A stretch of 64,000 bases of DNA. It comes from Candidatus Multivoradales bacterium. Its GTDB lineage: Bacteria > Acidobacteriota > Thermoanaerobaculia > Multivoradales > JAHEKO01. This document shows positions 1-64,000 of the stretch, one piece after another (position 1 is the first letter of the stretch; the number at the start of each line of letters is the position of its first letter). Under the pieces are notes generated by a model. The model ran no database searches. It was not told the DNA's origin and saw nothing but the letters and a program-made list of their open reading frames with translations. Made by a program: the position numbers and the translations under genes. The stretch is taken from assembly GCA_965223855.1 (NCBI GenBank), contig CBDCXM010000009.1, positions 2,752,001 to 2,816,000 on the forward strand, in the 5' to 3' direction.

Positions 1-1
1 C

Positions 2-925
2 TTCGACTACACGCTGGACGCAGCGAGTCTCTATGTGGGCGACGGATCTCTTCGTCTGCAGCAGATCGCCTACGAGCTGGACTACGACAAGAACACCAAC
101 AACCAGATCGATGGAACGGGTTATGTCTGCTTTGACTCTCCGGACGACCCGGGCGGTTGTGGTCAGAGTGTCTTCGCCTATTTCCCGATTCTCACGGGTG
201 TGAAGGCGAAATACGGCGACTACCACCATCTGAGGGAGTGGACCGCTTTGGCGGGCGACTCCTGGTCGAACGCTGGCGGGACGGTCTTCGATGGGACAAC
301 GCAGACGGTGGACGACGCGATGATCCGCGTCTGGACCGGGAGCAACCATGCCAAGGCCGATGACTCGTTCCTGCTGGCCACCCTACTCGGAATCCCCTGT
401 ACGGGGGATGACTGTACGGGGGGATCTGCGGTCGGCGAGTGCAATGTGCGCGCGCCGTTCCTGGCGGCAATCTCGGTTGCCTACGACCAGACCTTCAGCT
501 GCCCGCTGATGGCATCGGCCTACTGTCCTGACGGCGGAGCCTGTCCCACCCTGGTTGAGGATGGTGACTGCAAGGACCCGTATGTGGTTTCCGTGAACAC
601 GAGCGGGGAGGTCACCGTCCAGCTGGACGATCTCAGGGTGGACGACGGGGACGTGATCGCCAGCGCTACTGTGTTCTTGCAGGGCGTCGCGTTGAACTTC
701 AAGGACGACGATGGGCATCAGGTGAGGACGATCATGGCCAGCGTCGGAGACGCGGAGTTCACCGATCCCCAGGACAACGGGACCGGGGACGGCACGTACT
801 TCTCGAACCTCTCGTTCACGCCAGCGATGAAGATCGGCGACAACAACAACCACGACTACACGGACGACTCCAACACAGTGACGGCCGTTCTTGCGGTCTT
901 CTTCGAGAACACGGGCTGCGGATGA
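2..925 (+). CDS. hypothetical Cys/Asp-rich, probably extracellular protein (5' truncated by window edge)
   Basis: Frame is open from position 2 (FDYTLDAASLYV...) through the ORF-track GTG at 35 to TGA at 925; many Cys, Asp and Gly; no family recognised. Confidence 0.7.
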   Translation, partial: FDYTLDAASLYVGDGSLRLQQIAYELDYDKNTNNQIDGTGYVCFDSPDDPGGCGQSVFAYFPILTGVKAKYGDYHHLREWTALAGDSWSNAGGTVFDGTTQTVDDAMIRVWTGSNHAKADDSFLLATLLGIPCTGDDCTGGSAVGECNVRAPFLAAISVAYDQTFSCPLMASAYCPDGGACPTLVEDGDCKDPYVVSVNTSGEVTVQLDDLRVDDGDVIASATVFLQGVALNFKDDDGHQVRTIMASVGDAEFTDPQDNGTGDGTYFSNLSFTPAMKIGDNNNHDYTDDSNTVTAVLAVFFENTGCG

Positions 926-998
926 CCTTCGGTGCTCGGTTCGGGATCTGAGCTCCGGTAGCCAGGGCTGGGCGTAGTCGCCCCTACCCTGGGGTAGG

Positions 999-2996
999 GT
1001 GCGAGTGATGATTTCTTCGAAGAAGAGGCCGGGCGGGGTCTCATACGGGGAGGTAGGTCTTCTCCGGAGGTTCCTTTGCGTTGGGGGCGCAACCCTGGCG
1101 TCGATCTTCGGCCTGACCGATCCTGTTCGGAGCGCCTCGGGCGAGGCTCCCCCGGAAGGGAGCACACAGCCGGACGTCGTCTTCGTGACGCTCGACACGA
1201 CACGGGCCGACGCGCTCGGCTCGTACGGTGCCGACGATGCCGGTACGGCAACACTCGACCGTCTGGCCTCGAGCGGACTGCGCTGGGAGCGAGCCATCAC
1301 CGCGTCGCCCCTGACCCTGCCGGCCCATGCCACACTGATGACCGGGCTCGAGCCACCGCTCCACGGGGTGCGCGACAACGGTTTGGTGGCGCTCGGAGTG
1401 GGGCCCCCCACGCTGGCCGAGGCGTTCGCGGCGGCGGGGTACCGCACCGGTGCCGTCATCGCTTCTGCCGTGCTCGATCGCAGGTTCGGTCTCGACCGCG
1501 GGTTCGAGCACTACGACGACGTACTGACGGCGGAGCGGGTCGGCGAGTACGGCTATCCGGAGCGCGACGCCGATCAGGTCACGGCGGCGGCGCTCGACTG
1601 GGCCGGTGGGCTGCGCGACGGCGAGCGCTACTTCCTCTGGGTTCACTACTACGACCCGCACGCCCCCTACCAGACGCGCCTCGGCGGCGCGGCGACCGAG
1701 AGGCAGCGCTACGCGGCCGAGGTCGCTCATGTCGATCGGGCACTCGGACGGCTACTCGACGGCCTGCCCGGTGACCCGGAGCGACGGCTGGTGGCGGTGG
1801 TAGCGGATCACGGTGAGATGCTCGGCGAGCACGGCGAGCGCGCTCACGGGATCCTGCTCTACCGCTCGGCGCTCGAGGTGCCGATGATCCTCAGCGGGCC
1901 GGGGATCGTCGCCGGCACGCGATCGGAGACGGTCGCCACGCGAGACCTGGCGGCGACCGTTGCCGAGGTGGCCGGCGTGAGCTTCAGGGGCCGGTCGCTC
2001 CTCCTGGAGACCCCGCGGACCGGCGAGGCGATCTACAGCGAGACCTTCCTTCCCTCCACCGCCTACGGCTGGAGCCCGATGCTGGCGATCACCGAGGGGC
2101 GGTGGCGCTATGTCGAGGCTCCACAACCGGAGCTCTTCGACTTCGTCGCCGATCCGGGGGAGGAGACCAATCTCGTGAATCGGGAGCCGGAGCGGGCGGA
2201 AACGCTGCGCTCCAGGCTGGCCGATTTCGCTCCGGAGTCGCAGCCCGAGCCGGGCGAAGTGGCCCGCGACCTGGCGGCCGAGTTGCGAGCGCTGGGGTAT
2301 CTGTCGGGGATGTCCGGCGGTGCCGAGGGCGCTGGGGAGGACGACCGGCAGCCGATCGATCCGAAGGAGGGCATTCACTGGCTGGCGGAGTTCGAGGGAG
2401 CGAAGCGGGAGCTGGCGTCGGGGCGGGCCCATCAGGCGGCGGCGCTGCTGGACGGTCTCGTGCGCCGCAGCCCCGACAACGTTCCGTTCCTGATGCGCTC
2501 TGCGGAGGCGCAGTTCGCCGCCGGGCGGCCTGACCGGGCGTTCGAGCGACTCGATCGCGCCCTCGAGATCAACCCGGCACTCGATCTGCTCCACTCGACG
2601 CGCGGCGACTGGCTGCGGATCTCCCGGCGCTGCGACGAGGCCGAGGCGCCTTATCGTAAGGCGCTGGAGCTCAACCCTCGCCTCGCAGCGGCGGCGCTCG
2701 GCCTCGCAGAGTGCTTCGCCGTCGCCGGGCGCACGGCCGACGAGAGGCAGCTCCTCGAGGAGGCACATGCCGCGGGGGTCGGCAGCGCCATCATCGCGAC
2801 GCGGCTCGGGCAGCTCGCGCTGGCGGCGGACCAATTGGAGGCTGCCGACCGCTACCTGGCCGAGGCGGTCGAGAGGCTGCCGACATTCGCTGCCGCCTGG
2901 CATGCCTGGGGGCGCCTCGCCGCGGTACAGGGTGACGAGGAAGCCGCCGAGGAGCGGCGCAGTCGCGCCGCCACCCTGGCGAGCCGAGATCGTTGA
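999..2996 (+). CDS. sulfatase-like hydrolase with C-terminal TPR repeats
   Basis: VVFVTLDTTRADALG, SPLTLPAHATLMTG, WVHYYDPHAPY, VADHGE, LRALGYL, then TPR-like helices (RALEINP, KALELNP). Confidence 0.9.
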   Translation: MRVMISSKKRPGGVSYGEVGLLRRFLCVGGATLASIFGLTDPVRSASGEAPPEGSTQPDVVFVTLDTTRADALGSYGADDAGTATLDRLASSGLRWERAITASPLTLPAHATLMTGLEPPLHGVRDNGLVALGVGPPTLAEAFAAAGYRTGAVIASAVLDRRFGLDRGFEHYDDVLTAERVGEYGYPERDADQVTAAALDWAGGLRDGERYFLWVHYYDPHAPYQTRLGGAATERQRYAAEVAHVDRALGRLLDGLPGDPERRLVAVVADHGEMLGEHGERAHGILLYRSALEVPMILSGPGIVAGTRSETVATRDLAATVAEVAGVSFRGRSLLLETPRTGEAIYSETFLPSTAYGWSPMLAITEGRWRYVEAPQPELFDFVADPGEETNLVNREPERAETLRSRLADFAPESQPEPGEVARDLAAELRALGYLSGMSGGAEGAGEDDRQPIDPKEGIHWLAEFEGAKRELASGRAHQAAALLDGLVRRSPDNVPFLMRSAEAQFAAGRPDRAFERLDRALEINPALDLLHSTRGDWLRISRRCDEAEAPYRKALELNPRLAAAALGLAECFAVAGRTADERQLLEEAHAAGVGSAIIATRLGQLALAADQLEAADRYLAEAVERLPTFAAAWHAWGRLAAVQGDEEAAEERRSRAATLASRDR

Positions 2997-3817
2997 TGAC
3001 CGAGCCGCGTGACGGCGTCGTCCTCCTGGGACTGCCGACCGACGAGGCCTCGAGTGCCGAGCGGGGCAGCGCCGAGGGGCCGGGGGCCCTCCGACGCGCC
3101 CTCTACTCGGAGGCGTCCAACCTCACCACCGAGAATGGAATCGACCTCGGGGCCGAGCAGCGCTTCGCCGACCGCGGCGATCTCGATCTCCCGGGGGGAG
3201 CGGCAACGCGGCAGGCGATCGAAGCTGCTTTGGCGGCCTGCCTCGAGGCCGGAAACAGGGTCGTTTCGATCGGCGGCGACCATAGCGTGACCTACCCGAT
3301 CCTGCGCGCCTACACGGAGCGCTGGGAGGAGTTGACGGTGGTGCAGATCGACGCGCACCCCGACCTTTACGACGCCTTCGAAGGGGACCGCTTCTCTCAC
3401 GCCTGCCCCTTCGCCCGCATCATGGAGGAGGGCAAGGTCGGGCGTCTGGTGCAGATCGGGATCCGGACGGCTACGGCCCACCAGCGCGAGCAGGCGGAGC
3501 GCTTCGGCGTCGAGATCGTGCCGCGTGAGCGCTGGCGCGACCTTGGCGCGCTCGATCTGAGGGGGCCGACCTACCTGTCGATCGACCTCGACGGCTTCGA
3601 CCCCGCCTTCGCTCCGGGAGTGGCCCACCCGGAGGGCGGTGGCGTCGATCCCGATCTCGTGCTGAGGCTCGTCGCCGGCATCCCCGGGCTGGTCGGCGCC
3701 GACGTCGTGGAACTCAACCCGGGGAAAGATGCCGGCGGAATCACCGCGGTCCTGGCCGCCAAGCTCGTCAAGGAGCTCGTCGGACGCCTGGTCCTCGGAC
3801 GTTCCGGCACGCCGTAA
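2993..3817 (+). CDS. speB: agmatinase/arginase (ureohydrolase) family
   Basis: GGDHS, DAHPD, SIDLDGFDPAFAPG and DVVELNP metal-binding motifs; substrate specificity not provable from sequence. Confidence 0.8.
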   Translation: MMTEPRDGVVLLGLPTDEASSAERGSAEGPGALRRALYSEASNLTTENGIDLGAEQRFADRGDLDLPGGAATRQAIEAALAACLEAGNRVVSIGGDHSVTYPILRAYTERWEELTVVQIDAHPDLYDAFEGDRFSHACPFARIMEEGKVGRLVQIGIRTATAHQREQAERFGVEIVPRERWRDLGALDLRGPTYLSIDLDGFDPAFAPGVAHPEGGGVDPDLVLRLVAGIPGLVGADVVELNPGKDAGGITAVLAAKLVKELVGRLVLGRSGTP

Positions 3818-3871
3818 GCGGGTCGTCGCTGCAAGCCCGGCCTGGTGAGACGTTCAGGCTAGACTGAAGGC

Positions 3872-5191
3872 ATGAACATGCGCGCACTCTTCGTCCTCTC
3901 CGCGGCCGCTCTCTGTTTCGGAGAGCCGGTGCTGGCGGCGTCCGAAACCCGTTGGTCGGCGGAGCTCAAGGCGCGCTACCGCTCGAGCGACGCCGCCCGG
4001 TTCCGTCTCGGTTTCCCGTTCGGCCCCGACCAGTTGCCTCCGGGGGCGGACGGGGTCGATCTGGCGACCGTGGACGAGGGGGACCACCTCGAGTTCGTCG
4101 CGGCCACGATCGAGATCGAGCGCGAATGGGAGGCCGCCGCCTTCGCCATCAAGGTCGATGCGGTCGACCTCGACGACCGCAATCCGACGTCGACGGCGCG
4201 CGAATACGACCTCGACGAGCTGTGGTTCCGCTTCGGCCGTGAGAGCGAACCGGCGGTCGTTCCTGAGCGACGGCAGTACTACGCCAAGTTTGGCAAGTTC
4301 CCGCACTTCGAGCGTCAGGACGATCGCCACCTCGAGAGCTACGGCATGGTGGCGACCGCCTTCAACCGGCAGGAGGACGTCGGCATCGAGTTCGGGGTCG
4401 ATCTCACCAGACACTGGTACCTGAAGGCCTCGTACACCGAAGGCAACCCTCTCTTCCTGCGTGACCCGAACGCACTGGCGGGGGACAACGGGACGCCGGT
4501 GCTTCTCACGCCGAATCCTGCGCCGGAGTTCCAGAGCGGTATCCCGATCCCGTACGACGCCGACGTCGAGGAGGTCGGCTTCGAGCAACCGCAGCTCTCG
4601 ATCGGCATGGGCGTGCGCTTCTCCGACGGCACCGGTTTCAATGGTGTAGACGTCCTGGTGTGGACGCGGGAGCGCGACCTCGCTGCGACCATCGAGGTCG
4701 ACGGCAGCTTCTACGGGGCCGACCTCGATCAGTTGCTCGGCCCGCTCAACCTCTTTCCGTTCCCGATCACCTCCGATCGCAAGCGCGAGGACGGGATCAA
4801 CGTCTGGTGGTACTCCGGAGGATTCTCGTTCTTCGGCCAGTACGTCGATCAGGACCTCGCCGGCCTGCCGCGGACGGGGACCGAGTTCGAGCTCGCCTGG
4901 CGCAAGGAGCTGCCCCCGTTCTGGGCCGCCGGCGGCAGGCAGATTCTCCCTTCGATTGCGCCGGCCGTGCGCTACTCGGAGCTCGATCCCGACTTCGCCG
5001 CCCCCGCCACGACCCCGAGTCCCAGCTTCAGCTGGGATTGGGAGAAGTGGGACTACGGTCTCAGGGTGGGCCTCATCGGGGATTCCGACCTGACGATCGA
5101 GTACAGCGACAACGCCTTCGTCCTCGCTTCGGGGGCCGAGCGGGGGCTCGACGAGCTGCTGGTGACGTTGAGGCTGCGCTTTGGCAGCTGA
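3872..5191 (+). CDS. putative outer-membrane beta-barrel protein
   Basis: Signal peptide, amphipathic beta-strand pattern, C-terminal ...ELLVTLRLRFGS. Confidence 0.65.
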   Translation: MNMRALFVLSAAALCFGEPVLAASETRWSAELKARYRSSDAARFRLGFPFGPDQLPPGADGVDLATVDEGDHLEFVAATIEIEREWEAAAFAIKVDAVDLDDRNPTSTAREYDLDELWFRFGRESEPAVVPERRQYYAKFGKFPHFERQDDRHLESYGMVATAFNRQEDVGIEFGVDLTRHWYLKASYTEGNPLFLRDPNALAGDNGTPVLLTPNPAPEFQSGIPIPYDADVEEVGFEQPQLSIGMGVRFSDGTGFNGVDVLVWTRERDLAATIEVDGSFYGADLDQLLGPLNLFPFPITSDRKREDGINVWWYSGGFSFFGQYVDQDLAGLPRTGTEFELAWRKELPPFWAAGGRQILPSIAPAVRYSELDPDFAAPATTPSPSFSWDWEKWDYGLRVGLIGDSDLTIEYSDNAFVLASGAERGLDELLVTLRLRFGS

Positions 5192-5900
5192 GCAGCCGGG
5201 TCGTGCCGCACGAGCAGTGGCGGTCGCTCTCGGCGTGGTCGCGAGTCTCGGCTTCGGGGCCTCGGGGGTGCGCTCGGCAACCGCCGCCGAGCTGAGCGGT
5301 TCGGTCTCGCTCGTCTCCGGCCGGAGCGGTCGGCCGGCGCGCGGCGTCGAGGTGGCGGAGACCGTGGTCTCCTTCGCTCCAGCCGAGAGAGTGCCGCCGA
5401 ACGTACCCAATCAGCCGTTCCTGATGGCGACCTCGCGGAAGGCGTTCTCTCCCGAGCTGCTCACCATTCCGGTCGGCGCCGAGGTCGTTTTCCCCAACTT
5501 CGATCCGATCCTGCACAACGTGTTCTCGGTGACCCCGGGGAGTCGCTTCGATCTCGGTCTCTACGGCAAGGGAGAGGGGAAGGCGGCGACGTTCGACAGC
5601 CCCGGTCTGGTGAGAGTGTTCTGCAACGTCCATCAGGCGATGTTCGGCCACATCCTGGTGCTCGACTCGCCCTTCTACGCGCGGGTCGACGCCGTCGGCA
5701 GGTTCACCCTCGAAGGGCTGCCTGCGGGAGGGGGTGAGCTCGTCGTCTGGCACCCTCAGGCGGAGCTGACGAGAATCCCGGTTTCCGCCCCCGGGCGAGG
5801 GCTCGACGTGAAGCTCGAAGTCCAGAGACGCCGGGTCCCGGCGCACCTGAACAAGTTCGGCAAGCCGTACCGGTCACGCCGCGACCGATACAATCGCTGA
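5181..5900 (+). CDS. secreted cupredoxin-like protein with carboxypeptidase-regulatory-like domain
   Basis: FPNFDPILHNVFS and VFCNVHQAM (His, Cys, His, Met copper-ligand pattern); start may be GTG 5217. Confidence 0.8.
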   Translation: MAAEQPGRAARAVAVALGVVASLGFGASGVRSATAAELSGSVSLVSGRSGRPARGVEVAETVVSFAPAERVPPNVPNQPFLMATSRKAFSPELLTIPVGAEVVFPNFDPILHNVFSVTPGSRFDLGLYGKGEGKAATFDSPGLVRVFCNVHQAMFGHILVLDSPFYARVDAVGRFTLEGLPAGGGELVVWHPQAELTRIPVSAPGRGLDVKLEVQRRRVPAHLNKFGKPYRSRRDRYNR

Positions 5901-5978
5901 CGTTCCCGACTCTCGAGAGGACTGCGCCGCTCCGGCCGTCGGCCGAGGCGCGCCTTCCGAGTCACGTCCCGAGCCTCC

Positions 5979-8552
5979 ATGCGCCTGACGACACGCCTCT
6001 TTCTGCTCATCTCTTTCCTGATCGCGTTGTCGGTCGGAACGGCGGTCGCCGTGACCTGGTTCTGGTCCGGGCGCATCGGCCGGGAGGCGATCACCGAACG
6101 GCTGGAGAAAGGGAGCGAACTTCGACGTCAGCAGGACGAAGCGCTCTACGACCGGTTGCAGCTGGTCGCCAACGTCTTCGTCGCCGATGCGAACCTGATC
6201 GCCTATGTGGCCGAGGCGCTCGATCGGACTGACAGCGGCTCGATCCTCGACCTGCTGCTCGAACGTCAGGACGACCTCGGCTTCGACTTCGCCGCCGTCA
6301 CCGATCCCGACGGTTACCTGCTCGCACGCACCGACAGGCTGTCGGCTCTCGACGAGGATCTCGCCGACGTGCCGCTGATCGCCGAGGCGCTCGACGACTT
6401 CGAGAGCGCCGGGCTGTGGGTCGAAGGGGAGGAGATCTACCACGCGGTGGTCATCCCGCTGGTGCAGGGAGGCATCGACCTGATCGGCTTCTTCGCCACC
6501 GCCTACCGGGTCGACGATGTCGGCGCGGTCGAGAGCCGGCGCCTCGACGGCAGTGAGGTGGTCATCGTGTCGGTCGACTCCGGGGCTCCGCTCGCTTCGA
6601 GTTTCGATGAGGCGAGGCAGCCGCTCGCTCACGCGGCTCTGGCAGGAGCGGCTCTCGCCGGCCCCGAGGCGAGCGCAGTCGCCCTCAGCGACAGCGTGCG
6701 AGAAGTCGCGATCGGCGGCGAGCCGTGGCTGGTGCACCGCTCGGAGCTCTTCGGCTCGAGCGGCGACCCGGTGGCGGTGCGGCTCACCGGGGCGTCGCTG
6801 CGCGCCGAGACGGCGCCGTTCCGGCGCATCGCCTCCGCCCTCGGCTTGATCGGCCTCGCCACCGCGCTGCTCGGCTTTCTGCTGACCTACGGCCTGGCTC
6901 GCCGGCTCACCCGGCCGCTCGCCGCACTGATCGGTGCCGCGAAGAAGGCGCGAGCCGGCGACTATGCGGCGCAGATCCCGACCGCGCGGGCGGACGAGGT
7001 GGGGGAGCTCGGCACGGAGTTCAAGGAGCTTCTCAACGAACTGCGCGAGAAGCGTGACATGGAGACCTACGTCGCCGAGCTGTCCCGCAAGCTGCCCGAC
7101 CCGGTGCAGCTGCTGGAGAAGCCGATGAAGAGCGCCCACCGCTCCGAGGTCACCGTGCTGGCGGTCGAGTACCGGATCCACGGAGCCGAGGCAGATCCCG
7201 AGCCGGTGGCGGCGTTGTCTCGTCTCGGCGCCGACCTGCGTGAGGCGGCCCGGCGGATACGCGGCTCGCGCGGCGTCGTCGCCTCCTTCAGCGGGCATCG
7301 GGTGCTGGCGGTGTTCGAGGGTGACGATCACCTGCAGCGCGCCGTCAAGGTGGCGATCGAGGTCGTCAAGACCGGCAGCGCGTGGTCTCCGGGAGAGCCC
7401 GACGCCGCACCCGCGGTCGCGCTGGCCGCGGACTCGGTCGTGCTGGGGATGATCGAGTGGGAGAGCCAGGGGTACGAGGCGGTGTGCGGGCGCGCCGTCC
7501 AGCTGATCGAGACGCTCCTGCGCGAGGCCGCTCCGGGGGAGCTGCTGATGCCGCTCTTCACCCGCGATCGGCTGCTCGAACTCACCGACGTGCCTCCCGA
7601 GGTGCTGCCGGAGAGGCAGGGGATCACCACCGCCCTGCGCCACTGTTCCCTCGATCTCAGTCATGCTCCTGCGCTGCCGACGCTGACCCTCGAGGGGAGC
7701 GGCGACGCCGCCGCCGAGAGGCCGATCTTCCAACCGGGGCAGGTGGTCGCCGATCGCTTCGAGATTCTCTCGTTGGCGGGCACCGGCGGGATGGGGGCGG
7801 TCTACCGCGTGCGCGACCGCCGGCTCGGTGAGGTGGTGGCGCTCAAGACGCTGCGGGACGGTGCCTGGAAGGACCGCGAGCGCATCGAACGGCTCAAGCA
7901 GGAGATCAAGATCGCGCGCGCGATTTCCCATCCGCACGTCCTGAGGGTGTACGACCTGGGTGAGGCGGACGGCGTGCCGTTCATCTCGATGGAGTACGTC
8001 CCCGGAGTGACCTTGCGACAGATGCTCGAGCAGGCGCCGCGGCTGCCGTTCTCGGCGGCGATGCGCCTGGCGCGGCAGATCGTGCAGGGGCTCGACGCGG
8101 TCCACGCTACCGGGATCCTCCATCTGGACATCAAGCCGGACAACGTGCTGCTCGAGCCGACCGGCAACGCGCGACTCACCGACTTCGGCATTTCCAGCCC
8201 GCTCGACAGCGGCCGTGAGGGGGCGGCGGCCCCCCAGCGGACACTCGGCACCCCGTACTACGTCGCTCCGGAGATCGTGCGCGGAGAGGGGGCCGACGCG
8301 CGGGCCGATCTCTTCAGCACCGGTGTGCTGCTGTTCGAACTCTTCACCGGCGGTCGTCCGTTCCGCACGGGACAGTCGGTCGCCGAGGTGTTCCGGATCA
8401 AGCTCGAAGAGCCGGCCGCGACCGCCGACAGCATCTGGCCCGACGTGCCGCCCGTCCTCGCCGCGGTGCTGGCGAAGTGCCTCGAGAAAGACCCCGACCA
8501 GCGCTATGCCGCGGCCGCGGATCTCCTGGCCGACCTCGACCGGGTGCTCTGA
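5979..8552 (+). CDS. membrane sensor - HAMP - degenerate nucleotide cyclase - Ser/Thr kinase
   Basis: Two TM helices, HAMP (RADEVGELG), kinase motifs GTGGMGAVY, VALKTL, HLDIKPDN, DFG, GTPYYVAPE. Confidence 0.9.
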   Translation: MRLTTRLFLLISFLIALSVGTAVAVTWFWSGRIGREAITERLEKGSELRRQQDEALYDRLQLVANVFVADANLIAYVAEALDRTDSGSILDLLLERQDDLGFDFAAVTDPDGYLLARTDRLSALDEDLADVPLIAEALDDFESAGLWVEGEEIYHAVVIPLVQGGIDLIGFFATAYRVDDVGAVESRRLDGSEVVIVSVDSGAPLASSFDEARQPLAHAALAGAALAGPEASAVALSDSVREVAIGGEPWLVHRSELFGSSGDPVAVRLTGASLRAETAPFRRIASALGLIGLATALLGFLLTYGLARRLTRPLAALIGAAKKARAGDYAAQIPTARADEVGELGTEFKELLNELREKRDMETYVAELSRKLPDPVQLLEKPMKSAHRSEVTVLAVEYRIHGAEADPEPVAALSRLGADLREAARRIRGSRGVVASFSGHRVLAVFEGDDHLQRAVKVAIEVVKTGSAWSPGEPDAAPAVALAADSVVLGMIEWESQGYEAVCGRAVQLIETLLREAAPGELLMPLFTRDRLLELTDVPPEVLPERQGITTALRHCSLDLSHAPALPTLTLEGSGDAAAERPIFQPGQVVADRFEILSLAGTGGMGAVYRVRDRRLGEVVALKTLRDGAWKDRERIERLKQEIKIARAISHPHVLRVYDLGEADGVPFISMEYVPGVTLRQMLEQAPRLPFSAAMRLARQIVQGLDAVHATGILHLDIKPDNVLLEPTGNARLTDFGISSPLDSGREGAAAPQRTLGTPYYVAPEIVRGEGADARADLFSTGVLLFELFTGGRPFRTGQSVAEVFRIKLEEPAATADSIWPDVPPVLAAVLAKCLEKDPDQRYAAAADLLADLDRVL

Positions 8553-8574
8553 GTCGGGCTGTTTCCAGAGCCGA

Positions 8575-9186
8575 TCAGCCCGGGCGGCGGAAGACGACGC
8601 AGTAGCGGTCCTCGTCTCCGACCCGCCAGTCGTCGTAGCGCTCCACCAGCTCGAAGCCGGCGGCCGTCATCTCGGCGACGAGAGTGTCCGCAGCAATGCC
8701 GTGTCCTCCGCGATCCGGCACCCCCTCGAGCTCGCGCCAGTGGGTCTGCGGCACGATGTCGATCACCGCGATGCGCCCTCCCGGAACGAGTGCGTCGAAC
8801 AGCCCCCGCCGCATCGGCTCCGGGTCGGTGAAGTGGTGATAGACCATCCGCAGCAGGATCGCCTCGCAGCAGCCGTCCTCCAGACCGAGATCCCGGTCCG
8901 TCCCGAGCACCGCGGTGACGTTGTCGGCGAGGGTGGCCAGCTCCGCGACGAGATCGGACTCGACCTCGGTAGCGAAGACGGCGCCTGACTCGCCGACGGC
9001 GGCGCTCAGGACTGCCGCCCATTCGCCGTCACCCGCGCCGACGTCCGCGACGGTCATCCCCTCGGATACATGCAAGACCTCGAGGATTCGCTCCGCCTCT
9101 TCCGCGAAGCCCGCCGAACAGGCGGGGAGGAGGAGGGCGACGAGAATCGCAAGTGCGGTCAGGCCGAGAGTGTTGCGGTCGAGCAT
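8575..9186 (-). CDS. class I SAM-dependent methyltransferase with signal/lipoprotein-like N-terminus
   Basis: VADVGAGDG motif I, VYHHF, LVPGGRIAVID. Confidence 0.85.
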   Translation of the reverse strand: MLDRNTLGLTALAILVALLLPACSAGFAEEAERILEVLHVSEGMTVADVGAGDGEWAAVLSAAVGESGAVFATEVESDLVAELATLADNVTAVLGTDRDLGLEDGCCEAILLRMVYHHFTDPEPMRRGLFDALVPGGRIAVIDIVPQTHWRELEGVPDRGGHGIAADTLVAEMTAAGFELVERYDDWRVGDEDRYCVVFRRPG

Positions 9187-9289
9187 GGGTGGTTCATACC
9201 ACGAGCGGGGGGGGCGGGCGAGAGAATTACGGTGACAGGATACTTATCTCTGCACGGCCACCAAGACTGGAAGGTCGCGGGCCGTAGGC

Positions 9290-9826
9290 TTGGTGGGAAT
9301 AGGTATCCCGTCATCGTGCCGTCGTCCCGTCGTGTGGCAGGATGCCGCCCTCGTGCTCGCGACCCTGATCCTCTCTCTCCTCGTCGCCGCCGCGCCCGCA
9401 GCGGCAGGGAGTCCGTTCCATGGCGCCACGGTCGAGATCACCGACCTGGGGACTTGCACCGGCTGTGCAGGTAGCGTCCTTCGGGCAATGAAGCGAATCG
9501 ACGGCGTCGCGGACGCGGCGCTCGAAGAGGGAGGCGTCGTTCGGGTCACGGCCGAGGAGGGTGTCTGGATCGATCCCGGCGAGCTGCGCCATATCGTGAG
9601 GAACGCCGGTTACACCGCCGGCACCGTCGCGTCGTTCTGCCGCGGTACCCTGACCAGGGAGGAGGGGAAAGTCTCCTTCACCGCGGCCGCGGCGCGCGAG
9701 GATGCGAGTCTGCCCGTCGAGGACCCTGAAGGACTCGTTTCCGAGCCCGTCACCGCACGCGCACAGTTCGTGTCTACGGCCTCGGAGCCGACTCCTGTGC
9801 TCCGGGCGATCGACAAAGGGGGATGA
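9290..9826 (+). CDS. exported heavy-metal-associated (HMA) domain protein
   Basis: Signal peptide followed by TCTGCAGSV...IDGV (CxxC); exact start uncertain. Confidence 0.7.
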   Translation: MVGIGIPSSCRRPVVWQDAALVLATLILSLLVAAAPAAAGSPFHGATVEITDLGTCTGCAGSVLRAMKRIDGVADAALEEGGVVRVTAEEGVWIDPGELRHIVRNAGYTAGTVASFCRGTLTREEGKVSFTAAAAREDASLPVEDPEGLVSEPVTARAQFVSTASEPTPVLRAIDKGG

Positions 9827-10250
9827 CCGGCGCGGGCAGCCAGCTCCGACCGCCCGTAGCCGGCAGTTCCAGGAACAGCTCTCCGGCCTCGACATCGAGA
9901 AACCACCACCCCCTGGCATCGGCGGCGGGGAAGAGCTGCTCCCAGAGGATGTCGGAGGGAGACTCCACGTCTACGGCGAGCAACAACATGAACCTCCATG
10001 TCTCCTGGTAACGGGAAGGATGGCGGCCCGGCAGACCGCCAACGATGACCCGTCCCTCCAACAAGGCCGGGTAGCCCCGCAGGTCCCAACTCTCTGACAG
10101 GAGCCCATCGCACCAGAGGCCTGGAGCTGAGGCCGCAGGCCGCTCGCGCCACTCCTCGCAGAGTCGCAGCTCCAGGCGCAGGAAGAACGACTCCTGGGTC
10201 AGTTCGTCGAGAACTTTCGAATCAAGCTCGACGTTTCTCCGGAGCAGTCG
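9774..10250 (-). CDS. hypothetical protein
   Basis: Protein-like Trp/Leu-rich sequence (FFLRLELRLCEEW...LWCDGLL...WWFLD) filling the gap; no clear start codon, and the ORF-track 5' part runs into the repeats. Confidence 0.35.
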   Translation of the reverse strand, partial: RLLRRNVELDSKVLDELTQESFFLRLELRLCEEWRERPAASAPGLWCDGLLSESWDLRGYPALLEGRVIVGGLPGRHPSRYQETWRFMLLLAVDVESPSDILWEQLFPAADARGWWFLDVEAGELFLELPATGGRSWLPAPVIPLCRSPGAQESAPRP

Positions 10251-10265
10251 ATTCGTAACGGACAC

Positions 10266-10652
10266 GCGAGGGATTTGCGCTGGAACACTTCGCTCTTCCG
10301 AGCGAAGTACTCCAGCCCGGAATCCCGTTGGGGTCACTCCTCGCGCAACGCGGCAGTATTGATGTGCGAGGGATTCGCGCTGGAGTACTTGGCTCTTCCG
10401 AGCGAGGTGCTCCAGCCCGGAATCCCGTTGGGGTCACCCCTCACGCAACGCGGCAGTAGTGATGTGCGAAGGATTCGCGCTGGAACACTTCGCTCTTCCG
10501 AGCGAAGTGCTCCAGCCCAGAATCCCGTAGGGGGCACTCCTCGCGCAACGCGGCAGTAGTGATGTGCGAGGGATTCGCGCTGGAGTACTTCGCTCTTCCG
10601 AGCGAAGTACTCCAGCCCAGAATCCCGTTGGGGCCCCCACTCGCGCAACGCG
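10266..10652. repeat. four tandem 100-bp palindromic (REP/BIME-like) units downstream of tRNA-Glu
   Basis: aatcccg at 10321, 10421, 10521, 10621; each unit has the hairpin gggattc-gctggagtacttcgctc-ttcc-gagcgaagtactccagc-gaatccc with a few substitutions. Confidence 0.95.
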
Positions 10653-10656
10653 CGAG

Positions 10657-10733
10657 TGGTGTCCCCAACGGGATTCGAACCCGTGTTGCCAGCTTGAAAG
10701 GCTGGAGTCCTGACCTGGCTAGACGATGGGGAC
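10657..10733 (-). tRNA. tRNA-Glu (UUC)
   Basis: Reverse complement GTCCCCATCGTCTAGCCAGGTCAGGACTCCAGCCTTTCAAGCTGGCAACACGGGTTCGAATCCCGTTGGGGACACCA: cloverleaf, TTC anticodon, GTTCGAA T-loop, encoded CCA. Confidence 0.97.
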
Positions 10734-10862
10734 ACGCTGCGGAGGACCCGCGTTGCCGGCGAACTGTAGCACGCGCGTGAAGCCGGCTCGACCCCGGCCG
10801 GATACGATGCGATCGACCGTTCCGCAGGCCGCCTGAAGCGGCTGGAGCAGGGGGAGAGACGC

Positions 10863-12218
10863 ATGCTGCGCAAGCCTTGGGAGACGATGCTGCGACTCGC
10901 GCGAGGCGAGTCCAGAGGCCGGTTGGAGGAGTTCGTCGATTCGCTGTCGCCGGCGGATGCAGCATGGGCCCTCGAGCATCTCGACAGCGACGAGCGACGG
11001 GTGGTGCTCGACTCGATGGGTGCCGAGGCGGTCGCGGAGCTGCTGGAGGAGGTTCCGGACGTCCAGTCTTCGGAATTGCTCGAGGGGCTCGAGACGGCCA
11101 AGGCGGCGGCCGTGCTCAATGCCCTGCCGAGCGCGGAGCAGGCGGATCTGATCGCCGAGCTGCCGGCGGCGCAGGCGGAAGCGGTGCTGGCGGCGATGGA
11201 TCCGGAGGACGCCCGCGTTGCGCGGCTCCTCGGCCAGTATCCGGCAGACGTCGCCGGCGGCATCATGGTCACGGAGTACCTCGCCTTCGAAGAGACGGCG
11301 ACGCTCGGCGAAGTGCTCGACGAGCTGCGGCGCGGCGCGGAGGAGTACTCCGACTACGACGTCCAGTACGCGTATGTCACCTCGGCGACCGGGCGGCTGG
11401 TCGGGGTGCTGCGGCTTCGGGACATCGTGCTCGAGCCTCCGGAGCGCCAGGCGACCGAGGTCATGCTCGGTCAGCCCCTGTCGGTCGGTCTCGACGAGCC
11501 TCTCGAAGAGCTGATCCAGTTCTTCCGCGAGCATCGCTTCTTCGGCGTCCCGGTGGTCGATCCCGACGGCCGGCTTGTCGGCATCGTGCAGCGCTCGGAG
11601 ATCGCAGAGGCGGAGACGGCGGCCGAGGTCGACGACCACCTCAAGTCGGCCGGCATCGTCGGCGGCGAGGAGCTTCGAAGCATGCCGACGCTCGTGCGCT
11701 CGCGCCGGCGCCTGTCGTGGCTGAGCGTCAACATCGTTCTCAACATCCTCGCCGCGAGCGTCATCGCGCTCTACCAGGACACGCTCGCCCAGGTGATCGC
11801 GCTGGCCGTCTTCCTGCCGATCATCTCGGACATGAGCGGCTGCTCGGGCAATCAGGCGGTGGCGGTGTCGCTGCGGGAGCTGTCGCTCGGGGTGTTGCGG
11901 CCGTTCGAGGTGCTGCATGCGGCGGCAAAGGAGTCGGTCGTCGGTGTTCTCAACGGCGTCGTGCTCGGAGCGCTGATCGCCCTGGCGGGCCTGCTCTACT
12001 CGGGCAACGTCTACCTCGGTCTGGTCGTCGGCCTGGCGCTCGCGGTCAACACGGTGATCGCGGTCGTCCTCGGGGGCACCGTCCCGCTGGTCCTCAGGGG
12101 GCGGGGGATGGACCCGGCGCTCGCGTCCGGGCCGATCCTGACGACGGTGACCGACATGTGCGGCTTCTTCCTCACGCTCAGTCTCGCTTCGGCAATGCTC
12201 GATCGGCTCGGCGGATGA
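10863..12218 (+). CDS. mgtE: magnesium transporter MgtE
   Basis: MgtE N-domain, CBS pair (AGGIMVTEY), TM domain with PIISDMSGCSGNQA and DPALASGPILTTVTD. Confidence 0.95.
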   Translation: MLRKPWETMLRLARGESRGRLEEFVDSLSPADAAWALEHLDSDERRVVLDSMGAEAVAELLEEVPDVQSSELLEGLETAKAAAVLNALPSAEQADLIAELPAAQAEAVLAAMDPEDARVARLLGQYPADVAGGIMVTEYLAFEETATLGEVLDELRRGAEEYSDYDVQYAYVTSATGRLVGVLRLRDIVLEPPERQATEVMLGQPLSVGLDEPLEELIQFFREHRFFGVPVVDPDGRLVGIVQRSEIAEAETAAEVDDHLKSAGIVGGEELRSMPTLVRSRRRLSWLSVNIVLNILAASVIALYQDTLAQVIALAVFLPIISDMSGCSGNQAVAVSLRELSLGVLRPFEVLHAAAKESVVGVLNGVVLGALIALAGLLYSGNVYLGLVVGLALAVNTVIAVVLGGTVPLVLRGRGMDPALASGPILTTVTDMCGFFLTLSLASAMLDRLGG

Positions 12219-13222
12219 CCGCCGGCGGGAGCAGCAGGCGGCCGGCCCGGGATCCGCTGAAGCTGGTCGGCAACACCCCGGTCGTCGAGTTGCACCGCCT
12301 CGCACCTCGCAACGGAAGCCGGCTGCTGCTGAAGATCGAAGCCGCCAACCCGACGGGCAGCATGAAGGACCGCATGGCGCTGGCGATGATCGAAGCGGCG
12401 CGACAGGACCGGCGGCTCGAGGACGACGGTTCGGTGGTGGAGTACACCGGTGGCAGCACCGGGGTGTCGCTCGCGTTCGTGTGTGCGGTTCGAGGGATCC
12501 CGATCGAGATCGTCTCGTCGGATGCGTTCGCCCGCGACAAGCTGGACCTGGTGCGCTTCTTCGGCGCGAGAGTGGAGATCATCGAGAGCGATCGCGGGCA
12601 GATGACCGGTGAGCTGACCCGGGCCATGATCGAGCGCGCCCGCGAGCTGGCTCGGCGCCCGGGTGTGTTCTGGACCGACCAGCTCCGCAATAGGGACCCG
12701 ATCGCCGCCTACGGAGGGCTCGGCGAAGAGCTGTGGGCGCAATCGGGCGAACGGGTGGACGCCTTCGTCCAGTCCGTCGGGACCGCCGGTTCGATCCGTG
12801 GCGTCGGGGCGGCGCTGCGCTCGAGGAACCCGGCGGTCGAGATCGTGGCAGTGGAGCCGTCGGAGTCGCCGGTGCTCTCAGGGGGTGAGAGCGGCGGTCA
12901 TCGCATCGAGGGGGTGGGGGCAGGCTTCGTCGTGCCCTTGTGGCAGGAGGGCACCGCCGACAGGGTCGAGCTCGTCTCGACCGCCGACGCTGTCGACATG
13001 GCGTTTCGACTGGCGAGGGAGGAGGGGATCGCGGCCGGCACCTCGACCGGAGCCAATCTGGTCGCTTCGTTCCGGGTAGCCGAGCGCCTCGGGCCGAGCG
13101 CGACGGTGGCGACCCTCATGTGCGATTCCGGGATGAAGTATCTTGGGACGGACCTGTTTTCCGATGCGTTGTCGGGCGAGCTCCCGCGGCCGCCCATCAC
13201 TTCCGAGGGAGATGTCGAATGA
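12215..13222 (+). CDS. PLP-dependent cysteine synthase family protein
   Basis: VGNTPVV, KIEAANPTGSMKDR, GTAGS, GTSTGAN; ATG 12215 overlaps the mgtE stop (ATGA). Confidence 0.9.
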   Translation: MTAGGSSRRPARDPLKLVGNTPVVELHRLAPRNGSRLLLKIEAANPTGSMKDRMALAMIEAARQDRRLEDDGSVVEYTGGSTGVSLAFVCAVRGIPIEIVSSDAFARDKLDLVRFFGARVEIIESDRGQMTGELTRAMIERARELARRPGVFWTDQLRNRDPIAAYGGLGEELWAQSGERVDAFVQSVGTAGSIRGVGAALRSRNPAVEIVAVEPSESPVLSGGESGGHRIEGVGAGFVVPLWQEGTADRVELVSTADAVDMAFRLAREEGIAAGTSTGANLVASFRVAERLGPSATVATLMCDSGMKYLGTDLFSDALSGELPRPPITSEGDVE

Positions 13223-14031
13223 AGGAACTGTTCCCCGAACCGCTTCAGCCCTACTCCGGGCTGATCGTCGGCGCCGCTACCGCCCTGGCGATCTTCGTCC
13301 TCGGGTGGATCGCCTCGAAGTGGGTCCACGCGATCTGTCTGCGCCTGGCGCGCAAGAGCCAGCTCGACGAAGCGCTGGCTCGCTTTCTCGCCTCGTTGGC
13401 GCAGTACGCCGTACTCGCTTTCGCCGTCATTGCCGCGCTGAACAAGGTCGGCGTCGCCACCACCAGCCTCGTCGCGTTGATCGGCGCCGCGGGACTCGCG
13501 ATCGGCCTCGCCCTGCAGGGGAATCTCGGGCATTTCGCTTCGGGAGTGATGCTCCTGCTGTTCCGGCCGTTCACGCTCGCCGACCGGGTGAAGATCTCCG
13601 GGCAGGACGGCAAGGTGACCAACATCGGCCTCTTCGCGAGCACCCTGCTGACACCCGGCAATGCCGAGATCATCGTGCCGAACGGGAAGATCACGTCGGA
13701 CGTCATCGTCAACTACACCTCACAGCGGACGCTGCGGGGAGGCATCGCCGTGGGCGTCGCCTACGGCACCGATCTGGCCCGGGCGATCGAGGTGATGCTC
13801 ACCGCCTGCCGGTCGATTCCCGCGGTGCTGGAGGAGCCCGAGCCGACCGTCTACTTCAAGGGGTTCGGTGCCTCATCCATCGACTTCGAGGTGCGGCCGT
13901 GGGCGACGACCGACGACTACCTGCCGATGCTGCACGACGTGTCGCTCGCGCTCAACGACGCGCTCGAGCAAGCCGGTATCGAGATTCCGTTCCAGCAGGT
14001 CGTTGTTCATCGGGCGGAGCCGGGCGATTGA
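13219..14031 (+). CDS. small-conductance mechanosensitive channel, MscS family
   Basis: GAAGLAIGLALQGNLGHFASG, RPF, IVPN, GIEIPF; ATGA coupling at 13219. Confidence 0.92.
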   Translation: MKELFPEPLQPYSGLIVGAATALAIFVLGWIASKWVHAICLRLARKSQLDEALARFLASLAQYAVLAFAVIAALNKVGVATTSLVALIGAAGLAIGLALQGNLGHFASGVMLLLFRPFTLADRVKISGQDGKVTNIGLFASTLLTPGNAEIIVPNGKITSDVIVNYTSQRTLRGGIAVGVAYGTDLARAIEVMLTACRSIPAVLEEPEPTVYFKGFGASSIDFEVRPWATTDDYLPMLHDVSLALNDALEQAGIEIPFQQVVVHRAEPGD

Positions 14032-14065
14032 GGGGCCAGGTGGCTCGGTGCGGGGCGCCTGGGGA

Positions 14066-14884
14066 TCACTGCTCCTGGGGGCCCGCGGCCCGGCGCGGCG
14101 GGCGTGGGAAGAAGGCGCTGGTACGACGCACGTACTCGGCGTAGCGGGGTCGCGTCTCACGGATTCCCTTCTCGAGTAGCGCCACGCCGGAGACCTTGAG
14201 CAACAGGAAGGTCATCGCTGCCGGCCCGATGAGCGCCCAGGCGCCGAGCGGAGTGGCGAGAGCGAAGCAGCCGAGCCCCCACCAGACGACCGCGTCGCCG
14301 AAGTAGTTCGGATGCCGGGTGTAGCGCCACAGCCCGGTATCGAGCACCTTGCCGCGGTTGGCCGGGTCGGCCTTGAAGCGGGTGAGCTGGAGGTCCCCGA
14401 CCGTTTCGAAGAAGAGACCGACCGCGAAGAGAGCCAGACCGACGAGGTCGAGCCAGCCGAGGGCTCCCACCGCCGCCTGCACTTGCAGGAGCGGTGCGCC
14501 GACGATCCACAGGAGTGCGCCCTGGAGCCAGAAGACGATCGGCAGAGAGAGCAGGGGAAAACTTCCGCCGTACTTTCGTCGCATCGCCTGGTAGCGAGGA
14601 TCCTCGTCGCCACCGCGGTTGCGCAGGTAGATGTGGGCGGCCAGTCGGAGCGCCCAGACCGTGACGAGGATCGGGACGAGAGTCTGCCGAAGAGTGGTGA
14701 CCTCGGCTCCGGCGCGGTAGACCCAGGCGATCAGAGCGAATCCCGGCCCCCAGAAGATGTCGATGATGGACGCGTCCCTGAGCGGCAGGCTCATGATCCA
14801 GACGGCCGTAGTCAGGGCGAGCGCCGCCCAGAGTCCGGTCAGTCCGAGATCGAGGATTCCCGCCGGCGGTCCGAGCCAGCTCAC
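14066..14884 (-). CDS. DUF1295 family membrane protein (steroid 5-alpha-reductase-like)
   Basis: SIIDIFWG, EDPRY, GDLQL..FK, GLWRYTRHPNYFGD; GTG 14884 overlaps the upstream stop. Confidence 0.9.
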   Translation of the reverse strand: MSWLGPPAGILDLGLTGLWAALALTTAVWIMSLPLRDASIIDIFWGPGFALIAWVYRAGAEVTTLRQTLVPILVTVWALRLAAHIYLRNRGGDEDPRYQAMRRKYGGSFPLLSLPIVFWLQGALLWIVGAPLLQVQAAVGALGWLDLVGLALFAVGLFFETVGDLQLTRFKADPANRGKVLDTGLWRYTRHPNYFGDAVVWWGLGCFALATPLGAWALIGPAAMTFLLLKVSGVALLEKGIRETRPRYAEYVRRTSAFFPRPPRRAAGPQEQ

Positions 14885-15264
14885 GACGCGTCCCCTCGGG
14901 CTGCGCCGGCAGCCTGCCCCGACAGTCGTGCATGCTCCGGTCGCAGGAGGATCTCCGGTGCGCCCGCCTTCGGCCCGAGTCCCCGGGTCGCCAGCAGCAG
15001 ATAGGCGGCGATGGCGAAGTTGCCCAGGGTGAGCAGGAGGACGAGCCACAGCCCCCTTCGGGTCGCGCTCGTTTCCCGATAGAAGATCCAGAGGTAGACC
15101 GAGAGGAAGCCGAAGTAGGCGTCCGCCAGCGTCGCCCGGAACCAGGGCGCCTGCCACAGCTCGGAGGCCGCGGAGAAGACCCCGCGATCGAGTGAGGCGA
15201 CGACCGTCACCCAGGTCATGACAGCGAGAACGGCGAGCGCAAAGGCGCGAACGGCGAGGATCAT
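14881..15264 (-). CDS. DUF1475 family small membrane protein
   Basis: PWFRATLADAYFGF...WIFYRE...LLLTLGN. Confidence 0.8.
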   Translation of the reverse strand: MILAVRAFALAVLAVMTWVTVVASLDRGVFSAASELWQAPWFRATLADAYFGFLSVYLWIFYRETSATRRGLWLVLLLTLGNFAIAAYLLLATRGLGPKAGAPEILLRPEHARLSGQAAGAARGDAS

Positions 15265-16328
15265 CAGGACTCTCCCGTGGGTTCGTTGGTCGATCGGCGG
15301 CCGCCCGGGCTCGAGTGGGCATGGGACCAGAGGGTGTGGGAGACGAACCACTCGCTGCCGCCGCGGAACCCGAAGAGCCCGGCGCAGGCGAGGAAGAACA
15401 GTCGCCAGCGGTGAAACCAGACCCCCGACGCCTCGCCGTAGGTGTCGCGAAAGCTTTCGAGCACAAGCTCCCTGTTTTCATCGAGCCGCTTGAGCCAGGC
15501 GAGCGCCGTCCGTTCGTAGTGCCGACCGCCGACGCGCCATCGCCGCTCGAGCGAGAGCGGGCCCGAGACGCTCTCGAAGTAGTGCGCCGAGGGCATCATC
15601 CCGCCGGTGAAGAAATGGCGCGCCATCCAGTCCGACTCGCCCTCCGGTTCGAAGAGATACGGGTAGCGGCGATGGCAGAAGACGTGGACGAACACCCTGC
15701 CTTCAGGGGCGAGCCAGTCGGCGAGGCGCCGGAACAGTGCGGCGTGGTTGCGGACGTGCTCGAACATCTCGATCGACAGGATGCGGTCGTAGGACCGGTC
15801 GGCGGTGAAGTCGTTGATGTCCGCGGTCCGGCAGGTGAGCTTGGTGAGACCGCGTTGAGCGGCCCGTTCGTCGACGAAGGCGCGCTGCGGTGCCGAGTTG
15901 GAGATCGCCGTCACCTCGCACGAGGGGTAGCGCTCGGCGATCCACAGCGAGAGCGACCCCCAGCCGCAGCCGAGATCGAGCACGCTCTGCCCGTCTTCGA
16001 GCCCGGCGCGGCGGCAGACGAGGTCGAGGGCGTCGGCCTCCGCGGTGTCGAGATCGGTCGCCTCCGACCAGTCGCAGCCGCTGTACTTGAGGTGCCTGCC
16101 CAGCACCGCCTCGAAGAAGGCGGGAGGCAGCTCATAGTGCTGCTCGTTGGCGTCGTCCGTTGCCACGGCGATCGGTCCACCGGTGACACGACCGGCGAAC
16201 GCTTCGTCGGACTCGGCGGACCGCTCGATCTCGCGCAGGCGCCCTTCGAGAAGCCTCCGGATTCCGAACCGAACGATCGATTCGGGGACGAGCCCCTTCT
16301 CGGCGAGACGGAGTCCGAGTCCGAGCAT
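15264..16328 (-). CDS. cfa-like class I SAM-dependent methyltransferase
   Basis: ANEQHYELP, LKYSGC, LDLGCGWGSL, SIEMFEH, WMARHFFTGG. Confidence 0.9.
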   Translation of the reverse strand: MLGLGLRLAEKGLVPESIVRFGIRRLLEGRLREIERSAESDEAFAGRVTGGPIAVATDDANEQHYELPPAFFEAVLGRHLKYSGCDWSEATDLDTAEADALDLVCRRAGLEDGQSVLDLGCGWGSLSLWIAERYPSCEVTAISNSAPQRAFVDERAAQRGLTKLTCRTADINDFTADRSYDRILSIEMFEHVRNHAALFRRLADWLAPEGRVFVHVFCHRRYPYLFEPEGESDWMARHFFTGGMMPSAHYFESVSGPLSLERRWRVGGRHYERTALAWLKRLDENRELVLESFRDTYGEASGVWFHRWRLFFLACAGLFGFRGGSEWFVSHTLWSHAHSSPGGRRSTNEPTGES

Positions 16329-17593
16329 CAGCCGGCTGCCCCGGTTGCCGGAGACTCCGCTTCGAGCAGCAACTGGACGTCGCCGATGGTGCGCTCCAGG
16401 AAGCCGCCGGCGCAGTAGTCGAAGTAGTAGCGCCACTTGCGGCGCTCGAAAGCATCGAGTCCGAGGGTCGCGATCTCGGACTCACGATCGAGGAAGCGGT
16501 CGCGCCACGCGTGGAGGGTCGTCGCATAGTGCCGGCTGATGTCGTGGAGGTGGAGGAGCGTGAGCGCCCCGGTCCGGGCGATGCAGTCCCGCATCCGCCG
16601 CACCGACGGAAGGAGGGCCCCCGGGAAGATCGCGTGCTGAATGAAATCGACCTCGCGGCGGTAGAGCTCGTAGCGGTCATCCGGGATCGTGATCGCCTGG
16701 ATCAGGGCCCGGCCGCCGGGGGCGAGGAGCCGCGCGATCGTTTCGAAGTAGGCGGGCAGATAGCGATGGCCGACTGCCTCGATCATCTCGATCGAGACGA
16801 GCTTGTCGAACGGCCCGAGTGCGGCCTCCGGAAGATCGCGGTAGTCGAGCTGGACGACGTCGACCCAATCGTCGAGTCCCTCCCGGCGGACCATCGCGCG
16901 GCTGTACTCGAGCTGGCGATTCGAGATCGTCGTCGTCGTGACCCGGCAGCCGTAGTGCCTGGCCGCGTGCACCGCAAGGGCGCCCCAACCGGTGCCGATC
17001 TCGACGAGGCGGTCGCCGGAAGCGAGCTCGAGCCGGCGGCAGATCGTGTCGAGCTTGTGCCGCTGCGCCTCCTCGAGAGTCGAGTGCTCTTCCGGGAAGA
17101 TGGCGCACGAGTAGGTCAGCGTCGGATCGAGGAAGGTCGAGAAGAACTCGTTGCCGGTGTCGTAGTGTGCCGCGATGTTGCGGCGACTTCCGGAGCGGGA
17201 GTTGTTGCGGAGCCGGTGGAGGCCACGACGCAGCGGCTTGACGAGACGGCCGAACCGGCCGTCGATGCGATCGAGCGCAGTGAGGTTGCGCGCGAAGACG
17301 CGAGCCAGCGCGGTGAGGTCGGGGGAAGACCACAGTCCCTCGCAGAACGCCTCTCCGGCGCCGATCGAGCCGCCCCAGGCGGCACGCTCCCAGAAGCGAG
17401 GATCGTGAACCTCCAGCACGGCTTCGAGAGGCTCGACCGGATCCGCGGCTCCGAAAACGAGGACGGCGTCGCCCTCCCGAACTTCGAGCACGCCCCTCTC
17501 GAGGCGCTCCAGCTGTGCGAGAACCAGGCTTCTGGCGCGGTGCGCCCAGAAGCCTCCTGCGCGGAGTCCGCTCGTCGTCACTTCGGCTCCCAT
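16328..17593 (-). CDS. cfa: cyclopropane-fatty-acyl-phospholipid synthase / fatty-acid methylase (UfaM-like)
   Basis: NIAAHYDTGNEFF, TYSCAIF, EIGTGWG, SIEMIEAVG, IFPG. Confidence 0.9.
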   Translation of the reverse strand: MGAEVTTSGLRAGGFWAHRARSLVLAQLERLERGVLEVREGDAVLVFGAADPVEPLEAVLEVHDPRFWERAAWGGSIGAGEAFCEGLWSSPDLTALARVFARNLTALDRIDGRFGRLVKPLRRGLHRLRNNSRSGSRRNIAAHYDTGNEFFSTFLDPTLTYSCAIFPEEHSTLEEAQRHKLDTICRRLELASGDRLVEIGTGWGALAVHAARHYGCRVTTTTISNRQLEYSRAMVRREGLDDWVDVVQLDYRDLPEAALGPFDKLVSIEMIEAVGHRYLPAYFETIARLLAPGGRALIQAITIPDDRYELYRREVDFIQHAIFPGALLPSVRRMRDCIARTGALTLLHLHDISRHYATTLHAWRDRFLDRESEIATLGLDAFERRKWRYYFDYCAGGFLERTIGDVQLLLEAESPATGAAG

Positions 17594-17599
17594 CTCCCG

Positions 17600-18364
17600 C
17601 TATCCCGCCTCGCGATGCCGCGGATGCGGATGGAAGGGGACTCGCTTGAGCCACAGGCGAAGCGCCTGCCAGTGGATTCGAGCGACGATGGCGAGCGTCA
17701 TCAGAGGAAAGCGAGCGAGTGCCAGCGCCAGGCTGCGGCCGTCGATCGAGCGCCGCTCGAGTCTGAGAGTGGCGTCGAAGAACGGCTCGCCGTCGCGGGT
17801 GCAGTCGATATGGACGGCGAGCGTCTTCGACGGCTGGCTCGTTCGCCAGGTGTAGCTCGAGTCCATTCCCATGAACGGCGAGACGTGAAACTGCTTGCCG
17901 CTCCTGTAGACATGGGCGCCCTTGGACGCCTCCGTGGACCCGAACACGTAGCAGTACTGCTCGCCCCATGGGGTGTTGTTGACCTCGGCGACGAACGCCT
18001 GAAGTGCCCCTCCCGCAGGGTCGAGGCAGTAGTAGAAGCTCACCGGATTGAAGCCGTGGCCGAAGTAGCGCAGGTGGGTCAGCAGCCGGATCGGCCCGTT
18101 CGGACGGAAGCCGCATCGCTCCTCGACCAGATCCCGGACGGCTTCGCCGAGCGGCCGGTCGGGGTCTCCGAGGTGGGCCGAGCGGTCGAACCAGGCGACG
18201 TTGCGGCGACCGATCGACCACAGCCAGCGACCGTCGAAGACCCGGTCGAGTTCGTCGAGGTCGAGGCACATCATGAAGAGGCGGTAGCGGAAGGAGTGCG
18301 GGGTCGGGAGTCGTCGCCGGTGCCGCACCTTGCCGACGTAGAGCGCGCTCGAGAGAGTCGTCAC
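17600..18364 (-). CDS. DUF1365 family protein (UfaO-like)
   Basis: [50 protein letters not shown]. Confidence 0.9.
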
Positions 18365-19599
18365 AGCGTCGCTCCGAACCGCTCGCAGACCCGCAGCGCG
18401 CTGACGACCCCATCCTCGTGGAACCCGTTCGCCCAGTAGGCGCCGCAGTAGTGGATGCGGTCGACGCCGCTGATCTCGGCGTGCCTGGCCTGCGCGGCAA
18501 CTCCGCCCTCGGTGAATAACGGGTGCTCGAAGTCGAACGACGCCAGCTTCGAGGCGTCCTCGATCTCCTCTTCGAGGTTGAGCGAAACGCAGAAACGGGT
18601 TCGGGTGGGAAGGCGCTGCAGACGGGTCATGTCGTAGGTGACGGCCACCGGTCTTCCACGCTCGCGCGGTACCCGGTAGTTCCAACTCGCCCGGGCTCGC
18701 GGGGCCCTGGCCAGGACTGATTCCTGAGTGTGCAGGATGGCACGGTTGGGCTGGTAGGGCAGAGCGGCGAGGATCTCGCGCTCGGCGTCGGTGGGTCGGG
18801 TGAGCATCCGCAGGGCCTGATCGCTGTGGGTGGCGACGATCACGTGGTCGAAGACTTCCGTGCCGGCTGAGGAGACCAGTTGTACCCCTTCCTCGCGCCT
18901 GTCGATCGACCGCACGCCACAGGAGGTTCGGATGCGGTTCGCGAACGGTTGCGTCAAGCGCTCGACGTAGCGCCCCGATCCGCCGGTGACCACTCTCCAG
19001 TCGAGATGACCGGTCGCACCGAGCAGGCGATGATGGTCGAGGAAGCCGAGGATGAATGAGGCCGGAGCTCGCCGCGCCCGGCCCGGGTCGGTCGACCAGA
19101 TCGCCGCAGTCATCGGCAGGACGTGACGGTCGATCACGGCGGCGGAGAAACGGTGCCGGGCGAGGAACTCGCCCAGAGTGCCGCTGACACCGCGATCGAC
19201 CGCGCGTCGCGCCACCCGATGAAAGCGGAGGATCTCCAGCGCGAAGGCGTGGTACGAAGGCTGGACGATTCTCTTCGATTGGGCGAAGAGGGTGGCCAGG
19301 TTGGTCCCCGCGTACTCGATGCCGGTGCGGTCGCAACGAACACCGAAACTCATCTCGCTCGCCTGGGTGGCGACCCCGAGCCGGTCGAGGAGACGGGTGA
19401 AGTTGGGGTAGTTCGGCTCGTTGTAGACGATGAAGCCGGCATCGACCGCGTGTCTCTCCCCGTCCCCGCTCACTTCGGTGGTGCAGGTGTGGCCGCCGAC
19501 GCGGTCTACCTTCTCGAACACCGTGACGTCGTGCTCGGTCGAGAGCAGATACGCCGCGGTCAGCCCGGAGATCCCGCTGCCTACGATGGCGAGCTTCAA
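18361..19599 (-). CDS. FAD-dependent oxidoreductase, amine-oxidase family (UfaD-like)
   Basis: [41 protein letters not shown]. Confidence 0.9.
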
Positions 19600-19625
19600 A
19601 GTTCCCTCGAGGGAGAATCCGTGCG

Positions 19626-20432
19626 TCAGCTCGAAGAGCCGGTGCTGCCCACAGAGCCCTCGCCCTTAGCCCGGGTGGCCGGCGCGAGGCGGGTCCGGGG
19701 TCGGGTCTTCACGCGCGCCAGACCGCCGTCGACCCCCCACACCTGGCCCGTTACCCATGCGGCCTGGTCGCCGAGGAGCCAGGCAACGAGATCGGAGGTG
19801 GCGGTGTGGTTGCCGACTTCTCCCAGGGGGTGGAGAGCGATCGACGCCTCCCTCGAGGCGTCCGAGGCGAGGAGCTTCTCGGTCATCGCAGACTCCACCA
19901 TTCCCGGAGCGATGGCGTTGATCCGGACTCCCTGGCCGGCATAGGTCGCGGCGGCCGCGCGAGTGAGCCCGGCGACTCCCGCCTTGGCGGCGGCGATCGC
20001 CTCATGGTTGGTGAGGCCGATCTCTGCGGCCGCGGAGGCGACGAGCACGATCGAGCCGCCGTCGCGCCTCAGGAGCGGGGCCGCCGCGCGCACCGTGGCG
20101 AACGCCGAGGTGAGATTAGCGGCGATCGTCTCGTCGTACTCACGACGGCTGGTGAGGTGGGCCGGCTTCAGCAGCAGAGAGCCGGCACAGTTGACGACGC
20201 CTCCGAGATCGAGCGTCTCGGCGGCAGAGGTCAGGAAGCGCGAAACCTGATCGAAATCGGAGGCGTCGACGGGGAGGGCGGTCGCTCGGTCGAAACTTTC
20301 GCAGCGAGCGGGATCGCGGGCTCCGAGAACCAGTGGAGTGCCTGTCGCGGAGAGTCGGCGGGCGAGCGCCGTACCGAGGCCGCCACTCGCACCGAGAATG
20401 GCGACGCCGCGCTGATGTGTGTTCGGTGTCAT
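19626..20432 (-). CDS. short-chain dehydrogenase/reductase
   Basis: GASGGLG, VNCAGS, EAIAAAK (atypical, lacks the catalytic Tyr), [18 protein letters not shown]. Confidence 0.88.
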
Positions 20433-20532
20433 CGAGAGAAAACAGTCAAAACGATCACGCAGAGTGAACCAAGAGGAACCGGCTCCTGTCAAGTGGGACG
20501 CTTTGACGAGCCTGCTTGTTGGCTCGTTCAGC

Positions 20533-20561
20533 TTGACCCGATTGGGCACGGTCCGTAGTCT
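20533..20561 (+). promoter_or_regulatory. candidate sigma70 promoter of the regulator gene
   Basis: TTGACC-N17-TAGTCT upstream of ATG 20645. Confidence 0.55.
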
Positions 20562-20644
20562 GTAACTCGTTCAAGTCGGTCAGGCTCGGAGGGAGCCTCC
20601 AGGGAATCCAATCCCGAGACCGCATCCTCGCGGAGCACATTTCG

Positions 20645-21571
20645 ATGACCACCCTGCTCTCACCCCGCGAAGTCGCTGCTGCGATCGGCGCGAGCGAGTC
20701 GTCGGTCAAACGCTGGGTGGACGACGGCAGGATCCGGGCCGCCCGCACGGTGGGCGGGCACCGCCGGATTGCGATCGAAGAGGCGGTCGGATTCGTTCGG
20801 AGGGAGGGGCTTGAACTCGTCCGGCCCGAGCTGCTGGGGCTGAGGCTGTGGGACGAAGATCCAGGAGACGATCGCGACGAGTCGCTCTACCGGCTGCTCG
20901 AGTCGGGTCTCGAAACGGAGGCGACGGGACTCATCCTGTCCGCCTACCTGGCGGGCGAGAGCCCGGCTCGCCTCGTGGACGGCCCGATCGCCGGTTCGAT
21001 GCGCAGAATCGGAACCCTGTGGAGGGAAGAGCGCGACGGCATCTTCAAGGAGCATCGAGCGACGCGGATCGTGGTGGCGGCACTTCATCGTCTGCGCTCG
21101 CTGTGCCGGCCGGCCTCGGACGCGCCACTCGCCATCGGCGGCGCGCCGGAAGGAGACATCTACGCGATTCCGTCGCTGGCTGCGGCGCTGGTCGCGGAAA
21201 ACGCCGGACTGCGCGCCGTCGACCTCGGTCCGCAGACTCCGCTCGAAACGCTGGGCGACGGCGCGATACGGCTCTCCGCCCGCCTGGTCTGGCTCAGTGT
21301 GAGCGTCGCGGAGTCCCCCGATCTGGAGGGGGAGGTCGGTGCTCTCGCCACCAGGCTCGAACGGGCTGGAGCCGCTCTGATCGTCGGTGGTTGCGCCGCG
21401 GAGACACTCGCCCTCAAGGGCGGCGCCTTCCAGCGAGGGCGAACGATGGCCGAACTCGAAGCGCTGGCGCGGGGTGTGGCGGTCGGCGCCGAGCGGAAGC
21501 GTCAGATCCGCTCGGGAGGCGAGTCGGTCGATCCTCCGGAGAGCAGGGCACGCGACTCCCGGGCGCGATAG
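20645..21571 (+). CDS. MerR/BldC-type HTH plus cobalamin-binding-like domain regulator (CarH/LitR-like)
   Basis: LSPREVAAAIGASESSVKRW...TVGGHRRI; W-x9-EH motif (LWREERDGIFKEH); DLGPQTP; IVGG. Confidence 0.85.
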   Translation: MTTLLSPREVAAAIGASESSVKRWVDDGRIRAARTVGGHRRIAIEEAVGFVRREGLELVRPELLGLRLWDEDPGDDRDESLYRLLESGLETEATGLILSAYLAGESPARLVDGPIAGSMRRIGTLWREERDGIFKEHRATRIVVAALHRLRSLCRPASDAPLAIGGAPEGDIYAIPSLAAALVAENAGLRAVDLGPQTPLETLGDGAIRLSARLVWLSVSVAESPDLEGEVGALATRLERAGAALIVGGCAAETLALKGGAFQRGRTMAELEALARGVAVGAERKRQIRSGGESVDPPESRARDSRAR

Positions 21572-22017
21572 TCGAAGAGCCGTCGCAGGTCGGGTCGGAC
21601 GAGTCGGCGGTCGAAGGGCCGGCCGAGGAAGGTCCGGAACGTGACGACATCCAACACCTCGATGCCGTCCGGGGTTTCCGTGAAGTGATGCTCATGGCGG
21701 AAGAAGGAGAACGGGCCGCGCGCCTGCTCGTAGGCGAAGAAGCGCTCGGGCAGCCAATCGGTGATCAGACTGGACCATGTCAGCGGCACGCCCCGCCAGC
21801 GGAAGCGATAGGAGATCGTGGCTCCGGGCCGCAGGTCGGGCAGATCTCGTTCGATCGGTGTGAGGCGGAACCAGGGCGGGGTCACTCTGTCGAGCTTCCT
21901 CGGATCCGCCAGTAGCGCGAAGACGTCCCGACGGCGGGCGACGAAACTCTCCAGGTGCGAGAAGGTCGTCAGCTGGGTGGCCGTGCCGGCCCGGGCGTGC
22001 TCGCCGGAATGAATCAC
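21502..22017 (-). CDS. SRPBCC family protein
   Basis: VTPPW, YRFRWRGVPLTW, QARGPFSFFRHEHHF. Confidence 0.85.
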   Translation of the reverse strand: MIHSGEHARAGTATQLTTFSHLESFVARRRDVFALLADPRKLDRVTPPWFRLTPIERDLPDLRPGATISYRFRWRGVPLTWSSLITDWLPERFFAYEQARGPFSFFRHEHHFTETPDGIEVLDVVTFRTFLGRPFDRRLVRPDLRRLFDYRARESRALLSGGSTDSPPERI

Positions 22018-23369
22018 GGCCGGGTGCGCCCGAGAAGGTGTCGGAGAGCGGACTCGAGGTCGTGGTCGAAGAAGTCGAAGCCGGCCTCGAGGAGCCTCGA
22101 CGGAAGTGCGCGCTGGCTGGCGAGCAACATCTCTTCCGCCATCTCTCCGAAGGCGGCTCGGGCGACGGGCGCCGGCAGTGGTGCCAACGCGGGTCGCCTG
22201 AGCACCTTGCCCAGAGTGCGGGCGAAGTCACGACTCGTCACGGGATGTGGCGAGACGACGTTGAAGGCTCCCGCGAGGGAGCGATTCATGATGGCCTCGA
22301 AGACAGCGCCGACCGCGTCGTCGATCGAGACCCAGCTCAGGAACTGATCTCCGCTGCCCACCGGGCCTCCGAGTCCCAGGCGGAACGGGGGCAGCATGCG
22401 GCCGAGGGCTCCGCCGCGCGGGGTGAGGATGACGCCGAAGCGCAGCAGCACGACTCGGATCCCGAACTGCTCCGCTTCGCGTGCGGCGGCCTCCCATTCC
22501 CGGCACAATTGTGCGAGGAACCCCTCACCCGGGGAGGAGTCCTCCGTCAGCTCTTCCCCCTGGCGCGAGCCGTAGATGCCGACGGCGGAGGCGCACACCA
22601 GAGTGGTAGGCGGATTGTCGAGCCGGCGAAGCGAAGCGACCAGTTGGCGCGTGCCCTCCACCCGGCTCGCGAAGATCCTTTCCTTCTGGCTCGGGGACCA
22701 GCGGCGGGCCGCGATGTTCTCGCCGGCAAGGTGGAGCAGGGTGTCGCACTGGAGATCGGTTCCGGGCAGCAGGCCGGCTGTCGGCGACCAGTGAGGGGAG
22801 TCCCCACCCCGTGTGAGCTCCGCGACCTCATGGCCTCCGGTGCGCAGAAAGGGCGTGACGTGACGACCGACGAGGCCGCTGGCACCGGTGACGGCTATGT
22901 TGCGCGATGGCGGGGCCGGATGCCGGGCATGCCGGGCGAGATCCCTGCGGGTCGCCTCGTGGCGGAAATCGAAGAGGGTGTCGAGTTGTCGGGAAACCGT
23001 GCCTCGCAGAGGGGCGGAGAGCGGTTCGAGAGGGAGCTCGAAGTCGATCCGATCACGCAGCTTCACCCCCTGGGAGACGTCGGCGAACGAGTGACGGTGA
23101 CGCCACCGCCGGAAGGGGCCTCGGACCTGAACGTCGGTGAAGCCGTGCCCGGGCTCGACCTCGAGATGCTCCGCGACCCATCGCAACGGCATCCAGCGCG
23201 GTCCGAGTTCGAGCACGGCGCGCGAGCCGTTCGCGACCGGCGCCGGACGGACCATGCGGACCGACTGCCAGGGAGGAGACAGCCTCTCGAACGCACCGCT
23301 GCGAGCGTGCCACCAGTAGGCGTCGGCAGCGGAATGAGGGAGGATGGACTCGAAGCTGCGGGTGGTCAT
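22014..23369 (-). CDS. SRPBCC domain fused to TIGR01777-family NAD-dependent epimerase
   Basis: N-terminal GAFERLSPPW/GPFRRWRHRH; VTGASGLVG, HLAGENI, CASAVGIYG, GFLAQLCREWE. Confidence 0.9.
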   Translation of the reverse strand: MTTRSFESILPHSAADAYWWHARSGAFERLSPPWQSVRMVRPAPVANGSRAVLELGPRWMPLRWVAEHLEVEPGHGFTDVQVRGPFRRWRHRHSFADVSQGVKLRDRIDFELPLEPLSAPLRGTVSRQLDTLFDFRHEATRRDLARHARHPAPPSRNIAVTGASGLVGRHVTPFLRTGGHEVAELTRGGDSPHWSPTAGLLPGTDLQCDTLLHLAGENIAARRWSPSQKERIFASRVEGTRQLVASLRRLDNPPTTLVCASAVGIYGSRQGEELTEDSSPGEGFLAQLCREWEAAAREAEQFGIRVVLLRFGVILTPRGGALGRMLPPFRLGLGGPVGSGDQFLSWVSIDDAVGAVFEAIMNRSLAGAFNVVSPHPVTSRDFARTLGKVLRRPALAPLPAPVARAAFGEMAEEMLLASQRALPSRLLEAGFDFFDHDLESALRHLLGRTRP

Positions 23370-23444
23370 GGGGCGATCATCGGCAGGTCAAAACGTTCAA
23401 ATCGTTCACATGGTAACGCGAACCCGTGCCGAGGTCGAGACCTG

Positions 23445-24032
23445 GTGAGAATCCCTCTTCGACGTTCCGAGGGAGAGCTCTCCTCGAACACCGCCAATCT
23501 GCTGCTCTATCAGGCCGGGTGGTGGGCCTGCGTACTGGGTGGAGCGTCCGGTCGGGGAGACCTGGGTGCAGCGGTTGCGGCGAGTCTCGTCCTTCTTCAC
23601 CTCGGGTTGGCGAGCGAGCGAAGGGTCGAGCTGGGGATGGTCGGAGTGTCGCTCACCCTCGGGCTCGTCTTCGAGCCGCTGCTCGTGGCTTCGGGGGCGA
23701 TCCACTACGCCGGAGAAGCCGGAGGGCCGGCGAACTGGCCGACCGCGTGGATCGGCGCCCTCTGGCTCCAGTTCGGCACACTCTTCCGCTACGGCCTGTG
23801 GTGGCTGGCGGGCCGGCCCGTGCTCGGGCTCCTCCTGGGTGCCGTCGGAGGCCCGCTCACCTTCGTCGCGGGAGAGAGGCTCGGCGCGGTGACACTAGGC
23901 GAGCCGCGCTCGCTCGCCCTCGTCCTGCTGGCACTGGTTTGGGCGGTGGCGCTGCCGCTGCTGGCCGCGACCGCTGCTCGCAGCGGTTCGGCCGGTCGCT
24001 ATCGCGCCTCGCCGGCGCGCGCGTCCCGCTGA
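23445..24032 (+). CDS. DUF2878 family membrane protein
   Basis: NLLLYQAGWWACV, WIGALWLQF, GAVGGPLTFVAGERLGAV; start uncertain (GTG 23445). Confidence 0.8.
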   Translation: MRIPLRRSEGELSSNTANLLLYQAGWWACVLGGASGRGDLGAAVAASLVLLHLGLASERRVELGMVGVSLTLGLVFEPLLVASGAIHYAGEAGGPANWPTAWIGALWLQFGTLFRYGLWWLAGRPVLGLLLGAVGGPLTFVAGERLGAVTLGEPRSLALVLLALVWAVALPLLAATAARSGSAGRYRASPARASR

Positions 24033-24054
24033 GCGAAGCCTCCTGAGAGTGCGC

Positions 24055-24510
24055 TCAGGGGTGAATCACTTCGAGGGTGTACGAAACGGTGATGTCCTCG
24101 AAGATGTTGCCGACGTCCGACACGCAGGTGCAGTAGGCGCCGGGCGGCAGGTTGGAGGAGAGGAAGTCCTCGAACAACCGCACCGACGTGTCCTGGGCGA
24201 AACCGACACAGTTCTCGGGATCCGCAGGATCGGGTTGCCCGAGCAGAATGCCCACGGTGAGCGTCGTCAGCGGCTGAAGATCGATGACTTCGAGGACCGT
24301 GTCGCCGGTGGCGACCGTCGTGAAGTCGTGACAGGACATCTCTCCCAGCGCGAGCATGCCGTCGAACGTCTCCGTCACCGTCGGCGGGTCCACAGGCTCC
24401 ACGGGTGTCGGCGCCGTAGGGGCATCCTCCTCGCAGCCGGTGATGAAGAGGGCCAGCAGGAGGCAGGGTGTCAGGCGGCGCAGCAGCCGGGCGGAAGCAT
24501 CGAGACGCAT
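24055..24510 (-). CDS. hypothetical lipoprotein
   Basis: Lipobox FITGC; G.YC.CVSD.G beta-sandwich-like pattern; paralog of the next gene. Confidence 0.75.
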   Translation of the reverse strand: MRLDASARLLRRLTPCLLLALFITGCEEDAPTAPTPVEPVDPPTVTETFDGMLALGEMSCHDFTTVATGDTVLEVIDLQPLTTLTVGILLGQPDPADPENCVGFAQDTSVRLFEDFLSSNLPPGAYCTCVSDVGNIFEDITVSYTLEVIHP

Positions 24511-24540
24511 TCGTCGACCTTTCTGGGAAAGCGGGCGGTG

Positions 24541-24969
24541 TCAGGAGATGGTGACGCTGAGCGCGTAGCCGATCAGCGCGTCGTCGGGGAGCGATCCGGA
24601 GTCGAAGACCTCGAGACAATAGTCACCGGCCGCCAGACCGAAGGAGACCCTACCGAGCTCTGCGAGAGTGAACGAACTCGACAGGTCGCACTCGTCACCG
24701 TCGGGCCTGCCGAGACCGAGCCCCACGGTCAGGTTGACCGAGTCGGCGCCGACGGGCAGCTGGATGAGAATCGGCCGCAGATCGGCGATATCGACGACGA
24801 CGGCGCCTTCGTCCGCCAGCGAGATCGGATGGGCGCTGCGCCCGTCGGTCTCGAGGGTTCCTTCGAGCACGAGAACCTGTCGTGGCGACGAGGGAGAGTC
24901 GCCGGAGCAGCCGGTCAGGGCCAGCAGACAGAGCGCGGCGGCGGAGAGAATGCGCGAGGCGGATTGCAC
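24541..24969 (-). CDS. hypothetical lipoprotein
   Basis: Lipobox ALTGC; LTVGLGLGRPD...GDYCLEVFDSG matches the neighbour's LTVGILLGQPD...GAYCTCVSDVG. Confidence 0.75.
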   Translation of the reverse strand: MQSASRILSAAALCLLALTGCSGDSPSSPRQVLVLEGTLETDGRSAHPISLADEGAVVVDIADLRPILIQLPVGADSVNLTVGLGLGRPDGDECDLSSSFTLAELGRVSFGLAAGDYCLEVFDSGSLPDDALIGYALSVTIS

Positions 24970-25159
24970 GGGGATCTGAGTCCTGAGTGGTCTGAGGCGG
25001 CGAATCTCGGCGGCTCGGCACCGAGTGCCTATTCTAAGGGTTTCGGAAGCTGTTTGATTCCGGCTGGTGTGGCATCAACCGCTGCCGAACCCGGGAACGG
25101 CGTCGCATCCTCTCACAAGCGGGGTCGCCGGGCATGGCGCCAGCAGGCATAATGCCTCG

Positions 25160-26173
25160 GTGAATCAGGTCGCCGATCCGTCTCGCGTCGTCTCGCTCTC
25201 GCTGGTGGTGCTGGCCGCCGTCGCCGTGGCGGTCGCTTTGGCGTACACGCGGGCGTTGATGGTCCCGTTCGTGCTGGCGATCTTCATCACCTATCTGGTG
25301 ACGCCGCTGGTGGAGTTTCTGCGTCGCCGGCTGCGTCTTCCGCGGGTGCTCTCGGTCCTGATCGCGCTGGCGGCGACGGTCGGTCTCTTGATCCTGCTTG
25401 GAGCGCTGATCAGCAGCTCGGCGGGCCGTCTCGGCGAGTCGGCGGAGATCTACGAGCGCGAGTTCGCGGCGATGGTGACCTGGGCGGTCAGTGCACTCGG
25501 TCGCTTCGGATTCGACCTGGGGCAGGAGCCTCTCGTCGACGCCGTGCGGCAGCTTCCGATCCTGTCGATGGTGCGCTCGACGCTGGGGACGATCGTCGAT
25601 CTGGCGGCGACCCTGGTGCTGGTGGTCGTCTTCGTGATGTACCTGCTGTTGAGTCGTCGGCCGCCGGAGCTCAAGCAGGGGGTCTACGCCGAGATCAACG
25701 CGCGGATTCGCAAGTATCTCGCGGTCAAGTTCGTGATCTCGGCGGCAACGGGAGCGATCGTCGGCTCGATCCTCGCTCTCTTCGGACTCGATCTCGCTCT
25801 GGTCTTCGGGGTGATGGCGTTTCTGCTGAACTTCATCCCCTCGATCGGCTCGGTGGTGGCGACCCTGTTGCCGATCCCGATCGCGATCCTGCAGTTCGAC
25901 AATCCATGGACGATCGCCGCGGTCGTCCTGATTCCCGGCGTCGTGCAGCTCGTCATCGGCAACGGAGTGGAGCCGGTCGTCATGGGGGAGGGGCTCGATC
26001 TCCATCCGATCGCCATCCTGCTCGCGCTCATCCTGTGGGGCCTGCTGTGGGGCCCGGTGGGAATGCTGCTCGCGGCACCGATGACGGCGATTCTGCGCAT
26101 CATCCTCGAACGGGGCGAAGCGACGCGCCCGATCGCCGGCCTCCTCGCGGGGCGAATTCCGCCGAGTCGCTGA
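25160..26173 (+). CDS. AI-2E family transporter (PerM-like)
   Basis: PFVLAIFI..LVTPLV, FLLNFIPSIG, GN.VEP..MG..LDLHP, WG.VG.LLA.P. Confidence 0.9.
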   Translation: MNQVADPSRVVSLSLVVLAAVAVAVALAYTRALMVPFVLAIFITYLVTPLVEFLRRRLRLPRVLSVLIALAATVGLLILLGALISSSAGRLGESAEIYEREFAAMVTWAVSALGRFGFDLGQEPLVDAVRQLPILSMVRSTLGTIVDLAATLVLVVVFVMYLLLSRRPPELKQGVYAEINARIRKYLAVKFVISAATGAIVGSILALFGLDLALVFGVMAFLLNFIPSIGSVVATLLPIPIAILQFDNPWTIAAVVLIPGVVQLVIGNGVEPVVMGEGLDLHPIAILLALILWGLLWGPVGMLLAAPMTAILRIILERGEATRPIAGLLAGRIPPSR

Positions 26174-26409
26174 CTCCGCTCGTCGTCGAGGCCCGTTGCC
26201 CGTGCCTCGTTCGCCTGAGCCCGGTGCTCGAGCCAGGCGCCGCCTCTCGAGGCCGGCCGTGCAGGGCGGTTTCCGTGTGGTAAGGTCTCTCCATCCAGTA
26301 GAGGAACCTCCGGTTGCGGGAGCCGTTCAGGCGGTCTTCGGGCGGGAGGGGTGCATCGACACACTGCGCCGCGTCATCGCCCGGTCGCTTCTGTCGCTGC
26401 CCTCTCGGG

Positions 26410-27741
26410 TCAGGGGAGAGTGGTCGACCAGGCCGAAGTGTCGCCCGACTCGAACCCGTCCAGGAAGATCAGGTTCGGGTCGAAGTAGAAGACCTGATCC
26501 GCGCTCCATGCACCGTCGCCCGCGGTGTTGAGGCCGCGGACGCGCCAGGTGTACTCGCCTTCGACGAGCGGCTTGCCGTCGAACGGGTCGACCGTGCACG
26601 AGGTGCCGGTGCAGACCTCCTCGGTGGCGAACCGCTCGTCCAGGACGGTGTCGATGCCGTCGCTGACGAAGAGCTGATAGCGGGTGGCGGAGAGCTCGTC
26701 CTCGCGATCCCACTCGAAGACCGGCTCGGCGTCGCCGATCACACCGATCGGCGCGACCGGCTCGGGAGCGGTCGGGGGGGCGAGCGTGTCGATCGTGAAC
26801 GGCGTGCTGCGCCAGGAGCCGCGATCGCGCGGATTGCGTCCACGGACCTCCCAGGTATAGCTGCCGTCCGGGAAGTCGTCGGTGTTGATCGTGCACTGAC
26901 TGGAGTTGCAGACGTCGTTCTCCTCGACCCAGTCATTGAACAGCGGCGTCGCCCCGTCGAGAACCCTCAACTGGTAGAAGGTCGCGGTACCGCTCGGCTC
27001 CTTGTCCCAGACGAACGGTGGAGAGGGGTCGTTCACGGTTCCGGTCGGTCCGAGTGCGGTCACGAGGCCCGGGATCGATTCGCTCACGATCTCGGCCTCG
27101 AAGGTTTCCGCAAGAATGTCGAAGCCGCTCGGGTCAGGGTGGCCTACCGCTCCCGGGGGGTCGTGGTAGTGCTGATCGAAGCAGGCCTGGTCGGGGCAAA
27201 GCGGGGTCCAGGGGTCTGCGAACCAGCGGTTGCGGCTCGCGGCCAGGTTGGAGATCCGCCCCCTCAGCGAAGCGACCTGCGAGACCATGCTCCCGTTCTG
27301 TCCGGCCGTGCTTCCCGGGTCCAGGTGGACGATCGAAGCATGAAGCGTGTCGACGCCTCGATTCGCAGCGTTGGTGTCCATCGTCGCCAGATTCGCCTCG
27401 ATGGTGTTGTTCGAGATGCCCGCGAAGACGTCGTTCGTTCCCTCCATGAGGAGCACGATGTCCCACGGCCCCTCGTTGTCGAGCAGGCCGTTGAGGCGCG
27501 AGATGCCCGCCGAAGTCCGTTCGCCGTCCTTGCCCTCGTTGACGACCTCGCAGTCGGGCGGGAAGCACCCCAGGAGATTGTCGAGACGCCCGGGGTAGCC
27601 GCCCTGACCGGTCGGGTCGAACGTGCTGTTACCGGTCGTGATGCTGTCGCCGAATGCCATGTAGCGGAAGATCTGCGCTTCGGCGGGGGGCGCGACCGCC
27701 AGGGTCGCCCAGACGACGAGAATCGGATGCCAGCGTCTCAT
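26410..27741 (-). CDS. secreted SGNH/GDSL hydrolase with two Ig/FN3-like repeats and C-terminal IFxDGFES motif
   Basis: AFGDSIT, NEGKDG, LMEGTND, GHPD; YTWEVRG/YTWRVRG repeats; ends IFLDGFESGDTSAWS. Confidence 0.88.
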   Translation of the reverse strand: MRRWHPILVVWATLAVAPPAEAQIFRYMAFGDSITTGNSTFDPTGQGGYPGRLDNLLGCFPPDCEVVNEGKDGERTSAGISRLNGLLDNEGPWDIVLLMEGTNDVFAGISNNTIEANLATMDTNAANRGVDTLHASIVHLDPGSTAGQNGSMVSQVASLRGRISNLAASRNRWFADPWTPLCPDQACFDQHYHDPPGAVGHPDPSGFDILAETFEAEIVSESIPGLVTALGPTGTVNDPSPPFVWDKEPSGTATFYQLRVLDGATPLFNDWVEENDVCNSSQCTINTDDFPDGSYTWEVRGRNPRDRGSWRSTPFTIDTLAPPTAPEPVAPIGVIGDAEPVFEWDREDELSATRYQLFVSDGIDTVLDERFATEEVCTGTSCTVDPFDGKPLVEGEYTWRVRGLNTAGDGAWSADQVFYFDPNLIFLDGFESGDTSAWSTTLP

Positions 27742-28818
27742 CGCGCGTCTCCCCAGCCGGCAGTGGCGGGCGGGGTCGTACCGTCGAACCAGACGAAATG
27801 CACACCTTCTTCCCGCCACTCGATCGCCGGGCGAGAGGCCGACCTCTGCGCCGTGCTGGCTCGGCGTCTCTCCGATCCGCGTTGGTCGAGCTCGACCGCG
27901 TGCCAGCGGTCGGGCACGACCGTACTGTAGCTCAGGCGTGCCCCTCGGTGATCGTGTTGAAGGAGCGGGTCGACGCCACCTTTTCCGCTCCGGTGATCGA
28001 CATCGATCCACGCCCTGCCGTCGAAGCGCGCGAGGCGGATCCTGTAGTCCGCTCCGTCGAAGGCGCTCCAGGCGACGATCGCTCCACCGTCGACGGCGAC
28101 GATCGTCGGGGTGGTGTCCGGGTATGGATTGTCTTCGTGAAGACGTCGGGGCGGGCTCCAGCGGCCGTCGAAGCGGCTCCACATCGTCTCGTCGTCACTA
28201 CCGTCGAAGGCCGTCCAGACGACCATCCAGCTACCGTCGTCGAGGACCGTCACGGCCGGGGCCACCTGGCCTCCCGGCACCCTGGCGGCGATCGTGGCGG
28301 GGGCCCTCCCAGGAGCTCCCCAGCCAGCGGGCGGCACGCAACTCCAGATCTTCCTGGCGGTGCCCCTCCAGCCATACGAGCCCCAGGAGGCGACCGTCGT
28401 CGGCGACCAGTCTGGCGCTGCCGCGCGGCAGGCCGTTCGACGGGGGCAGGGGGAGAGGAGTGACCGTGTCGCCCTCGCCGGCGACGAGGAAGAGATCGAT
28501 GAAGCCGTCTGCTGCGGCGTGGCCGGCGGCGAGGAACCCATCGCTGCCTCCTGCGAGATCGGTCGCCCGGCCTCCGAGGGCCGGCCAACAGTTCTCACGG
28601 CCGCGATCTGGCGCGGACGGAGAGAACGCGCAGATCTCTGCGCCGCTCGACACCGAGAACCAGCCTGTCTCGGTTTGCGGAGCCTGATGGACGAGGCCCG
28701 AGATTGCCGGTCGCTCGCTGCTCGCCACAGGAGCGACGGCTGTCAGGAGAAGGACGGCGACGAGAGGGAGACTCGCGCGGGGGGCTGTAGTGCGACACTG
28801 CATGGAGCGACACTGCAT
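27738..28818 (-). pseudogene. secreted beta-propeller-like protein split by a +1 frameshift
   Basis: Signal-peptide N-half (frame of 28231..28977) switches to the C-half frame (27738..28598) at the G5 run 28299-28303 (WEGP|ATIAA). Confidence 0.7.
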
Positions 28819-28963
28819 GGTGATCCGGGGTCGATCTCGAGGCCGTCCTGCACGGCGCAACCTTCCGATCTTACCCCGATCCGGGGTCGGCCGCGCGCCG
28901 GCCTGAGCGCCGGCCCGAGCGGGTTCCCTTGCGTCGGAGGACGCTTGCATAGGAGCATCGCGC

Positions 28964-29662
28964 ATGCGCAGGCCCAAGGTCAGGGTGCTCGCCGTGGGTG
29001 GCGAGGAGGCTCGATCCGTCGAGCCTCATCTCGAGAACCTGCCGTGCTTCGTCGAGTGGGCTCCGGACGGGAGGACGGCCGTGCTCCTGGCGGCACGGAT
29101 GACGTACCAGCATCTGCTGGTCGGCTTTCCGCTCCCCGACATGGAGGTGGAGGAGTTCCTGGGTGAACTGCGCCGCCCCGACGGAGCGTCGGCGACGGCG
29201 AGGATGCTGTTGCTGACGACGGAGAAGCGCCGCGAAGAGATCGAGGAGATCCGGGACGAGGGGTTCATCACCGGCGTCGTGGCCGTGGACGGCTCCGACG
29301 TGGCCGTGGAACGCGGTCTGATCAGCTTCCTGAAGGCGGCGCCCCGTGTTCCGGCGGCGTTGCGGGTGAGAATGGTGGCGATCGAGGAAGGCGCGGTGGT
29401 CGAAGGGGAGACCGTCAACCTCTCGGAATCCGGCCTCCTGGTGCGCTCCGAGCTGGCCCTCGAGCGGGGCGACGAAGTGGAGATCGAGATCTCCATGCCA
29501 CGCGGTGTGCCGCTGCGTGCGACGGCTCTGGTGGTGCGGCAACCCAGACCGGAGTACGAGAGCGTCCAAGGGATGGGGCTGCGCTTCCTGGCGTTCGAAG
29601 GGGACGACCAGGTCCGGCTGGAGGTCCTCATCCGAGGGCTGCTGGCCGAGAGCGTCGGCTGA
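28964..29662 (+). CDS. degenerate receiver domain plus PilZ domain protein
   Basis: REC-like N-terminus (LPDM); APRVP...NLSESGL PilZ-type motifs; GMGLRF. Confidence 0.8.
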   Translation: MRRPKVRVLAVGGEEARSVEPHLENLPCFVEWAPDGRTAVLLAARMTYQHLLVGFPLPDMEVEEFLGELRRPDGASATARMLLLTTEKRREEIEEIRDEGFITGVVAVDGSDVAVERGLISFLKAAPRVPAALRVRMVAIEEGAVVEGETVNLSESGLLVRSELALERGDEVEIEISMPRGVPLRATALVVRQPRPEYESVQGMGLRFLAFEGDDQVRLEVLIRGLLAESVG

Positions 29663-29795
29663 CCCCCGGCCTTTCCCACCTCCGCCGGAGGCTTCCCACG
29701 AGCCTGGCCGGCCGTCGTGACCGCTCCGGCGGAAGGGGGGCTGAAAACGACCCCGCGCTCTTCCGGCCGGTCTTCCGGCCGCGAGGAGGAGGCGG

Positions 29796-29825
29796 TTGCA
29801 GAATATTAGTCAAATCATGTAAGAT
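29796..29825 (+). promoter_or_regulatory. candidate sigma70 promoter of lon
   Basis: TTGCAG-N18-TAAGAT in a rare AT-rich patch upstream of RBS GAGGA. Confidence 0.45.
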
Positions 29826-29913
29826 TTTGGGCTCACGGTGAAACCGTGGGGCCGCGCCCTCCGTATCTGGGATCAGCGGCACTGCTGTTCATCACCTCGA
29901 GAGGACCTCACAC

Positions 29914-32415
29914 ATGGCCGACGAGCTTCACCATCTACCTGTCATTCCGCTGCGTTCGGCGGTGATCTTTCCCGGCGTCAAGACCGTCATCAGCGCCGGC
30001 CGGCCGGGAACCCTGGCAGCCCTCAAGAGGGCGACCTCGGGCAAGGAGCGGCTGGTCTTCGCCGTGGCCCAGCGGTCGGACGTCGAGGAAGCCTCCCCCG
30101 ACGGGCTGTTTACGATCGGCACCGTCGCGCGCATCGAGCAGGTGCAGCGGATCGCGGGAGGCGTCCAGGTCCTTCTCGCCGGCCAGCGGCGGGGAATCGC
30201 GATGAGGATCGGCGAAACCGACGGCGCCCTCGAGGCGACGGTGAGGGATGCGGAGGAGATGTGGCCGTCCGATCCCGGCGAGGCGACCTTCGTCGCTTTG
30301 CAGCGCGAGGTCAGGGAGCGCGCCGCGGAGCTGGCCGGCAAGGCGGGCCTCCCCGACAATCTGGTCGACGAGGTGCTGGCGGAGCGCGAGGACGCTTCGC
30401 AGCTCTCCGACCTGGTCGTCAGCCATCTCGAGCTCGAGATCTCCGACAAGCAGGCCCATCTCGAGACCTTGTCTGTCGAAGATCGGCTGCGGCGCACGCT
30501 CGTTCACCTCCAGCGCCAGATCTCGGTTCTCGACGCCCAGACCGACATCAAGTCCCGGGTGCAGCAGGAGCTGGGCGACCGGCAGCGCGAGATGGTGCTG
30601 CGCGAGCAGCTCAAGGCGATCCAGGAAGAGCTCGGAGAAGGGGAGGATTCTACGGAGCTCGACGAGCTTCGGGAGACGATCGAGCAGCTGGAGTTGCCCC
30701 CCGCGGCCAGAAAGGAAGTCGATCGAGAGCTGGCCCGCCTGGCCCGCCTCCATCGGGAGTCGATGGAGTACCAGGTCGTCCGCGGCTTCCTCGAGGTGGT
30801 CGCGGACCTTCCGTGGAACTCGGAGCCTCGAACCTCGGTCGACCTCGAGCGGGCCGCGGAGATCCTCGAGGAGGATCACTACGGCCTGCCGGAGGTCAAG
30901 GACCGTGTCCTGGAGTTTCTCTCCGTCCAGACCCTTCACGGGCAGCGCCTCCAATCCGAGGCGGCCGACGGGGAGGCCGGGGACCAGATCCTCGCCGACG
31001 CTCCGTCCGTTTCGGAGGACGAGGAATCTTCGCCGGACGAGCTGGACCCGTCGCGAAAGGCCCCGATCCTGCTGTTCGTAGGCCCCCCGGGTGTCGGCAA
31101 GACGTCGATCGCTCAGTCGATCGCGCGGGCGACAGGACGTGAGTACGTCCGCGTTGCGCTCGGTGGAGCGCGCGACGAGGCCGATATTCGCGGCCATCGA
31201 CGGACGTACGTCGGCGCGATGCCCGGTCGGATCGTGCAGGGAATCCGCCAGGCGGGCAGCCGCTCTCCGGTGTTTCTGCTCGACGAGGTCGACAAGCTGG
31301 GCACGTCGTTCCAGGGGGATCCGGCGAGCGCGCTCCTCGAGGTGCTCGATCCGGCACAGAACCATGCCTTCGTCGACCACTACCTCGGCATGCCGTTCGA
31401 CCTCTCCGAGGTCCTCTTCGTCGCCACGGCCAACTTCATCGAGCGGATCCCGGCGCCGCTGCTGGACCGGATGGAGGTGGTCGAATTCAGCGGCTACACC
31501 GAGCAGGAGAAGCTCGAGATCGCGAAGCGCTACCTCGTGCCGAGGCAGCGCCGCGAGAAGGCGCTCACCGAGGAGCAGTGGACGCTCGACGACGAGGCGA
31601 TCCGCCACACGGTCTCTCACTACACGCGCGAGGCGGGGGTGAGACAGCTGGAGCGTGAGCTCGGCAAGCTCGCACGCAAGGTCGCCCGACAGGTCGCGGA
31701 GGGGAAAGTCACGACTGCCCACCTCGACGCCGGGCAGGTGAGAGAGCTGCTGGGTCGACCGAGGATTCATCCCGAGAAGGCCTACACCGCCGATCAGGCG
31801 GGGACGGCGACCGGGATGTACTACACCCCCGCGGGCGGGGACATCATGTTCGTCGAGGCGCGCACCATGCCGGGCAGCGGCCAGCTGGTCCTGACCGGCC
31901 AGCTCGGCGACGTCATGAAGGAGTCGGGACGCGCCGCCTGGAGTTATGCCCTGTCGAGATCCTCGGAGTTCGGGCTCGACGAGACCATGTCCGAGCGCGA
32001 CGTCCACATCCACGTGCCCGCGGGCGCCATCCCGAAGGACGGACCGTCTGCCGGCGTGACGATGGCAACCGCCCTGATCTCGGCTCTCACCGGTGAGACG
32101 GTGAGGCATGAACTCGCGATGACCGGCGAGATCACCCTGTCCGGAAGAGTGCTTCCCATCGGGGGCGTGAAGGAGAAGGTGCTGGGCGCCGTTCGGGCCG
32201 GGATCACGTCGATTCTTCTTCCTCGGGACAACGAGCGAGACCTGGAGGACGTCCCGGCCGAGGTGCTGGAGACTCTGACGGTGATTCCTGTCGACGATCT
32301 CGAAGAGGTGCTGAGTGCAGCCATCCCGGCCCTCGATCGACGGCTGCTCGCCGCGGGTACCGGCGAGGAGACGACAGGTGCGGCGGGTCGCAGGCAGGAC
32401 CCGCTCCCGTCCTGA
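29914..32415 (+). CDS. lon: ATP-dependent protease La
   Basis: LON N-domain, Walker A GPPGVGKTS, GHRRTYVGAMPG, LLDEVDK, PKDGPSAG, IGGVKEK. Confidence 0.97.
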   Translation: MADELHHLPVIPLRSAVIFPGVKTVISAGRPGTLAALKRATSGKERLVFAVAQRSDVEEASPDGLFTIGTVARIEQVQRIAGGVQVLLAGQRRGIAMRIGETDGALEATVRDAEEMWPSDPGEATFVALQREVRERAAELAGKAGLPDNLVDEVLAEREDASQLSDLVVSHLELEISDKQAHLETLSVEDRLRRTLVHLQRQISVLDAQTDIKSRVQQELGDRQREMVLREQLKAIQEELGEGEDSTELDELRETIEQLELPPAARKEVDRELARLARLHRESMEYQVVRGFLEVVADLPWNSEPRTSVDLERAAEILEEDHYGLPEVKDRVLEFLSVQTLHGQRLQSEAADGEAGDQILADAPSVSEDEESSPDELDPSRKAPILLFVGPPGVGKTSIAQSIARATGREYVRVALGGARDEADIRGHRRTYVGAMPGRIVQGIRQAGSRSPVFLLDEVDKLGTSFQGDPASALLEVLDPAQNHAFVDHYLGMPFDLSEVLFVATANFIERIPAPLLDRMEVVEFSGYTEQEKLEIAKRYLVPRQRREKALTEEQWTLDDEAIRHTVSHYTREAGVRQLERELGKLARKVARQVAEGKVTTAHLDAGQVRELLGRPRIHPEKAYTADQAGTATGMYYTPAGGDIMFVEARTMPGSGQLVLTGQLGDVMKESGRAAWSYALSRSSEFGLDETMSERDVHIHVPAGAIPKDGPSAGVTMATALISALTGETVRHELAMTGEITLSGRVLPIGGVKEKVLGAVRAGITSILLPRDNERDLEDVPAEVLETLTVIPVDDLEEVLSAAIPALDRRLLAAGTGEETTGAAGRRQDPLPS

Positions 32416-32469
32416 CGGTTCCTTCCGGATGCCTTGACACCTCCCGACGCCGTGTAGTCGGATCGGGCC

Positions 32470-33024
32470 ATGGCCTGGATTCGGACCATCTCCCCGGGTG
32501 ACGCGACCGGACTGCTTAGGAAGATCTATGACGACGCGGTGCGCCGCGCCGGCAAGGTATTCCGCGTCGTCGAGCTGCAGAGCCCCCGGCCGAAGGTCCT
32601 CCTCGCCTCGATGCGTCTCTATCAGGAGATCATGTTCAGCCCGGAGAGCTCTCTGACTCGGGCGGAACGGGAGATGATCGCCACGGCCGTCTCGGCGGCC
32701 AACGATTGCCACTACTGAACGCGCGCGCACGCCGACGACCTCCGGGCCGAGGTCGAGGATCGCGAAGGAGGCGTCGAACTGGTGGAGGCGGTCGCCTCCG
32801 ACTACCGGTCCGCGCCGCTCTCCGACCGCGAACGTGCCATACTCGATTACGCCATCAAGCTGACGCTTAGGCCGTCGGAGATGAGGCTGGAGGATGTCGA
32901 GGGTCTTCGCGCCGCGGGCCTCGACGACGGAGGGATTCATGATGTTGCGCAAGTTACCGGCTTCTTCGCGCTCTACAACCGTCTTGCGGACGGTCTGGGA
33001 ATAGACCCGGAGCCTGACTGGTGA
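32470..33024 (+). CDS. AhpD/carboxymuconolactone-decarboxylase-like peroxidase, probable selenoprotein (CxxU)
   Basis: Two ORF-track pieces share one frame; EREMIATAVSAANDCHY-TGA-TRAH places TGA at the second Cys of CxxC; downstream hairpin 32736-32755. Confidence 0.8.
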
Positions 33025-35069
33025 ATCTGAAACTCGAGTATCAGAGCTTCCAGGAGTTCGCTTCCGAGGTCTGGCCCTGCCTCTCCGAAGAGGCGATGTG
33101 GGTGCCGTCGGAAGATCCCGCCGGAGTCGGGGAGGTGGTCGACTTCGACGTGACGCTGGCAGACGGTTTCCGCCTGTTTCACGGCACCGGCCATGTGGTG
33201 TCCGTCGGGACGGGACCGGCCGACGGTCCGGCCGGCAGCGGGATGATGATCAGTTTCGATCATCTCGATCGGCCGAGCCGCAACCTGATCCGCAAGGTGG
33301 TCAGCAAGCACGTCGCCGAAGGAGGCACGAAGTTCGAGCCGAAGATTCACGCACCCAAGGTTGAGCTCGTAGGAGATGACGACGTGGCGTCGCCGACCGT
33401 CACGGCAAGCGAGCCCGATTCCGACGAGCAGGCCGATAGCCCCGACCCGAGCGGAGACCGAGACACCGTGGACTTCCTCGTCGGCACCGCGGGCAGCGTC
33501 GAGGGCGAGGACCACGATGAGGCGGACACACCCGCCTTCGATCCTCCGCCTCCGGCGATCGAGGAAGAGGCTGCGAGCGACTCCGGGCTCGACATCGATC
33601 TCGCTCTCGACGAGGAGGCTTCGATGCCCGAGGAGCAGGACGACGATTCGTCTCTCGATCGCACCGTGATCGCGGCCGGACCGGTCACAGGAGCGTGGGG
33701 CGAGGACCGCCAGCCCGACCTGTCGAGCTTCCTCAGGCCGAGCGACAGCGAGCCTCCCGAGGAGAGCTCGGAAGAGACCGTCGACCTGCGGCATCACCTC
33801 GAGGAGTCGGAAGCCGAGCAGGACGAGCCGGCCTCGCCGGGCGTGACCCAGATCAGCGACATGAGCGCCGCCGAGGATCTCTCGCTCGAGGAGACCACCT
33901 TGACGAGCGACCTGGGGGCACCCCTCGAGGATCTGGACCGGACCGAAACCTCCGCGCTCGAGGCCGACGGGGGCGACTCGACCGCTTCGACGGAGTGGCA
34001 GGAGACGCGGGAGGAGTTCCTCGGAGCGCTTGCCGCTGCGGAGGATGATCGGCGTCAGTTCGATCCGGAGGGTCCTTCGAGCCTCGACCCGGAGAGTGAC
34101 GCCGCCGACCCGTGGAGGTCCCAGACCGAAGTCGGGACGACTCAACCCCTGACGCCTGGCCCTCCGGTGGAGGAGCCGCCTTCATGGAGCGAGGCGGAAG
34201 AGCCGCACGACGCCGCTGTCGGCGTCGAAGCCGACGGCGAGTGGGAGGAGGGGGCCGCACGCACCGCATGGTGGCCGTGGGTGCTCGTCGGCGTTCTGGG
34301 GCTGGCTGCCGGGGTGTTTGTTGCGCGCCAGATCGGTATCGGAGGCTGGGGGCCGACATCCGAACCGGCGACGCCCCCCGCCGGCGAGCTCACGGTACAG
34401 CAGCGCGGCGTGGCCGACGGCTCCCCGTCACCGGGAGAAACCACCGGTGCCGACACCCTCGATCGTCCCGCCGACGAGAGGACGGACCCGGCCGGCGACG
34501 GACCTGCGGAGTTCGCGGAGGAAGAGGCCGACGAGGAACTTGCGGAAGCGTCGGCGCCCGGCGAGGCGGCAGGAGCTCTCGAGGCCCCGATGCCGACGAT
34601 CGAGCCGTCGGACTCCGCCGTCGCCGCCGAGCCGGAGGCAGCCGGCGAGAGCGCTGCAGCCGAGGAACCGGAGACGAGACTCGCGGAGACGGCTCCGTCG
34701 GAGGCGGAACCCGATTCGTCTGTCAGTCCGGTGAAGCTCGAGCGGATTACGTTCCGGCGGGAGGGGGCGACGACCGTGGTGTCGCTCGGCCTCGATCGTC
34801 AGGTGACGGTCGATCGGATCGAGAACCTGAGGGTCGCGGGCGGAGAGCCGCGACACGTCGTCAAGATCCTCGGGATCGCGGGTCAGATTCCGGAAACCGT
34901 GGAGATCGGGACAGGCGAGGTCGTGAGGCTTCGATTCGGCAAGCACCGGGTCGGGGGCACGATGCAACTCCACGTGGTCGCCGACCTGACGGGCGGGGCG
35001 GTCGAGTGGCGAGGGCCGGTCGAGATCGACGGCCGGACGCTCCAGGTCCGCTTCGCCGGCGCCGAGTAG
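33021..35069 (+). CDS. PilZ-like N-domain, acidic linker, TM helix and AMIN-like periplasmic domain
   Basis: CLSEEAMWV...GMMISF (PilZ-like), D/E/P-rich linker, WWPWVLVGVLG TM, PRHVVKI...RLRFG...LHVVADL. Confidence 0.7.
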   Translation: MNLKLEYQSFQEFASEVWPCLSEEAMWVPSEDPAGVGEVVDFDVTLADGFRLFHGTGHVVSVGTGPADGPAGSGMMISFDHLDRPSRNLIRKVVSKHVAEGGTKFEPKIHAPKVELVGDDDVASPTVTASEPDSDEQADSPDPSGDRDTVDFLVGTAGSVEGEDHDEADTPAFDPPPPAIEEEAASDSGLDIDLALDEEASMPEEQDDDSSLDRTVIAAGPVTGAWGEDRQPDLSSFLRPSDSEPPEESSEETVDLRHHLEESEAEQDEPASPGVTQISDMSAAEDLSLEETTLTSDLGAPLEDLDRTETSALEADGGDSTASTEWQETREEFLGALAAAEDDRRQFDPEGPSSLDPESDAADPWRSQTEVGTTQPLTPGPPVEEPPSWSEAEEPHDAAVGVEADGEWEEGAARTAWWPWVLVGVLGLAAGVFVARQIGIGGWGPTSEPATPPAGELTVQQRGVADGSPSPGETTGADTLDRPADERTDPAGDGPAEFAEEEADEELAEASAPGEAAGALEAPMPTIEPSDSAVAAEPEAAGESAAAEEPETRLAETAPSEAEPDSSVSPVKLERITFRREGATTVVSLGLDRQVTVDRIENLRVAGGEPRHVVKILGIAGQIPETVEIGTGEVVRLRFGKHRVGGTMQLHVVADLTGGAVEWRGPVEIDGRTLQVRFAGAE

Positions 35070-35163
35070 CAGCGGAAGAAGCTCCAGGCGTGTCGCCGGC
35101 TCGCCGGTGGCCGGGATCTCACTCCGAAGCGGCCCCGGAGGCGCGGCGGGGACGGGGGCTTTG

Positions 35164-35928
35164 TCAGGGGACGCTGCGAACGACGCTCGCCGGCCGTTCG
35201 TCGGGGGCAGGCGGCCACGGGATGAGAAGCCCACGGCCGACCGCCTTCGCGACGTCCTCTCCGAACAGCAGGTCGGCGAGGTACATCGCGGCGTCGTAGG
35301 ACTTGACGCCCCCCTCAGAGGTGATCCTCGCGCCGTCGTGGACGAAGCTGACGTTGAAGCGCAGATCGAGCTCGGGGAAACGCTCGGCGAAGCGCGCGTA
35401 GTCGGCGGGGAAGGTCGTCAGCGCGTGCCCCTCGAGCAGGCCCGCCTCGGCGAGGACGAAAGCACCCCAGCACAGGGACAGCACATATCGGGCCTCACCT
35501 CCGGCGGTGGCGACCCACTCGACGAGTTCGCGGTTTTCGAGGTCTGAGTCCCTGCTGCCCCTGGCTGAGGGTACGACCAGGACGTCGATCGGACCCGCTG
35601 ACTCAAAACTCCGATCCGGCTGGAGGCGAAGCCCCTCGGCGGTGGTGACGGGTCCGCCGTCCGGCGAGACGGTGAGGACCTCGACCGCCCGGGCGGAGTC
35701 GTAGTGGCGGGCATGCTCGAGAACGTCGAGCGGTGCGACGAGCTCGGTGTTGTAGACGCCGTCCACGACGAGGAAGGCGATCGTCCAGGGCTCTTCTCCA
35801 GCATCCTGCTCGGGAGGGACGACGTCTACCGCGTTCGCTGCACACGCGGTCATCGAGAGGAGCGCGAGCAGCAGCGAGGCGGCGCGTGGCAGGAGTTCTC
35901 TTCGGCTCACGGGCGGGGAGTGTAGCAC
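35164..35928 (-). CDS. DJ-1/PfpI family protein
   Basis: ELVAPLDVL, DVLVVP, LSLCWGAFVLAEAGLL. Confidence 0.88.
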   Translation of the reverse strand: MLHSPPVSRRELLPRAASLLLALLSMTACAANAVDVVPPEQDAGEEPWTIAFLVVDGVYNTELVAPLDVLEHARHYDSARAVEVLTVSPDGGPVTTAEGLRLQPDRSFESAGPIDVLVVPSARGSRDSDLENRELVEWVATAGGEARYVLSLCWGAFVLAEAGLLEGHALTTFPADYARFAERFPELDLRFNVSFVHDGARITSEGGVKSYDAAMYLADLLFGEDVAKAVGRGLLIPWPPAPDERPASVVRSVP

Positions 35929-36069
35929 CCGGCTGCAGGGCGATTTCGCGACCGATAGGCGGCCACGAGAGGGGGAAGATCCCGATGCGATCGGCGATTG
36001 CGGGCCGCGTTAGAATGGCTCGCCCGGCTACGGGCTCCCACCGACCAACCCCCCTAGGAGAATCTTCCA

Positions 36070-36495
36070 TTGCCTTATCCCGAATTGATGGTCAAGCCGA
36101 TGCGTGACGAACTCGCCGCCGCTGGTGTGCGAGAGCTGCGCACGACAGAAGAGGTCGACGAGGTCCTGGGATCGAACGACGGCACGACGCTACTGGTCGT
36201 CAACTCGGTCTGCGGGTGCGCCGCGGGACAGGCCCGTCCAGGGGTGCGCCGCGCTCTCGAGCACGAGGTGACGCCGACCCGCAAAGCCACCGTCTTCGCC
36301 GGCCAGGATCTGGAGGCGACCGCCCGAGCTCGAGAGCATTTCGCCGACGTGCCGCCCAGCAGCCCTTCGATCGCGCTCTTCAAGGACGGCGAGCTGGCCT
36401 ATTTCGTGCCGCGCCACCGGATCGAGAACCGTTCCGCCGAGGAACTGGCGGCTGATCTCATCGGCGCCTTCGACCGTTTCTGCGCCCCGGCCTGA
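36070..36495 (+). CDS. BrxA/BrxB family bacilliredoxin
   Basis: VVNSVCGCAAGQARPG, TVFAGQD.EAT, PSSPSIALFKDG. Confidence 0.92.
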   Translation: MPYPELMVKPMRDELAAAGVRELRTTEEVDEVLGSNDGTTLLVVNSVCGCAAGQARPGVRRALEHEVTPTRKATVFAGQDLEATARAREHFADVPPSSPSIALFKDGELAYFVPRHRIENRSAEELAADLIGAFDRFCAPA

Positions 36496-36506
36496 ACCTC
36501 TCGGTC

Positions 36507-36788
36507 GTGGGAACGTTCCACCAGGACAAGAGCGCCCTTCATGGGATTACCGTAGTCGTCGAGTCGACCGGGGCGGAGCTCTTCGTCGGCCGTTGCGACG
36601 ACGAGAACGAAGAAGCGGTGATCCTGCTCGACGCGGACGTGCACGTCGAGGGCGAGGGAGACAAGTCGCGCGAGGAGTACCTCCTTGCGGCCGCTCGCTT
36701 CGGCGTTTGGAAGAAGCACGATCGGCTGGTCATCCCGAGAGCTCAGGTTGCTTCGATTCGCCCGCTGGGTGAGTTCGACGCTGATTGA
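36507..36788 (+). CDS. small hypothetical protein (possible Sm-like fold)
   Basis: Compact ORF coupled between the bacilliredoxin gene and pruA; LHGITVVV...VGRC. Confidence 0.7.
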   Translation: MGTFHQDKSALHGITVVVESTGAELFVGRCDDENEEAVILLDADVHVEGEGDKSREEYLLAAARFGVWKKHDRLVIPRAQVASIRPLGEFDAD

Positions 36789-36841
36789 ACAGGCGGCTGC
36801 CCAAGCCGCATCGAAGCGGCCCAGCGCCGTGAGGAGGAAGC

Positions 36842-38473
36842 ATGTCGAATTCCATCGTCAACATCCCTGATCCGGTCAACGAGCCGGTACGCGACTATCG
36901 ACCGGGCTCTGCCCATACCCGGTCTCTCGAAGAGCAGCTGCAGGCGATGCTGTCGGAGGTGGTCGAGGTTCCGCTGATCATCGGCGGAGAAGAGGTGCGG
37001 ACCGGCACGACCGAGCCTGCCGTCTGCCCCCATGATCACGGGCACGTCCTGGCGCAGGTGCATCAGGGTGGAACGGAGGAGGTCGAGCGCGCCGTCGAGG
37101 CTTCGCAGCGGGCCTGGCACGAGTGGTCGGAGATGGCCTGGGAGGCGAGGGCGGCGGTGTTCCTCAAGGCGGCGGAGCTCCTCGCCGGGCCGTGGCGCGA
37201 CACCCTCAACGCGGCGACCATGCTCAACCAGTCGAAGACGGTCTTCCAGGCGGAGATCGACGCCGCGTGCGAGCTGATCGATTTCTGGCGCTTCAACGCC
37301 CACTATATGCAGGAGATCTACCGCGGTCAGCCGCAGTCCGCGCCGGGAATCTGGAATCGGGTGGAGTACCGCGCGCTCGAGGGATTCGTCTTCGCGGTCA
37401 CGCCGTTCAACTTCACATCGATCGCCGGCAACCTTCCGACCGCCCCGGCGCTGATGGGCAACACCGCGCTGTGGAAGCCGGCCTCGACCTCGGTGCTGTC
37501 CGGTTACTACATCGTCCGACTTCTCGAGGAAGCAGGCCTTCCGCCCGGAGTGATCAACTTCGTACCGGGGCGTGGGAGCCGTATCGGCAATCCGGCGCTG
37601 GCGAGCGAGCATCTGGCCGGGATCCACTTCACCGGCTCGACGGCGGTCTTCCAGGGGATGTGGAGGCAGGTCGGCGAGGCGATCGCCGGCTACCGCTCAT
37701 ATCCCAGAATCGTCGGCGAGACCGGCGGCAAGGACTTCGTCTTCGCCCACCCGTCGGCCGATGTCGATGCGCTGGTGATCGCCCTCCTCCGCGGCGCCTT
37801 CGAGTATCAGGGGCAGAAGTGCTCGGCGGCCTCGCGGGCCTACATTCCCAGCTCGCTGTGGAGCCGGGTGCGCTCCGACCTCGTCGATCAGGTCGAGTCG
37901 ATCGCCATGGGCTCGCCGCTCGACTTCTCGAACTTCATGGCGGCAGTGATCGACGAGAAGTCGTTCGACAACACGCTCGGGTACGTCGAGCACGCACGGA
38001 CGACGGGTGGGTTCGAGATTCTCACCGGGGGGAGCGGCGACAAGTCGGAGGGCTACTTCGTACAGCCGACGGTCGTACTCTCCGAGGATCCGCGCTCGAA
38101 GCTCATGACCGAAGAGATCTTCGCTCCGGTTCTGACGATCCACGTCTACGACGATTCAAGGCTCGACGACGCCCTGGCCACGTGCGACGGCGGGAGCCCC
38201 TACGGACTGACAGGTGCCATCTTTGCCCAGGATCGGGCGGCGATCGAGAGCATGAGCCGGGCGCTGCGCCATGCCGCCGGCAACTTCTACATCAACGACA
38301 AGCCGACCGGAGCCGTGGTCGGTCAGCAGCCGTTCGGCGGCTCGCGCGCGTCGGGCACCAACGACAAGGCGGGCTCGCCGCTCAACCTGCTGCGGTGGAC
38401 CAGCCAGCGGGCGATCAAGGAGACTTTCGTGCCGCCGCTCTCGTACCGATATCCCCACATGGGCGACGGCTAG
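36842..38473 (+). CDS. pruA: L-glutamate gamma-semialdehyde (P5C) dehydrogenase
   Basis: AEIDAACELIDF, PFNFT, FTGST, GETGGK, FEYQGQKCSA, GQQPFGGSRASGTNDKAG. Confidence 0.95.
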   Translation: MSNSIVNIPDPVNEPVRDYRPGSAHTRSLEEQLQAMLSEVVEVPLIIGGEEVRTGTTEPAVCPHDHGHVLAQVHQGGTEEVERAVEASQRAWHEWSEMAWEARAAVFLKAAELLAGPWRDTLNAATMLNQSKTVFQAEIDAACELIDFWRFNAHYMQEIYRGQPQSAPGIWNRVEYRALEGFVFAVTPFNFTSIAGNLPTAPALMGNTALWKPASTSVLSGYYIVRLLEEAGLPPGVINFVPGRGSRIGNPALASEHLAGIHFTGSTAVFQGMWRQVGEAIAGYRSYPRIVGETGGKDFVFAHPSADVDALVIALLRGAFEYQGQKCSAASRAYIPSSLWSRVRSDLVDQVESIAMGSPLDFSNFMAAVIDEKSFDNTLGYVEHARTTGGFEILTGGSGDKSEGYFVQPTVVLSEDPRSKLMTEEIFAPVLTIHVYDDSRLDDALATCDGGSPYGLTGAIFAQDRAAIESMSRALRHAAGNFYINDKPTGAVVGQQPFGGSRASGTNDKAGSPLNLLRWTSQRAIKETFVPPLSYRYPHMGDG

Positions 38474-38485
38474 CTCGGGAAGACG

Positions 38486-39247
38486 TTGTCGGCCGAGCGA
38501 CCTGCCGAACCGGTGGAGGGAGGCGGCCGGAGCCGACTCGCGATCTTCGATGTCGACGGGACGCTCGTCGATACCACCGCGTTGGACGAGGCGTGCTACC
38601 TCACAGCCCTCCAGAAGGTCTTCGACCTGCAGATTTCCGAGCAGGGGTGGAGTTGGGATCGCGAGCCCAACGTCACGGACAGCGGTCTGCTCGAATCCGT
38701 CGTCAATCGTCGGCGCGGATCGTCGCCGTCTGCTCAGGAGCGTCTGGCCTTCGAAAGGACCTTCGTCGGTCTGGTGAAGAGCGCGTTGGAGGAGAAGCCG
38801 GCACGTCAGATCGTCGGCGCCGGCGCTCTTCTGGAGGCACTGCAGGGCGCCCCAGACTGGGAGGTCGCCTTCGCCACGGGCGGCTTCGCCTCTTCGGCTC
38901 GACTGAAACTCGTCTCGGCCGGGCTTGCGGGTGAAGCGTTGGGCGGCGGCCCAAGACTGGTTGGTTGCGACCACAGTCCGGTGAGAAGCGAGATTGTGGC
39001 GCGGGCCGCCTCTTCGTTTCCTCATGCGCGGGACTGGGTCTCGATCGGCGATGGACCCTGGGACGCTCGCACCGCGGCGGAGCTCGGAATCGGCTTCGTA
39101 GGCGTCGTCCCCGCCGGGGTGGCGAGCCGGCAGCGTGCCGCACACCTCGGCCGTCTGGGAGCGACGGCGGTCCTCACCGACTACCGGGACCTCGGGAGTG
39201 TGCTCGCCACCCTCGAGCGGGCTGCGAGTCCCCGGATCCAGCCTTGA
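38486..39247 (+). CDS. HAD family hydrolase
   Basis: IFDVDGTLVD, ATG, IGDGPWD. Confidence 0.88.
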   Translation: MSAERPAEPVEGGGRSRLAIFDVDGTLVDTTALDEACYLTALQKVFDLQISEQGWSWDREPNVTDSGLLESVVNRRRGSSPSAQERLAFERTFVGLVKSALEEKPARQIVGAGALLEALQGAPDWEVAFATGGFASSARLKLVSAGLAGEALGGGPRLVGCDHSPVRSEIVARAASSFPHARDWVSIGDGPWDARTAAELGIGFVGVVPAGVASRQRAAHLGRLGATAVLTDYRDLGSVLATLERAASPRIQP

Positions 39248-39276
39248 TCGGCAGAAGGCCTTGCTAGGGTGAGGGC

Positions 39277-40107
39277 ATGAGGATCGCTGCGGTCATCCCG
39301 ACACGCGACCGCAACGATCGTGTGCGGAAAGCGGTGAGGTCGGTCCTCGAGCAGGTTCGCCCGGTCGATGAGTTGATCGTCGTCGACGACGGATCCTCGG
39401 ACGGGACGGTAGAAGCTGTCGAAAGAGAGTTCGGCGACTCGGTCAGGATCCTACAGTCGAACGGCCGAGGGGTCAGTGCCGCCCGGAACCTGGGTGTGGC
39501 TGCTGCGAGCGCCTCCTGGATCGCCTTCCTCGATTCGGACGATCTCTGGCTTCCGGAAAAGCTCGAGCGCCAGGAGAGTGCCTGGAGGGAGGCGGACGAA
39601 CATCGAATCGTCCACAGCGACGAGATCTGGATCCGTGACGGAGTCCGGGTCAATCCACGAAAGCGCCACGCCAAGCGCGGTGGAAGGATCTTCCTCGACT
39701 GTCTTCCGCTGTGCGTCATCTCCCCGTCGAGCGTGCTTCTCGAGCGCCGGCTCTTCGAAGAGGTCGGCCGGTTCGACGAGAGTCTTCCGGCGTGTGAGGA
39801 TTACGACCTCTGGCTGCGGATCTGTGCCTCCGAGCCGGTGCTCTTTGTCGACGAACCGCTGGTGGTCAAGCACGGCGGGCATGACGATCAGCTTTCGCGC
39901 ACCGTCCCGGCGCTGGATCGTCACCGGATAGAAGCCCTGAGACGACTGCGCGGCAACCCCCGCCTGAGCGAGCTCGAGAGCAGGGCCCTCGAGCGTGAGC
40001 TGGCCCGCAAGGTCGGCGTCTACGCCTCCGGCGCCCGGAGGCGGGGGCGCGTCGAAGAAGCGGAGCGCTGCGAGGCGCTGGTCGCGCAGGTGGCGGCAGA
40101 CGCGTGA
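39277..40107 (+). CDS. glycosyltransferase family 2
   Basis: VVDDGSSD, GVSAARN, FLDSDD, CEDYDLWLR. Confidence 0.92.
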   Translation: MRIAAVIPTRDRNDRVRKAVRSVLEQVRPVDELIVVDDGSSDGTVEAVEREFGDSVRILQSNGRGVSAARNLGVAAASASWIAFLDSDDLWLPEKLERQESAWREADEHRIVHSDEIWIRDGVRVNPRKRHAKRGGRIFLDCLPLCVISPSSVLLERRLFEEVGRFDESLPACEDYDLWLRICASEPVLFVDEPLVVKHGGHDDQLSRTVPALDRHRIEALRRLRGNPRLSELESRALERELARKVGVYASGARRRGRVEEAERCEALVAQVAADA

Positions 40108-40937
40108 TCGTCGTCGTCGTCGCCACCGAGGTGGAAGGAAGGCCCTGGGTCGATACCCATCGACTGCGCCGCCGGTCTGCTGCGTGGCCCTGGTTCGAGG
40201 GTGACGGTATGGCGCTCGTCGTCAGCGGGATCGGTCGCGAGCGTGCGGCCGCGGCGGTGGGCTTCGCTGCAGCCCGACTCGAGGGAGAAGCCGTCGGCTG
40301 GCTCAACTTCGGGATCGCGGGCCATCCGACCCTCGAGCAGGGAGAGGTGCGGTGGGTCGATCGTGTCGAGGGACCGGTCGGGAAGCCCTTCTACCCGGTT
40401 TCCGGGCGGCGCCTGACGCTGGCGACGGCCGGGCTTCGCACCGTCGATCGTCCTGAGCGCGAGTTCCCGGCCCCCGTGCTCTACGACATGGAAGGCTCGG
40501 CGTTCGCCGCCACCGCCTCCCGGATCGCACCGCTCGAGCTGGTCCACCTCCTGAAGGTGGTGTCCGACAACCGCACGACGACGATGCCGGTGACACCGAA
40601 GGGTCGTCCCGACCCTGCGGTGCTCGGGTCATGGCTCGAGCGCGCCTGCGAGGCCGGCGGACGGGTGGTGGAGGAGCTGTTGCGCTCTCGGATCCGCCGC
40701 CTGCTGGAGCGGCGTCTTTCGGCCGAGGCGCTGGACTTCGCCGGCGATCGCCGACTCACGGTGACCCAGCGTCGACAGTTGCACCGGCTTCTCGAGCGCC
40801 ACCTGGCGCTGGAGGGACGCTTGCCGGACCCCGACCCGACACGAGAAGCGAACGTGTGGCTGGCCGGCCTCGAGCGCCAGGTCGAGCGATCGGCACGGGC
40901 GTCGGGCGGATCTCACGACCCCACGGCAGCTCCGTGA
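40104..40937 (+). CDS. nucleoside phosphorylase-like protein
   Basis: SGIG, WLNFGIAG, YDMEGSAF, KVVSDN. Confidence 0.8.
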   Translation: MIVVVVATEVEGRPWVDTHRLRRRSAAWPWFEGDGMALVVSGIGRERAAAAVGFAAARLEGEAVGWLNFGIAGHPTLEQGEVRWVDRVEGPVGKPFYPVSGRRLTLATAGLRTVDRPEREFPAPVLYDMEGSAFAATASRIAPLELVHLLKVVSDNRTTTMPVTPKGRPDPAVLGSWLERACEAGGRVVEELLRSRIRRLLERRLSAEALDFAGDRRLTVTQRRQLHRLLERHLALEGRLPDPDPTREANVWLAGLERQVERSARASGGSHDPTAAP

Positions 40938-41959
40938 ACCCGGGATCCCTCGTCTATCTGGAAGAGGCGGCCGCCGGGCACGAGCGGGCGAAGTGGCTGC
41001 TCGAGCGCTTGCGGCCCTCCTCGGTCGTGGCTTGCGGGCACTACGGCGAACTCTTCAACCGCAGTGCTCAGGACTTCCGGCTGCAGAAAGAGTCGCCGGC
41101 ATGGATCGTGGCGACGAAGAGGGGGCGCTTCCTGCACCCGGTGCCGGACGGCTTCGGTGTCGGCGGCAGCGAGAACTGGTACTTCTCCCACATGCTGAAC
41201 TGCCTCTACGACTGCGGGTACTGCTTTCTCCAGGGGCTTTTCCGCTCGGCCTCCTACGTCTGGTTCGTCAACTACGAGGCGTTCATGGCGGCGATCGACG
41301 CTCGTCTCGCCGAGAGTGCCGCCGAAGCGATCTGGTTCTTCTCCGGTTACGACTGCGACAGCCTGGTCTTCGATCGCCTCACCGGATTCTGTGACGCGTT
41401 CCTGCCGTTCTTCGCCTCTCGTCCGAGGGCCTGGCTGGAACTACGTACGAAGAGCGTCGAGGTCTCGGCGCTGGAGCGCCACGCTCCTTTCGACAACTGT
41501 GTCGTCGCCTTCAGCTTCACGCCGCGCCGGACCCACCGGGCGATGGAGGCGGGCGTTCCGTCCATCGAACGGAGGCTCGACGCGCTGTCACGCGTCCAGC
41601 GGCTGGGGTGGCGGGTCGGGTTGCGCTTCGACCCCCTGATCTGGTCGCCCGACCACCTCGAGCAGCATCGGGTGCTGGTGGACGAAGTGTTCGCGGCGGT
41701 CGAACCGGAGACCGTCCATTCGGTGACGCTCGGCACCTTTCGGCTCCCCGTCGGTTTCCACCGGCGCATGGCTCGGCAGCGTCCTTTCGATGCGCTGCTG
41801 GCCGGACCCCTGGAGGAGGGGGACGGAGAGATGAGTTATCCTGAGGAACTCGAACGCGAACTGCTCGACGGCTTCGTCGGCCTTCTCGAGGAGCGCTTGC
41901 CGGCCGATCGGATCTTCGGCCATCGCTCGCGCCGATCTGCTATAACCGCGACGCAGTGA
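40934..41959 (+). CDS. spore-photoproduct-lyase-like radical SAM protein
   Basis: NCLYDCGYCFLQG (CxxxCxxC), SGYDCDS, ELRTKS, GLRFDP; GTGA coupling at 40934. Confidence 0.88.
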   Translation: MNPGSLVYLEEAAAGHERAKWLLERLRPSSVVACGHYGELFNRSAQDFRLQKESPAWIVATKRGRFLHPVPDGFGVGGSENWYFSHMLNCLYDCGYCFLQGLFRSASYVWFVNYEAFMAAIDARLAESAAEAIWFFSGYDCDSLVFDRLTGFCDAFLPFFASRPRAWLELRTKSVEVSALERHAPFDNCVVAFSFTPRRTHRAMEAGVPSIERRLDALSRVQRLGWRVGLRFDPLIWSPDHLEQHRVLVDEVFAAVEPETVHSVTLGTFRLPVGFHRRMARQRPFDALLAGPLEEGDGEMSYPEELERELLDGFVGLLEERLPADRIFGHRSRRSAITATQ

Positions 41960-42375
41960 GCCGAAAATACCGTCAACACGGTTACCAGGACGAGGAGCCC
42001 CGAAACCCGCCCGGTGGAACACGCCCGGCCCGGCAGGATCGGTCGGAGGGGCCTCGCGGTCGGGGATTGGGCGCGCCTTCCGCGACTGTCTTCCGCTGCC
42101 GCGTCTGCTCGGGGCGGATCGATCTCGAGGGTGGCGTCGCCGTGGAGGCTTCGTGTCCCGGCTGCGGAGCAGACCTTCACACCTGCAGCCACTGCGCCCA
42201 TTTCGATGCCGCTGCGACCTTCGAGTGTCGAGTCGCCATCGACACGAGGATCGCAGCGAAGGCGAAGCGCAACCGGTGCGATCACTTCGAGGTGCGCTGG
42301 ACGAGCGAGTTCCAGGCGGAGGCTCCGAGCCGCAGCGATGCGGCGAAGGCGTTCGACGACCTGTTCGACTTCTGA
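41956..42375 (+). CDS. Cys-rich zinc-finger hypothetical protein
   Basis: CRVC, CPGC, CSHC..F...C...RNRC; ends AFDDLF. Confidence 0.8.
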   Translation: MSRKYRQHGYQDEEPRNPPGGTRPARQDRSEGPRGRGLGAPSATVFRCRVCSGRIDLEGGVAVEASCPGCGADLHTCSHCAHFDAAATFECRVAIDTRIAAKAKRNRCDHFEVRWTSEFQAEAPSRSDAAKAFDDLFDF

Positions 42376-42408
42376 GTCCGGGGACGAGTTCGAGAGGAGA
42401 GGGAGACG

Positions 42409-43764
42409 ATGGAACAGTTGAGCGAGTGGATGTCGACGGCGAGCGGGTTCGTCTGGGGGCCGTACCTTCTGATTCCGCTGCTTCTGTCGACGGGTCTCTT
42501 CCTCACCCTGCGGCTGAAGGGGCTGCAGTTCACCCAGCTGTGGCACTCGCTGTGGCTCGCCCTCGTCGTCCGCAAGGAGCGTGGTGCCGAGGGGGACATC
42601 TCCCATTTCCAGGCCCTGATGACGGCGCTCGCCGCGACGGTCGGCACCGGCAACATCGTCGGCGTGGCGACGGCGATCGCGATGGGTGGTCCCGGAGCGC
42701 TCTTCTGGATGTGGATGACCGGGCTCGTCGGCATGGCGACCAAGTACTCCGAGGCGCTGCTGTCGGTGCGGTTCCGGGTGCCGGACGGCCGGGGCGGCCA
42801 CTCCGGCGGACCGATGTACTACCTCACCAACGGCCTTCCGGGTGTCGGCCGCATCCTCGGTCTCCTGTTCGCCCTCTTCGCCGCCGTGGCGGCCTTCGGC
42901 ATCGGAAACATGGTTCAGTCCAACTCGGTGGCCGACGCACTGCGTCAGTCGTTCGGCATTGCGCCCTGGGTGAGCGGAGCAGTGATGGCGGTGGCCGCCG
43001 GCGCGGTCATTCTCGGCGGCATCCGGTCGATCGGTCGTTTCACCGGTGTCTTCGTGCCGGTGATGATCGCCGCTTACATGATCGGCTCGGGCATCATCCT
43101 GGTGAAACACCTCGGTGACATCCCAGGGGCGTTCCGGCTGATCTTCGACAGCGCCTTCTCCGGAACCGCGGCGACAGGCGGCTTCACCGGTGCCGTAGTG
43201 GCTCAGGCCATCCGCTTCGGCGTGGCCAGGGGCATCTTCTCGAACGAGTCGGGGCTCGGCTCCGCCGGCATCGCGGCGGCGGCGGCCCAGACACGGGAGC
43301 CCGCCCGTCAGGCGCTGGTCTCGATGACTCAGACGTTCATCGACACTCTGGTGGTGTGCACCTTCACCGGCCTGGCGCTGATCGTGACCGGGGCCTGGGA
43401 ATCGGGCCTCAACGGTGCGCCGATGACCCAGCAGGCCTTCGCGACCGGCCTCGGCGGCGAGTGGGGCGCATGGATCGTCACCGTCGGTCTTGCGATGTTC
43501 GCCTTCTCGACCATCCTCGGGTGGAGCTACTACGGCGAGAAGTCGATCGAGTTCCTCGCCGGCCACCGGTCCATCACTCCCTACCGGGTGCTGTTCATCG
43601 TCGCGGTGTTCTTCGGTGCGATCCGCAGCCTCGACTTCGTGTGGACCCTCTCGGACGTGATGAACGGGCTGATGGCGCTGCCGAACCTCGTCGGGTTGAT
43701 CCTGCTCTCGGGTATCGTGGCGTCCGAGTCGCGGCAGTACCTGCGCTCCCGTCGGCATCGCTGA
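42409..43764 (+). CDS. alanine/glycine:cation symporter (AGCS family)
   Basis: [47 protein letters not shown]. Confidence 0.95.
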
Positions 43765-43860
43765 GGGGCGTTGCCTCCTGCGGCGACCGACCTTCAGATC
43801 CCGGGCGCCCCGGAGCGCGACCGATCAGGCGATCGAGTCCGGTCGGTGTATCATCCCGCC

Positions 43861-44253
43861 ATGTCCGAGGATGAGAAGGCAGGCTTCCCGGCGGAGCCTT
43901 CGGAGACGGCCGTTTCGTCAGACGAAGTCGTGATCGAGAAGCTCGAGCCCGATTCGGGTGAGGGGCTCGAGCAGAAGCTCGAGCAACTGGCTACCTTCTC
44001 GGTGCTCACGGTCGGTACCTTGCTGAAGATGATCGAAGGCAAGGGGCCGGGCGCCCTCGGCCCGGAGGGCGAGATCAAGCTGGCGAAGGCTCGGGAAGGC
44101 GTCCTCGAGGCGATCACGGCGCTCGACGATTGGCTCGAGAGTAGCGAGGGGCAGGCGTCCGACCTCGACCTCGCAGGCCTTCGGGGCCGCCTCGTGCAGA
44201 TGGCCGCTCAGCTCGAGCAAACCTCGATCGACGACGGAACGCCCCCCTCCTGA
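43861..44253 (+). CDS. hypothetical protein
   Basis: Acidic helical ORF from ATG 43861 filling the gap. Confidence 0.6.
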   Translation: MSEDEKAGFPAEPSETAVSSDEVVIEKLEPDSGEGLEQKLEQLATFSVLTVGTLLKMIEGKGPGALGPEGEIKLAKAREGVLEAITALDDWLESSEGQASDLDLAGLRGRLVQMAAQLEQTSIDDGTPPS

Positions 44254-44267
44254 GGCAGGGACAGAAG

Positions 44268-45368
44268 TTGGTCGAGCACGAAGAGCTCGTTCAGGACTGG
44301 GCTACGAAACTGGGCGCTTCGCTCGGCTTCGACGTCGCCACGACCAGCTGGTTGCTCGCTGCGGCGCTGTTTCTCGTCATCGTCCTCGGCATGGCGGCAG
44401 TTCGCCATGTGCTGCTGAGCCGCCTGCAGGGTGTCGTCGATCGGAGCAAGAACCTGGTCGACGATCTCGTGCTCGACCTGGTGCGCCGGACCGGCTGGCC
44501 GTTCTTCGTGATCGTCGGCATCTTCGTCGGCTCCGTGGCGCTGCGTCTCTCGCCGCCGGTCGATGCTGTGATTCGCAGGCTCTTCTCGATCGCTCTCTTC
44601 GTCCAGGGTGGCATCTGGGCCAACTACGTCCTGAGCTTCGTCGTCGATGCCTACCTCCAGCGTCGACGTGGAGAAGACGCATCGAAGGTCGCGGTGCTGG
44701 CGCTCTTCAACTTCTTTGCCCGGATCGCCGTCTGGACGTTGGTCGTGCTGCTGGTCCTCGACAACCTCGGTGTCGAGGTGGTCACCCTGATTGCCGGCCT
44801 CGGCGTAGGCGGCATCGCCATCGGCCTGGCGCTTCAGAGCGTGCTGCGTGACACCTTCGCCTCGCTGTCGATCATCCTCGACAAGCCGTTCGAGGTCGGT
44901 GACTTCATCATCGTCGACGACCTTCAGGGGACGGTCGAGCACATCGGGATCAAGACCACCCGCATTCTCAGCCTCGATGGCGAGGAGGTCGTGATCGGCA
45001 ACAACGACCTGCTCTCCTGCCGGATCCGCAACTTCAAGAAGATCGCCGAGCGCCGAGTGCTGCAGCAGCTCCGGCTCGCCTACGACACGTCACCGGACGA
45101 CCTCGATGCGATCCGCCCGATCGTCAAGGAGGTGGTCGACGAGGTGGAAGAGACGCGCTACGAGCGGGCCTACTTCAAGAGCTTCGGCCACGAGGCGGTG
45201 GAGTTCGAGTTCGGCTACTACGTCACCCGGGGAGACTTCGAGCAGATGATGGAGCGCCGCCAGCAGGTGAATCTGGCGCTCCATCGACGGCTGACCGAGG
45301 AGGGATACCGATTCGGGCTGCCATCGCGGCGCGTCTACTCGGATGACGACGGGGCGGGCGAGGGCTGA
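44268..45368 (+). CDS. MscS family mechanosensitive channel
   Basis: AGLGVGGIAIGLALQ, DKPFEVGDFI, GTVEHIGIKTT. Confidence 0.92.
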   Translation: MVEHEELVQDWATKLGASLGFDVATTSWLLAAALFLVIVLGMAAVRHVLLSRLQGVVDRSKNLVDDLVLDLVRRTGWPFFVIVGIFVGSVALRLSPPVDAVIRRLFSIALFVQGGIWANYVLSFVVDAYLQRRRGEDASKVAVLALFNFFARIAVWTLVVLLVLDNLGVEVVTLIAGLGVGGIAIGLALQSVLRDTFASLSIILDKPFEVGDFIIVDDLQGTVEHIGIKTTRILSLDGEEVVIGNNDLLSCRIRNFKKIAERRVLQQLRLAYDTSPDDLDAIRPIVKEVVDEVEETRYERAYFKSFGHEAVEFEFGYYVTRGDFEQMMERRQQVNLALHRRLTEEGYRFGLPSRRVYSDDDGAGEG

Positions 45369-46888
45369 TGCGTCGCGCGGCGGGTCTGGTCGTCCTGGGG
45401 ATGGTCGGCGCCGGCCTCGGCGTCTTCACTCCATCGATCGAGGCGAAGAAGCCGGCTCAGGTGGAGAGTCCCGAGGACCTGTACATCGTCGACTGTCTGC
45501 TGCCCCCGAGGATCCGTCGACTCGGACGGAGATCGGTGACGCAGGCTCCCCGACAGCCGATCAAGACGACGGCACTCGAGTGCCGCATCCGAGGCGGTGT
45601 CTACACCGAGCCCGACCAGGCGAACCTCGGCACGGCGCTCCAGGTCTGGCTCGCCGCCGCTCAGAGCGGTGACGCCGAGGCTCAGTTCTACGTCGGTCAG
45701 ATCTTCGAGAAGGGGCTGGGGGTCGATCCCGACTTCGGCAGTGCCGCGCAGTGGTACCGCAAGGCGGCCGAGCAGGGGTACGCGGCGGCGCAGATCAACC
45801 TCGGCTCGCTCTACGAGACGGGGCGCGGAGTCGAACAGGACGGGGAAGAGGCGCTGCGCTGGTACCGGCGCGCCGCGGGTCTGGCAGAAGACCTCGTCGT
45901 TCTCCAGAGCGAGGAGGTAGAAGACCTCCGCGCCGCGAGGGACCGTCTGGAAGCGGCCGAGCGTGAGGTGGCCGACCTTGAGCAAGAGGTGACGCGACTG
46001 CGGGAGGCCGGAGCCGCCTCCGCGGAGGAGATCCAGCGTCTCGAGGAACGGACCCGCGAACTCGAGCGACAGTCCAGCGAGGCGGAGGATCTCAGGGCGG
46101 AGCTGGAACGGCTCAGCAGCTCCTCGGGAGCTGTTCCGGCCGCAGCGGGATCGATCCCGCTGCCCGGTCCGGGCGCCGTCAACTTCGGGAACTATCATGC
46201 GCTCGTCGTCGGCATCTCGAACTACGCCTCTCTCGACTCGCTTCCCGAGGCCGCGGAGGGGGCGAAGAGGATCGCCGAGACCTTGAGACGCGACTACGGC
46301 TTCGAGGTCGAGGTCCATCTGGACGCCTCGCGCCTCACCATCATGAAGGCGCTCAACCAGTTGCGCGAGCGACTGACCCCCGACGACAATCTCCTCGTCT
46401 ACTACGCCGGCCACGCGACCCGCGACACCAGGGGGACCCGTGCGTTCTGGCAGGCGGCGGACGCGGACGCGTCGAATCCGGTGAACTGGATTCCCACCGA
46501 GCTGGTCACGGAGCACCTCGATCTGGTCCCGGCGCGTCACGTGCTGGTGGTGGCGGACGCTCTCTTTACCGGTCTTCGCACCCGTTCGGCGGTCGCCCAG
46601 TTGCGACAGGGGATGACCGACGAAGAGCGCTACCACTACCTCAGGACCCTGCGGGAGAAGCGCTGCCGGCTCGTCCTGACTTCCGGGAGCGAGGACGGAG
46701 CGGGGGAGTTCACCGGCTCTCTGGCCGGACTGCTGGAGGCGAACGACGGTCTGCTCGAGGCGTCTCAGCTCTACCGCGAACTGGTACGCGGTCGTGACGC
46801 TTCGAACGAGGGGCCGCCGCCGGAGTTCGCGTCGATGCGATGGGCACGCAACGAAGTAGCGGACTTCTTCTTCGTCCGAACCCCGTAG
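45368..46888 (+). CDS. secreted Sel1-repeat / coiled-coil / caspase-like (C14) protein lacking the catalytic Cys
   Basis: Signal peptide; Sel1 repeats (AQWYRKAAEQGYAAAQINLGSLYETGRGV); ALVVGISNY, YYAGHA; VVADALFTG where active enzymes have DSCxSG. Confidence 0.88.
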   Translation: MRRAAGLVVLGMVGAGLGVFTPSIEAKKPAQVESPEDLYIVDCLLPPRIRRLGRRSVTQAPRQPIKTTALECRIRGGVYTEPDQANLGTALQVWLAAAQSGDAEAQFYVGQIFEKGLGVDPDFGSAAQWYRKAAEQGYAAAQINLGSLYETGRGVEQDGEEALRWYRRAAGLAEDLVVLQSEEVEDLRAARDRLEAAEREVADLEQEVTRLREAGAASAEEIQRLEERTRELERQSSEAEDLRAELERLSSSSGAVPAAAGSIPLPGPGAVNFGNYHALVVGISNYASLDSLPEAAEGAKRIAETLRRDYGFEVEVHLDASRLTIMKALNQLRERLTPDDNLLVYYAGHATRDTRGTRAFWQAADADASNPVNWIPTELVTEHLDLVPARHVLVVADALFTGLRTRSAVAQLRQGMTDEERYHYLRTLREKRCRLVLTSGSEDGAGEFTGSLAGLLEANDGLLEASQLYRELVRGRDASNEGPPPEFASMRWARNEVADFFFVRTP

Positions 46889-46949
46889 GCGCGAAGACGG
46901 ACCTGGGCGTCGCGCCCCGCAGTTCCGCGCGGGCCACCGCTACATTCAG

Positions 46950-47135
46950 CAAAAGGCGACCACCGGAGTGGCGGGCGAAAGTCCGCGAGAAGGGACTCGA
47001 GTACGACGGATTCGCCGACCGCAGCAGTCCTGACGGGCTCTTTTCGTCCGGGCCGACCTTGAGTTCCGAGCGGGACGGCCGCGACCTGCCTGAGTCAGCG
47101 GGCGGTAGCCGGCCGGGAGCCGGTTCTCGCCCTAC
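46950..47135 (+). ncRNA. candidate structured non-coding RNA (6S-like size)
   Basis: Closing stem ggcga..accgg / ccggt..tcgcc, GAAA-capped hairpin, 10-bp stem 46992-47001/47058-47067, TACATT just upstream; lies between convergent genes. Confidence 0.35.
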
Positions 47136-47219
47136 ACGGAGTCCTTCCGGCTCGCGCATCGGCGACTGGAGGAACCGGCGCGGGACGGAGCAGGCAGGGT
47201 AGCGCCTGATGGCAGGGCG

Positions 47220-49310
47220 TCAGGCCCCGCTGCGCGCGACGAAGAAGAACTCGCCTCCACTGTGATCCGTCCGTGGAATCGGCGCAAACCGGGGGCGCTG
47301 GGGCATGCCCAGTGCCTGTGAGCCGTCGGCGACCGCATCGACCGTGGTCTGGAAGAGCCCGGAGGCCGCGAGCACGGCGTCGTTCGCTTCGAGCGCCTCG
47401 AGCAGCTCTCGAGCGAAGATCGAGTGGTCGCCGCCGCCCGAATCGAGTACCGGACTCAGGCCGCCCGAGGTCAGCAGCAGGCGGGACTTGTACCCGAGGG
47501 CCTCTTCGATCTCCGACGCAGAGCGCGGTGGGGGAGCGGTCTCCTCGGCGTTCCCGGGGGCGGCGAGTGCGCCGGAGAAGCACGAGTCCGCGACCACCAG
47601 CACTCGCTGCGCCTCCGTCTGGTCGAGCAGGGCACTCAAGGTATGAGTGGTGGAGATCCAGTTCGAGGTGTCGAGCGGATCGGCATCGACCGGCTGCCAG
47701 AAGCCGCTCTGGTTGCGGCCGTCGATGCGGCCGTGGCCGGCATAGAAGACGAGCAGGTTGTCGCGCGGAGTCATGCTGCTGGCCACACTCGAGAGCTGGG
47801 TGACGATCTCCGCACGGGTCGCATCGAGCAGGAGGTGGACTTCGAATCCATAGCGGTTCTCGAGCAGACCCGCCAGTTCACGGGCGTCGCGGGCGGCGCT
47901 CTCGAGCTCCGGCAGGTACTGGTAGCGATCGTTGCCGATCACGACGGCGTGGAAGTCGCCGAAGTCGAGCGCCGCGAGTGCCGAAGCGCTGGGGGCCGCG
48001 CGCGCTCTCAGGAACAGGAACGTGGCCACGGCCAGAAGTGCGACGAGGGCCAACCCGGCGACGAGGGGCGAGCGCCGGCTCCGCCACGGGACGCCGCCTT
48101 CGGTGGCGACGAAGGTGCCGGCCGGCGGTGTGCTAACCGCTGTGCCGGGTTCGGGCCTCGCCTCGGGTGAGAGGGTGGTCGCCTCGTCCCGCCCGGAGAC
48201 CGCCTGTCCTCGAGGCGGTGCGGCCACCGTCGCTCCCGCCGGCGTCGATGCCGAGGGGGACATCGTCGTTGGATCGTGCCCCGGGGGCGACACGGTCGTC
48301 GGGTCGGCTGTCGGCTGCGCCTCGCCCGGGTCGGCCTCCGGCTGCGTCCCGATGTCGCCTCCCGGCCCGGTCGGCACGGTCGAGGGCTGTAGTGGCTCGG
48401 ATTCCAGGATCGTCCGGTCGTGGCTGCCGGACTCCGACGCTCCGGCGGCGGCCGCCGCCAGCTGCGTGGCGAACTCACGCGCATCGGCGTAGCGGTCGTC
48501 CGGGCTCTTGGCGAGAGCGCGGAGCAGCACCGTTCGCAGCGGCTGCGAGACTTTGCCCTGCGGGTCGGTCTCGTCGAAGCTCCTCGGCGGATGGAACAGG
48601 TGTCCGGCGATCAACGACGTCTGGTCGGTGCCGGTGATCGGCAGGATCCCCGTCAGCAGCTCGTAGAGGGCGACGCCCAGCGAGTAGAGGTCGCTACGGC
48701 CGTCGATCGGCGCGTCGCCGCTTGCACCGAGCTGCTCCGGGGAGGAGTACCGGACCTTGCCGATGAACATCGCCGCCCGCGTCTCGAACTGCGCTCCATC
48801 GAGCGGCTTGGCGATCCCCATGTCGATGAGCTTCACCAGCAGCTCGCCCCGATGAGAGCGCGTCAGCATGATGTTGTCGGGCGAGATGTCCCGGTGAACG
48901 ACGTTGCGCTGGTGGAGATAGTCGAGCGCCTCGAGAGTCTGCAATCCGACTTCGAGGATCTGCGCCTGGGACAGCGGTGTCGGCGAGCGCTGCGTCTGGA
49001 CGAGGTCGCGGCCCTCGATGAACTCCATGACGATGCAGGCCATGCCGTCGTCGCCGACGACGAAGTCGTGAATCGCGGCGATGTTCTCGTGGCGTAGACG
49101 GGTCGCCACCTGGGCCTCCCTGAGGAAACGCGCCTGCAACTCCGCGTCGTGCTTGAGTTGAGGGCGGATCGTCTTGAGGACCCGAACCTCCTCCAGGTGG
49201 CGGTGGTGACCCTTGTAGATCTCTCCCATCCCACCTTCGCCGAGAAGGTCGAGGATCTCGTACTTGCGATCGATCTCCTCGATGCCGATGGAGAGAGGAG
49301 CGTCGCTCAT
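47220..49310 (-). CDS. Ser/Thr kinase - Pro/Thr linker - TM - caspase-like (C14) peptidase
   Basis: GEGGMG, HRDISPDN, DMG, YSSPEQ; TM LVAGLALVALLAVATFLFL; FYAGHG and VADSCFSG give an intact His-Cys dyad. Confidence 0.93.
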   Translation of the reverse strand: MSDAPLSIGIEEIDRKYEILDLLGEGGMGEIYKGHHRHLEEVRVLKTIRPQLKHDAELQARFLREAQVATRLRHENIAAIHDFVVGDDGMACIVMEFIEGRDLVQTQRSPTPLSQAQILEVGLQTLEALDYLHQRNVVHRDISPDNIMLTRSHRGELLVKLIDMGIAKPLDGAQFETRAAMFIGKVRYSSPEQLGASGDAPIDGRSDLYSLGVALYELLTGILPITGTDQTSLIAGHLFHPPRSFDETDPQGKVSQPLRTVLLRALAKSPDDRYADAREFATQLAAAAAGASESGSHDRTILESEPLQPSTVPTGPGGDIGTQPEADPGEAQPTADPTTVSPPGHDPTTMSPSASTPAGATVAAPPRGQAVSGRDEATTLSPEARPEPGTAVSTPPAGTFVATEGGVPWRSRRSPLVAGLALVALLAVATFLFLRARAAPSASALAALDFGDFHAVVIGNDRYQYLPELESAARDARELAGLLENRYGFEVHLLLDATRAEIVTQLSSVASSMTPRDNLLVFYAGHGRIDGRNQSGFWQPVDADPLDTSNWISTTHTLSALLDQTEAQRVLVVADSCFSGALAAPGNAEETAPPPRSASEIEEALGYKSRLLLTSGGLSPVLDSGGGDHSIFARELLEALEANDAVLAASGLFQTTVDAVADGSQALGMPQRPRFAPIPRTDHSGGEFFFVARSGA

Positions 49311-49347
49311 GTGAGGGGTCCGCCGGCCGCCCGGCCGTGGCGCGCGC

Positions 49348-50871
49348 TCAGCTCCGCGCCATCAGCAGCGTATGGAGGAGCTTGCGTTGCGCGGACAGGT
49401 ACTGGATGTCCCCGCTGGGATCGCCGCCGAAGGTCTGCTCGAGCGTCTCACCGGTGTTGGCGTCGGTCGCCTCGACCGCGATCGTGCCGTCCTCCCGATA
49501 CTGGGTGTAGACACCGATCGGGTAGTTGAGTCGCGGGTTGGGGAGGGGACCGACGTTGAGGATGCCGAGGCTCACCGCCTGCTTCGGATCGCCCGAGAAC
49601 TGCACGAAATCGAGCACCATGTTCCGCTGGTCGTGGCGGGTGGTGTAGTACGTCTTGCTGATCCGCGTCGGAAGCGGCATGTTCTTCTTGATCAGCGTGT
49701 TCACGGTGACCTCACCGGTCGTCGGGTCGATGGTGCGCACGCCGACGTTGTAGCCGGTGACCCCCTTGAGCTCCGGCGGCAGGGTGTAGGCGACCTTCTC
49801 GCCGGAGAGCTGCGCGGCGCGCAGCGAGGCGCCGTAGGCGACGGCTTTGCTCGGCTCGTGGTAGAGCACCTCCTGCTCGTCGCCGTCGAACTCCTTGCGG
49901 ACCCGATCCACGACCGCCGGCACCAGGGATGACCCGCCGACGAGAAGCGCGGTGTTCACGTCCTTCTTCGACAGCCCCGCCTCCTTGAGGCACTGCAGCA
50001 TGACGTCGATCGTCTTCTCGATGTAGCCCTTGATGGCACGAACGAACTCGTCCCGCTCGATCTCGATCTCGACCGCCTCCCGACCGAGGATGACGGTCTT
50101 GCGGACACGCGGTGTGGCCGGGCCGCAGAGCTCGATCTTGATCGCCTCCGAAGCGCGCCGCAGTTCCAGGAGCGAACGCGCCGTCGGCTCGAACTTCCGG
50201 CCGAGGGCGTTCTCGAACTGGGCGAGGATGATCTCGCCGATCCGCTCGTCGAACTCCTTGCCTCCGAGATCGGAGAGTCCTGCCTTCGAGAGGACGTAGA
50301 TACCGTTGCTGTCGAGACTCAAGGCGGTGGCGTCGAACGTGCCGCCGCCGAAGTCGTAGGCGAGGAGCACCTGATCGTGCGCTTCGTGAGTTACGCCGTA
50401 GTGAAGTGCCGCGGCGACGGGCTCCTCGATGAGGTCGAGCAGGGGAAGGTCGGCGAGCATCGCGGCGGCCGCGACCGCCTTGCGCTGCGGGTCGTTGTAG
50501 TGAGCGGGGACCGTGATCACGGCGCCGTCCACGCGGCGACCGCCGTCCGCCTCCGCGTCGAAGCGCAGCTTGTCGAGCAGCAGAGCGCCGATCCCCTCGG
50601 CGTGCCAGGCGGCACCCTTGTCGTCGAAGTAGATCGGCTCGCGCTCCCCGAAGTGCCGCTTGAAGAAGCGGATTGCGGGCAACTCCGGATGGTCCTCGAC
50701 CATGTCCTCGGCCGTGGCGCCTACGAAGGCACTGCCTCCGGTGACGACCGCGACCGACGGCGTATGAAACCGCTCCTCGTCCCACGAATCCGGGATCAGG
50801 GCGCTGGAACCGTCGGGCTGGATTCTCGAAGCGAGCGAGTAGCTCGTCCCCAGGTCGATGCCGATCTTCAT
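49348..50871 (-). CDS. specialised short Hsp70-family protein (not housekeeping DnaK)
   Basis: IGIDLGTSYS, ITVPAHY, EEPVAAAL, YDFGGGTFD, LVGGSS; 507 aa with divergent substrate-binding domain and no helical lid. Confidence 0.92.
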   Translation of the reverse strand: MKIGIDLGTSYSLASRIQPDGSSALIPDSWDEERFHTPSVAVVTGGSAFVGATAEDMVEDHPELPAIRFFKRHFGEREPIYFDDKGAAWHAEGIGALLLDKLRFDAEADGGRRVDGAVITVPAHYNDPQRKAVAAAAMLADLPLLDLIEEPVAAALHYGVTHEAHDQVLLAYDFGGGTFDATALSLDSNGIYVLSKAGLSDLGGKEFDERIGEIILAQFENALGRKFEPTARSLLELRRASEAIKIELCGPATPRVRKTVILGREAVEIEIERDEFVRAIKGYIEKTIDVMLQCLKEAGLSKKDVNTALLVGGSSLVPAVVDRVRKEFDGDEQEVLYHEPSKAVAYGASLRAAQLSGEKVAYTLPPELKGVTGYNVGVRTIDPTTGEVTVNTLIKKNMPLPTRISKTYYTTRHDQRNMVLDFVQFSGDPKQAVSLGILNVGPLPNPRLNYPIGVYTQYREDGTIAVEATDANTGETLEQTFGGDPSGDIQYLSAQRKLLHTLLMARS

Positions 50872-50904
50872 GTCGAGCCGGTCCTCACGTCGACGATCGC
50901 CGCA

Positions 50905-53037
50905 TCAGTCGGACGAACCGGGCTTGGGCTTGTTCCGGCTCCCCAACGGTGGGCGCTTGGAGGAGGCTCCGCCCGGCTTGAGGCTCGCCTTCTTGCGAAG
51001 CTTGGCGAAGGGATCCTCCGCCTTCTCCTTCTGGCCGGCGCCGGCTCCGGGCCGGGCCGCTCCGGGTCGGGCCGCTCCGGGTCGCTCGGCACCGGGCCGG
51101 GCAGCGCCGGGCCTCGCGGTGCCGGCCGCGGCAGCTCCAGGCCGGGCAGGGGTGGCGGCGCCACCGCTCTTCATCGCTTCGAGCTTCTTCAGCGCTTCAG
51201 CCGCCTCTTTGGGCATCCCCGGCTTGGCGGCTCCGGCGGCCGCTGCGGGCGGGATTCCGGCAGGCATGCCGGGGGCCGCCGGCGCGGCGCCGGCATCGGG
51301 AGTCATGATCGAGGTGAAGAAGACGATCAACTGCTGGCTCAGCGTTTCGAGGTCGGCGGCGGACGCCGAAGACTTCTTGACACCCTCCGTGACCTTCCGC
51401 TGGGAGGCGTCGAGCGTCTTCAGCTGCTTCTGCAGGATCTCCTTGTCGGCAGCCGCCTCCCGTGCCACCTGATCGGTGATCGACTTGACGGTCGTTTCGA
51501 CGAGGTCGAGGGCGTTGTTCTGCTGCTCGGAGAGGTGCCGGGAGATCGCCTGATCCCACCCCTTCTGTACCTCACCGAGAGAGCGCTTCAGATCGTTGCG
51601 CATGCCCTCGCGCGCCTTGTCGAGCTCCTTGGCTACGGTCTCTGCGCTCTGCTTTCTCGCTCCGTTGTACACGTTGACGAGACCGAAGGAGAGGAGCACG
51701 ACCCCCATCGGAATCGTGAACTCGCGGTAGGAGCGGATGAACGACAGACCGAAGGCGGAGAAGACCATGAAGAAGACCATCTGGTAGCGACGCGCGGCCA
51801 TGAAGTAATCCATCGGTCCGCGGCGCGTGATCTCACTCTGGTAGGGACGGTTGAATCCGACCGAGCGATCGACCAGGTTGGTGAGGTGACGCTCCGACAT
51901 GTGATCGAAGTGGAGCGTGACGGGCGGAGCTCCCTTCGACTCGATCAGATTCTCGAGATGGGTTTCGACCTCGCGGAACAACTCGCGCATCCGCAGCAGG
52001 TCTTCGCGGCCGACGTCGGTGAGCGATCGCGACGCTTCGTCCAGCAGGCCGTCCTGGATCTGCTTCGGGATCGTCAGGACGAAGATCTTCGGCTTCTTCT
52101 CGTAGTCGAAGTCCTCGAAAGCGTCGATCCGCGCGTCGAGCTTGTTCGTGAGAATCCCGTCGTGGGTCGCCACCAGCTCGCCCATGCGCGCGGCCGAGGT
52201 CTTGGTGAAGGTGTCGAACTTCTTCTGCAGATAGGAGCGGACGTCGCCCAGCACCTCCGTCGGGTTCCCTCCCGATCCGGATCCCTTGGCGGCCATCTGC
52301 TGTTCGAGCGAGGCTCGCTTCGAGCGCATTCCACGACCCTCGTTCTCGAGGGCCGCGGCGAACGCGCCGTGCATCGAGGCGAGGGCGCGAGATGCCGACC
52401 ACAGCCCCGCCATCCGACCCGCCTGCTGCAGCGGCGGCCTGCCGAAGCTCTCCTCCAGATTCTTGGTGTGGAGGGTCTCGATCTCGACGATCTTGCAGAC
52501 CCAGTCGTCGCGACTTCCCAGACCGGCGATCGCCTGCGCCCAGTCGCTCTCCTTCGGAGCGACCATCAGCGTGAGCGGCCGGTTCTTGACCTCGGCGATC
52601 AGGGCTTCCATCCACTCCTGGCCGGGCGATTCCTTGGAGCCCCGCGCCACGACGAGCACCGGAGCGACTCTTTCGCCGGCCTGGCGGCCGCGTCCCTGCA
52701 TCCTGCTGCGGAGCCTGACGACGGAGCAGTTGCGCTGAAGGTCGACAGGGCGCCGCTCCTCTTCCTTCTCGCCGGTCGCGAGGTCGACGATCGATTCCGC
52801 CTCCAGCCCCAGCCATTGGGCGAGGGTCCCCGTCCATTGAGGATGGAGATCGCCGAGCAGCAGCACCTCCACCTCGACGGTGCCGGACTCGACGAGCGCC
52901 AGCAGCTCGTCCGCGTTCTCACGCAGTTTGACGAGCGCCGGCGCCCTGCCGGCGGCGTCTACGGTCTCCGAGAATCCGCGAACCTGGTCGCGGACCGTTT
53001 CCGCGGCGTTTTCGGGGCTGACTCGAGCCAGGGCCAT
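50905..53037 (-). CDS. coiled-coil membrane protein, possibly a catalytically dead dynamin-like protein
   Basis: Alpha/beta N-region (VLLLGDLHPQWTGTLAQWLG), long helices, hydrophobic hairpin (MVFFMVFSAFGLSF...IPMGVVLLSFGLV), basic PGAAR-repeat tail. Confidence 0.75.
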   Translation of the reverse strand: MALARVSPENAAETVRDQVRGFSETVDAAGRAPALVKLRENADELLALVESGTVEVEVLLLGDLHPQWTGTLAQWLGLEAESIVDLATGEKEEERRPVDLQRNCSVVRLRSRMQGRGRQAGERVAPVLVVARGSKESPGQEWMEALIAEVKNRPLTLMVAPKESDWAQAIAGLGSRDDWVCKIVEIETLHTKNLEESFGRPPLQQAGRMAGLWSASRALASMHGAFAAALENEGRGMRSKRASLEQQMAAKGSGSGGNPTEVLGDVRSYLQKKFDTFTKTSAARMGELVATHDGILTNKLDARIDAFEDFDYEKKPKIFVLTIPKQIQDGLLDEASRSLTDVGREDLLRMRELFREVETHLENLIESKGAPPVTLHFDHMSERHLTNLVDRSVGFNRPYQSEITRRGPMDYFMAARRYQMVFFMVFSAFGLSFIRSYREFTIPMGVVLLSFGLVNVYNGARKQSAETVAKELDKAREGMRNDLKRSLGEVQKGWDQAISRHLSEQQNNALDLVETTVKSITDQVAREAAADKEILQKQLKTLDASQRKVTEGVKKSSASAADLETLSQQLIVFFTSIMTPDAGAAPAAPGMPAGIPPAAAAGAAKPGMPKEAAEALKKLEAMKSGGAATPARPGAAAAGTARPGAARPGAERPGAARPGAARPGAGAGQKEKAEDPFAKLRKKASLKPGGASSKRPPLGSRNKPKPGSSD

Positions 53038-53064
53038 GACGTGGGCGGCGCGGAGGCGCCGCGC

Positions 53065-53409
53065 TTAGTCGAACGCCTCGATCGCCTCTTTCTGGGTGTC
53101 GAAGGAGGGAATGATCTTGTGGATCAGCGCCATCTGGAGAACCTTGCCCACGTTCTCCTCGAAGTTGGCCAGGTGGACCTGCGCTCCCTTCTCCTTCGCG
53201 GCGACGTTGACCGCGACGAGCTCTCCTACGCCCGCCGAGTCCATCTTGGTGACCTTGCCCATGTCGACCACGAATTTGTCCTCTCCCTCCTTCAGCTCCT
53301 TGACGACGAGCTTCATGAGGTCGAAGTGATCCTGCCCAAGCACCATCTCGCCCTTGAGGCTGACGATGAGGACATCCTTCTGCTGACGTGTCTTGATCTC
53401 GAATGCCAT
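53065..53409 (-). CDS. STAS-domain anti-sigma-factor antagonist
   Basis: IVSLKGEM, VVDMGKVTKMDSAGVGELV (conserved phospho-Ser motif); own RBS GGAGAG. Confidence 0.9.
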   Translation of the reverse strand: MAFEIKTRQQKDVLIVSLKGEMVLGQDHFDLMKLVVKELKEGEDKFVVDMGKVTKMDSAGVGELVAVNVAAKEKGAQVHLANFEENVGKVLQMALIHKIIPSFDTQKEAIEAFD

Positions 53410-53559
53410 CGGACTCTCCCTCTCCGGCGTTTCCGCCGCGGTTCCTGCAGTCTCCTCTTTCGGCTGAGCGCCGAGTCTAGAGGACTTGGTCGTTGCCGAC
53501 AATGAATTGTTACCTCCGGCCCGATTACCCTTCGGCACACTGCCAGAGCCCTTCTTGTC

Positions 53560-53982
53560 TACGGAGCTATGGCTGCTGCGGTGGCGCTCGAAAGGATCGC
53601 CGGTCTCGGCGAGACGCCTCCTGTAGGGCGTCAGACGGCGGTCGATCGTCCTCACACTGAGGTCCAGAAGTTGGCGGGCGATCTTCGGTCGCACCTCGAC
53701 CCTGGTCCTCGCCCAGGTCACCAGCTCGGGCAACCGCTTCTTCAGTTTCGCGGCGGACGGGTAGCGGGCATGCCGCCACAGGGAGACCAGAAGCCGGGTG
53801 CCCTCGTTGTCGCTCTTCCGGGGCCGGCCGCGACGCCTCGGGAGCCTCGGTCGCGGGGGTTTTCGAAGCAGCCGGGTCGCGTACTTACGGTGAAACCCGG
53901 TCACCGCGCAAAATTCGTCCAGCAGCCGTGACTTCTCCGGACGCGTCGCTTTTCGATAGCGCGGCGCGATCGCCTTGACCAT
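53560..53982 (-). mobile_element. transposase N-terminal HTH remnant without catalytic domain, in frame with the STAS gene
   Basis: RYRKATRPEKSRLLDEFCAVTGFHRKYATRLL...LSVRTIDRRL resembles N-termini of integrase-core (ISNCY/IS481-like) transposases; no DDE domain or terminal inverted repeats seen. Confidence 0.6.
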
Positions 53983-54045
53983 CTCGAGTTGCCAGTGTTC
54001 CCTCAAAGGTCGGCCTGTCTGTTTCGGGCTCGGTAACAAACTATA

Positions 54046-54061
54046 TGGCGTGGATCCTGCG
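54046..54061 (+). promoter_or_regulatory. candidate sigma54 (-24/-12) promoter for the repeat-protein operon
   Basis: TGGCGT-GGATC-CTGC gives GG-N10-GC; a TTGACA also occurs at 54104. Confidence 0.3.
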
Positions 54062-54280
54062 AGCGCAAGCCCTCCGGGGTAAGAACGCTTTTGGCGTAAA
54101 CCGTTGACACGCCGAAACTCGGCTGATTCCCTGCCGATCATGCGAGGCGAGCTGGCACAGGGTCCTGGTCTCACCGGCGGTACGGGAGCCGGTGCTGTAA
54201 CGAATCGACCGGTGACGCGCCAGTCCGCTGTGCGAGTCCGCCTCGCGGGACGACCCATTTGCACAATCGAGGAGTAGGAG

Positions 54281-57200
54281 ATGATTGAACTCAGCGACGA
54301 ACAAAAACTACTTGCGCAGTCTCTGCTGCAGAAGAAGGCCGCCATGGAGGCGTACCGGGCAGCGGAGCTGCCGGCTTCCGCGATGCTCGAGGTCGGGCTG
54401 TCGATGGAGCAGGTGCGCGAGGCGGGCTACGAGCCGAACGAGCTCAAGGAAGAGCAGTTCGCGGCCGAGAAGCTGCATGGACTCTGGCCGGCGGCCGAAT
54501 TCCTGGACAGCGACTGGGAGCTGGCCGAACTGAAGGACGGCGGCTACGGCGTCATGGAGTTCAGGACGGGCGGCTGGGAGCCGAGCGTCCTGCTCGACGA
54601 CGGCGCATATACCGCCGAGGACTTCCACGGTGGTGGTGAAGCCGGCGAGGCCGAAGGCGAGGGCGAAGAAGGGGGCGACTCGGAGTCGATCTGGCCTGCG
54701 GAAGAGCTGAAGGCCGCCGAGATCGGTGCCGAGATTCTGCGGGAAGGTGGCTACACGGCGACCGAGCTGCGGGAAGGCGGCTACTTCGCCGGCGAGCTGC
54801 GCGAGGCCGAGTACACGGCCGCGGAGCTGCTCGAGGCCGAGTTCACCGCTGAAGAGATGAAGGACGGCGAGTGGGACGCTGCCGAGCTCAAGGACGGCGG
54901 CTGGGACGCCGAGGTGCTCTACGGCGTCTACAGCAACGAGGAGCTGCGCGAGGCGGGCTACGAGGCGGCGGCGATGAAGAGCGCCGGCGCCACCGCCAAC
55001 GAGATGCGCCAGGCCGGCTATAGCGGCGAGGACCTGCAGGAGGAGTACTCGCTGCCCGAGAAGCGCGAGGGCGGCTACGGCGCCGGCGAGCTGAGCGATC
55101 AGTACTCCGCCAAGGAGATGACCAAGGCGCAGTTCGGCGTCGAAGAGCTCTACCCGCACTACGACGTCGAGGACCTCAAGGAAGCGGGCGTCACGGCGAA
55201 GGAGTTGCTCGAGGAGGTCGAGGAGTGCTCGGTTTCGGACATCGCCGAGTTCTTCAGTGCGACCGAGCTCAAGGAGGCGGGGGCGACCGCCACAGAGCTC
55301 GAACAGGAGAACTTCAGTGCTGCCGATCTCAAGGAGGCGGGGTACCCGCTCTCCGAGCTGAAGGAGTGCTTCGACCTTCCCGACCTCAAGGAGGAGTTCA
55401 CTCTCCCCGAGCTCAAGGAGGAGTACGAACTCTCGGAGCTCAAGGAGGAGTTCGAGGTCTCGGAGCTCAAGGAGGAGTTCGAGCTCGGCGAGATGAAGGA
55501 GGAGTTCGGAGTCGCCGATCTCAAGGAGGCCTACTCGCTCGAGGAGCTCAAGCCCGAGTACGAGCTTTCGGAGCTCAAGGACGCCTACGACCTGGGCGAG
55601 CTGAAGGCTGAGTTCGAGCTTTCGGAGCTCAAGGAGGAGTTCGACCTCGGCGAGCTCAAGGAGGAGTTCTCGCTCGAGAAGCTGAAGGCTGAGTTCGACC
55701 TTCCGGAGCTCAAGGAGGAGTTCGATCTCGGAGAGCTCAAGCGAGAGTTCTCGCTCGAGGAGTTGAAGGAGGAGTTCGACCTCGGCGAGCTCAAGGAGGA
55801 GTTCTCCCTCGAAGAGCTGAAGGCTGAGTTCGAGCTTTCGGAGCTCAAGGAGGAGTTCGACCTCGGCGACCTCAAGCAGGAGTTCTCGCTCGAGGAGCTC
55901 AAGGCTGAGTTCGAGCTTTCGGAGCTCAAGGAAGAGTTCTCGCTCGAGGAGCTGAAGGCGGAGTTCGAGCTGCCGGAATTGAAGGAGGAGTTCGACCTCG
56001 GTGAGCTCAAGGAGGAGTTCTCGCTCGAGGAGCTCAAGGAGGAGTTCGAGCTTGCCGAGCTGAAGGAGGAGTTCTCCCTCGAGAAGCTGAAGGCTGAGTT
56101 CGAGCTCGAGGAGCTCAAAGAGGAGTTCGAGCTTTCCGACCTCAAGGAGGAGTTCTCGCTCGAGGAGCTGAAGGAGGAGTTCGATCTTCCGGATCTCAAG
56201 GAGGAGTTCACTCTCGAAGAGCTGAAGGCGGAGTTCGAGCTGACGGAACTCATGGAGGAGTTCGAACTCTCCGAGCTCAAGCGCGAGTTCTCGCTCGAGG
56301 AGCTCAAGGAAGAGTTCGAGCTTGCCGAGCTGAAGGAGGAGTTCTCGCTCGAGAAGCTGAAGGCGGAGTTCGAGCTCGAGGAGCTGAAGGAGGAGTTCGA
56401 CCTCGGTGAGTTGAAGGAGGAGTTCTCGCTCGAGGAGCTCAAGGAGGAGTTCGAGCTCTCGGAGCTGAAGGAAGAGTTCTCCCTGGAAGATCTCAAGGAG
56501 GAGTTCGAACTCGCCGAGTTGAAGGAGGAGTTCGAGCTTTCGGAGCTGAAGGAGGAGTTCGACCTCGGCGAGTTGAAGGAAGAGTTCGAGCTTCCCGAGC
56601 TCAAGGAGGAGTTCGATCTCGGCGAGCTCAAGGAGGAGTTCGAACTCGCCGAGCTGAAGGAGGAGTTCGAACTCGCGGAGCTCAAGGAAGAGTTCGAACT
56701 CGGTGAGCTGAAGGAGGAGTTCGAGCTTCCCGAGCTCAAGGAGGAGTTCGAACTCGGTGAGCTCAAGGAGGAGTTCGAGCTTTCCGAGCTGAAGGTAGAG
56801 TTCGAGCTTTCGGAGCTGAAGGAAGAGTTCGACCTCGGCGAACTGAAAGAGGAGTTCGAGCTTTCTGAGCTCAAGGAAGAGTTCGAGCTCGGTGAGCTGA
56901 AGGAAGAGTTCGAGCTCGACGAACTGAAGGAAGAGTTCGAGCTTTCGGAGCTCAAGGAGGAGTTCGAACTCGGCGAGCTGAAGGAGGAGTTCGAACTCGA
57001 CGAGCTGAAGGAGGAGTTCGAGCTTTCCGAGCTGAAGGAGGAGTTCGAGCTTTCGGAGCTCAAGGAAGAGTTCGAGCTCGAGGAGTTGAAGGAAGAGTTC
57101 GAGCTCGGCGAGCTGAAGGAGGAGTTCGAGCTCGAGGAGCTCAAGGAAGAGTTCGAGCTTTCGGAGCTCAAGGAGGAGTTCGAACTTTCGGAGCTCAAGG

Positions 57201-60200
57201 AGGAGTTCGAGCTCGAGGAGTTGAAGGAAGAGTTCGAACTCGGTGAGCTCAAGGAGGAGTTCGAGCTCGAGGAACTCAAGGAGGAGTTCGAGCTTTCCGA
57301 GTTGAAGGAAGAGTTCGAGCTTTCGGAGCTCAAGGAAGAGTTCGAACTCGAGGAGTTGAAGGAAGAGTTCGAGCTCGGTGAGCTCAAGGAGGAGTTCGAG
57401 CTCGACGAGCTGAAAGAGGAGTTCGAGCTTTCGGAGCTCAAGGAAGAGTTCGAGCTCGGCGAGCTGAAGGAAGAGTTCGAACTCGACGAGTTGAAGGAGG
57501 AGTTCGAGCTCGGCGAGCTGAAGGAAGAGTTCGAGCTCTCGGAGCTCAAGGAGGAGTTCGACCTCGGCGAGCTGAAAGAGGAGTTCGAGCTTTCGGAGCT
57601 GAAGGAGGAATTCGAGCTCTCCGAGCTGAAGGAGGAATTCGAGCTTTCGGAGCTCAAGGAGGAGTTCGAGCTCTCGGAGCTCAAGGAGGAGTTCGAGATC
57701 CCCGAGCTGAAGGAGGAGTTCGAGCTCTCCGAGATGAAGGAGGAGTTCGAGCTCGAAGAGCTCAAGGATCACTACGAGCTCGAGGAGCTGGCCGAGGAGT
57801 ACACCTGCGCCGAGCTCAAGGACGTCGACTTCACGGCGCAGGAGCTCTACGGGGTCGACTTCACCATGGGCGACCTCAGGGAGGCGGGCTTCACCGCCGG
57901 CGAGCTCAAGGAGGAGGGCTTCGAAGCGGGGCAGCTCCTCGAGGGTGAGTACGAGGCGCAGGATTGTCACGACGCCGGGTACGACGCCGCCGAGATGCTC
58001 GCCGGTGAGTGGCTCACCGAGGTACTGCACGGTGTCTACTCCGCTGCCGAGATGCTCGAGGGCGACTGGCCGACGGATCTGATGCACGGCATCTACACCG
58101 CGGCCGAGATGCTGGAGGCGAACTGGCCGACCGAGCTGATGCACGGCATCTTCGAGGCCGCCGAGCTTCTAGAAGCCAACTGGCCGACGGAGCTGGTGCA
58201 CGGCATCTACCAGGCCGCCGAGCTTCTGGAGGCGAACTGGCCGACGGAGCTGGTGCACGGGATCTTCGATGCCGCCGAGCTCCTGGAGGCGAACTGGCCG
58301 ACGGACCTGCTGCACGGGATCTTCCCGGCCGCCGAGCTTCTCGACGCGAACTGGCCGACGGAGCTGATGCACGGCATCTACCAGGCCGCCGAGCTTCTGG
58401 AGGCGAACTGGCCGACGGAGCTGCTGCACGGGATCTTCCCGGCCGCCGAGCTTCTGGAGGCGAACTGGCCGACGGAACTGGTGCACGGGATCTTCGAGGC
58501 CGCCGAGCTTCTGGAGGCGAACTGGCCGACCGAGCTGGTGCACGGGATCTTCCCGGCCGCCGAGCTTCTGGAGGCGAGCTGGCCGACGGACCTGATGCAC
58601 GGGATCTTCGACGCCGCCGAGATGTTGGAGGCGAACTGGCCGACCGATCTGATGCACGGGATCTTCCCGGCCGCCGAGCTTCTGGAAGCGAGCTGGCCTA
58701 CGGATCTGATGCACGGGATCTTCGACGCCGCCGAGATGCTGGAGGCGAACTGGCCGACCGATCTGATGCACGGGATCTTCCCCGCGACGGAGCTGTTGGA
58801 CGCCAACTGGCCGACGGAGCTGATGCACGGGATCTTCGACGCTGCCGAGATGCTGGAGGCGAACTGGCCGACCGATCTGATGCACGGGATCTTCCCGGCT
58901 GCCGAGCTTCTGGAGGCGAACTGGCCGACGGATCTGATGCACGGGATCTTCAACGCCGCCGAGATGCTGGAGGCGAACTGGCCGACCGATCTGATGCACG
59001 GGATCTTCCCGGCCGCCGAGCTTCTGGAGGCCAACTGGCCCACGGAGCTGGTGCACGGCATCTTCGATGCGACCGAGCTACTGGAGGCCAACTGGCCGAC
59101 CAACCTGTTGCACGGGATCTTCCCGGCCAAGGAGCTGCTCGACGCGGCCTGGCCGACGGAGCTGGTACACGGCATCTACGAGGCTGCCGAGCTTCTGGAG
59201 GCCGACTGGCCGACCGAGCTGGTGCACGGCATCTTCGATGCCGCCGAGCTTCACGCCGGCGGCTGGCTGGCCGAGCGCCTGCACGGCATCTTCGGCGCCG
59301 ACGAGGTCAAGGACGCCTACCAGCCCGACGAGGTCGAAGGTGTCTACGCGATGGAGGAGTTCTTCGGGGACGAGGTCTCCGAGGCGATCTCGAGCGTCGG
59401 TGACTTCACGTCGATGATCACGAGCGGCATCGACCGCCTCAACGAGATGCTCGCCGCCGCGCAGTCGGTGAAGGGCGACATCGTTGCGGCGACCGACGAG
59501 GTCAAGTCGCAGTTCGACGTTCTCGACCAGTCGATCAACGAGGCCGAGCAGCAGATCGCTCAGCAGGCCGAGGAGATCGCCGCCAAGTTCGAGGAGTTCG
59601 AGGCCAAGCTCACCGCCTTCGACGGCGGGGTGTCGGAAGGCACCGAGGGGCTGGAGAACGAGCTCAACGACGTCGAGGTGATGTCCAACGAGATGCTCTC
59701 GACGATGCAGACCCAGTACGAGGCCTGCAAGAGCGACCTCGAAGCGCTCGCCGATCAGGTGACGGAGTACCAGAGCACCACGACGAGCGAGGTTCAGGCG
59801 CGTCAGGAGCAGATCGAAGCGTTCCAGCAGGAGATCGAGTCGGTCGAAAGCGACTTCCGCGACAAGAAGGACGAGCTCGTCGACCACTACAACGGGATGC
59901 AGGACGGTCTGGTCAACAGCCTGTCGAACGTCCAGAGCGAGTTCGGCGGCCTGGTGTCTCAGACCTCCTCGAGCCTCACGGCTCTGACCGGAATGCTCGA
60001 CGACACGAGCTCGGAGAAGCTGGGCAACATGGCGACTCTGATGCTCGAGACGCTGGTGGGCGCCCTCGGCGATTCCGCCGGCGCCCTCGGCGACGCGCTC
60101 TCGTTCCTCGAGGGTGTCGGTGCGGCGGGCCAGGAGCTGATGGACGGCGCCGCCGGCGACGTCATCGGCCAGATGGAAGGCGTCGTCGACGTCATCGACC

Positions 60201-60244
60201 AGATCAAACCCGTACTCGACATGGTCGAGTCGATGCTCGGCTGA
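54281..60244 (+). CDS. giant acidic repeat protein (1987 aa) with C-terminal helical domain
   Basis: RBS GGAG; 10-aa (YTAAELREAG-like), 9-aa (FELSELKEE) and 19-aa (AAELLEANWPTELVHGIFP) repeat blocks; C-terminal ~290-aa amphipathic helical region; no signal peptide. Confidence 0.92.
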   Translation: MIELSDEQKLLAQSLLQKKAAMEAYRAAELPASAMLEVGLSMEQVREAGYEPNELKEEQFAAEKLHGLWPAAEFLDSDWELAELKDGGYGVMEFRTGGWEPSVLLDDGAYTAEDFHGGGEAGEAEGEGEEGGDSESIWPAEELKAAEIGAEILREGGYTATELREGGYFAGELREAEYTAAELLEAEFTAEEMKDGEWDAAELKDGGWDAEVLYGVYSNEELREAGYEAAAMKSAGATANEMRQAGYSGEDLQEEYSLPEKREGGYGAGELSDQYSAKEMTKAQFGVEELYPHYDVEDLKEAGVTAKELLEEVEECSVSDIAEFFSATELKEAGATATELEQENFSAADLKEAGYPLSELKECFDLPDLKEEFTLPELKEEYELSELKEEFEVSELKEEFELGEMKEEFGVADLKEAYSLEELKPEYELSELKDAYDLGELKAEFELSELKEEFDLGELKEEFSLEKLKAEFDLPELKEEFDLGELKREFSLEELKEEFDLGELKEEFSLEELKAEFELSELKEEFDLGDLKQEFSLEELKAEFELSELKEEFSLEELKAEFELPELKEEFDLGELKEEFSLEELKEEFELAELKEEFSLEKLKAEFELEELKEEFELSDLKEEFSLEELKEEFDLPDLKEEFTLEELKAEFELTELMEEFELSELKREFSLEELKEEFELAELKEEFSLEKLKAEFELEELKEEFDLGELKEEFSLEELKEEFELSELKEEFSLEDLKEEFELAELKEEFELSELKEEFDLGELKEEFELPELKEEFDLGELKEEFELAELKEEFELAELKEEFELGELKEEFELPELKEEFELGELKEEFELSELKVEFELSELKEEFDLGELKEEFELSELKEEFELGELKEEFELDELKEEFELSELKEEFELGELKEEFELDELKEEFELSELKEEFELSELKEEFELEELKEEFELGELKEEFELEELKEEFELSELKEEFELSELKEEFELEELKEEFELGELKEEFELEELKEEFELSELKEEFELSELKEEFELEELKEEFELGELKEEFELDELKEEFELSELKEEFELGELKEEFELDELKEEFELGELKEEFELSELKEEFDLGELKEEFELSELKEEFELSELKEEFELSELKEEFELSELKEEFEIPELKEEFELSEMKEEFELEELKDHYELEELAEEYTCAELKDVDFTAQELYGVDFTMGDLREAGFTAGELKEEGFEAGQLLEGEYEAQDCHDAGYDAAEMLAGEWLTEVLHGVYSAAEMLEGDWPTDLMHGIYTAAEMLEANWPTELMHGIFEAAELLEANWPTELVHGIYQAAELLEANWPTELVHGIFDAAELLEANWPTDLLHGIFPAAELLDANWPTELMHGIYQAAELLEANWPTELLHGIFPAAELLEANWPTELVHGIFEAAELLEANWPTELVHGIFPAAELLEASWPTDLMHGIFDAAEMLEANWPTDLMHGIFPAAELLEASWPTDLMHGIFDAAEMLEANWPTDLMHGIFPATELLDANWPTELMHGIFDAAEMLEANWPTDLMHGIFPAAELLEANWPTDLMHGIFNAAEMLEANWPTDLMHGIFPAAELLEANWPTELVHGIFDATELLEANWPTNLLHGIFPAKELLDAAWPTELVHGIYEAAELLEADWPTELVHGIFDAAELHAGGWLAERLHGIFGADEVKDAYQPDEVEGVYAMEEFFGDEVSEAISSVGDFTSMITSGIDRLNEMLAAAQSVKGDIVAATDEVKSQFDVLDQSINEAEQQIAQQAEEIAAKFEEFEAKLTAFDGGVSEGTEGLENELNDVEVMSNEMLSTMQTQYEACKSDLEALADQVTEYQSTTTSEVQARQEQIEAFQQEIESVESDFRDKKDELVDHYNGMQDGLVNSLSNVQSEFGGLVSQTSSSLTALTGMLDDTSSEKLGNMATLMLETLVGALGDSAGALGDALSFLEGVGAAGQELMDGAAGDVIGQMEGVVDVIDQIKPVLDMVESMLG
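55343..57799 (+). repeat. coding 27-bp tandem repeat, about 90 copies
   Basis: Unit ttcgagctttcggagctcaaggaggag with frequent synonymous variation. Confidence 0.95.
57987..59297 (+). repeat. coding 57-bp tandem repeat, 23 copies
   Basis: Unit gccgccgagcttctggaggcgaactggccgacggagctggtgcacgggatcttcccg; copies counted from the translation. Confidence 0.95.
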
Positions 60245-60277
60245 TCGCCACTTCATCGGGACTAAGGAGAAAGAACA

Positions 60278-61279
60278 ATGTCAGAAGTACTGGATTTCGG
60301 AACGAGTTTCGACGAAGCGGCGCAGACGGTCAGCAACCTGATCTCGGACATGGCCGACCATGCCGCCACGGTGGCCGACCACAACTCGGTGATCGAAGCG
60401 GCCGAGAGTTCACTGCAGCAGGCGAAGGATCAGGCCTCTCAGATGCTCCAGGGCCTCGCCGGCGACGTCGGCAGCCAGAGCGAGGAGACCAACTCCCTGA
60501 GAGACGAGTTCGCCGGCACTGCCGATGAGCTCAAGGCGGCGGGCGACGCCGGCATGGAGGCCGTCGACGGCTTCAAGGAGGCGGTCGCCGACACCCACGA
60601 CGAGCTGTCCGACGCGGTCACCGAGACGGTGGACGAGGCGAACCAGCTCTACGAAGAGGTGCAGAGCGCAGTCTCGGACGCTGTGTCGATGACCGGCGAA
60701 ACCGCCAACCAGATGCAGGGCACGGCCGATCTGACGATGCAGACGCTCGGCGAAGTCGAGTCCTCGGTCACCGAGCTGACCGGTCGCATGGCCGACCTCG
60801 GGCAGGACACGGTCAGCAAGGCTCTCGACCTCGGCAGCAAGATCACCGACGACGTGCAGTCGCGCTTCGACGGCATGTTCGGAGATGTCACCGGCGCCCT
60901 GACGTCGGACTTCTTCGACCAGGCGGTCGCCGGCTTCGACGGCCTGTCGAGCAACCTTACCAACCTCTACGACAACTTCGAGGACGTGGTCAACGGTCTC
61001 GGCGACAACCTGATGGGACGGATGGAAGAGGTGTTCATGAACACCATCGAGCACGCCCAGGATCAGGCGGCGTCGAAGCTGGAGGAGGAGTTCAAGGAAC
61101 TCGTCAGCGACGCCGTCGAGTTTCTCGTCGCCGAGGTGGCCGAGAACCTCACCATGGCCACCGTCGGCTCGGCGACCACCGCGGCCCTCGGTCCGGCGGT
61201 GCCCGTCATCGTCGCGGCGAAGGCCGTCGTCACTCCCATCAAGACCGCCCTCGAGCTGCTCCGCAGCATGGGCCTCTGA
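60278..61279 (+). CDS. acidic alpha-helical protein with hydrophobic C-terminus
   Basis: RBS AAGGAG; 333 aa, Asp/Glu/Ala-rich with heptad-like periodicity; ends AALGPAVPVIVAAKAVVTPIKTALELLRSMGL. Confidence 0.88.
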   Translation: MSEVLDFGTSFDEAAQTVSNLISDMADHAATVADHNSVIEAAESSLQQAKDQASQMLQGLAGDVGSQSEETNSLRDEFAGTADELKAAGDAGMEAVDGFKEAVADTHDELSDAVTETVDEANQLYEEVQSAVSDAVSMTGETANQMQGTADLTMQTLGEVESSVTELTGRMADLGQDTVSKALDLGSKITDDVQSRFDGMFGDVTGALTSDFFDQAVAGFDGLSSNLTNLYDNFEDVVNGLGDNLMGRMEEVFMNTIEHAQDQAASKLEEEFKELVSDAVEFLVAEVAENLTMATVGSATTAALGPAVPVIVAAKAVVTPIKTALELLRSMGL

Positions 61280-61303
61280 TCCGATCGCGAAAGGAACTAG
61301 ATC

Positions 61304-62230
61304 ATGCGCGATGTCATTGCACAGATTTTCGAAGCAGCCCCCAGCGCGAGTCCGCTGCTGGAGCAGGTAAACCAGGAATCAGAAGCCCTGATGGGGATCG
61401 TCGGCGAGCTGCAGGAGAACATCGGCAGTAAGCAGACGGCCCTGGCGGACGTCGCTTCCCGTCGCAACGAGAAGATGAGCGAGCTCCAGACCAAGGCGTC
61501 GGAGCAGCAGTCCCGTCTCGAGAGCGAGGTCGCGGACGTCGACGCCAAGGTCGGTGAGCTCAAGCGGGGTCTCGACGAGATCAAGGAGGGTGTCACCAGC
61601 GCCCTCGAAGCCGCCCAGCAGCAGATGGACGGCTTCCGCGGGCAGGTCGACGCCGGCCGCGAGCTCGTGTCGGGCGCCAACGAGGCGGCGCAGGCCGCCA
61701 TCTCCACGGTCCACGACCAGATCCAGGCGGGGCGCGAGTCGCTCCATCGGGCAACCGATTACGCCAACGAACAGATCGACGGCTTCCAGTCGAAGATCGA
61801 CGAGACGATGGAGTTCACCGAGAACATGGCGACCAACCTGATGGACCGCATGGAAGAAGGCATGCGGGACACGGGCGCCAAGGTCGAAGAGATGACCGGC
61901 ATGTCGTTCGAGGAGATGCACTCCGTCTTCACGAGCGGCATGGAGATGGTCCAGGGCAACGTCATCGAGAACGGCGTCAACATGGTGCTCGACGACCTCC
62001 AGGGCCGGATCGAGCAGCAGGCGAACCAGCTGATCGACCAGTTGGTCGACGAGCTCGTCGGTGCGCTCGGCAACGTTCGCGAGAGCGTTTTCGGCAACGC
62101 CGAGGACGCCGGCCTCGAGCGCAAGGCGACCGAGGCGGTTCTCGACGCACTCGAAACGGTGCTGGACCCGATGTTCAGCGCCATCGATCACATCAAGGGC
62201 ATGGCCTCGATGGTCGGTATCGACATCTGA
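61304..62230 (+). CDS. acidic alpha-helical / coiled-coil protein
   Basis: RBS AAGGA; 308 aa; same composition as its neighbours. Confidence 0.88.
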   Translation: MRDVIAQIFEAAPSASPLLEQVNQESEALMGIVGELQENIGSKQTALADVASRRNEKMSELQTKASEQQSRLESEVADVDAKVGELKRGLDEIKEGVTSALEAAQQQMDGFRGQVDAGRELVSGANEAAQAAISTVHDQIQAGRESLHRATDYANEQIDGFQSKIDETMEFTENMATNLMDRMEEGMRDTGAKVEEMTGMSFEEMHSVFTSGMEMVQGNVIENGVNMVLDDLQGRIEQQANQLIDQLVDELVGALGNVRESVFGNAEDAGLERKATEAVLDALETVLDPMFSAIDHIKGMASMVGIDI

Positions 62231-62271
62231 GCCCTGACAGACAGAGACCAACGAGGACACGGAGATAGAAC

Positions 62272-63174
62272 ATGAGCATTCTTGATGTCGTACAGCAGGC
62301 CATCAGCCAGGTCGAGAGCGATCTGGCCCAGCAGGCCGAGAATCTGGTCGGTGAGCTGCAGGACACCGGCAGCCAGGTGGAAGCCGCGGGCGGCGAAGTC
62401 GACTCACAGTGGCAGGACCTGGAGACCAAGGCTGAGTCGATGTTCGGCGCCGCCGACGATGCGATGAGTCAGATCGAGCAGGCGGGCGACGCGATGTCGA
62501 CGCGCGCCAGCGAGATCCGCTCGAACGTCGACTCGGCGATGGAGCAGGGCTCGAGTCTCTTCGAGTCGTGCCGCGGCGTCGTGGAGACGATGGACCAGGG
62601 GGTGCAGGAACTGATCCCCGACTGCGACAGCGTCATGGCGATGGTCGACGAGACCGTCAACACGCTGGCCAGTGAGATCGAGAGCCTCGACCAGGCGCTC
62701 GAGTCCACACGCGTGATCACCGACAACCACCTGCACGCCCCCTTCCAGGGACTGGTGGACGAGGTGAAGACCGAGATCTTCAACCGCGCCAGCGAGCTCG
62801 GTGGGTACGTCGACAGCGACTTCCTCACCACCGCGGCCGACGAGATCAGCCAGTTCAAGAGCCACGTCGACGAGGTGGTCACCAACGCCACCGACAAGCT
62901 CGAGGAGGTGCGCAGCACCGCCGAGAGCGAAGGTTCCAACGCGATGGAGCAGATGGGTTCGATGTTCGGCGAGCAGTTCGGCTCGCTCATCGGCACCGTC
63001 GAGACGATCGCCAACTTCATGACGCAGGTCGGCGGCATGATGGAGACGGCCGGTACGATGATCGGCACGACCACCTCGGTGATGAGTGCCGGAGCCGGTA
63101 CCACCGCGATCGGCGCCAAGGCTGCGATCGGGATCATCGAGGACATCGTCGAGATCTTCGAGAGCGTCACCTGA
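62272..63174 (+). CDS. acidic alpha-helical protein with Gly/Ala/Thr-rich hydrophobic C-terminus
   Basis: RBS GGAG; 300 aa; ends AGTMIGTTTSVMSAGAGTTAIGAKAAIGIIEDIVEIFESVT. Confidence 0.88.
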   Translation: MSILDVVQQAISQVESDLAQQAENLVGELQDTGSQVEAAGGEVDSQWQDLETKAESMFGAADDAMSQIEQAGDAMSTRASEIRSNVDSAMEQGSSLFESCRGVVETMDQGVQELIPDCDSVMAMVDETVNTLASEIESLDQALESTRVITDNHLHAPFQGLVDEVKTEIFNRASELGGYVDSDFLTTAADEISQFKSHVDEVVTNATDKLEEVRSTAESEGSNAMEQMGSMFGEQFGSLIGTVETIANFMTQVGGMMETAGTMIGTTTSVMSAGAGTTAIGAKAAIGIIEDIVEIFESVT

Positions 63175-63312
63175 TCCGGTCGGTCCTTCCCATGAGGTGA
63201 GTCTCCGGGCGCGAGCTTCAGGTCGGTCCAGCCGACCGGGGGTTCGCGCCCGGCTTTGTCTCGACCACGACCGCGCGAGCGACCGAGAAGAGGAAGCGAG
63301 GAGAGGGGGAGC

Positions 63313-63970
63313 ATGAGCATTCTGGACGAGGTCGGAAAGGCGATCAGCCACGTCGAGGGCGACCTCGCCGAGCAGGCGATGGCGGCGAAGGACGAAAGGG
63401 TCGACGCGGTCCTGAAGATGACCAACGCGATCTTCGAGATCGACACGCAGTGGGAGGAGGTAAAGACGACGGGCGAGTCGATGTTCGGCGCCGCGGACCG
63501 TGCGATGGGCTGGATCGAGCAGGTGGGAGGCAAACTGTCCAGCCATGCGAACGAGGTCCGTTCGGGCATCGACGGCGCCATGGAGCAGGGCTCGAGCCTC
63601 TTCGAGTCGTGCCGCGGCGTCGTCGAGGCGCTCGACCACGGTGTGCAGGAGCTGATCCCCGATTGCGAAGGGGTGATGGGCAAGGTCGGCGAGATCGACT
63701 ACCTGAGCGATCGACTCGAGAAGACGCGCGCCTACACCGACAACCACCTTCACACGCCCTTCCAGGGAGTGGTGGACGACCAACGACTTCCTCACCACCG
63801 CGGCCGAGGAGAGCCAGTTCAAGAGCCACGTCGAGAACGTCGGCGCCGGTAACGAGAACCGGTCGCCTGACGAACGCGCCCGAATCGGTCTGTTCGGGGC
63901 GAAGGCCGCTATCGGCATCATCGAAGACATCGTCGAGATCTTCGAAAGTGCGTCTGATCGGCGCCGGTAA
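63313..63970 (+). pseudogene. deleted/frameshifted paralog of 62272..63174
   Basis: Shares MSILD, ESMFGAAD, AMEQGSSLFESCRGVVE, VQELIPDC, TDNHLH.PFQG; frame shifts near 63781 (DFLTTAA, SQFKSHV) and ends GAKAAIGIIEDIVEIFES. Confidence 0.75.
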
Positions 63971-64000
63971 CGGAACCGGTCGCCTCGCGCCCAAGTCTGT

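Follow-up and report, generated by a model that had tools for sequence, protein, structure and literature searches.

Repeats of a ten-residue unit are a feature of the Legionella protein DotG (IcmE), for which the Dot/Icm papers describe a repeat number and protein length that differ between species, and a repeat region that precedes a conserved C-terminal domain and is proposed to form a periplasmic 'collar' (PMC6761968; 10.1101/2023.03.22.533729). Two other classes of proteins show related periodicities. These include the pentapeptide repeat proteins (MfpA, Qnr, AlbG and HetL; PF00805/PF13599), which are right-handed quadrilateral β-helices with some members mimicking DNA, and acidic giant repeat proteins with periods of 9 or 19 residues such as RTX proteins and region IV of the Marinomonas antifreeze protein (MpAFP, PDB 3p4g). 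Here, we describe a protein encoded in a 64,000-nucleotide stretch of Candidatus Multivoradales bacterium (the window), which shares its 10-residue unit with DotG and, as in DotG, carries its repeats N-terminal to a conserved, putative assembly domain. It differs from DotG in lacking a transmembrane anchor, a TrbI/VirB10 domain and T4SS genes in its vicinity, in its net charge of –467, in the 9- and 19-residue registers that make up three quarters of its repeat arm, and in the unrelated helical domain to which this arm is joined.

Organization of the repeat protein

The gene and its segments are as follows:

54281..60244, + strand: whole gene of the 1987-residue ultra-acidic repeat protein (P0001)
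54281..54688, + strand: N-terminal lead (residues 1–136), degenerate units including an LHG/W variant, no signal peptide or TM-like segment
54689..55369, + strand: DotG-type 10-mers [FYW]-[ST]-A-x-E-L-[KR]-E-[AG]-G, some degenerate (residues 137–363), matching PF25296 and IcmE
55370..57799, + strand: 90 in-phase 9-mers of the FELSELKEE type (residues 364–1173), net charge per residue –0.32
57800..57979, + strand: six transitional 10-mers (residues 1174–1233), PF25296 70.4 bits, Pentapeptide_4 16.4 bits, HetL 42.5 bits
57980..59347, + strand: 24 19-mers F-x-A-A-E-L-L-E-A-N + W-P-T-E-L-x-H-G-I with a 38-residue super-repeat (residues 1234–1689)
59378..60241, + strand: all-helical C-terminal domain ('subunit A1', residues 1700–1987), ending in the family motif IDQIKPVLDMV

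The open reading frame starts with ATG directly downstream of a GGAG-rich, Shine-Dalgarno-like stretch and has a GC3 of 0.89, similar to adjoining genes. Because of this codon usage and since two relatives, one of the same genus (G002) and one of the same family (G005, an unpublished genome), contain orthologues with the same C-terminal domain followed by an orthologue of the next gene, d1, the frame is a real protein-coding gene. Its product of 227.1 kDa contains 506 glutamates (25.5%), 99 aspartates, 122 lysines, 16 arginines and five cysteines, and its pI of 4.05 and net charge bear out the ultra-acidic ORF of the original prediction. It carries neither a signal peptide nor a TM-like segment (highest 19-residue Kyte-Doolittle mean 1.21; polar N-terminus).

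Most of what had been proposed for the repeats was borne out by counting. Approximately 20 10-mers are found in total, 13 of them identified by regular expression in residues 137–363, and the transitional units of residues 1174–1233 form the block most like pentapeptide repeats. The expected 90 or so 9-mers are exactly 90, in a register that is unbroken over 810 residues with the consensus F-[EDS]-L-x-E-L-K-E-E, comprising 32 distinct peptide and 75 distinct DNA units. The 19-mers, described as a 10-mer plus a 9-mer, amount to 23 tryptophan-containing units (W-units), each of the 22 intervals between them being 19 residues, and a degenerate final unit brings the count to 24. These periods are recovered by Tandem Repeats Finder (27 nt × 90.5 copies, score 2313; 57 nt × 23.2; 114 nt × 10.6). 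The LHG/W variant assigned to the N-terminal region was located as FAAEKLHGLWPAAEF at residue 60. A single unit behind all registers is equally well founded, as the blocks have a position-wise consensus in common and other proteins of the decapeptide family combine 9- and 10-mers, either mixed within one array (P0198, P0201) or, in P0200, with a run of Y-T-L-T-E-L-K-x-x 9-mers. We counted 115 occurrences of the template aromatic-[STPDE]-x-x-E-[LM], compared to a mean of 3.5 and a maximum of 9 in 300 composition-preserving shuffles. However, none of the 23 W-halves W-P-T-E-L-x-H-G-I matches it as written, and the claim that all blocks fit this template was thus slightly overstated. These halves have one residue fewer ahead of the hydrophobic position, and the Y-T-A-E-E-I-H-G-V 9-mers of G005 are a better fit to them.

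At the DNA level, units are more alike at codon positions 1 and 2 than at position 3, both in the 9-mers (85% compared to 66% identity) and in the 19-mers (90% compared to 74%), which shows that selection acts on the peptide sequence of the repeats. Within the 9-mers, F1, L3, L6 and K7 are conserved in 85–88 of the 90 units at a third-position divergence of 34%.

The Pfam model PF25296 ('Decapeptide repeat region') matches the protein with 287.1 bits (cut-off 45, E 2.7e-87) and its residues 1–345 with 188 bits in seven stretches. The sequence of IcmE/DotG in the PDB matches with an E-value of 1.2e-59 and NF033900 aligns with 244.6 bits, below its cut-off of 750 and confined to the repeats. As judged by these profiles, the 10-mers belong to the DotG/IcmE repeat and their unit is already catalogued. 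Owing to this match, the concern raised with the original prediction, that the repeats might fall into a well-characterised family, applies in part, PF25296 itself being structurally uncharacterised. What is new is the 810-residue 9-mer block, the 19-residue register and the fusion to a helical C-terminal domain of about 290 residues. PF25296 did not match 9-mer residues 400–1160 when searched alone, nor did any family model match the FELSELKEE block. Elsewhere in the genome, there is no PF25296 match and therefore no DotG.

Length of the arrays

The full length of the arrays is that of one assembly of nine contigs, in which the gene resides within a contig of 3.2 Mb. Logan contigs assembled from short reads were available for four runs of a single study (at most two samples, which may include the source sample). 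They match pieces within the arrays exactly, and unique places inside them with 0–1 differences, whereas they break inside both arrays and none of them spans either. The read data, which had been named as potential evidence of an assembly artefact, hence back the arrays at unique internal positions but not over their entire span. The suggested comparison of copy numbers gave 11 W-units in G002 and 23 in the host genome (G000), where the lower count is cut by a contig end. That the array length, as opposed to the gene, is an artefact and the true protein much shorter or longer could be argued from these breaks, from the lower count in G002 and from the fact that the orthologues of both G002 and G005 end at contig ends inside repeats. 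We nevertheless consider this extremely improbable in view of the contig in which the gene is embedded, the matches at unique places, the 75 of 90 9-mer and 21 of 21 tested 19-mer DNA units that are distinct, and exact repeated words that reach at most 56 nt (9-mer array) and 61 nt (19-mer array).

A conserved helical domain within a paralog module

A search of 1.84 billion representatives for relatives of the C-terminal domain (C-domain) gave 63 matches with E ≤ 1e-3. Full-length matches comprise about 270–300 residues, except for one of 387, and the remainder are shorter fragments. The domain aligns end to end with this all-helical bacterial family of about 295 residues at 14–42% identity and retains the motif I-E-x-I-K-P-V-L-D-x-V shared by its members at the extreme C-terminus. 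Members are arranged as tandem paralogs but, in contrast to the C-domain, all matches stand alone, and no long fused form (1092–3478 residues) was found among 5.8 billion protein clusters. The fusion to the repeat arm was observed only in the genus and family of the host, where the orthologues share 67% (G002) and 34% (G005) identity. The predicted C-terminal assembly domain is thus confirmed as a separate, conserved and all-helical unit, whereas its role in assembly would fit the stand-alone relatives and co-ordered tandem paralogs.

The neighbouring genes are:

49348..50871, – strand: 507-residue Hsp70-like ATPase, 57% identical to the homologue adjoining the paralog cluster of genome G311
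50905..53037, – strand: 710-residue protein with two hydrophobic segments (2-TM protein) and a basic Pro/Gly/Ala-rich tail, co-occurring with the paralog module
60278..61279, + strand: paralog d1, 333 residues, helical with a hydrophobic C-terminal stretch, counterpart of a2 in G311
61304..62230, + strand: paralog d2, 308 residues, counterpart of a3 in G311
62272..63174, + strand: paralog d3, 300 residues, counterpart of a4 in G311
63256..63852, + strand: d4, 198 residues, sharing 56% identity with d3 residues 1–166

By sequence comparison, the C-domain, d1, d2 and d3 are four paralogous subunits in a shared order (A1–A4), with the C-domain in first place. Within the genome, the C-domain resembles the others weakly, with a best E-value of 4e-6 for d3, one of 0.002 for d2 and no match to d1, and the assignment is based on profiles and on the counterparts in G311, which show identical gene order and BLASTP E-values of 3e-12 (a1 and C-domain), 1e-22 (a2 and d1), 3e-19 (a3 and d2) and 2e-10 (a4 and d3). 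Full-length paralog clusters are found in two of 301 genomes of the phylum, G000 and G311, and in both they adjoin the Hsp70-like ATPase and the 2-TM protein. Latter is present in the same two of the 301 genomes, with its two versions matching at E 4e-57. The gene neighbourhood is thus conserved, and the domain fusion is established. None of d1–d3 contains a signal peptide, the 2-TM protein gave a weak LeoBC match in PADLOC (E 3e-5), and searches of Pfam, NCBIfam and PDB sequences found nothing on the function of the module.

Fold and location of the repeat arm

The motif [FY]-[STDN]-x-x-E-[LM]...G can be read as a hydrophobic staple, N-cap, capping box and Schellman glycine, a capping logic that favours short helices. 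The predicted helix-turn solenoid agrees with this logic, and the two AF2 models conflict with each other. From a single sequence, pLDDT values are 30–37 over all repeats with short helices instead of strands and the 9-mers as coil (pLDDT ~31), whereas an alignment of shifted self-copies (A3) yields a β-solenoid with strands through the 19-mers (pLDDT 75–86). Latter may be an artefact, as AF2 is known to over-predict this kind of fold and as most rows of its alignment are one array repeated at different offsets, a source of artificial covariation. In a charge-hydropathy plot, the disordered side holds all blocks other than the 19-mers, linker and C-domain, and the 9-mers (charged fraction 0.55, net charge per residue –0.32) lie far beyond the boundary. 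On balance, we would give a stack of short capped helices an even chance, and consider a β-solenoid and conditional disorder as somewhat unlikely, to the same degree.

If the β-solenoid were real, each 10-mer would provide two pentapeptide-type faces and each 19-mer a single coil in which one face has four residues. The resulting arm, a rod about 40 nm long whose linear charge density is roughly double that of DNA, could mimic DNA or polyphosphate or condense cations. The 19-mers can indeed meet the pentapeptide rule at every fifth position, with large residues at F/Y1, L/M6, W11 and L15 and small ones two positions earlier (G18, A4, A9 and T13, each in 22–24 of 24 units). They also share an acidic surface with pentapeptide repeat proteins, and there are relatives whose precomputed Pfam labels include both PF13599 and PF25296. 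VIA-align superimposes model residues 1–150 on the Ca2+-bound 19-residue β-helix of MpAFP (3p4g_A, top match, Z 12.1, rmsd 2.4 for 149 aligned residues) and on AlbG, EfsQnr and MfpA (Z 10.9–12.0), although Z-values around 12 are in a range that VIA-align calls common for repeats, sequence identity to 3p4g is 5% and a Foldseek search of the PDB came back empty at E ≤ 0.001. Family matches are below cut-off (Pentapeptide_4/PF13599 16.5 compared to 38 bits, HetL 42.5 compared to 260) or, for PF00805, absent from the genome including the repeat gene. L7, M/V/L16 and I19 of the 19-mer would be surface-exposed, the residues in outward positions are strong helix formers, the 9-mers do not satisfy the i/i-2 rule in our reading of their consensus, the AlphaFold model of DotG is reported in the Dot/Icm papers to be no β-helix, and no DNA-related genes are found nearby (window positions 35–63998 and 16 kb beyond), which together render such a rod quite unlikely. 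A disordered polyelectrolyte, with 9-mers and perhaps 10-mers unfolded at low ionic strength and folding only upon cation binding as in RTX nonapeptide repeats, would agree with the charge of the 9-mers, their coil in AF2 and the lack of a family model or an Atlas look-alike (best score 0.77, at chance level). Their period and the top match of the 19-mers to a Ca2+-dependent β-helix also recall RTX-type repeats. Such an arm might serve as high-capacity, low-affinity buffer for Mg2+, Ca2+ or K+ or as entropic brush, neither of which would demand the observed conservation of F1, L3, L6 and K7. Moreover, the protein contains no GGxGxD or xGTGND motif, no RTX family matches at E ≤ 1, T1SS genes are absent near the gene, Rfam detected no cation-responsive RNA element upstream (53000–54400), and disorder is poorly gauged by AF2 confidence from a single sequence. 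We thus regard this interpretation as unlikely.

Following DotG, the spacers of CagY and T1SS substrates, the protein might instead be a giant surface or periplasm-spanning protein that uses its family C-terminus as secretion signal. The DotG repeats are periplasmic, and the analogy to DotG could therefore equally argue for export. The shared C-terminal motif, the acidic, repeat-rich and almost cysteine-free composition and an autotransporter gene located about 5 kb downstream of d4 would be in line with this view. Conversely, signal peptide and TM segment are missing, none of the proteins scanned from window positions 35–63998 and 16 kb beyond is an ABC/MFP/TolC, T4SS or other secretion component, the genome has no DotG, and the genes conserved alongside it encode an Hsp70-like ATPase of cytoplasmic type and helical proteins devoid of signal peptides, making export very unlikely.

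Discussion

The best reading of the protein, with about even odds of being correct, is that of a polyanionic spacer arm located in the cytoplasm and mounted on a helical scaffold. Lacking an export signal, it most likely resides in the cytoplasm. Its N-terminal arm of about 1690 residues combines the DotG/IcmE-type decapeptide repeat with two lineage-specific derivatives, a 9-residue version that lost the closing glycine of the unit (90 copies) and a 19-residue version composed of a 10-mer and an 'HG'-type 9-mer (24 copies). Via the C-domain, the protein might dock to a helical hetero-oligomer that serves as scaffold at the membrane or in its vicinity. A parallel may be found in DotG, where the same type of repeat constitutes a connector of variable length ahead of a conserved C-terminal assembly domain, and where, as in the 11 W-units of the truncated G002 orthologue compared to 23 in our protein, repeat number varies among relatives. 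From such a scaffold, the arm would project as a length-variable and very highly charged spacer or bristle, which would have to condense many counter-cations and may keep polyanions and surfaces away.

A giant acidic protein composed of decapeptide-type repeats

The gene located at 54281-60244 on the plus strand comprises 1987 codons following an ATG start that is directly preceded by a GGAG-rich stretch, and its GC content at third codon positions (GC3 = 0.89) is similar to that of neighbouring genes. It encodes a protein of 227.1 kDa with a pI of 4.05 and a net charge of -467 (506 Glu, 99 Asp, 122 Lys and 16 Arg), with acidic residues accounting for 30% of the total, as anticipated in the original prediction of an ultra-acidic product of 1987 residues. 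Its main part is an arm of decapeptide-family repeats in three registers. The approximately 90 9-mers, the 10-mers and 19-mers and the LHG/W variant near the N-terminus that had been read from the DNA are all found in the following arrangement:

Repeat organization of the giant protein (54281-60244, plus strand)
Residue 60: LHG/W variant
Residues 137-363 and 1174-1233: two 10-mer blocks with units of the kind Y-T-A-x-E-L-R-E-G-G
Residues 364-1173: 9-mer block, 90 units without a break in phase; consensus F-[EDS]-L-x-E-L-K-E-E
Residues 1234-1689: 19-mer block, 24 units, F-x-A-A-E-L-L-E-A-N-W-P-T-[ED]-L-x-H-G-I
Residues 1700-1987: C-terminal domain (C-domain)

At the DNA level, Tandem Repeats Finder reports periods of 27 nt (90.5 copies), 57 nt (23.2 copies) and 114 nt (10.6 copies). 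The common template that had been proposed to fit all blocks holds in part, with 115 occurrences where 300 shuffles yield 3.5 on average and never more than 9, but none of the 23 W-halves of the 19-mers fits it as written.

Relationship to known repeat families

The Pfam family PF25296 ('Decapeptide repeat region') matches the whole protein in 10 stretches with 287.1 bits (gathering cut-off 45, E 2.7e-87). This signal is carried by the 10-mers: residues 1-345 by themselves score 188.1 bits, and residues 1161-1240 score 70.4 bits. The 9-mer block (residues 400-1160 scanned alone) gives no match at E≤1, and in the 19-mer block scanned alone (77.3 bits) the sole passing stretch, at residues 387-439 of 450, falls on the degenerate units at its end. 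No other PF25296 protein is found in the source genome. A match to a well-characterised repeat family had been named in the original prediction as an outcome that would count against it; PF25296 is a catalogued family, though one whose repeats do not show up in the cryo-EM maps of DotG (see below). Among the matches listed in a literature search on the decapeptide repeat and PF25296, none concerned the family.

The kinship of the 9-mers with PF25296 rests on their consensus and on mixed arrays of 9- and 10-mers in relatives. A word-based search with the 9-mer block among 5.8 billion clusters, restricted to shorter proteins, identified four proteins. Of these, P0198 and P0201 contain glycine-less 9-mers scattered among canonical 10-mers, and the metagenome protein P0200 carries a run of about ten Y-T-L-T-E-L-K-x-x 9-mers ahead of an RCC1 beta-propeller domain. 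The register change thus appears as a recurrent variation of the family, and the layout of P0200 indicates that 9-residue variants of the unit serve as N-terminal arms on unrelated domains. What sets the giant protein apart from other PF25296 members is the scale of its 9-mer array (90 copies) and its charge.

Within the PDB, the sequence of Legionella IcmE/DotG matches at E 1.2e-59. The Dot/Icm literature consulted (including 10.1101/2023.03.22.533729) describes the DotG repeat as [KR]-x-A-G-[FY]-[STND]-x-x-x-[LI], in a region that is not resolved in cryo-EM maps, the latest work included, and reports that the AlphaFold model of DotG is not a beta-helix of the pentapeptide type. In contrast to DotG/IcmE, the giant protein reaches only 244.6 bits with the NCBIfam model NF033900 (cut-off 750) in an alignment confined to the repeats, it lacks a TrbI/VirB10 domain (no TrbI among Pfam families at E≤1) and an N-terminal membrane anchor (highest 19-residue hydropathy 1.21), and a scan of the proteins of the window and of a further 16 kb downstream revealed no Dot/Icm (T4BSS) cluster. 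Similarly, the GGxGxD motif of RTX or Ca-binding nonapeptide repeats is absent and no RTX family appears among Pfam matches at E≤1. Matches of the 19-mers to DUF982 (107.8 bits) and other families were rejected as score summation over repeats, since they cover only about 18 profile positions many times over.

Selection and growth of the arrays

The gene is under selection at the level of the peptide and is not a DNA-level oddity. Identity between 9-mer units is 85% at codon positions 1 and 2 and 66% at position 3, with 75 of the 90 DNA units being distinct, and the respective values for 19-mers are 90% and 74%, with all 21 tested DNA units distinct. The lag-5 periodicity of the 9-mer array and the better score of the 114-nt compared to the 57-nt period in the 19-mer array show that the arrays grew by duplicating blocks of several units. 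Orthologues of 67% and 34% identity are found in a genome of the same genus (G002) and in one of the same family (G005, an unpublished genome on which the same-family claim depends). In both, contig ends cut the gene inside the repeats, and the same C-domain is followed by the orthologue of the next gene. The G005 orthologue contains 10-mers and Y-T-A-E-E-I-H-G-V 9-mers, whereas the 'KEE' 9-mer is seen only in the source genome and G002; the 'HG' 9-mer is therefore the older form.

The length of the arrays as assembled is unconfirmed but plausible, since the longest exact repeated words span only 56 nt (9-mer array) and 61 nt (19-mer array), the gene is embedded in a 3.2-Mb contig and unique pieces from inside the arrays are found in independent short-read contigs. 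These contigs stem from four public runs belonging to a single study, possibly that of the source, and match the flanks and many unique in-array pieces with 0-1 differences; the joints listed have sides of only 21 nt. No contig of these four runs spans either array, and none of the matches listed was to an RNA run. We assign a very small chance to the possibility that the array length is inflated.

As a separate feature of the DNA, each 27-nt unit between 55370 and 57799 contains two self-complementary GAGCTC hexamers, because Glu-Leu is encoded as GAG-CTC. In this 9-mer array the GC content falls to 0.57 and the GC skew rises to 0.28, while a terminator scan picked up nine sites with a hairpin and a T-run on the minus strand. 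The mRNA across the array could be heavily structured.

Fold of the repeats

The pattern [FY]-[STDN]-x-x-E-[LM]...G can be read as a hydrophobic staple, an N-cap, a capping box and a Schellman glycine, which speaks for short helices. An AF2 prediction of residues 1041-1987 from the single sequence (mean pLDDT 39.8) shows about one short helix per unit in the 19-mers (pLDDT about 34), no secondary structure in the 9-mers (pLDDT about 31) and three long helices in the C-domain (pLDDT 50-66). A second run on residues 1519-1987, which used an alignment where the array itself was entered as 15 shifted windows, together with the G002 orthologue and 35 relatives of the C-domain, instead produced strands throughout the 19-mers (pLDDT 75-86, pTM of the whole model 0.37) and one helix of 245 residues (pLDDT about 90). 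A Foldseek search of this model against the PDB gave no match at E≤0.001. The two predictions conflict, and the helix-turn solenoid that had been proposed is one candidate among several. Hydrophobic-moment harmonics were set aside as fold evidence since they merely mirror the repeat periods, and the best look-alike of the 9-mer block in the ESM Atlas scores 0.77, which is below 0.9 and a lead only.

The strands of the second model would be compatible with a polyanionic beta-solenoid acting as a DNA mimic. VIA-align superposes this part on beta-solenoids, namely MpAFP with its Ca-bound helix of 19-residue period (Z 12.1) and three pentapeptide-repeat proteins, AlbG, EfsQnr and MfpA (Z 10.9-12.0). 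The sequence of the 19-mer also permits a division into four pentapeptide-like faces, where large residues occupy positions 1, 6, 11 and 15 and small residues positions 18, 4, 9 and 13. We nevertheless consider this explanation unlikely. Several points weigh against the model: the self-shifted alignment adds artificial covariation, AF2 has a known bias towards beta-solenoids, the single-sequence run disagrees and the model exposes three further large hydrophobic residues per unit. Moreover, the pentapeptide family PF00805 has no match in the whole source genome, and on the giant protein PF13599 (16.5 bits, cut-off 38) and HetL (42.5 bits, cut-off 260) remain far below threshold. A conditionally disordered cation buffer or brush, which overlaps with our preferred explanation, finds support in a charge-hydropathy plot, where the 9-mers (net charge per residue -0.32) lie deep in the disordered region while the 19-mers fall on the folded side; as an account of the protein we regard it as rather unlikely. 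For the fold itself, we estimate an even chance for a stack of short helices, with the remainder divided equally between a beta-solenoid and conditional disorder. Considered by itself, the 9-mer block is more likely to be disordered than to adopt either of the other two states.

The C-terminal domain

The C-terminal domain of the original prediction is present as a distinct conserved helical domain with end-to-end relatives. When 1.84 billion representatives were searched by phmmer with residues 1700-1987, 63 proteins were retrieved at E≤1e-3, the best of which (E 1.2e-61) aligns with residues 3-287 of 288. Full-length matches are about 270-300 residues long, with one exception of 387, and the remainder are shorter fragments. 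In the databases, the relatives are mislabelled under generic coiled-coil names. They have in common a motif at the extreme C-terminus (IKPVLD) that aligns with the giant protein. Among 5.8 billion clusters, the domain was not found in any protein of 1092-3478 residues. In the ESM Atlas, scores of 0.83 and 0.81 to clusters of roughly 300-residue hypothetical proteins, mostly cyanobacterial, are below 0.9 and thus leads only.

Several candidate relationships were not accepted. Matches of the family profile to PDB sequences (ApoA-IV at 7.4e-11, a designed three-helix bundle and MCP signalling domains) are of a generic long-helix or coiled-coil type and were treated as compositional, nearly all of the 94 Pfam families found at E≤1 lie under their cut-off, and Baculo_PEP_C (41.4 bits, cut-off 38) is marginal.

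A conserved module of helical paralogs

The repeat arm is fused to the first subunit of a conserved module of four helical paralogs, which is accompanied by an Hsp70-like ATPase and a protein with two transmembrane segments (2-TM protein):

Genes surrounding the giant gene
45368-49310: Sel1-repeat/caspase protein (+), back to back with a Ser/Thr kinase-caspase fusion (-)
49348-50871 (-): Hsp70-like ATPase, 507 residues
50905-53037 (-): 2-TM protein, 710 residues
53065-54345 (-): 426-residue open reading frame, probably over-called
54281-60244 (+): giant protein
Downstream: d1 (333 residues), d2 (308), d3 (300) and d4 (198), weakly similar helical proteins separated by gaps of 25-82 nt

In a genome of a different family of the same phylum (G311), each of four tandem genes has a single counterpart, in conserved order, in the C-domain (BLASTP 3e-12), d1 (1e-22), d2 (3e-19) and d3 (2e-10). 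They are divergent from genes for an Hsp70-like protein, 57% identical to its counterpart in the source genome, and for a 950-residue protein related to the 2-TM protein (26% identity, E 5e-58). When a sample of 301 genomes from the phylum was searched with a profile of the helical family, full-length matches were confined to the source genome, where d1-d3 match by construction because they were part of the query alignment, and to G311; the other 57 genomes with E≤1e-5 show partial, coiled-coil-like matches. The 2-TM protein is likewise found only in these two of the 301 genomes. It contains two moderately hydrophobic segments and a basic tail rich in Pro, Gly and Ala, has no relative among PDB sequences and shows a weak match to the dynamin-like LeoBC of PADLOC (E 3e-5). 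The Hsp70-like protein is part of a large family, as 2286 of 7999 scored proteins reach E≤1e-30, and the named members nearest to it come from Acidobacteriota MAGs (56-63% identity). A complex prediction of the C-domain with d1, d2 and d3 scored 0.00 (mark 0.32), which is evidence neither for nor against an interaction. Matches of the helical proteins in PADLOC and PHROGs (ZorA, JetC, LmuB, LeoA, tape-measure) were dismissed as weak and typical of coiled-coil composition.

Further features were observed in the vicinity. The C-terminal approximately 130 residues of the 2-TM protein are of low complexity with short ARPGA-like repeats and a charge opposite to that of the divergently encoded acidic giant, and its G311 homologue aligns over the first approximately 570 residues only. 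The 426-residue frame overlaps the start of the giant gene, and only its last approximately 110 residues, from an internal Met, form a STAS (anti-sigma antagonist) domain, so that the stretch of nearly 0.9 kb preceding 54281 contains no obvious gene. Rfam found nothing in 53000-54400, and no sigma-70-like promoter was found in 53000-64000. The Sel1-repeat/caspase and kinase-caspase genes next to the Hsp70-like gene look like a conflict or signalling pair, the kinase half matching PADLOC PD-T4-6 models (E 3e-76). Downstream of d4 (L010, an extended locus of the source genome, 4108-12363) follow an Lcl_C-like protein, a 177-residue protein, a 638-residue multi-FHA protein and an autotransporter with Calx-beta domains, and the opposite strand encodes a PP2C phosphatase that contains FHA and GAF domains. 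In combination with the kinase encoded upstream, the FHA and PP2C genes suggest Ser/Thr phospho-signalling around the cluster. Elsewhere in the source genome (G000:C9:917778-920551; 5778-8551 of locus L033, minus strand), a second trio of tandem genes (306, 316 and 299 residues), one of which (a 304-codon open frame) is matched by the profile of the helical family at E 1.5e-16, adjoins a DUF900 hydrolase and an FG-GAP protein, without Hsp70-like or 2-TM genes.

Proposed role of the giant protein

The repeat family itself is known; what is new are the arrays of 9- and 19-residue units, the charge, the presumably cytoplasmic location in a bacterium and the attachment of the arm to an uncharacterised module. 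For the function of the protein, we infer from gene order and co-occurrence that the C-domain would dock into a helical hetero-oligomer near the membrane, from where the repeat arm may project as a length-variable polyanionic spacer that might also bind many counter-cations. A parallel is found in DotG where, according to the respective studies (PMC6761968; 10.1101/2023.03.22.533729), the decapeptide repeat constitutes a variable-length connector ahead of a conserved assembly domain, with the same type of repeat, variable length and location N-terminal to a conserved domain as in the giant protein. The identity of the parts appears very probable, whereas the whole explanation, comprising the decapeptide-repeat arm, the docking of the C-domain and the polyanionic spacer, is about as likely to be right as wrong. 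That the protein would be exported to the surface or periplasm is highly improbable, as it contains neither a signal peptide nor a transmembrane segment. In a bolder and quite unlikely scenario, the cation-bound arm would form a continuous solenoid rod, tens of nm long, on a membrane-associated helical scaffold serviced by the Hsp70-like ATPase, as giant mimic of DNA or polyphosphate or as cation-condensing ruler. Such a rod, if formed, would carry about -1.2 charges per angstrom, approximately twice the value of B-DNA, assuming 18 residues per 4.8 angstrom coil.

The giant gene flags a rare uncharacterised module of six genes that encode the Hsp70-like ATPase, the two-TM protein and four co-ordered helical paralogs, and its product, 30% of whose residues are acidic and whose net charge is -467, is an extreme case for the question of how cells produce and employ a polyanion of 227 kDa. 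The presence of one unit in 10-, 9- and 19-residue registers under selection constrains the possible folds of the DotG/IcmE repeat, and if the solenoid reading were true, this register series would be the missing handle for solving it. Near-identical fragments of the giant protein offer well-behaved material for CD, NMR and crystallography, and as an extreme and well-defined object, the protein could aid in solving the fold of the DotG repeat.

Follow-up and report, generated by a model that had tools for sequence, protein, structure and literature searches.

The window, i.e., the whole 64,000-nucleotide stretch of Candidatus Multivoradales DNA that was analysed, encodes four acidic, Pro-poor helical units of ~300 aa, termed here A (the tail of a 1987-aa repeat protein), B, C, and D. 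These and the neighbouring features are as follows:

47220..49310, - strand: Ser/Thr kinase fused to a caspase domain
49348..50871, - strand: divergent, short Hsp70 (507 aa)
50905..53037, - strand: 710-aa protein; coiled coils, a pair of short hydrophobic segments (aa ~420-454), and no P-loop
53065..53409, - strand: STAS anti-anti-sigma protein, encoded by the gene that opens the divergent operon
54281-60244, + strand: giant ORF (1987 aa)
54281..59350, + strand: repeat part (putative cargo) of the giant protein, aa 1-1690, a very acidic repeat array
59351..60244, + strand: subunit A, joined in frame to the repeat part; an in-frame ATG would make it 297 aa
60278..61279, + strand: subunit B (333 aa)
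61304..62230, + strand: subunit C (308 aa)
62272..63174, + strand: subunit D (300 aa), modelled as a hairpin
63236..63253, + strand: terminator-like GC hairpin 3' of D (consensus match only)
63313..~63970, + strand: decayed duplicate of D (pseudogene) with deletions and a frameshift

The giant ORF, B, C, and D all lie on the + strand, with spacers of 24-41 nt that contain purine-rich, RBS-like stretches. The ORFs are located where a preliminary description of this DNA had placed them, and all four of the C-termini that it quoted were found. The ATG at 59351 yields an A of exactly 297 aa, the stand-alone A proteins of cyanobacteria being usually 296-299 aa, and the sequence makes an internal start at this position possible. 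Where four to five units had been counted, there are four: the product of 63313..~63970 scores 445 to D and at most 74 to the other subunits and was rejected as a fifth independent subunit, being a frameshifted pseudogene of D. Terminator-like hairpins number 11 in the region, compared to 7.3 expected.

The acidic and nearly Pro-free character claimed for these units is borne out, with 18-20% D+E, 4-8% K+R, and 0.3-1.0% Pro, as against 1.7-7.2% Pro in five neighbouring proteins. The amphipathic terminal helix that had been attributed to all of them is clear in A, B, and D, where it ranks at the 80th-98th percentile of the 14-mers of the same protein, but not in C (21st percentile). Similarly, of two supposed Gly/Ala/Thr-rich hydrophobic hairpins, the one in B is clear: a conserved hydrophobic Gly/Ala/Thr/Pro segment lies 23-31 aa before the C-terminus, and B alone has a near-terminal segment that is consistently hydrophobic (KD19 1.46-1.99 in 10/10 members), whereas that of D is weakly so (1.33 in the window and 0.59-1.68 across 36 members). 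B also has a conserved VxEFG-like motif at its N-terminus. No signal peptide was found on A-D. All four subunits look like soluble proteins of ~33 kDa.

Each unit has a one-to-one orthologue in cyanobacteria. HMMs built from cyanobacterial sequences only give 128.6 (A), 119.6 (B), 113.7 (C), and 91.1 bits (D) on the matching window protein, i.e., 91-129 bits, as against 6-31 bits on the non-matching subunits, and in FastTree phylogenies, which carry long-branch warnings, each subunit forms its own clade, including the window copy, with a support of 99-100. For the D alignment, 11 of 47 matches were excluded (8 fragments, the window D duplicate, 1 partial fusion, and 1 non-specific protein of 2368 aa). 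B, C, and D are adjacent in all six cyanobacterial loci, one of which is from the isolate Aliterella atlantica CENA595, and in one of the loci, L001, A precedes them to give the order A-B-C-D; subunit lengths are conserved to within ~12 residues at 20-27% identity, with 0-4 internal gaps relative to L001. A-D are four distinct orthologous families, conserved in order and length, and, on this sequence evidence, the four-unit pattern is beyond chance because the families keep their order in cyanobacteria. In the ESM Atlas, the four hypothetical families appear as cyanobacteria-rich clusters of 50-77 members, which is a lead only, and a search there with a B homologue returned nothing at 0.9 or above. 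Neither a tblastn search of plasmids (with A, B, two D members, the 710-aa protein, and Hsp70 at 1e-60) nor one of phages with B gave a match; the single plasmid hit, L007, has a kinase, an FHA gene, and a broken gene for the dynamin-like partner described below, but no convincing A-D (one weak match, E 0.0014).

The units had been proposed to be divergent paralogues. Profile similarity among them is indeed present, since the profile-profile alignments are near end-to-end and exceed reversed controls in 6/6 pairs. However, the reversed controls likewise score high and the HMM cross-scores overlap the reversed scores, so that paralogy is probable but not proven.

D, the only one of A-D folded singly, was modelled with low confidence (pTM 0.31) as a single two-helix hairpin of ~22 nm (helices 3-150 and 157-299). 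Foldseek gave 0 matches to this model in the PDB, and VIA gave only generic coiled coils among the best 50 (best Z 9.7), the best full-length match being a chemoreceptor hairpin (Z 8.2, rmsd 8.5). When the PDB was searched by sequence with the A, B, C, and D profiles, the matches, where there were any, were designed bundles, spike mimics, or apolipoproteins, and Pfam, NCBIfam, PADLOC, and PHROGs contained no meaningful match over cut-off. A match of A to Baculo_PEP_C (41 bits; cut-off 38) was taken as a coiled-coil artefact. The proposed membership of the ClyA/Hbl/Nhe, WXG100/LXG, or apolipoprotein families did not survive, as the matches are generic coiled-coil ones far under the curated cut-offs, and neither the PspA_IM30 profile nor an ESCRT-III fold is among the matches listed for A-D. 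Complex prediction for A-D (each ~250 aa, D partner) gave 0.00 twice, with controls not folded and the partner fold uncertain, and counts neither for nor against a complex.

One explanation of the operon would be a four-component alpha-pore-forming toxin or translocon, in which the Gly/Ala/Thr-rich tails of B and D insert and cargo passes through the pore. Hbl, Nhe, and Mak have a tripartite operon layout. An operon of seemingly paralogous helical proteins of 300-330 aa resembles this layout (the alpha-pore-forming toxins, ClyA included, are ~300-350 aa, one with a hydrophobic segment). The hydrophobic segment of B is conserved in every member, and Bacillus_HBL, NheA, and MakA/E give weak matches (E 2e-5 to 8e-3). 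These matches, however, are far under cut-off (HBL 19.4 of 29.1 bits, NheA 16.5 of 500, MakA 15.2 of 320, and MakE 23.7 of 360) and rank below SMC/Rad50 coiled coils; there are four units, not two or three; the hydrophobic segment is C-terminal instead of forming a central tongue, and is lacking in A and C; and the D model, albeit of low confidence, has two helices rather than a 4-5 helix bundle, with no ClyA-family chain among its best 50 VIA matches or its Foldseek matches. Such a pore is rather unlikely.

What the cyanobacterial loci offer instead is an association with toxins. In three of the six (L003, L005, and L006), extra copies of A and D alternate with toxin genes in the order A, A', toxin, D', toxin, while B and C remain single-copy. 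When four of the six toxin ORFs are compared in pairs, the first 25 residues agree at 14-23 positions and the last 100 residues are unrelated, i.e., the toxins have a common ~25-aa N-terminal helix and different C-termini. The pairing of an invariant N-terminal trafficking part with toxin C-termini that vary is seen in these three loci and not in the window. Three of the toxins are Ntox44 proteins over the Pfam cut-off (E 1.6e-13 to 5.8e-13), whereas the labels GIY-YIG, Ntox5, and Gly-zipper are under it (E 0.003-0.03); over its residues 50-102, one toxin is similar to plasmid SpvB/TcaC, HNH nuclease, and SH3 proteins (10 records). No signal peptide was found on the toxins. No immunity gene lies downstream of the toxin in four of the six slots, and candidates follow in the other two: immunity-like LRR and DUF5076 genes in L006 and, in L003, a 230-aa protein of no known family. 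No toxin gene occurs in the window or in L001, and the L004 locus is cut off.

Constant N-termini, variable C-terminal toxins, Ntox44, and some immunity genes are features of the polymorphic toxin systems, as described in the available part of PMC3482391, in whose table Ntox44 has no immunity gene and which links Ntox44 with T2SS, T6SS, or T7SS export. The A-D trafficking module differs in matching no leader domain in the available passages of Table 1 of that paper, from the available text of which the word "dynamin" is absent. The window cargo differs too, in being a repeat fibre: residues 1-1690 of the giant protein comprise ~89 9-aa and ~22 19-aa repeats, with Pfam Decapeptide repeats at both ends, and neither a toxin domain nor a signal peptide was detected in them. 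The HMM of the toxin N-helix matched none of the window proteins, including the N-terminus of this cargo.

Five of the six cyanobacterial loci contain, beside A-D and always as a single copy, a membrane protein with a dynamin-like fold; an intact P-loop (GxxxxGKS/T) is present in 0/5. The predicted structure of the L006 protein has a TRAFAC GTPase fold, a helical stalk, and a membrane hairpin. Mitofusin-2 ranks first among its structural matches (Z 12.9, rmsd 10.9, 291 aligned), and IniA, LeoA, SynDLP, and EHD4 are among the best 50, although its Z is tied with ordinary GTPases and the stalk has a pLDDT under 50. The partner, therefore, has the GTPase-type alpha/beta domain, helical stalk, and hydrophobic hairpin of LeoABC, IniA, SynDLP, and mitofusin but, unlike the bacterial dynamin-like proteins, no P-loop. 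An FHA domain is inserted in the L001 partner, and an FHA gene neighbours that of L007. In the window, the 710-aa protein may be the counterpart of this pseudo-GTPase: the architecture is similar, but sequence homology is not significant (hhalign probability 0.2; shuffle test passed for 1/4 only). Window and cyanobacterial partners alike match PADLOC LeoB/LeoBC weakly (E 3e-5 to 0.09). Kinase and caspase genes are likewise neighbours of the cyanobacterial loci, and Hsp70 is found in none of the six.

The adjacency of a dynamin-like protein in 5/6 loci could point to a membrane-remodelling or lipid-binding polymer (PspA/ESCRT-III- or apolipoprotein-like) acting with it to repair the envelope or form vesicles, with the toxins as vesicle passengers or simply as neighbours. 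LeoABC is active in vesicle secretion according to the available part of PMC4159319. The Pfam Apolipoprotein profile matches 28/37 D members (E up to 1e-3), and ApoA-IV is a top PDB sequence match. Yet the Apolipoprotein scores do not exceed ~40 bits, where the cut-off is 90, and designed bundles score just as high. Moreover, apolipoproteins consist of Pro-punctuated 11/22-mer repeats, whereas A-D have 0.3-1% Pro, an N-half periodicity of 3.56, and C-halves at 3.58-3.76 with weak peaks. The duplication of A and D beside toxins and the fusion of A to cargo would be left unexplained. This is the least probable of the explanations.

Another possibility is an intracellular defence scaffold of multicellular bacteria, in which the kinase, FHA, pseudo-dynamin, Hsp70, and caspase components would sense an invader and an A-D rod would free effectors that kill the producer. 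The kinase, caspase, Hsp70, and TRAFAC-GTPase folds recur in conflict systems (PMC7159879, in part), caspase genes neighbour A-D in the window, L002, and L005, and LeoA/LeoBC dynamins, which the partners weakly match, are PADLOC defence genes; the lack of signal peptides and the missing immunity genes would also fit. On the other hand, the effectors carry a segment common to SpvB/TcaC and HNH toxins, Ntox44 is linked with export, L006 has immunity-like genes, and the PADLOC matches to A-D are only scattered coiled-coil ones. The chances of this scaffold appear small.

Of the known systems, WXG100/LXG is the best functional analogy for A-D because related loci carry polymorphic toxins; the family membership itself does not hold. 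WXG100 proteins are ~100-aa hairpins (LXG ~200 aa) with WxG/LxG at the turn, and type VII substrates have a C-terminal YxxxD/E or FxxxD export motif and a linked EccC/EssC FtsK-type ATPase. FHA and kinase-type components (e.g., the pseudokinase EssB) are associated with T7SS. The hairpins of A-D would, at ~300 aa, be three times longer than WXG100. WxG is absent from all members (0/9 A, 0/10 B, 0/7 C, and 0/36 D), a central LxG occurs in 1/9 A, 3/10 B, 0/7 C, and 8/36 D, the last 45 aa of 62 sequences contain one FxxxD (C) and one YxxxD/E (D), and Pfam WXG100 matches 3/37 D members (best E 9e-5). Scans of the window ORFs and of the six loci of 11-21 kb revealed no EccC/EssC FtsK-type ATPase. 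Further differences from type VIIb LXG are the occurrence in diderm cyanobacteria, the dynamin-like pseudo-GTPase alongside, and toxins made as small proteins of their own, with a ~25-aa helix. The likeness lies in a cargo-linked helical unit with tandem helical partners, variable toxins, and no signal peptide. In the available parts of the respective papers, EsaD and EsxB/C/D form a long shaft carrying the toxin (PMC10350083), and an LXG toxin has the pre-secretion partners Lap1/Lap2 (PMC9600955). The Esr/Esx pathway (PMC13622651, in part) has kinase/FHA in common with these loci but relies on MoxR-vWA and is restricted to Actinomycetes.

The same gene order in cyanobacteria, next to interchangeable toxin genes, suggests that A-D are probably a cargo-carrying rod that is previously undescribed; no description was found in the mainly open-access literature that was searched. 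The reading that we favour, with a probability of about 0.45, is a heteromeric helical carrier for swappable cargo, similar to the type VII LXG/Esx rods but not one of them. Four non-interchangeable subunits, each a ~150+150-residue antiparallel hairpin of ~22 nm (for A-C as modelled for D), would build a heteromeric rod whose length is fixed. Its core would be the single-copy B and C, and A and D would be coupled to cargo, since they are duplicated beside toxin cassettes and A is fused to cargo in the window. Cargo without a signal peptide would be attached either by fusion or through a short helix, such as the common one at the start of the toxins (~25 aa), and the rod would carry it outside or into a neighbouring cell, while the hydrophobic tail of B may contact the membrane. 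A dynamin-like protein anchored in the membrane and dead as a GTPase, which in some loci carries an FHA domain, would serve as the platform, with the Ser/Thr kinase as the switch; the window cargo would be a 1690-aa acidic repeat fibre instead of a toxin. Several observations weigh against this carrier: the window has no toxin, and its cargo N-terminus is unmatched by the toxin helix; the toxin link comes from a single cyanobacterial lineage, L003, L005, and L006 being close relatives; no export ATPase or outer-membrane channel was found among the window ORFs or in the six loci; most toxin slots lack an immunity gene; similarity between the 710-aa protein and the cyanobacterial partner falls short of significance; and the structural support has the low D-model pTM and the tied partner Z noted above.

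A more ambitious and doubtful extension of the carrier would be a delivery system of diderms, in which the 22-nm hairpins span the envelope as a heteromeric needle or shuttle and a GTPase-dead dynamin gate, controlled by kinase and FHA, lets out toxins in cyanobacteria or a giant acidic surface fibre in the window bacterium, without Sec and without an FtsK ATPase. If the carrier exists, it would be an unrecognised delivery route for toxins and large proteins, would tie a bacterial dynamin fold to such a route, and would give a function to four hypothetical families.

The four ~300-aa acidic helical subunits, A to D, have D+E contents of 18–20% and nearly no Pro, and no signal peptide was found on any of them. 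They are encoded, with their neighbors, as follows:

54281 (start), forward strand: giant acidic repeat protein, 1987 aa, whose last ~297 aa are subunit A
3' of the giant gene, with short spacers, forward strand: ORFs of 333, 308, and 300 aa (B, C, and D)
Divergent operon: genes for STAS, a 710-aa protein (layout similar to that of the partner described below), Hsp70, and kinase-caspase

Of the four to five tandem units in the preliminary description, four stand, but the fifth, at 63313, is a duplicate of D decayed by deletions and a frameshift. The amphipathic terminal helices proposed there are found at the C-termini of A, B, and D but not of C, and one of the two hydrophobic hairpins survives as a conserved segment in B, the only one among the four subunits. 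Translation from an in-frame ATG at 59351, with GAAGGT 5' of it, would yield a stand-alone A (297 aa); therefore, A may be made both as a fusion and alone.

One GTDB genome scan, queried with five aligned D homologues of a branch later shown to be cyanobacterial, yielded six loci (L001–L006) in five assemblies, L001 and L003 being from the same MAG, out of 74 pattern matches, which is a biased sample and no census. L006 is labelled Tatlockia; its partner protein is 77–92% identical to Aliterella counterparts, so this locus is read as cyanobacterial and its contig was probably mis-binned under Tatlockia sp. B, C, and D are contiguous and in the same order in all six loci. L001 has the exact window order (A-B-C-D; 299/332/307/299 aa), A lies on an opposite-strand cassette in L002, L003, L005, and L006, and the sequence of L004 stops after D. 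HMMs built from these loci alone gave the matching window subunits A, B, C, and D 128.6, 119.6, 113.7, and 91.1 bits versus 6–31 bits for non-matching ones, which argues that four distinct subunits have been kept across both groups, despite 20–27% identity and GC contents of ~67% (window organism) versus ~41% (cyanobacteria). Their length is almost constant, and this conservation is consistent with a heteromer whose dimensions are fixed. The longest contig listed for a close B homologue (P0001) and a close D homologue (P0057) is 9627 nt in both cases, a hint that relatives of the window organism carry the operon intact.

The subunits had been proposed to be divergent paralogues. Single-sequence pair scores exceed reversed controls in all six pairs, by a narrow margin, and HHalign gives E-values of 7e-7 to 5e-15 across 175–292 columns, versus 2e-5 to 2e-9 across 79–189 columns for reversed controls; HMM cross-scores (6–31 bits), on the other hand, overlap with reversed ones (4–28 bits). 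Shared ancestry, as judged from these comparisons, is probable.

Pfam, NCBIfam, PADLOC, and PHROGs do not place A–D, the matches being of the generic coiled-coil kind and, essentially without exception, below the cut-off. There are five close B homologues, and D has 47 matches among 50%-identity representatives, of which 36 near-full-length sequences (274–305 aa) were aligned. The AlphaFold2 model of D from this alignment, the sole subunit modelled (pLDDT 68, pTM 0.31), is a single hairpin of two ~145-residue helices, ~22 nm long at 1.5 A per residue; structure searches found no specific match to it. A four-component pore or translocon, to which the segment in B might belong, is an unlikely reading.

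In L003, L005, and L006, which are one lineage, the cassette order is A, a second A copy (A'), toxin 1, zero to two small genes, an extra D copy (D'), and toxin 2. A ~25-residue helix is common to all six toxin ORFs; pairwise comparison of four of them gives 14–23 matching residues out of 25 and unrelated C-termini. In each of the three loci, toxin 2 is Ntox44, above cut-off, and toxin 1 varies: weak Ntox5 plus a glycine zipper in L003; weak GIY-YIG in L006, followed by LRR and DUF5076 genes; and no match in a Pfam search in L005. A segment of toxin 1 in L005 and L006 is presumably PT-TG-like, and that of L005 matches plasmid-borne SpvB/TcaC, HNH, and SH3 proteins. The toxin slot of L002 holds two other ORFs ending in a similar short helix (N-helix HMM score not significant), no toxin was found at L001, and a downstream immunity candidate is absent for four of the six toxins. 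Beyond the A genes of L002, L003, L005, and L006, the cassette is flanked by a sigma-70-like ~560-aa gene (in L002, a short ORF only at this position) and DUF1822, which we take to be HetZ/PatU3-like; these are possible regulators. A caspase gene follows them in L002 and L005. The window offers a single cargo candidate, the array of repeats joined to A (54281–59350; D+E 32%; repeat units of three types, with 10, 9, and 19 aa), whose ends resemble Legionella DotG/IcmE repeats (NCBIfam, below cut-off).

The partner protein (605–768 aa) adjoins B or D in five of the six loci, the L003 copy being a fragment; a kinase precedes it in three loci, and an FHA domain is inserted in that of L001. In its model, an alpha/beta domain (aa ~50–215) is predicted with confidence and matches TRAFAC GTPases, and the longest structural matches are mitofusin-2 (Z 12.9, rmsd 10.9, 291 aa), SynDLP, and LeoA; ordinary GTPases tie in Z with these dynamin-type matches, the stalk is of low confidence, and the partner proteins examined lack a P-loop. 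That A–D form a polymer remodelling membranes is the least probable alternative. The window's 710-aa protein weakly matches LeoBC, and its homology to the cyanobacterial partner has no statistical support. A scaffold for intracellular defense, which the neighboring kinase and caspase genes would suit, is doubtful, to about the same degree as the pore. The stretch at 16912–22941 of an Acaryochloris plasmid (pMB01, L007), where A–D are absent, is dotted with IS elements and encodes a kinase, an FHA protein, a LysM repeat protein, and a dynamin-like partner in fragments. The Hsp70 of the window's divergent operon has only 507 aa (49348–50871; ATPase motifs intact, C-terminal lid apparently missing). 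Also in the window are a Sel1, coiled-coil, and caspase-like protein with a signal peptide (45368–46888), convergent on the kinase-caspase gene, and, between STAS and the giant gene, a short basic ORF remnant (~53500–54000, reverse strand; no Pfam match at E up to 1) that we take to resemble a transposase/integrase N-terminus.

The most economical reading, with a probability of roughly 0.45, is a four-subunit helical rod bearing interchangeable cargo, whose assembly, binding, and export are inferred. B and C would be the core and A and D the cargo-matched subunits, and the rod would work in the manner of the type VII complexes EsaD-EsxBCD or LXG-Lap (PMC10350083 and PMC9600955). A–D differ from these complexes in the motifs and sizes tested, and no FtsK/EccC was found among the ORFs scanned. 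The literature searches listed no description of the module; the publications compared were PMC3482391, PMC7159879, 10.64898/2026.10.19.760177, PMC13622651, PMC9600955, PMC10350083, and PMC4159319, whose supplements might list such loci. The four-gene module is real and conserved and apparently undescribed so far; it is a new variant among conflict and toxin-delivery systems, and possibly a new delivery type.
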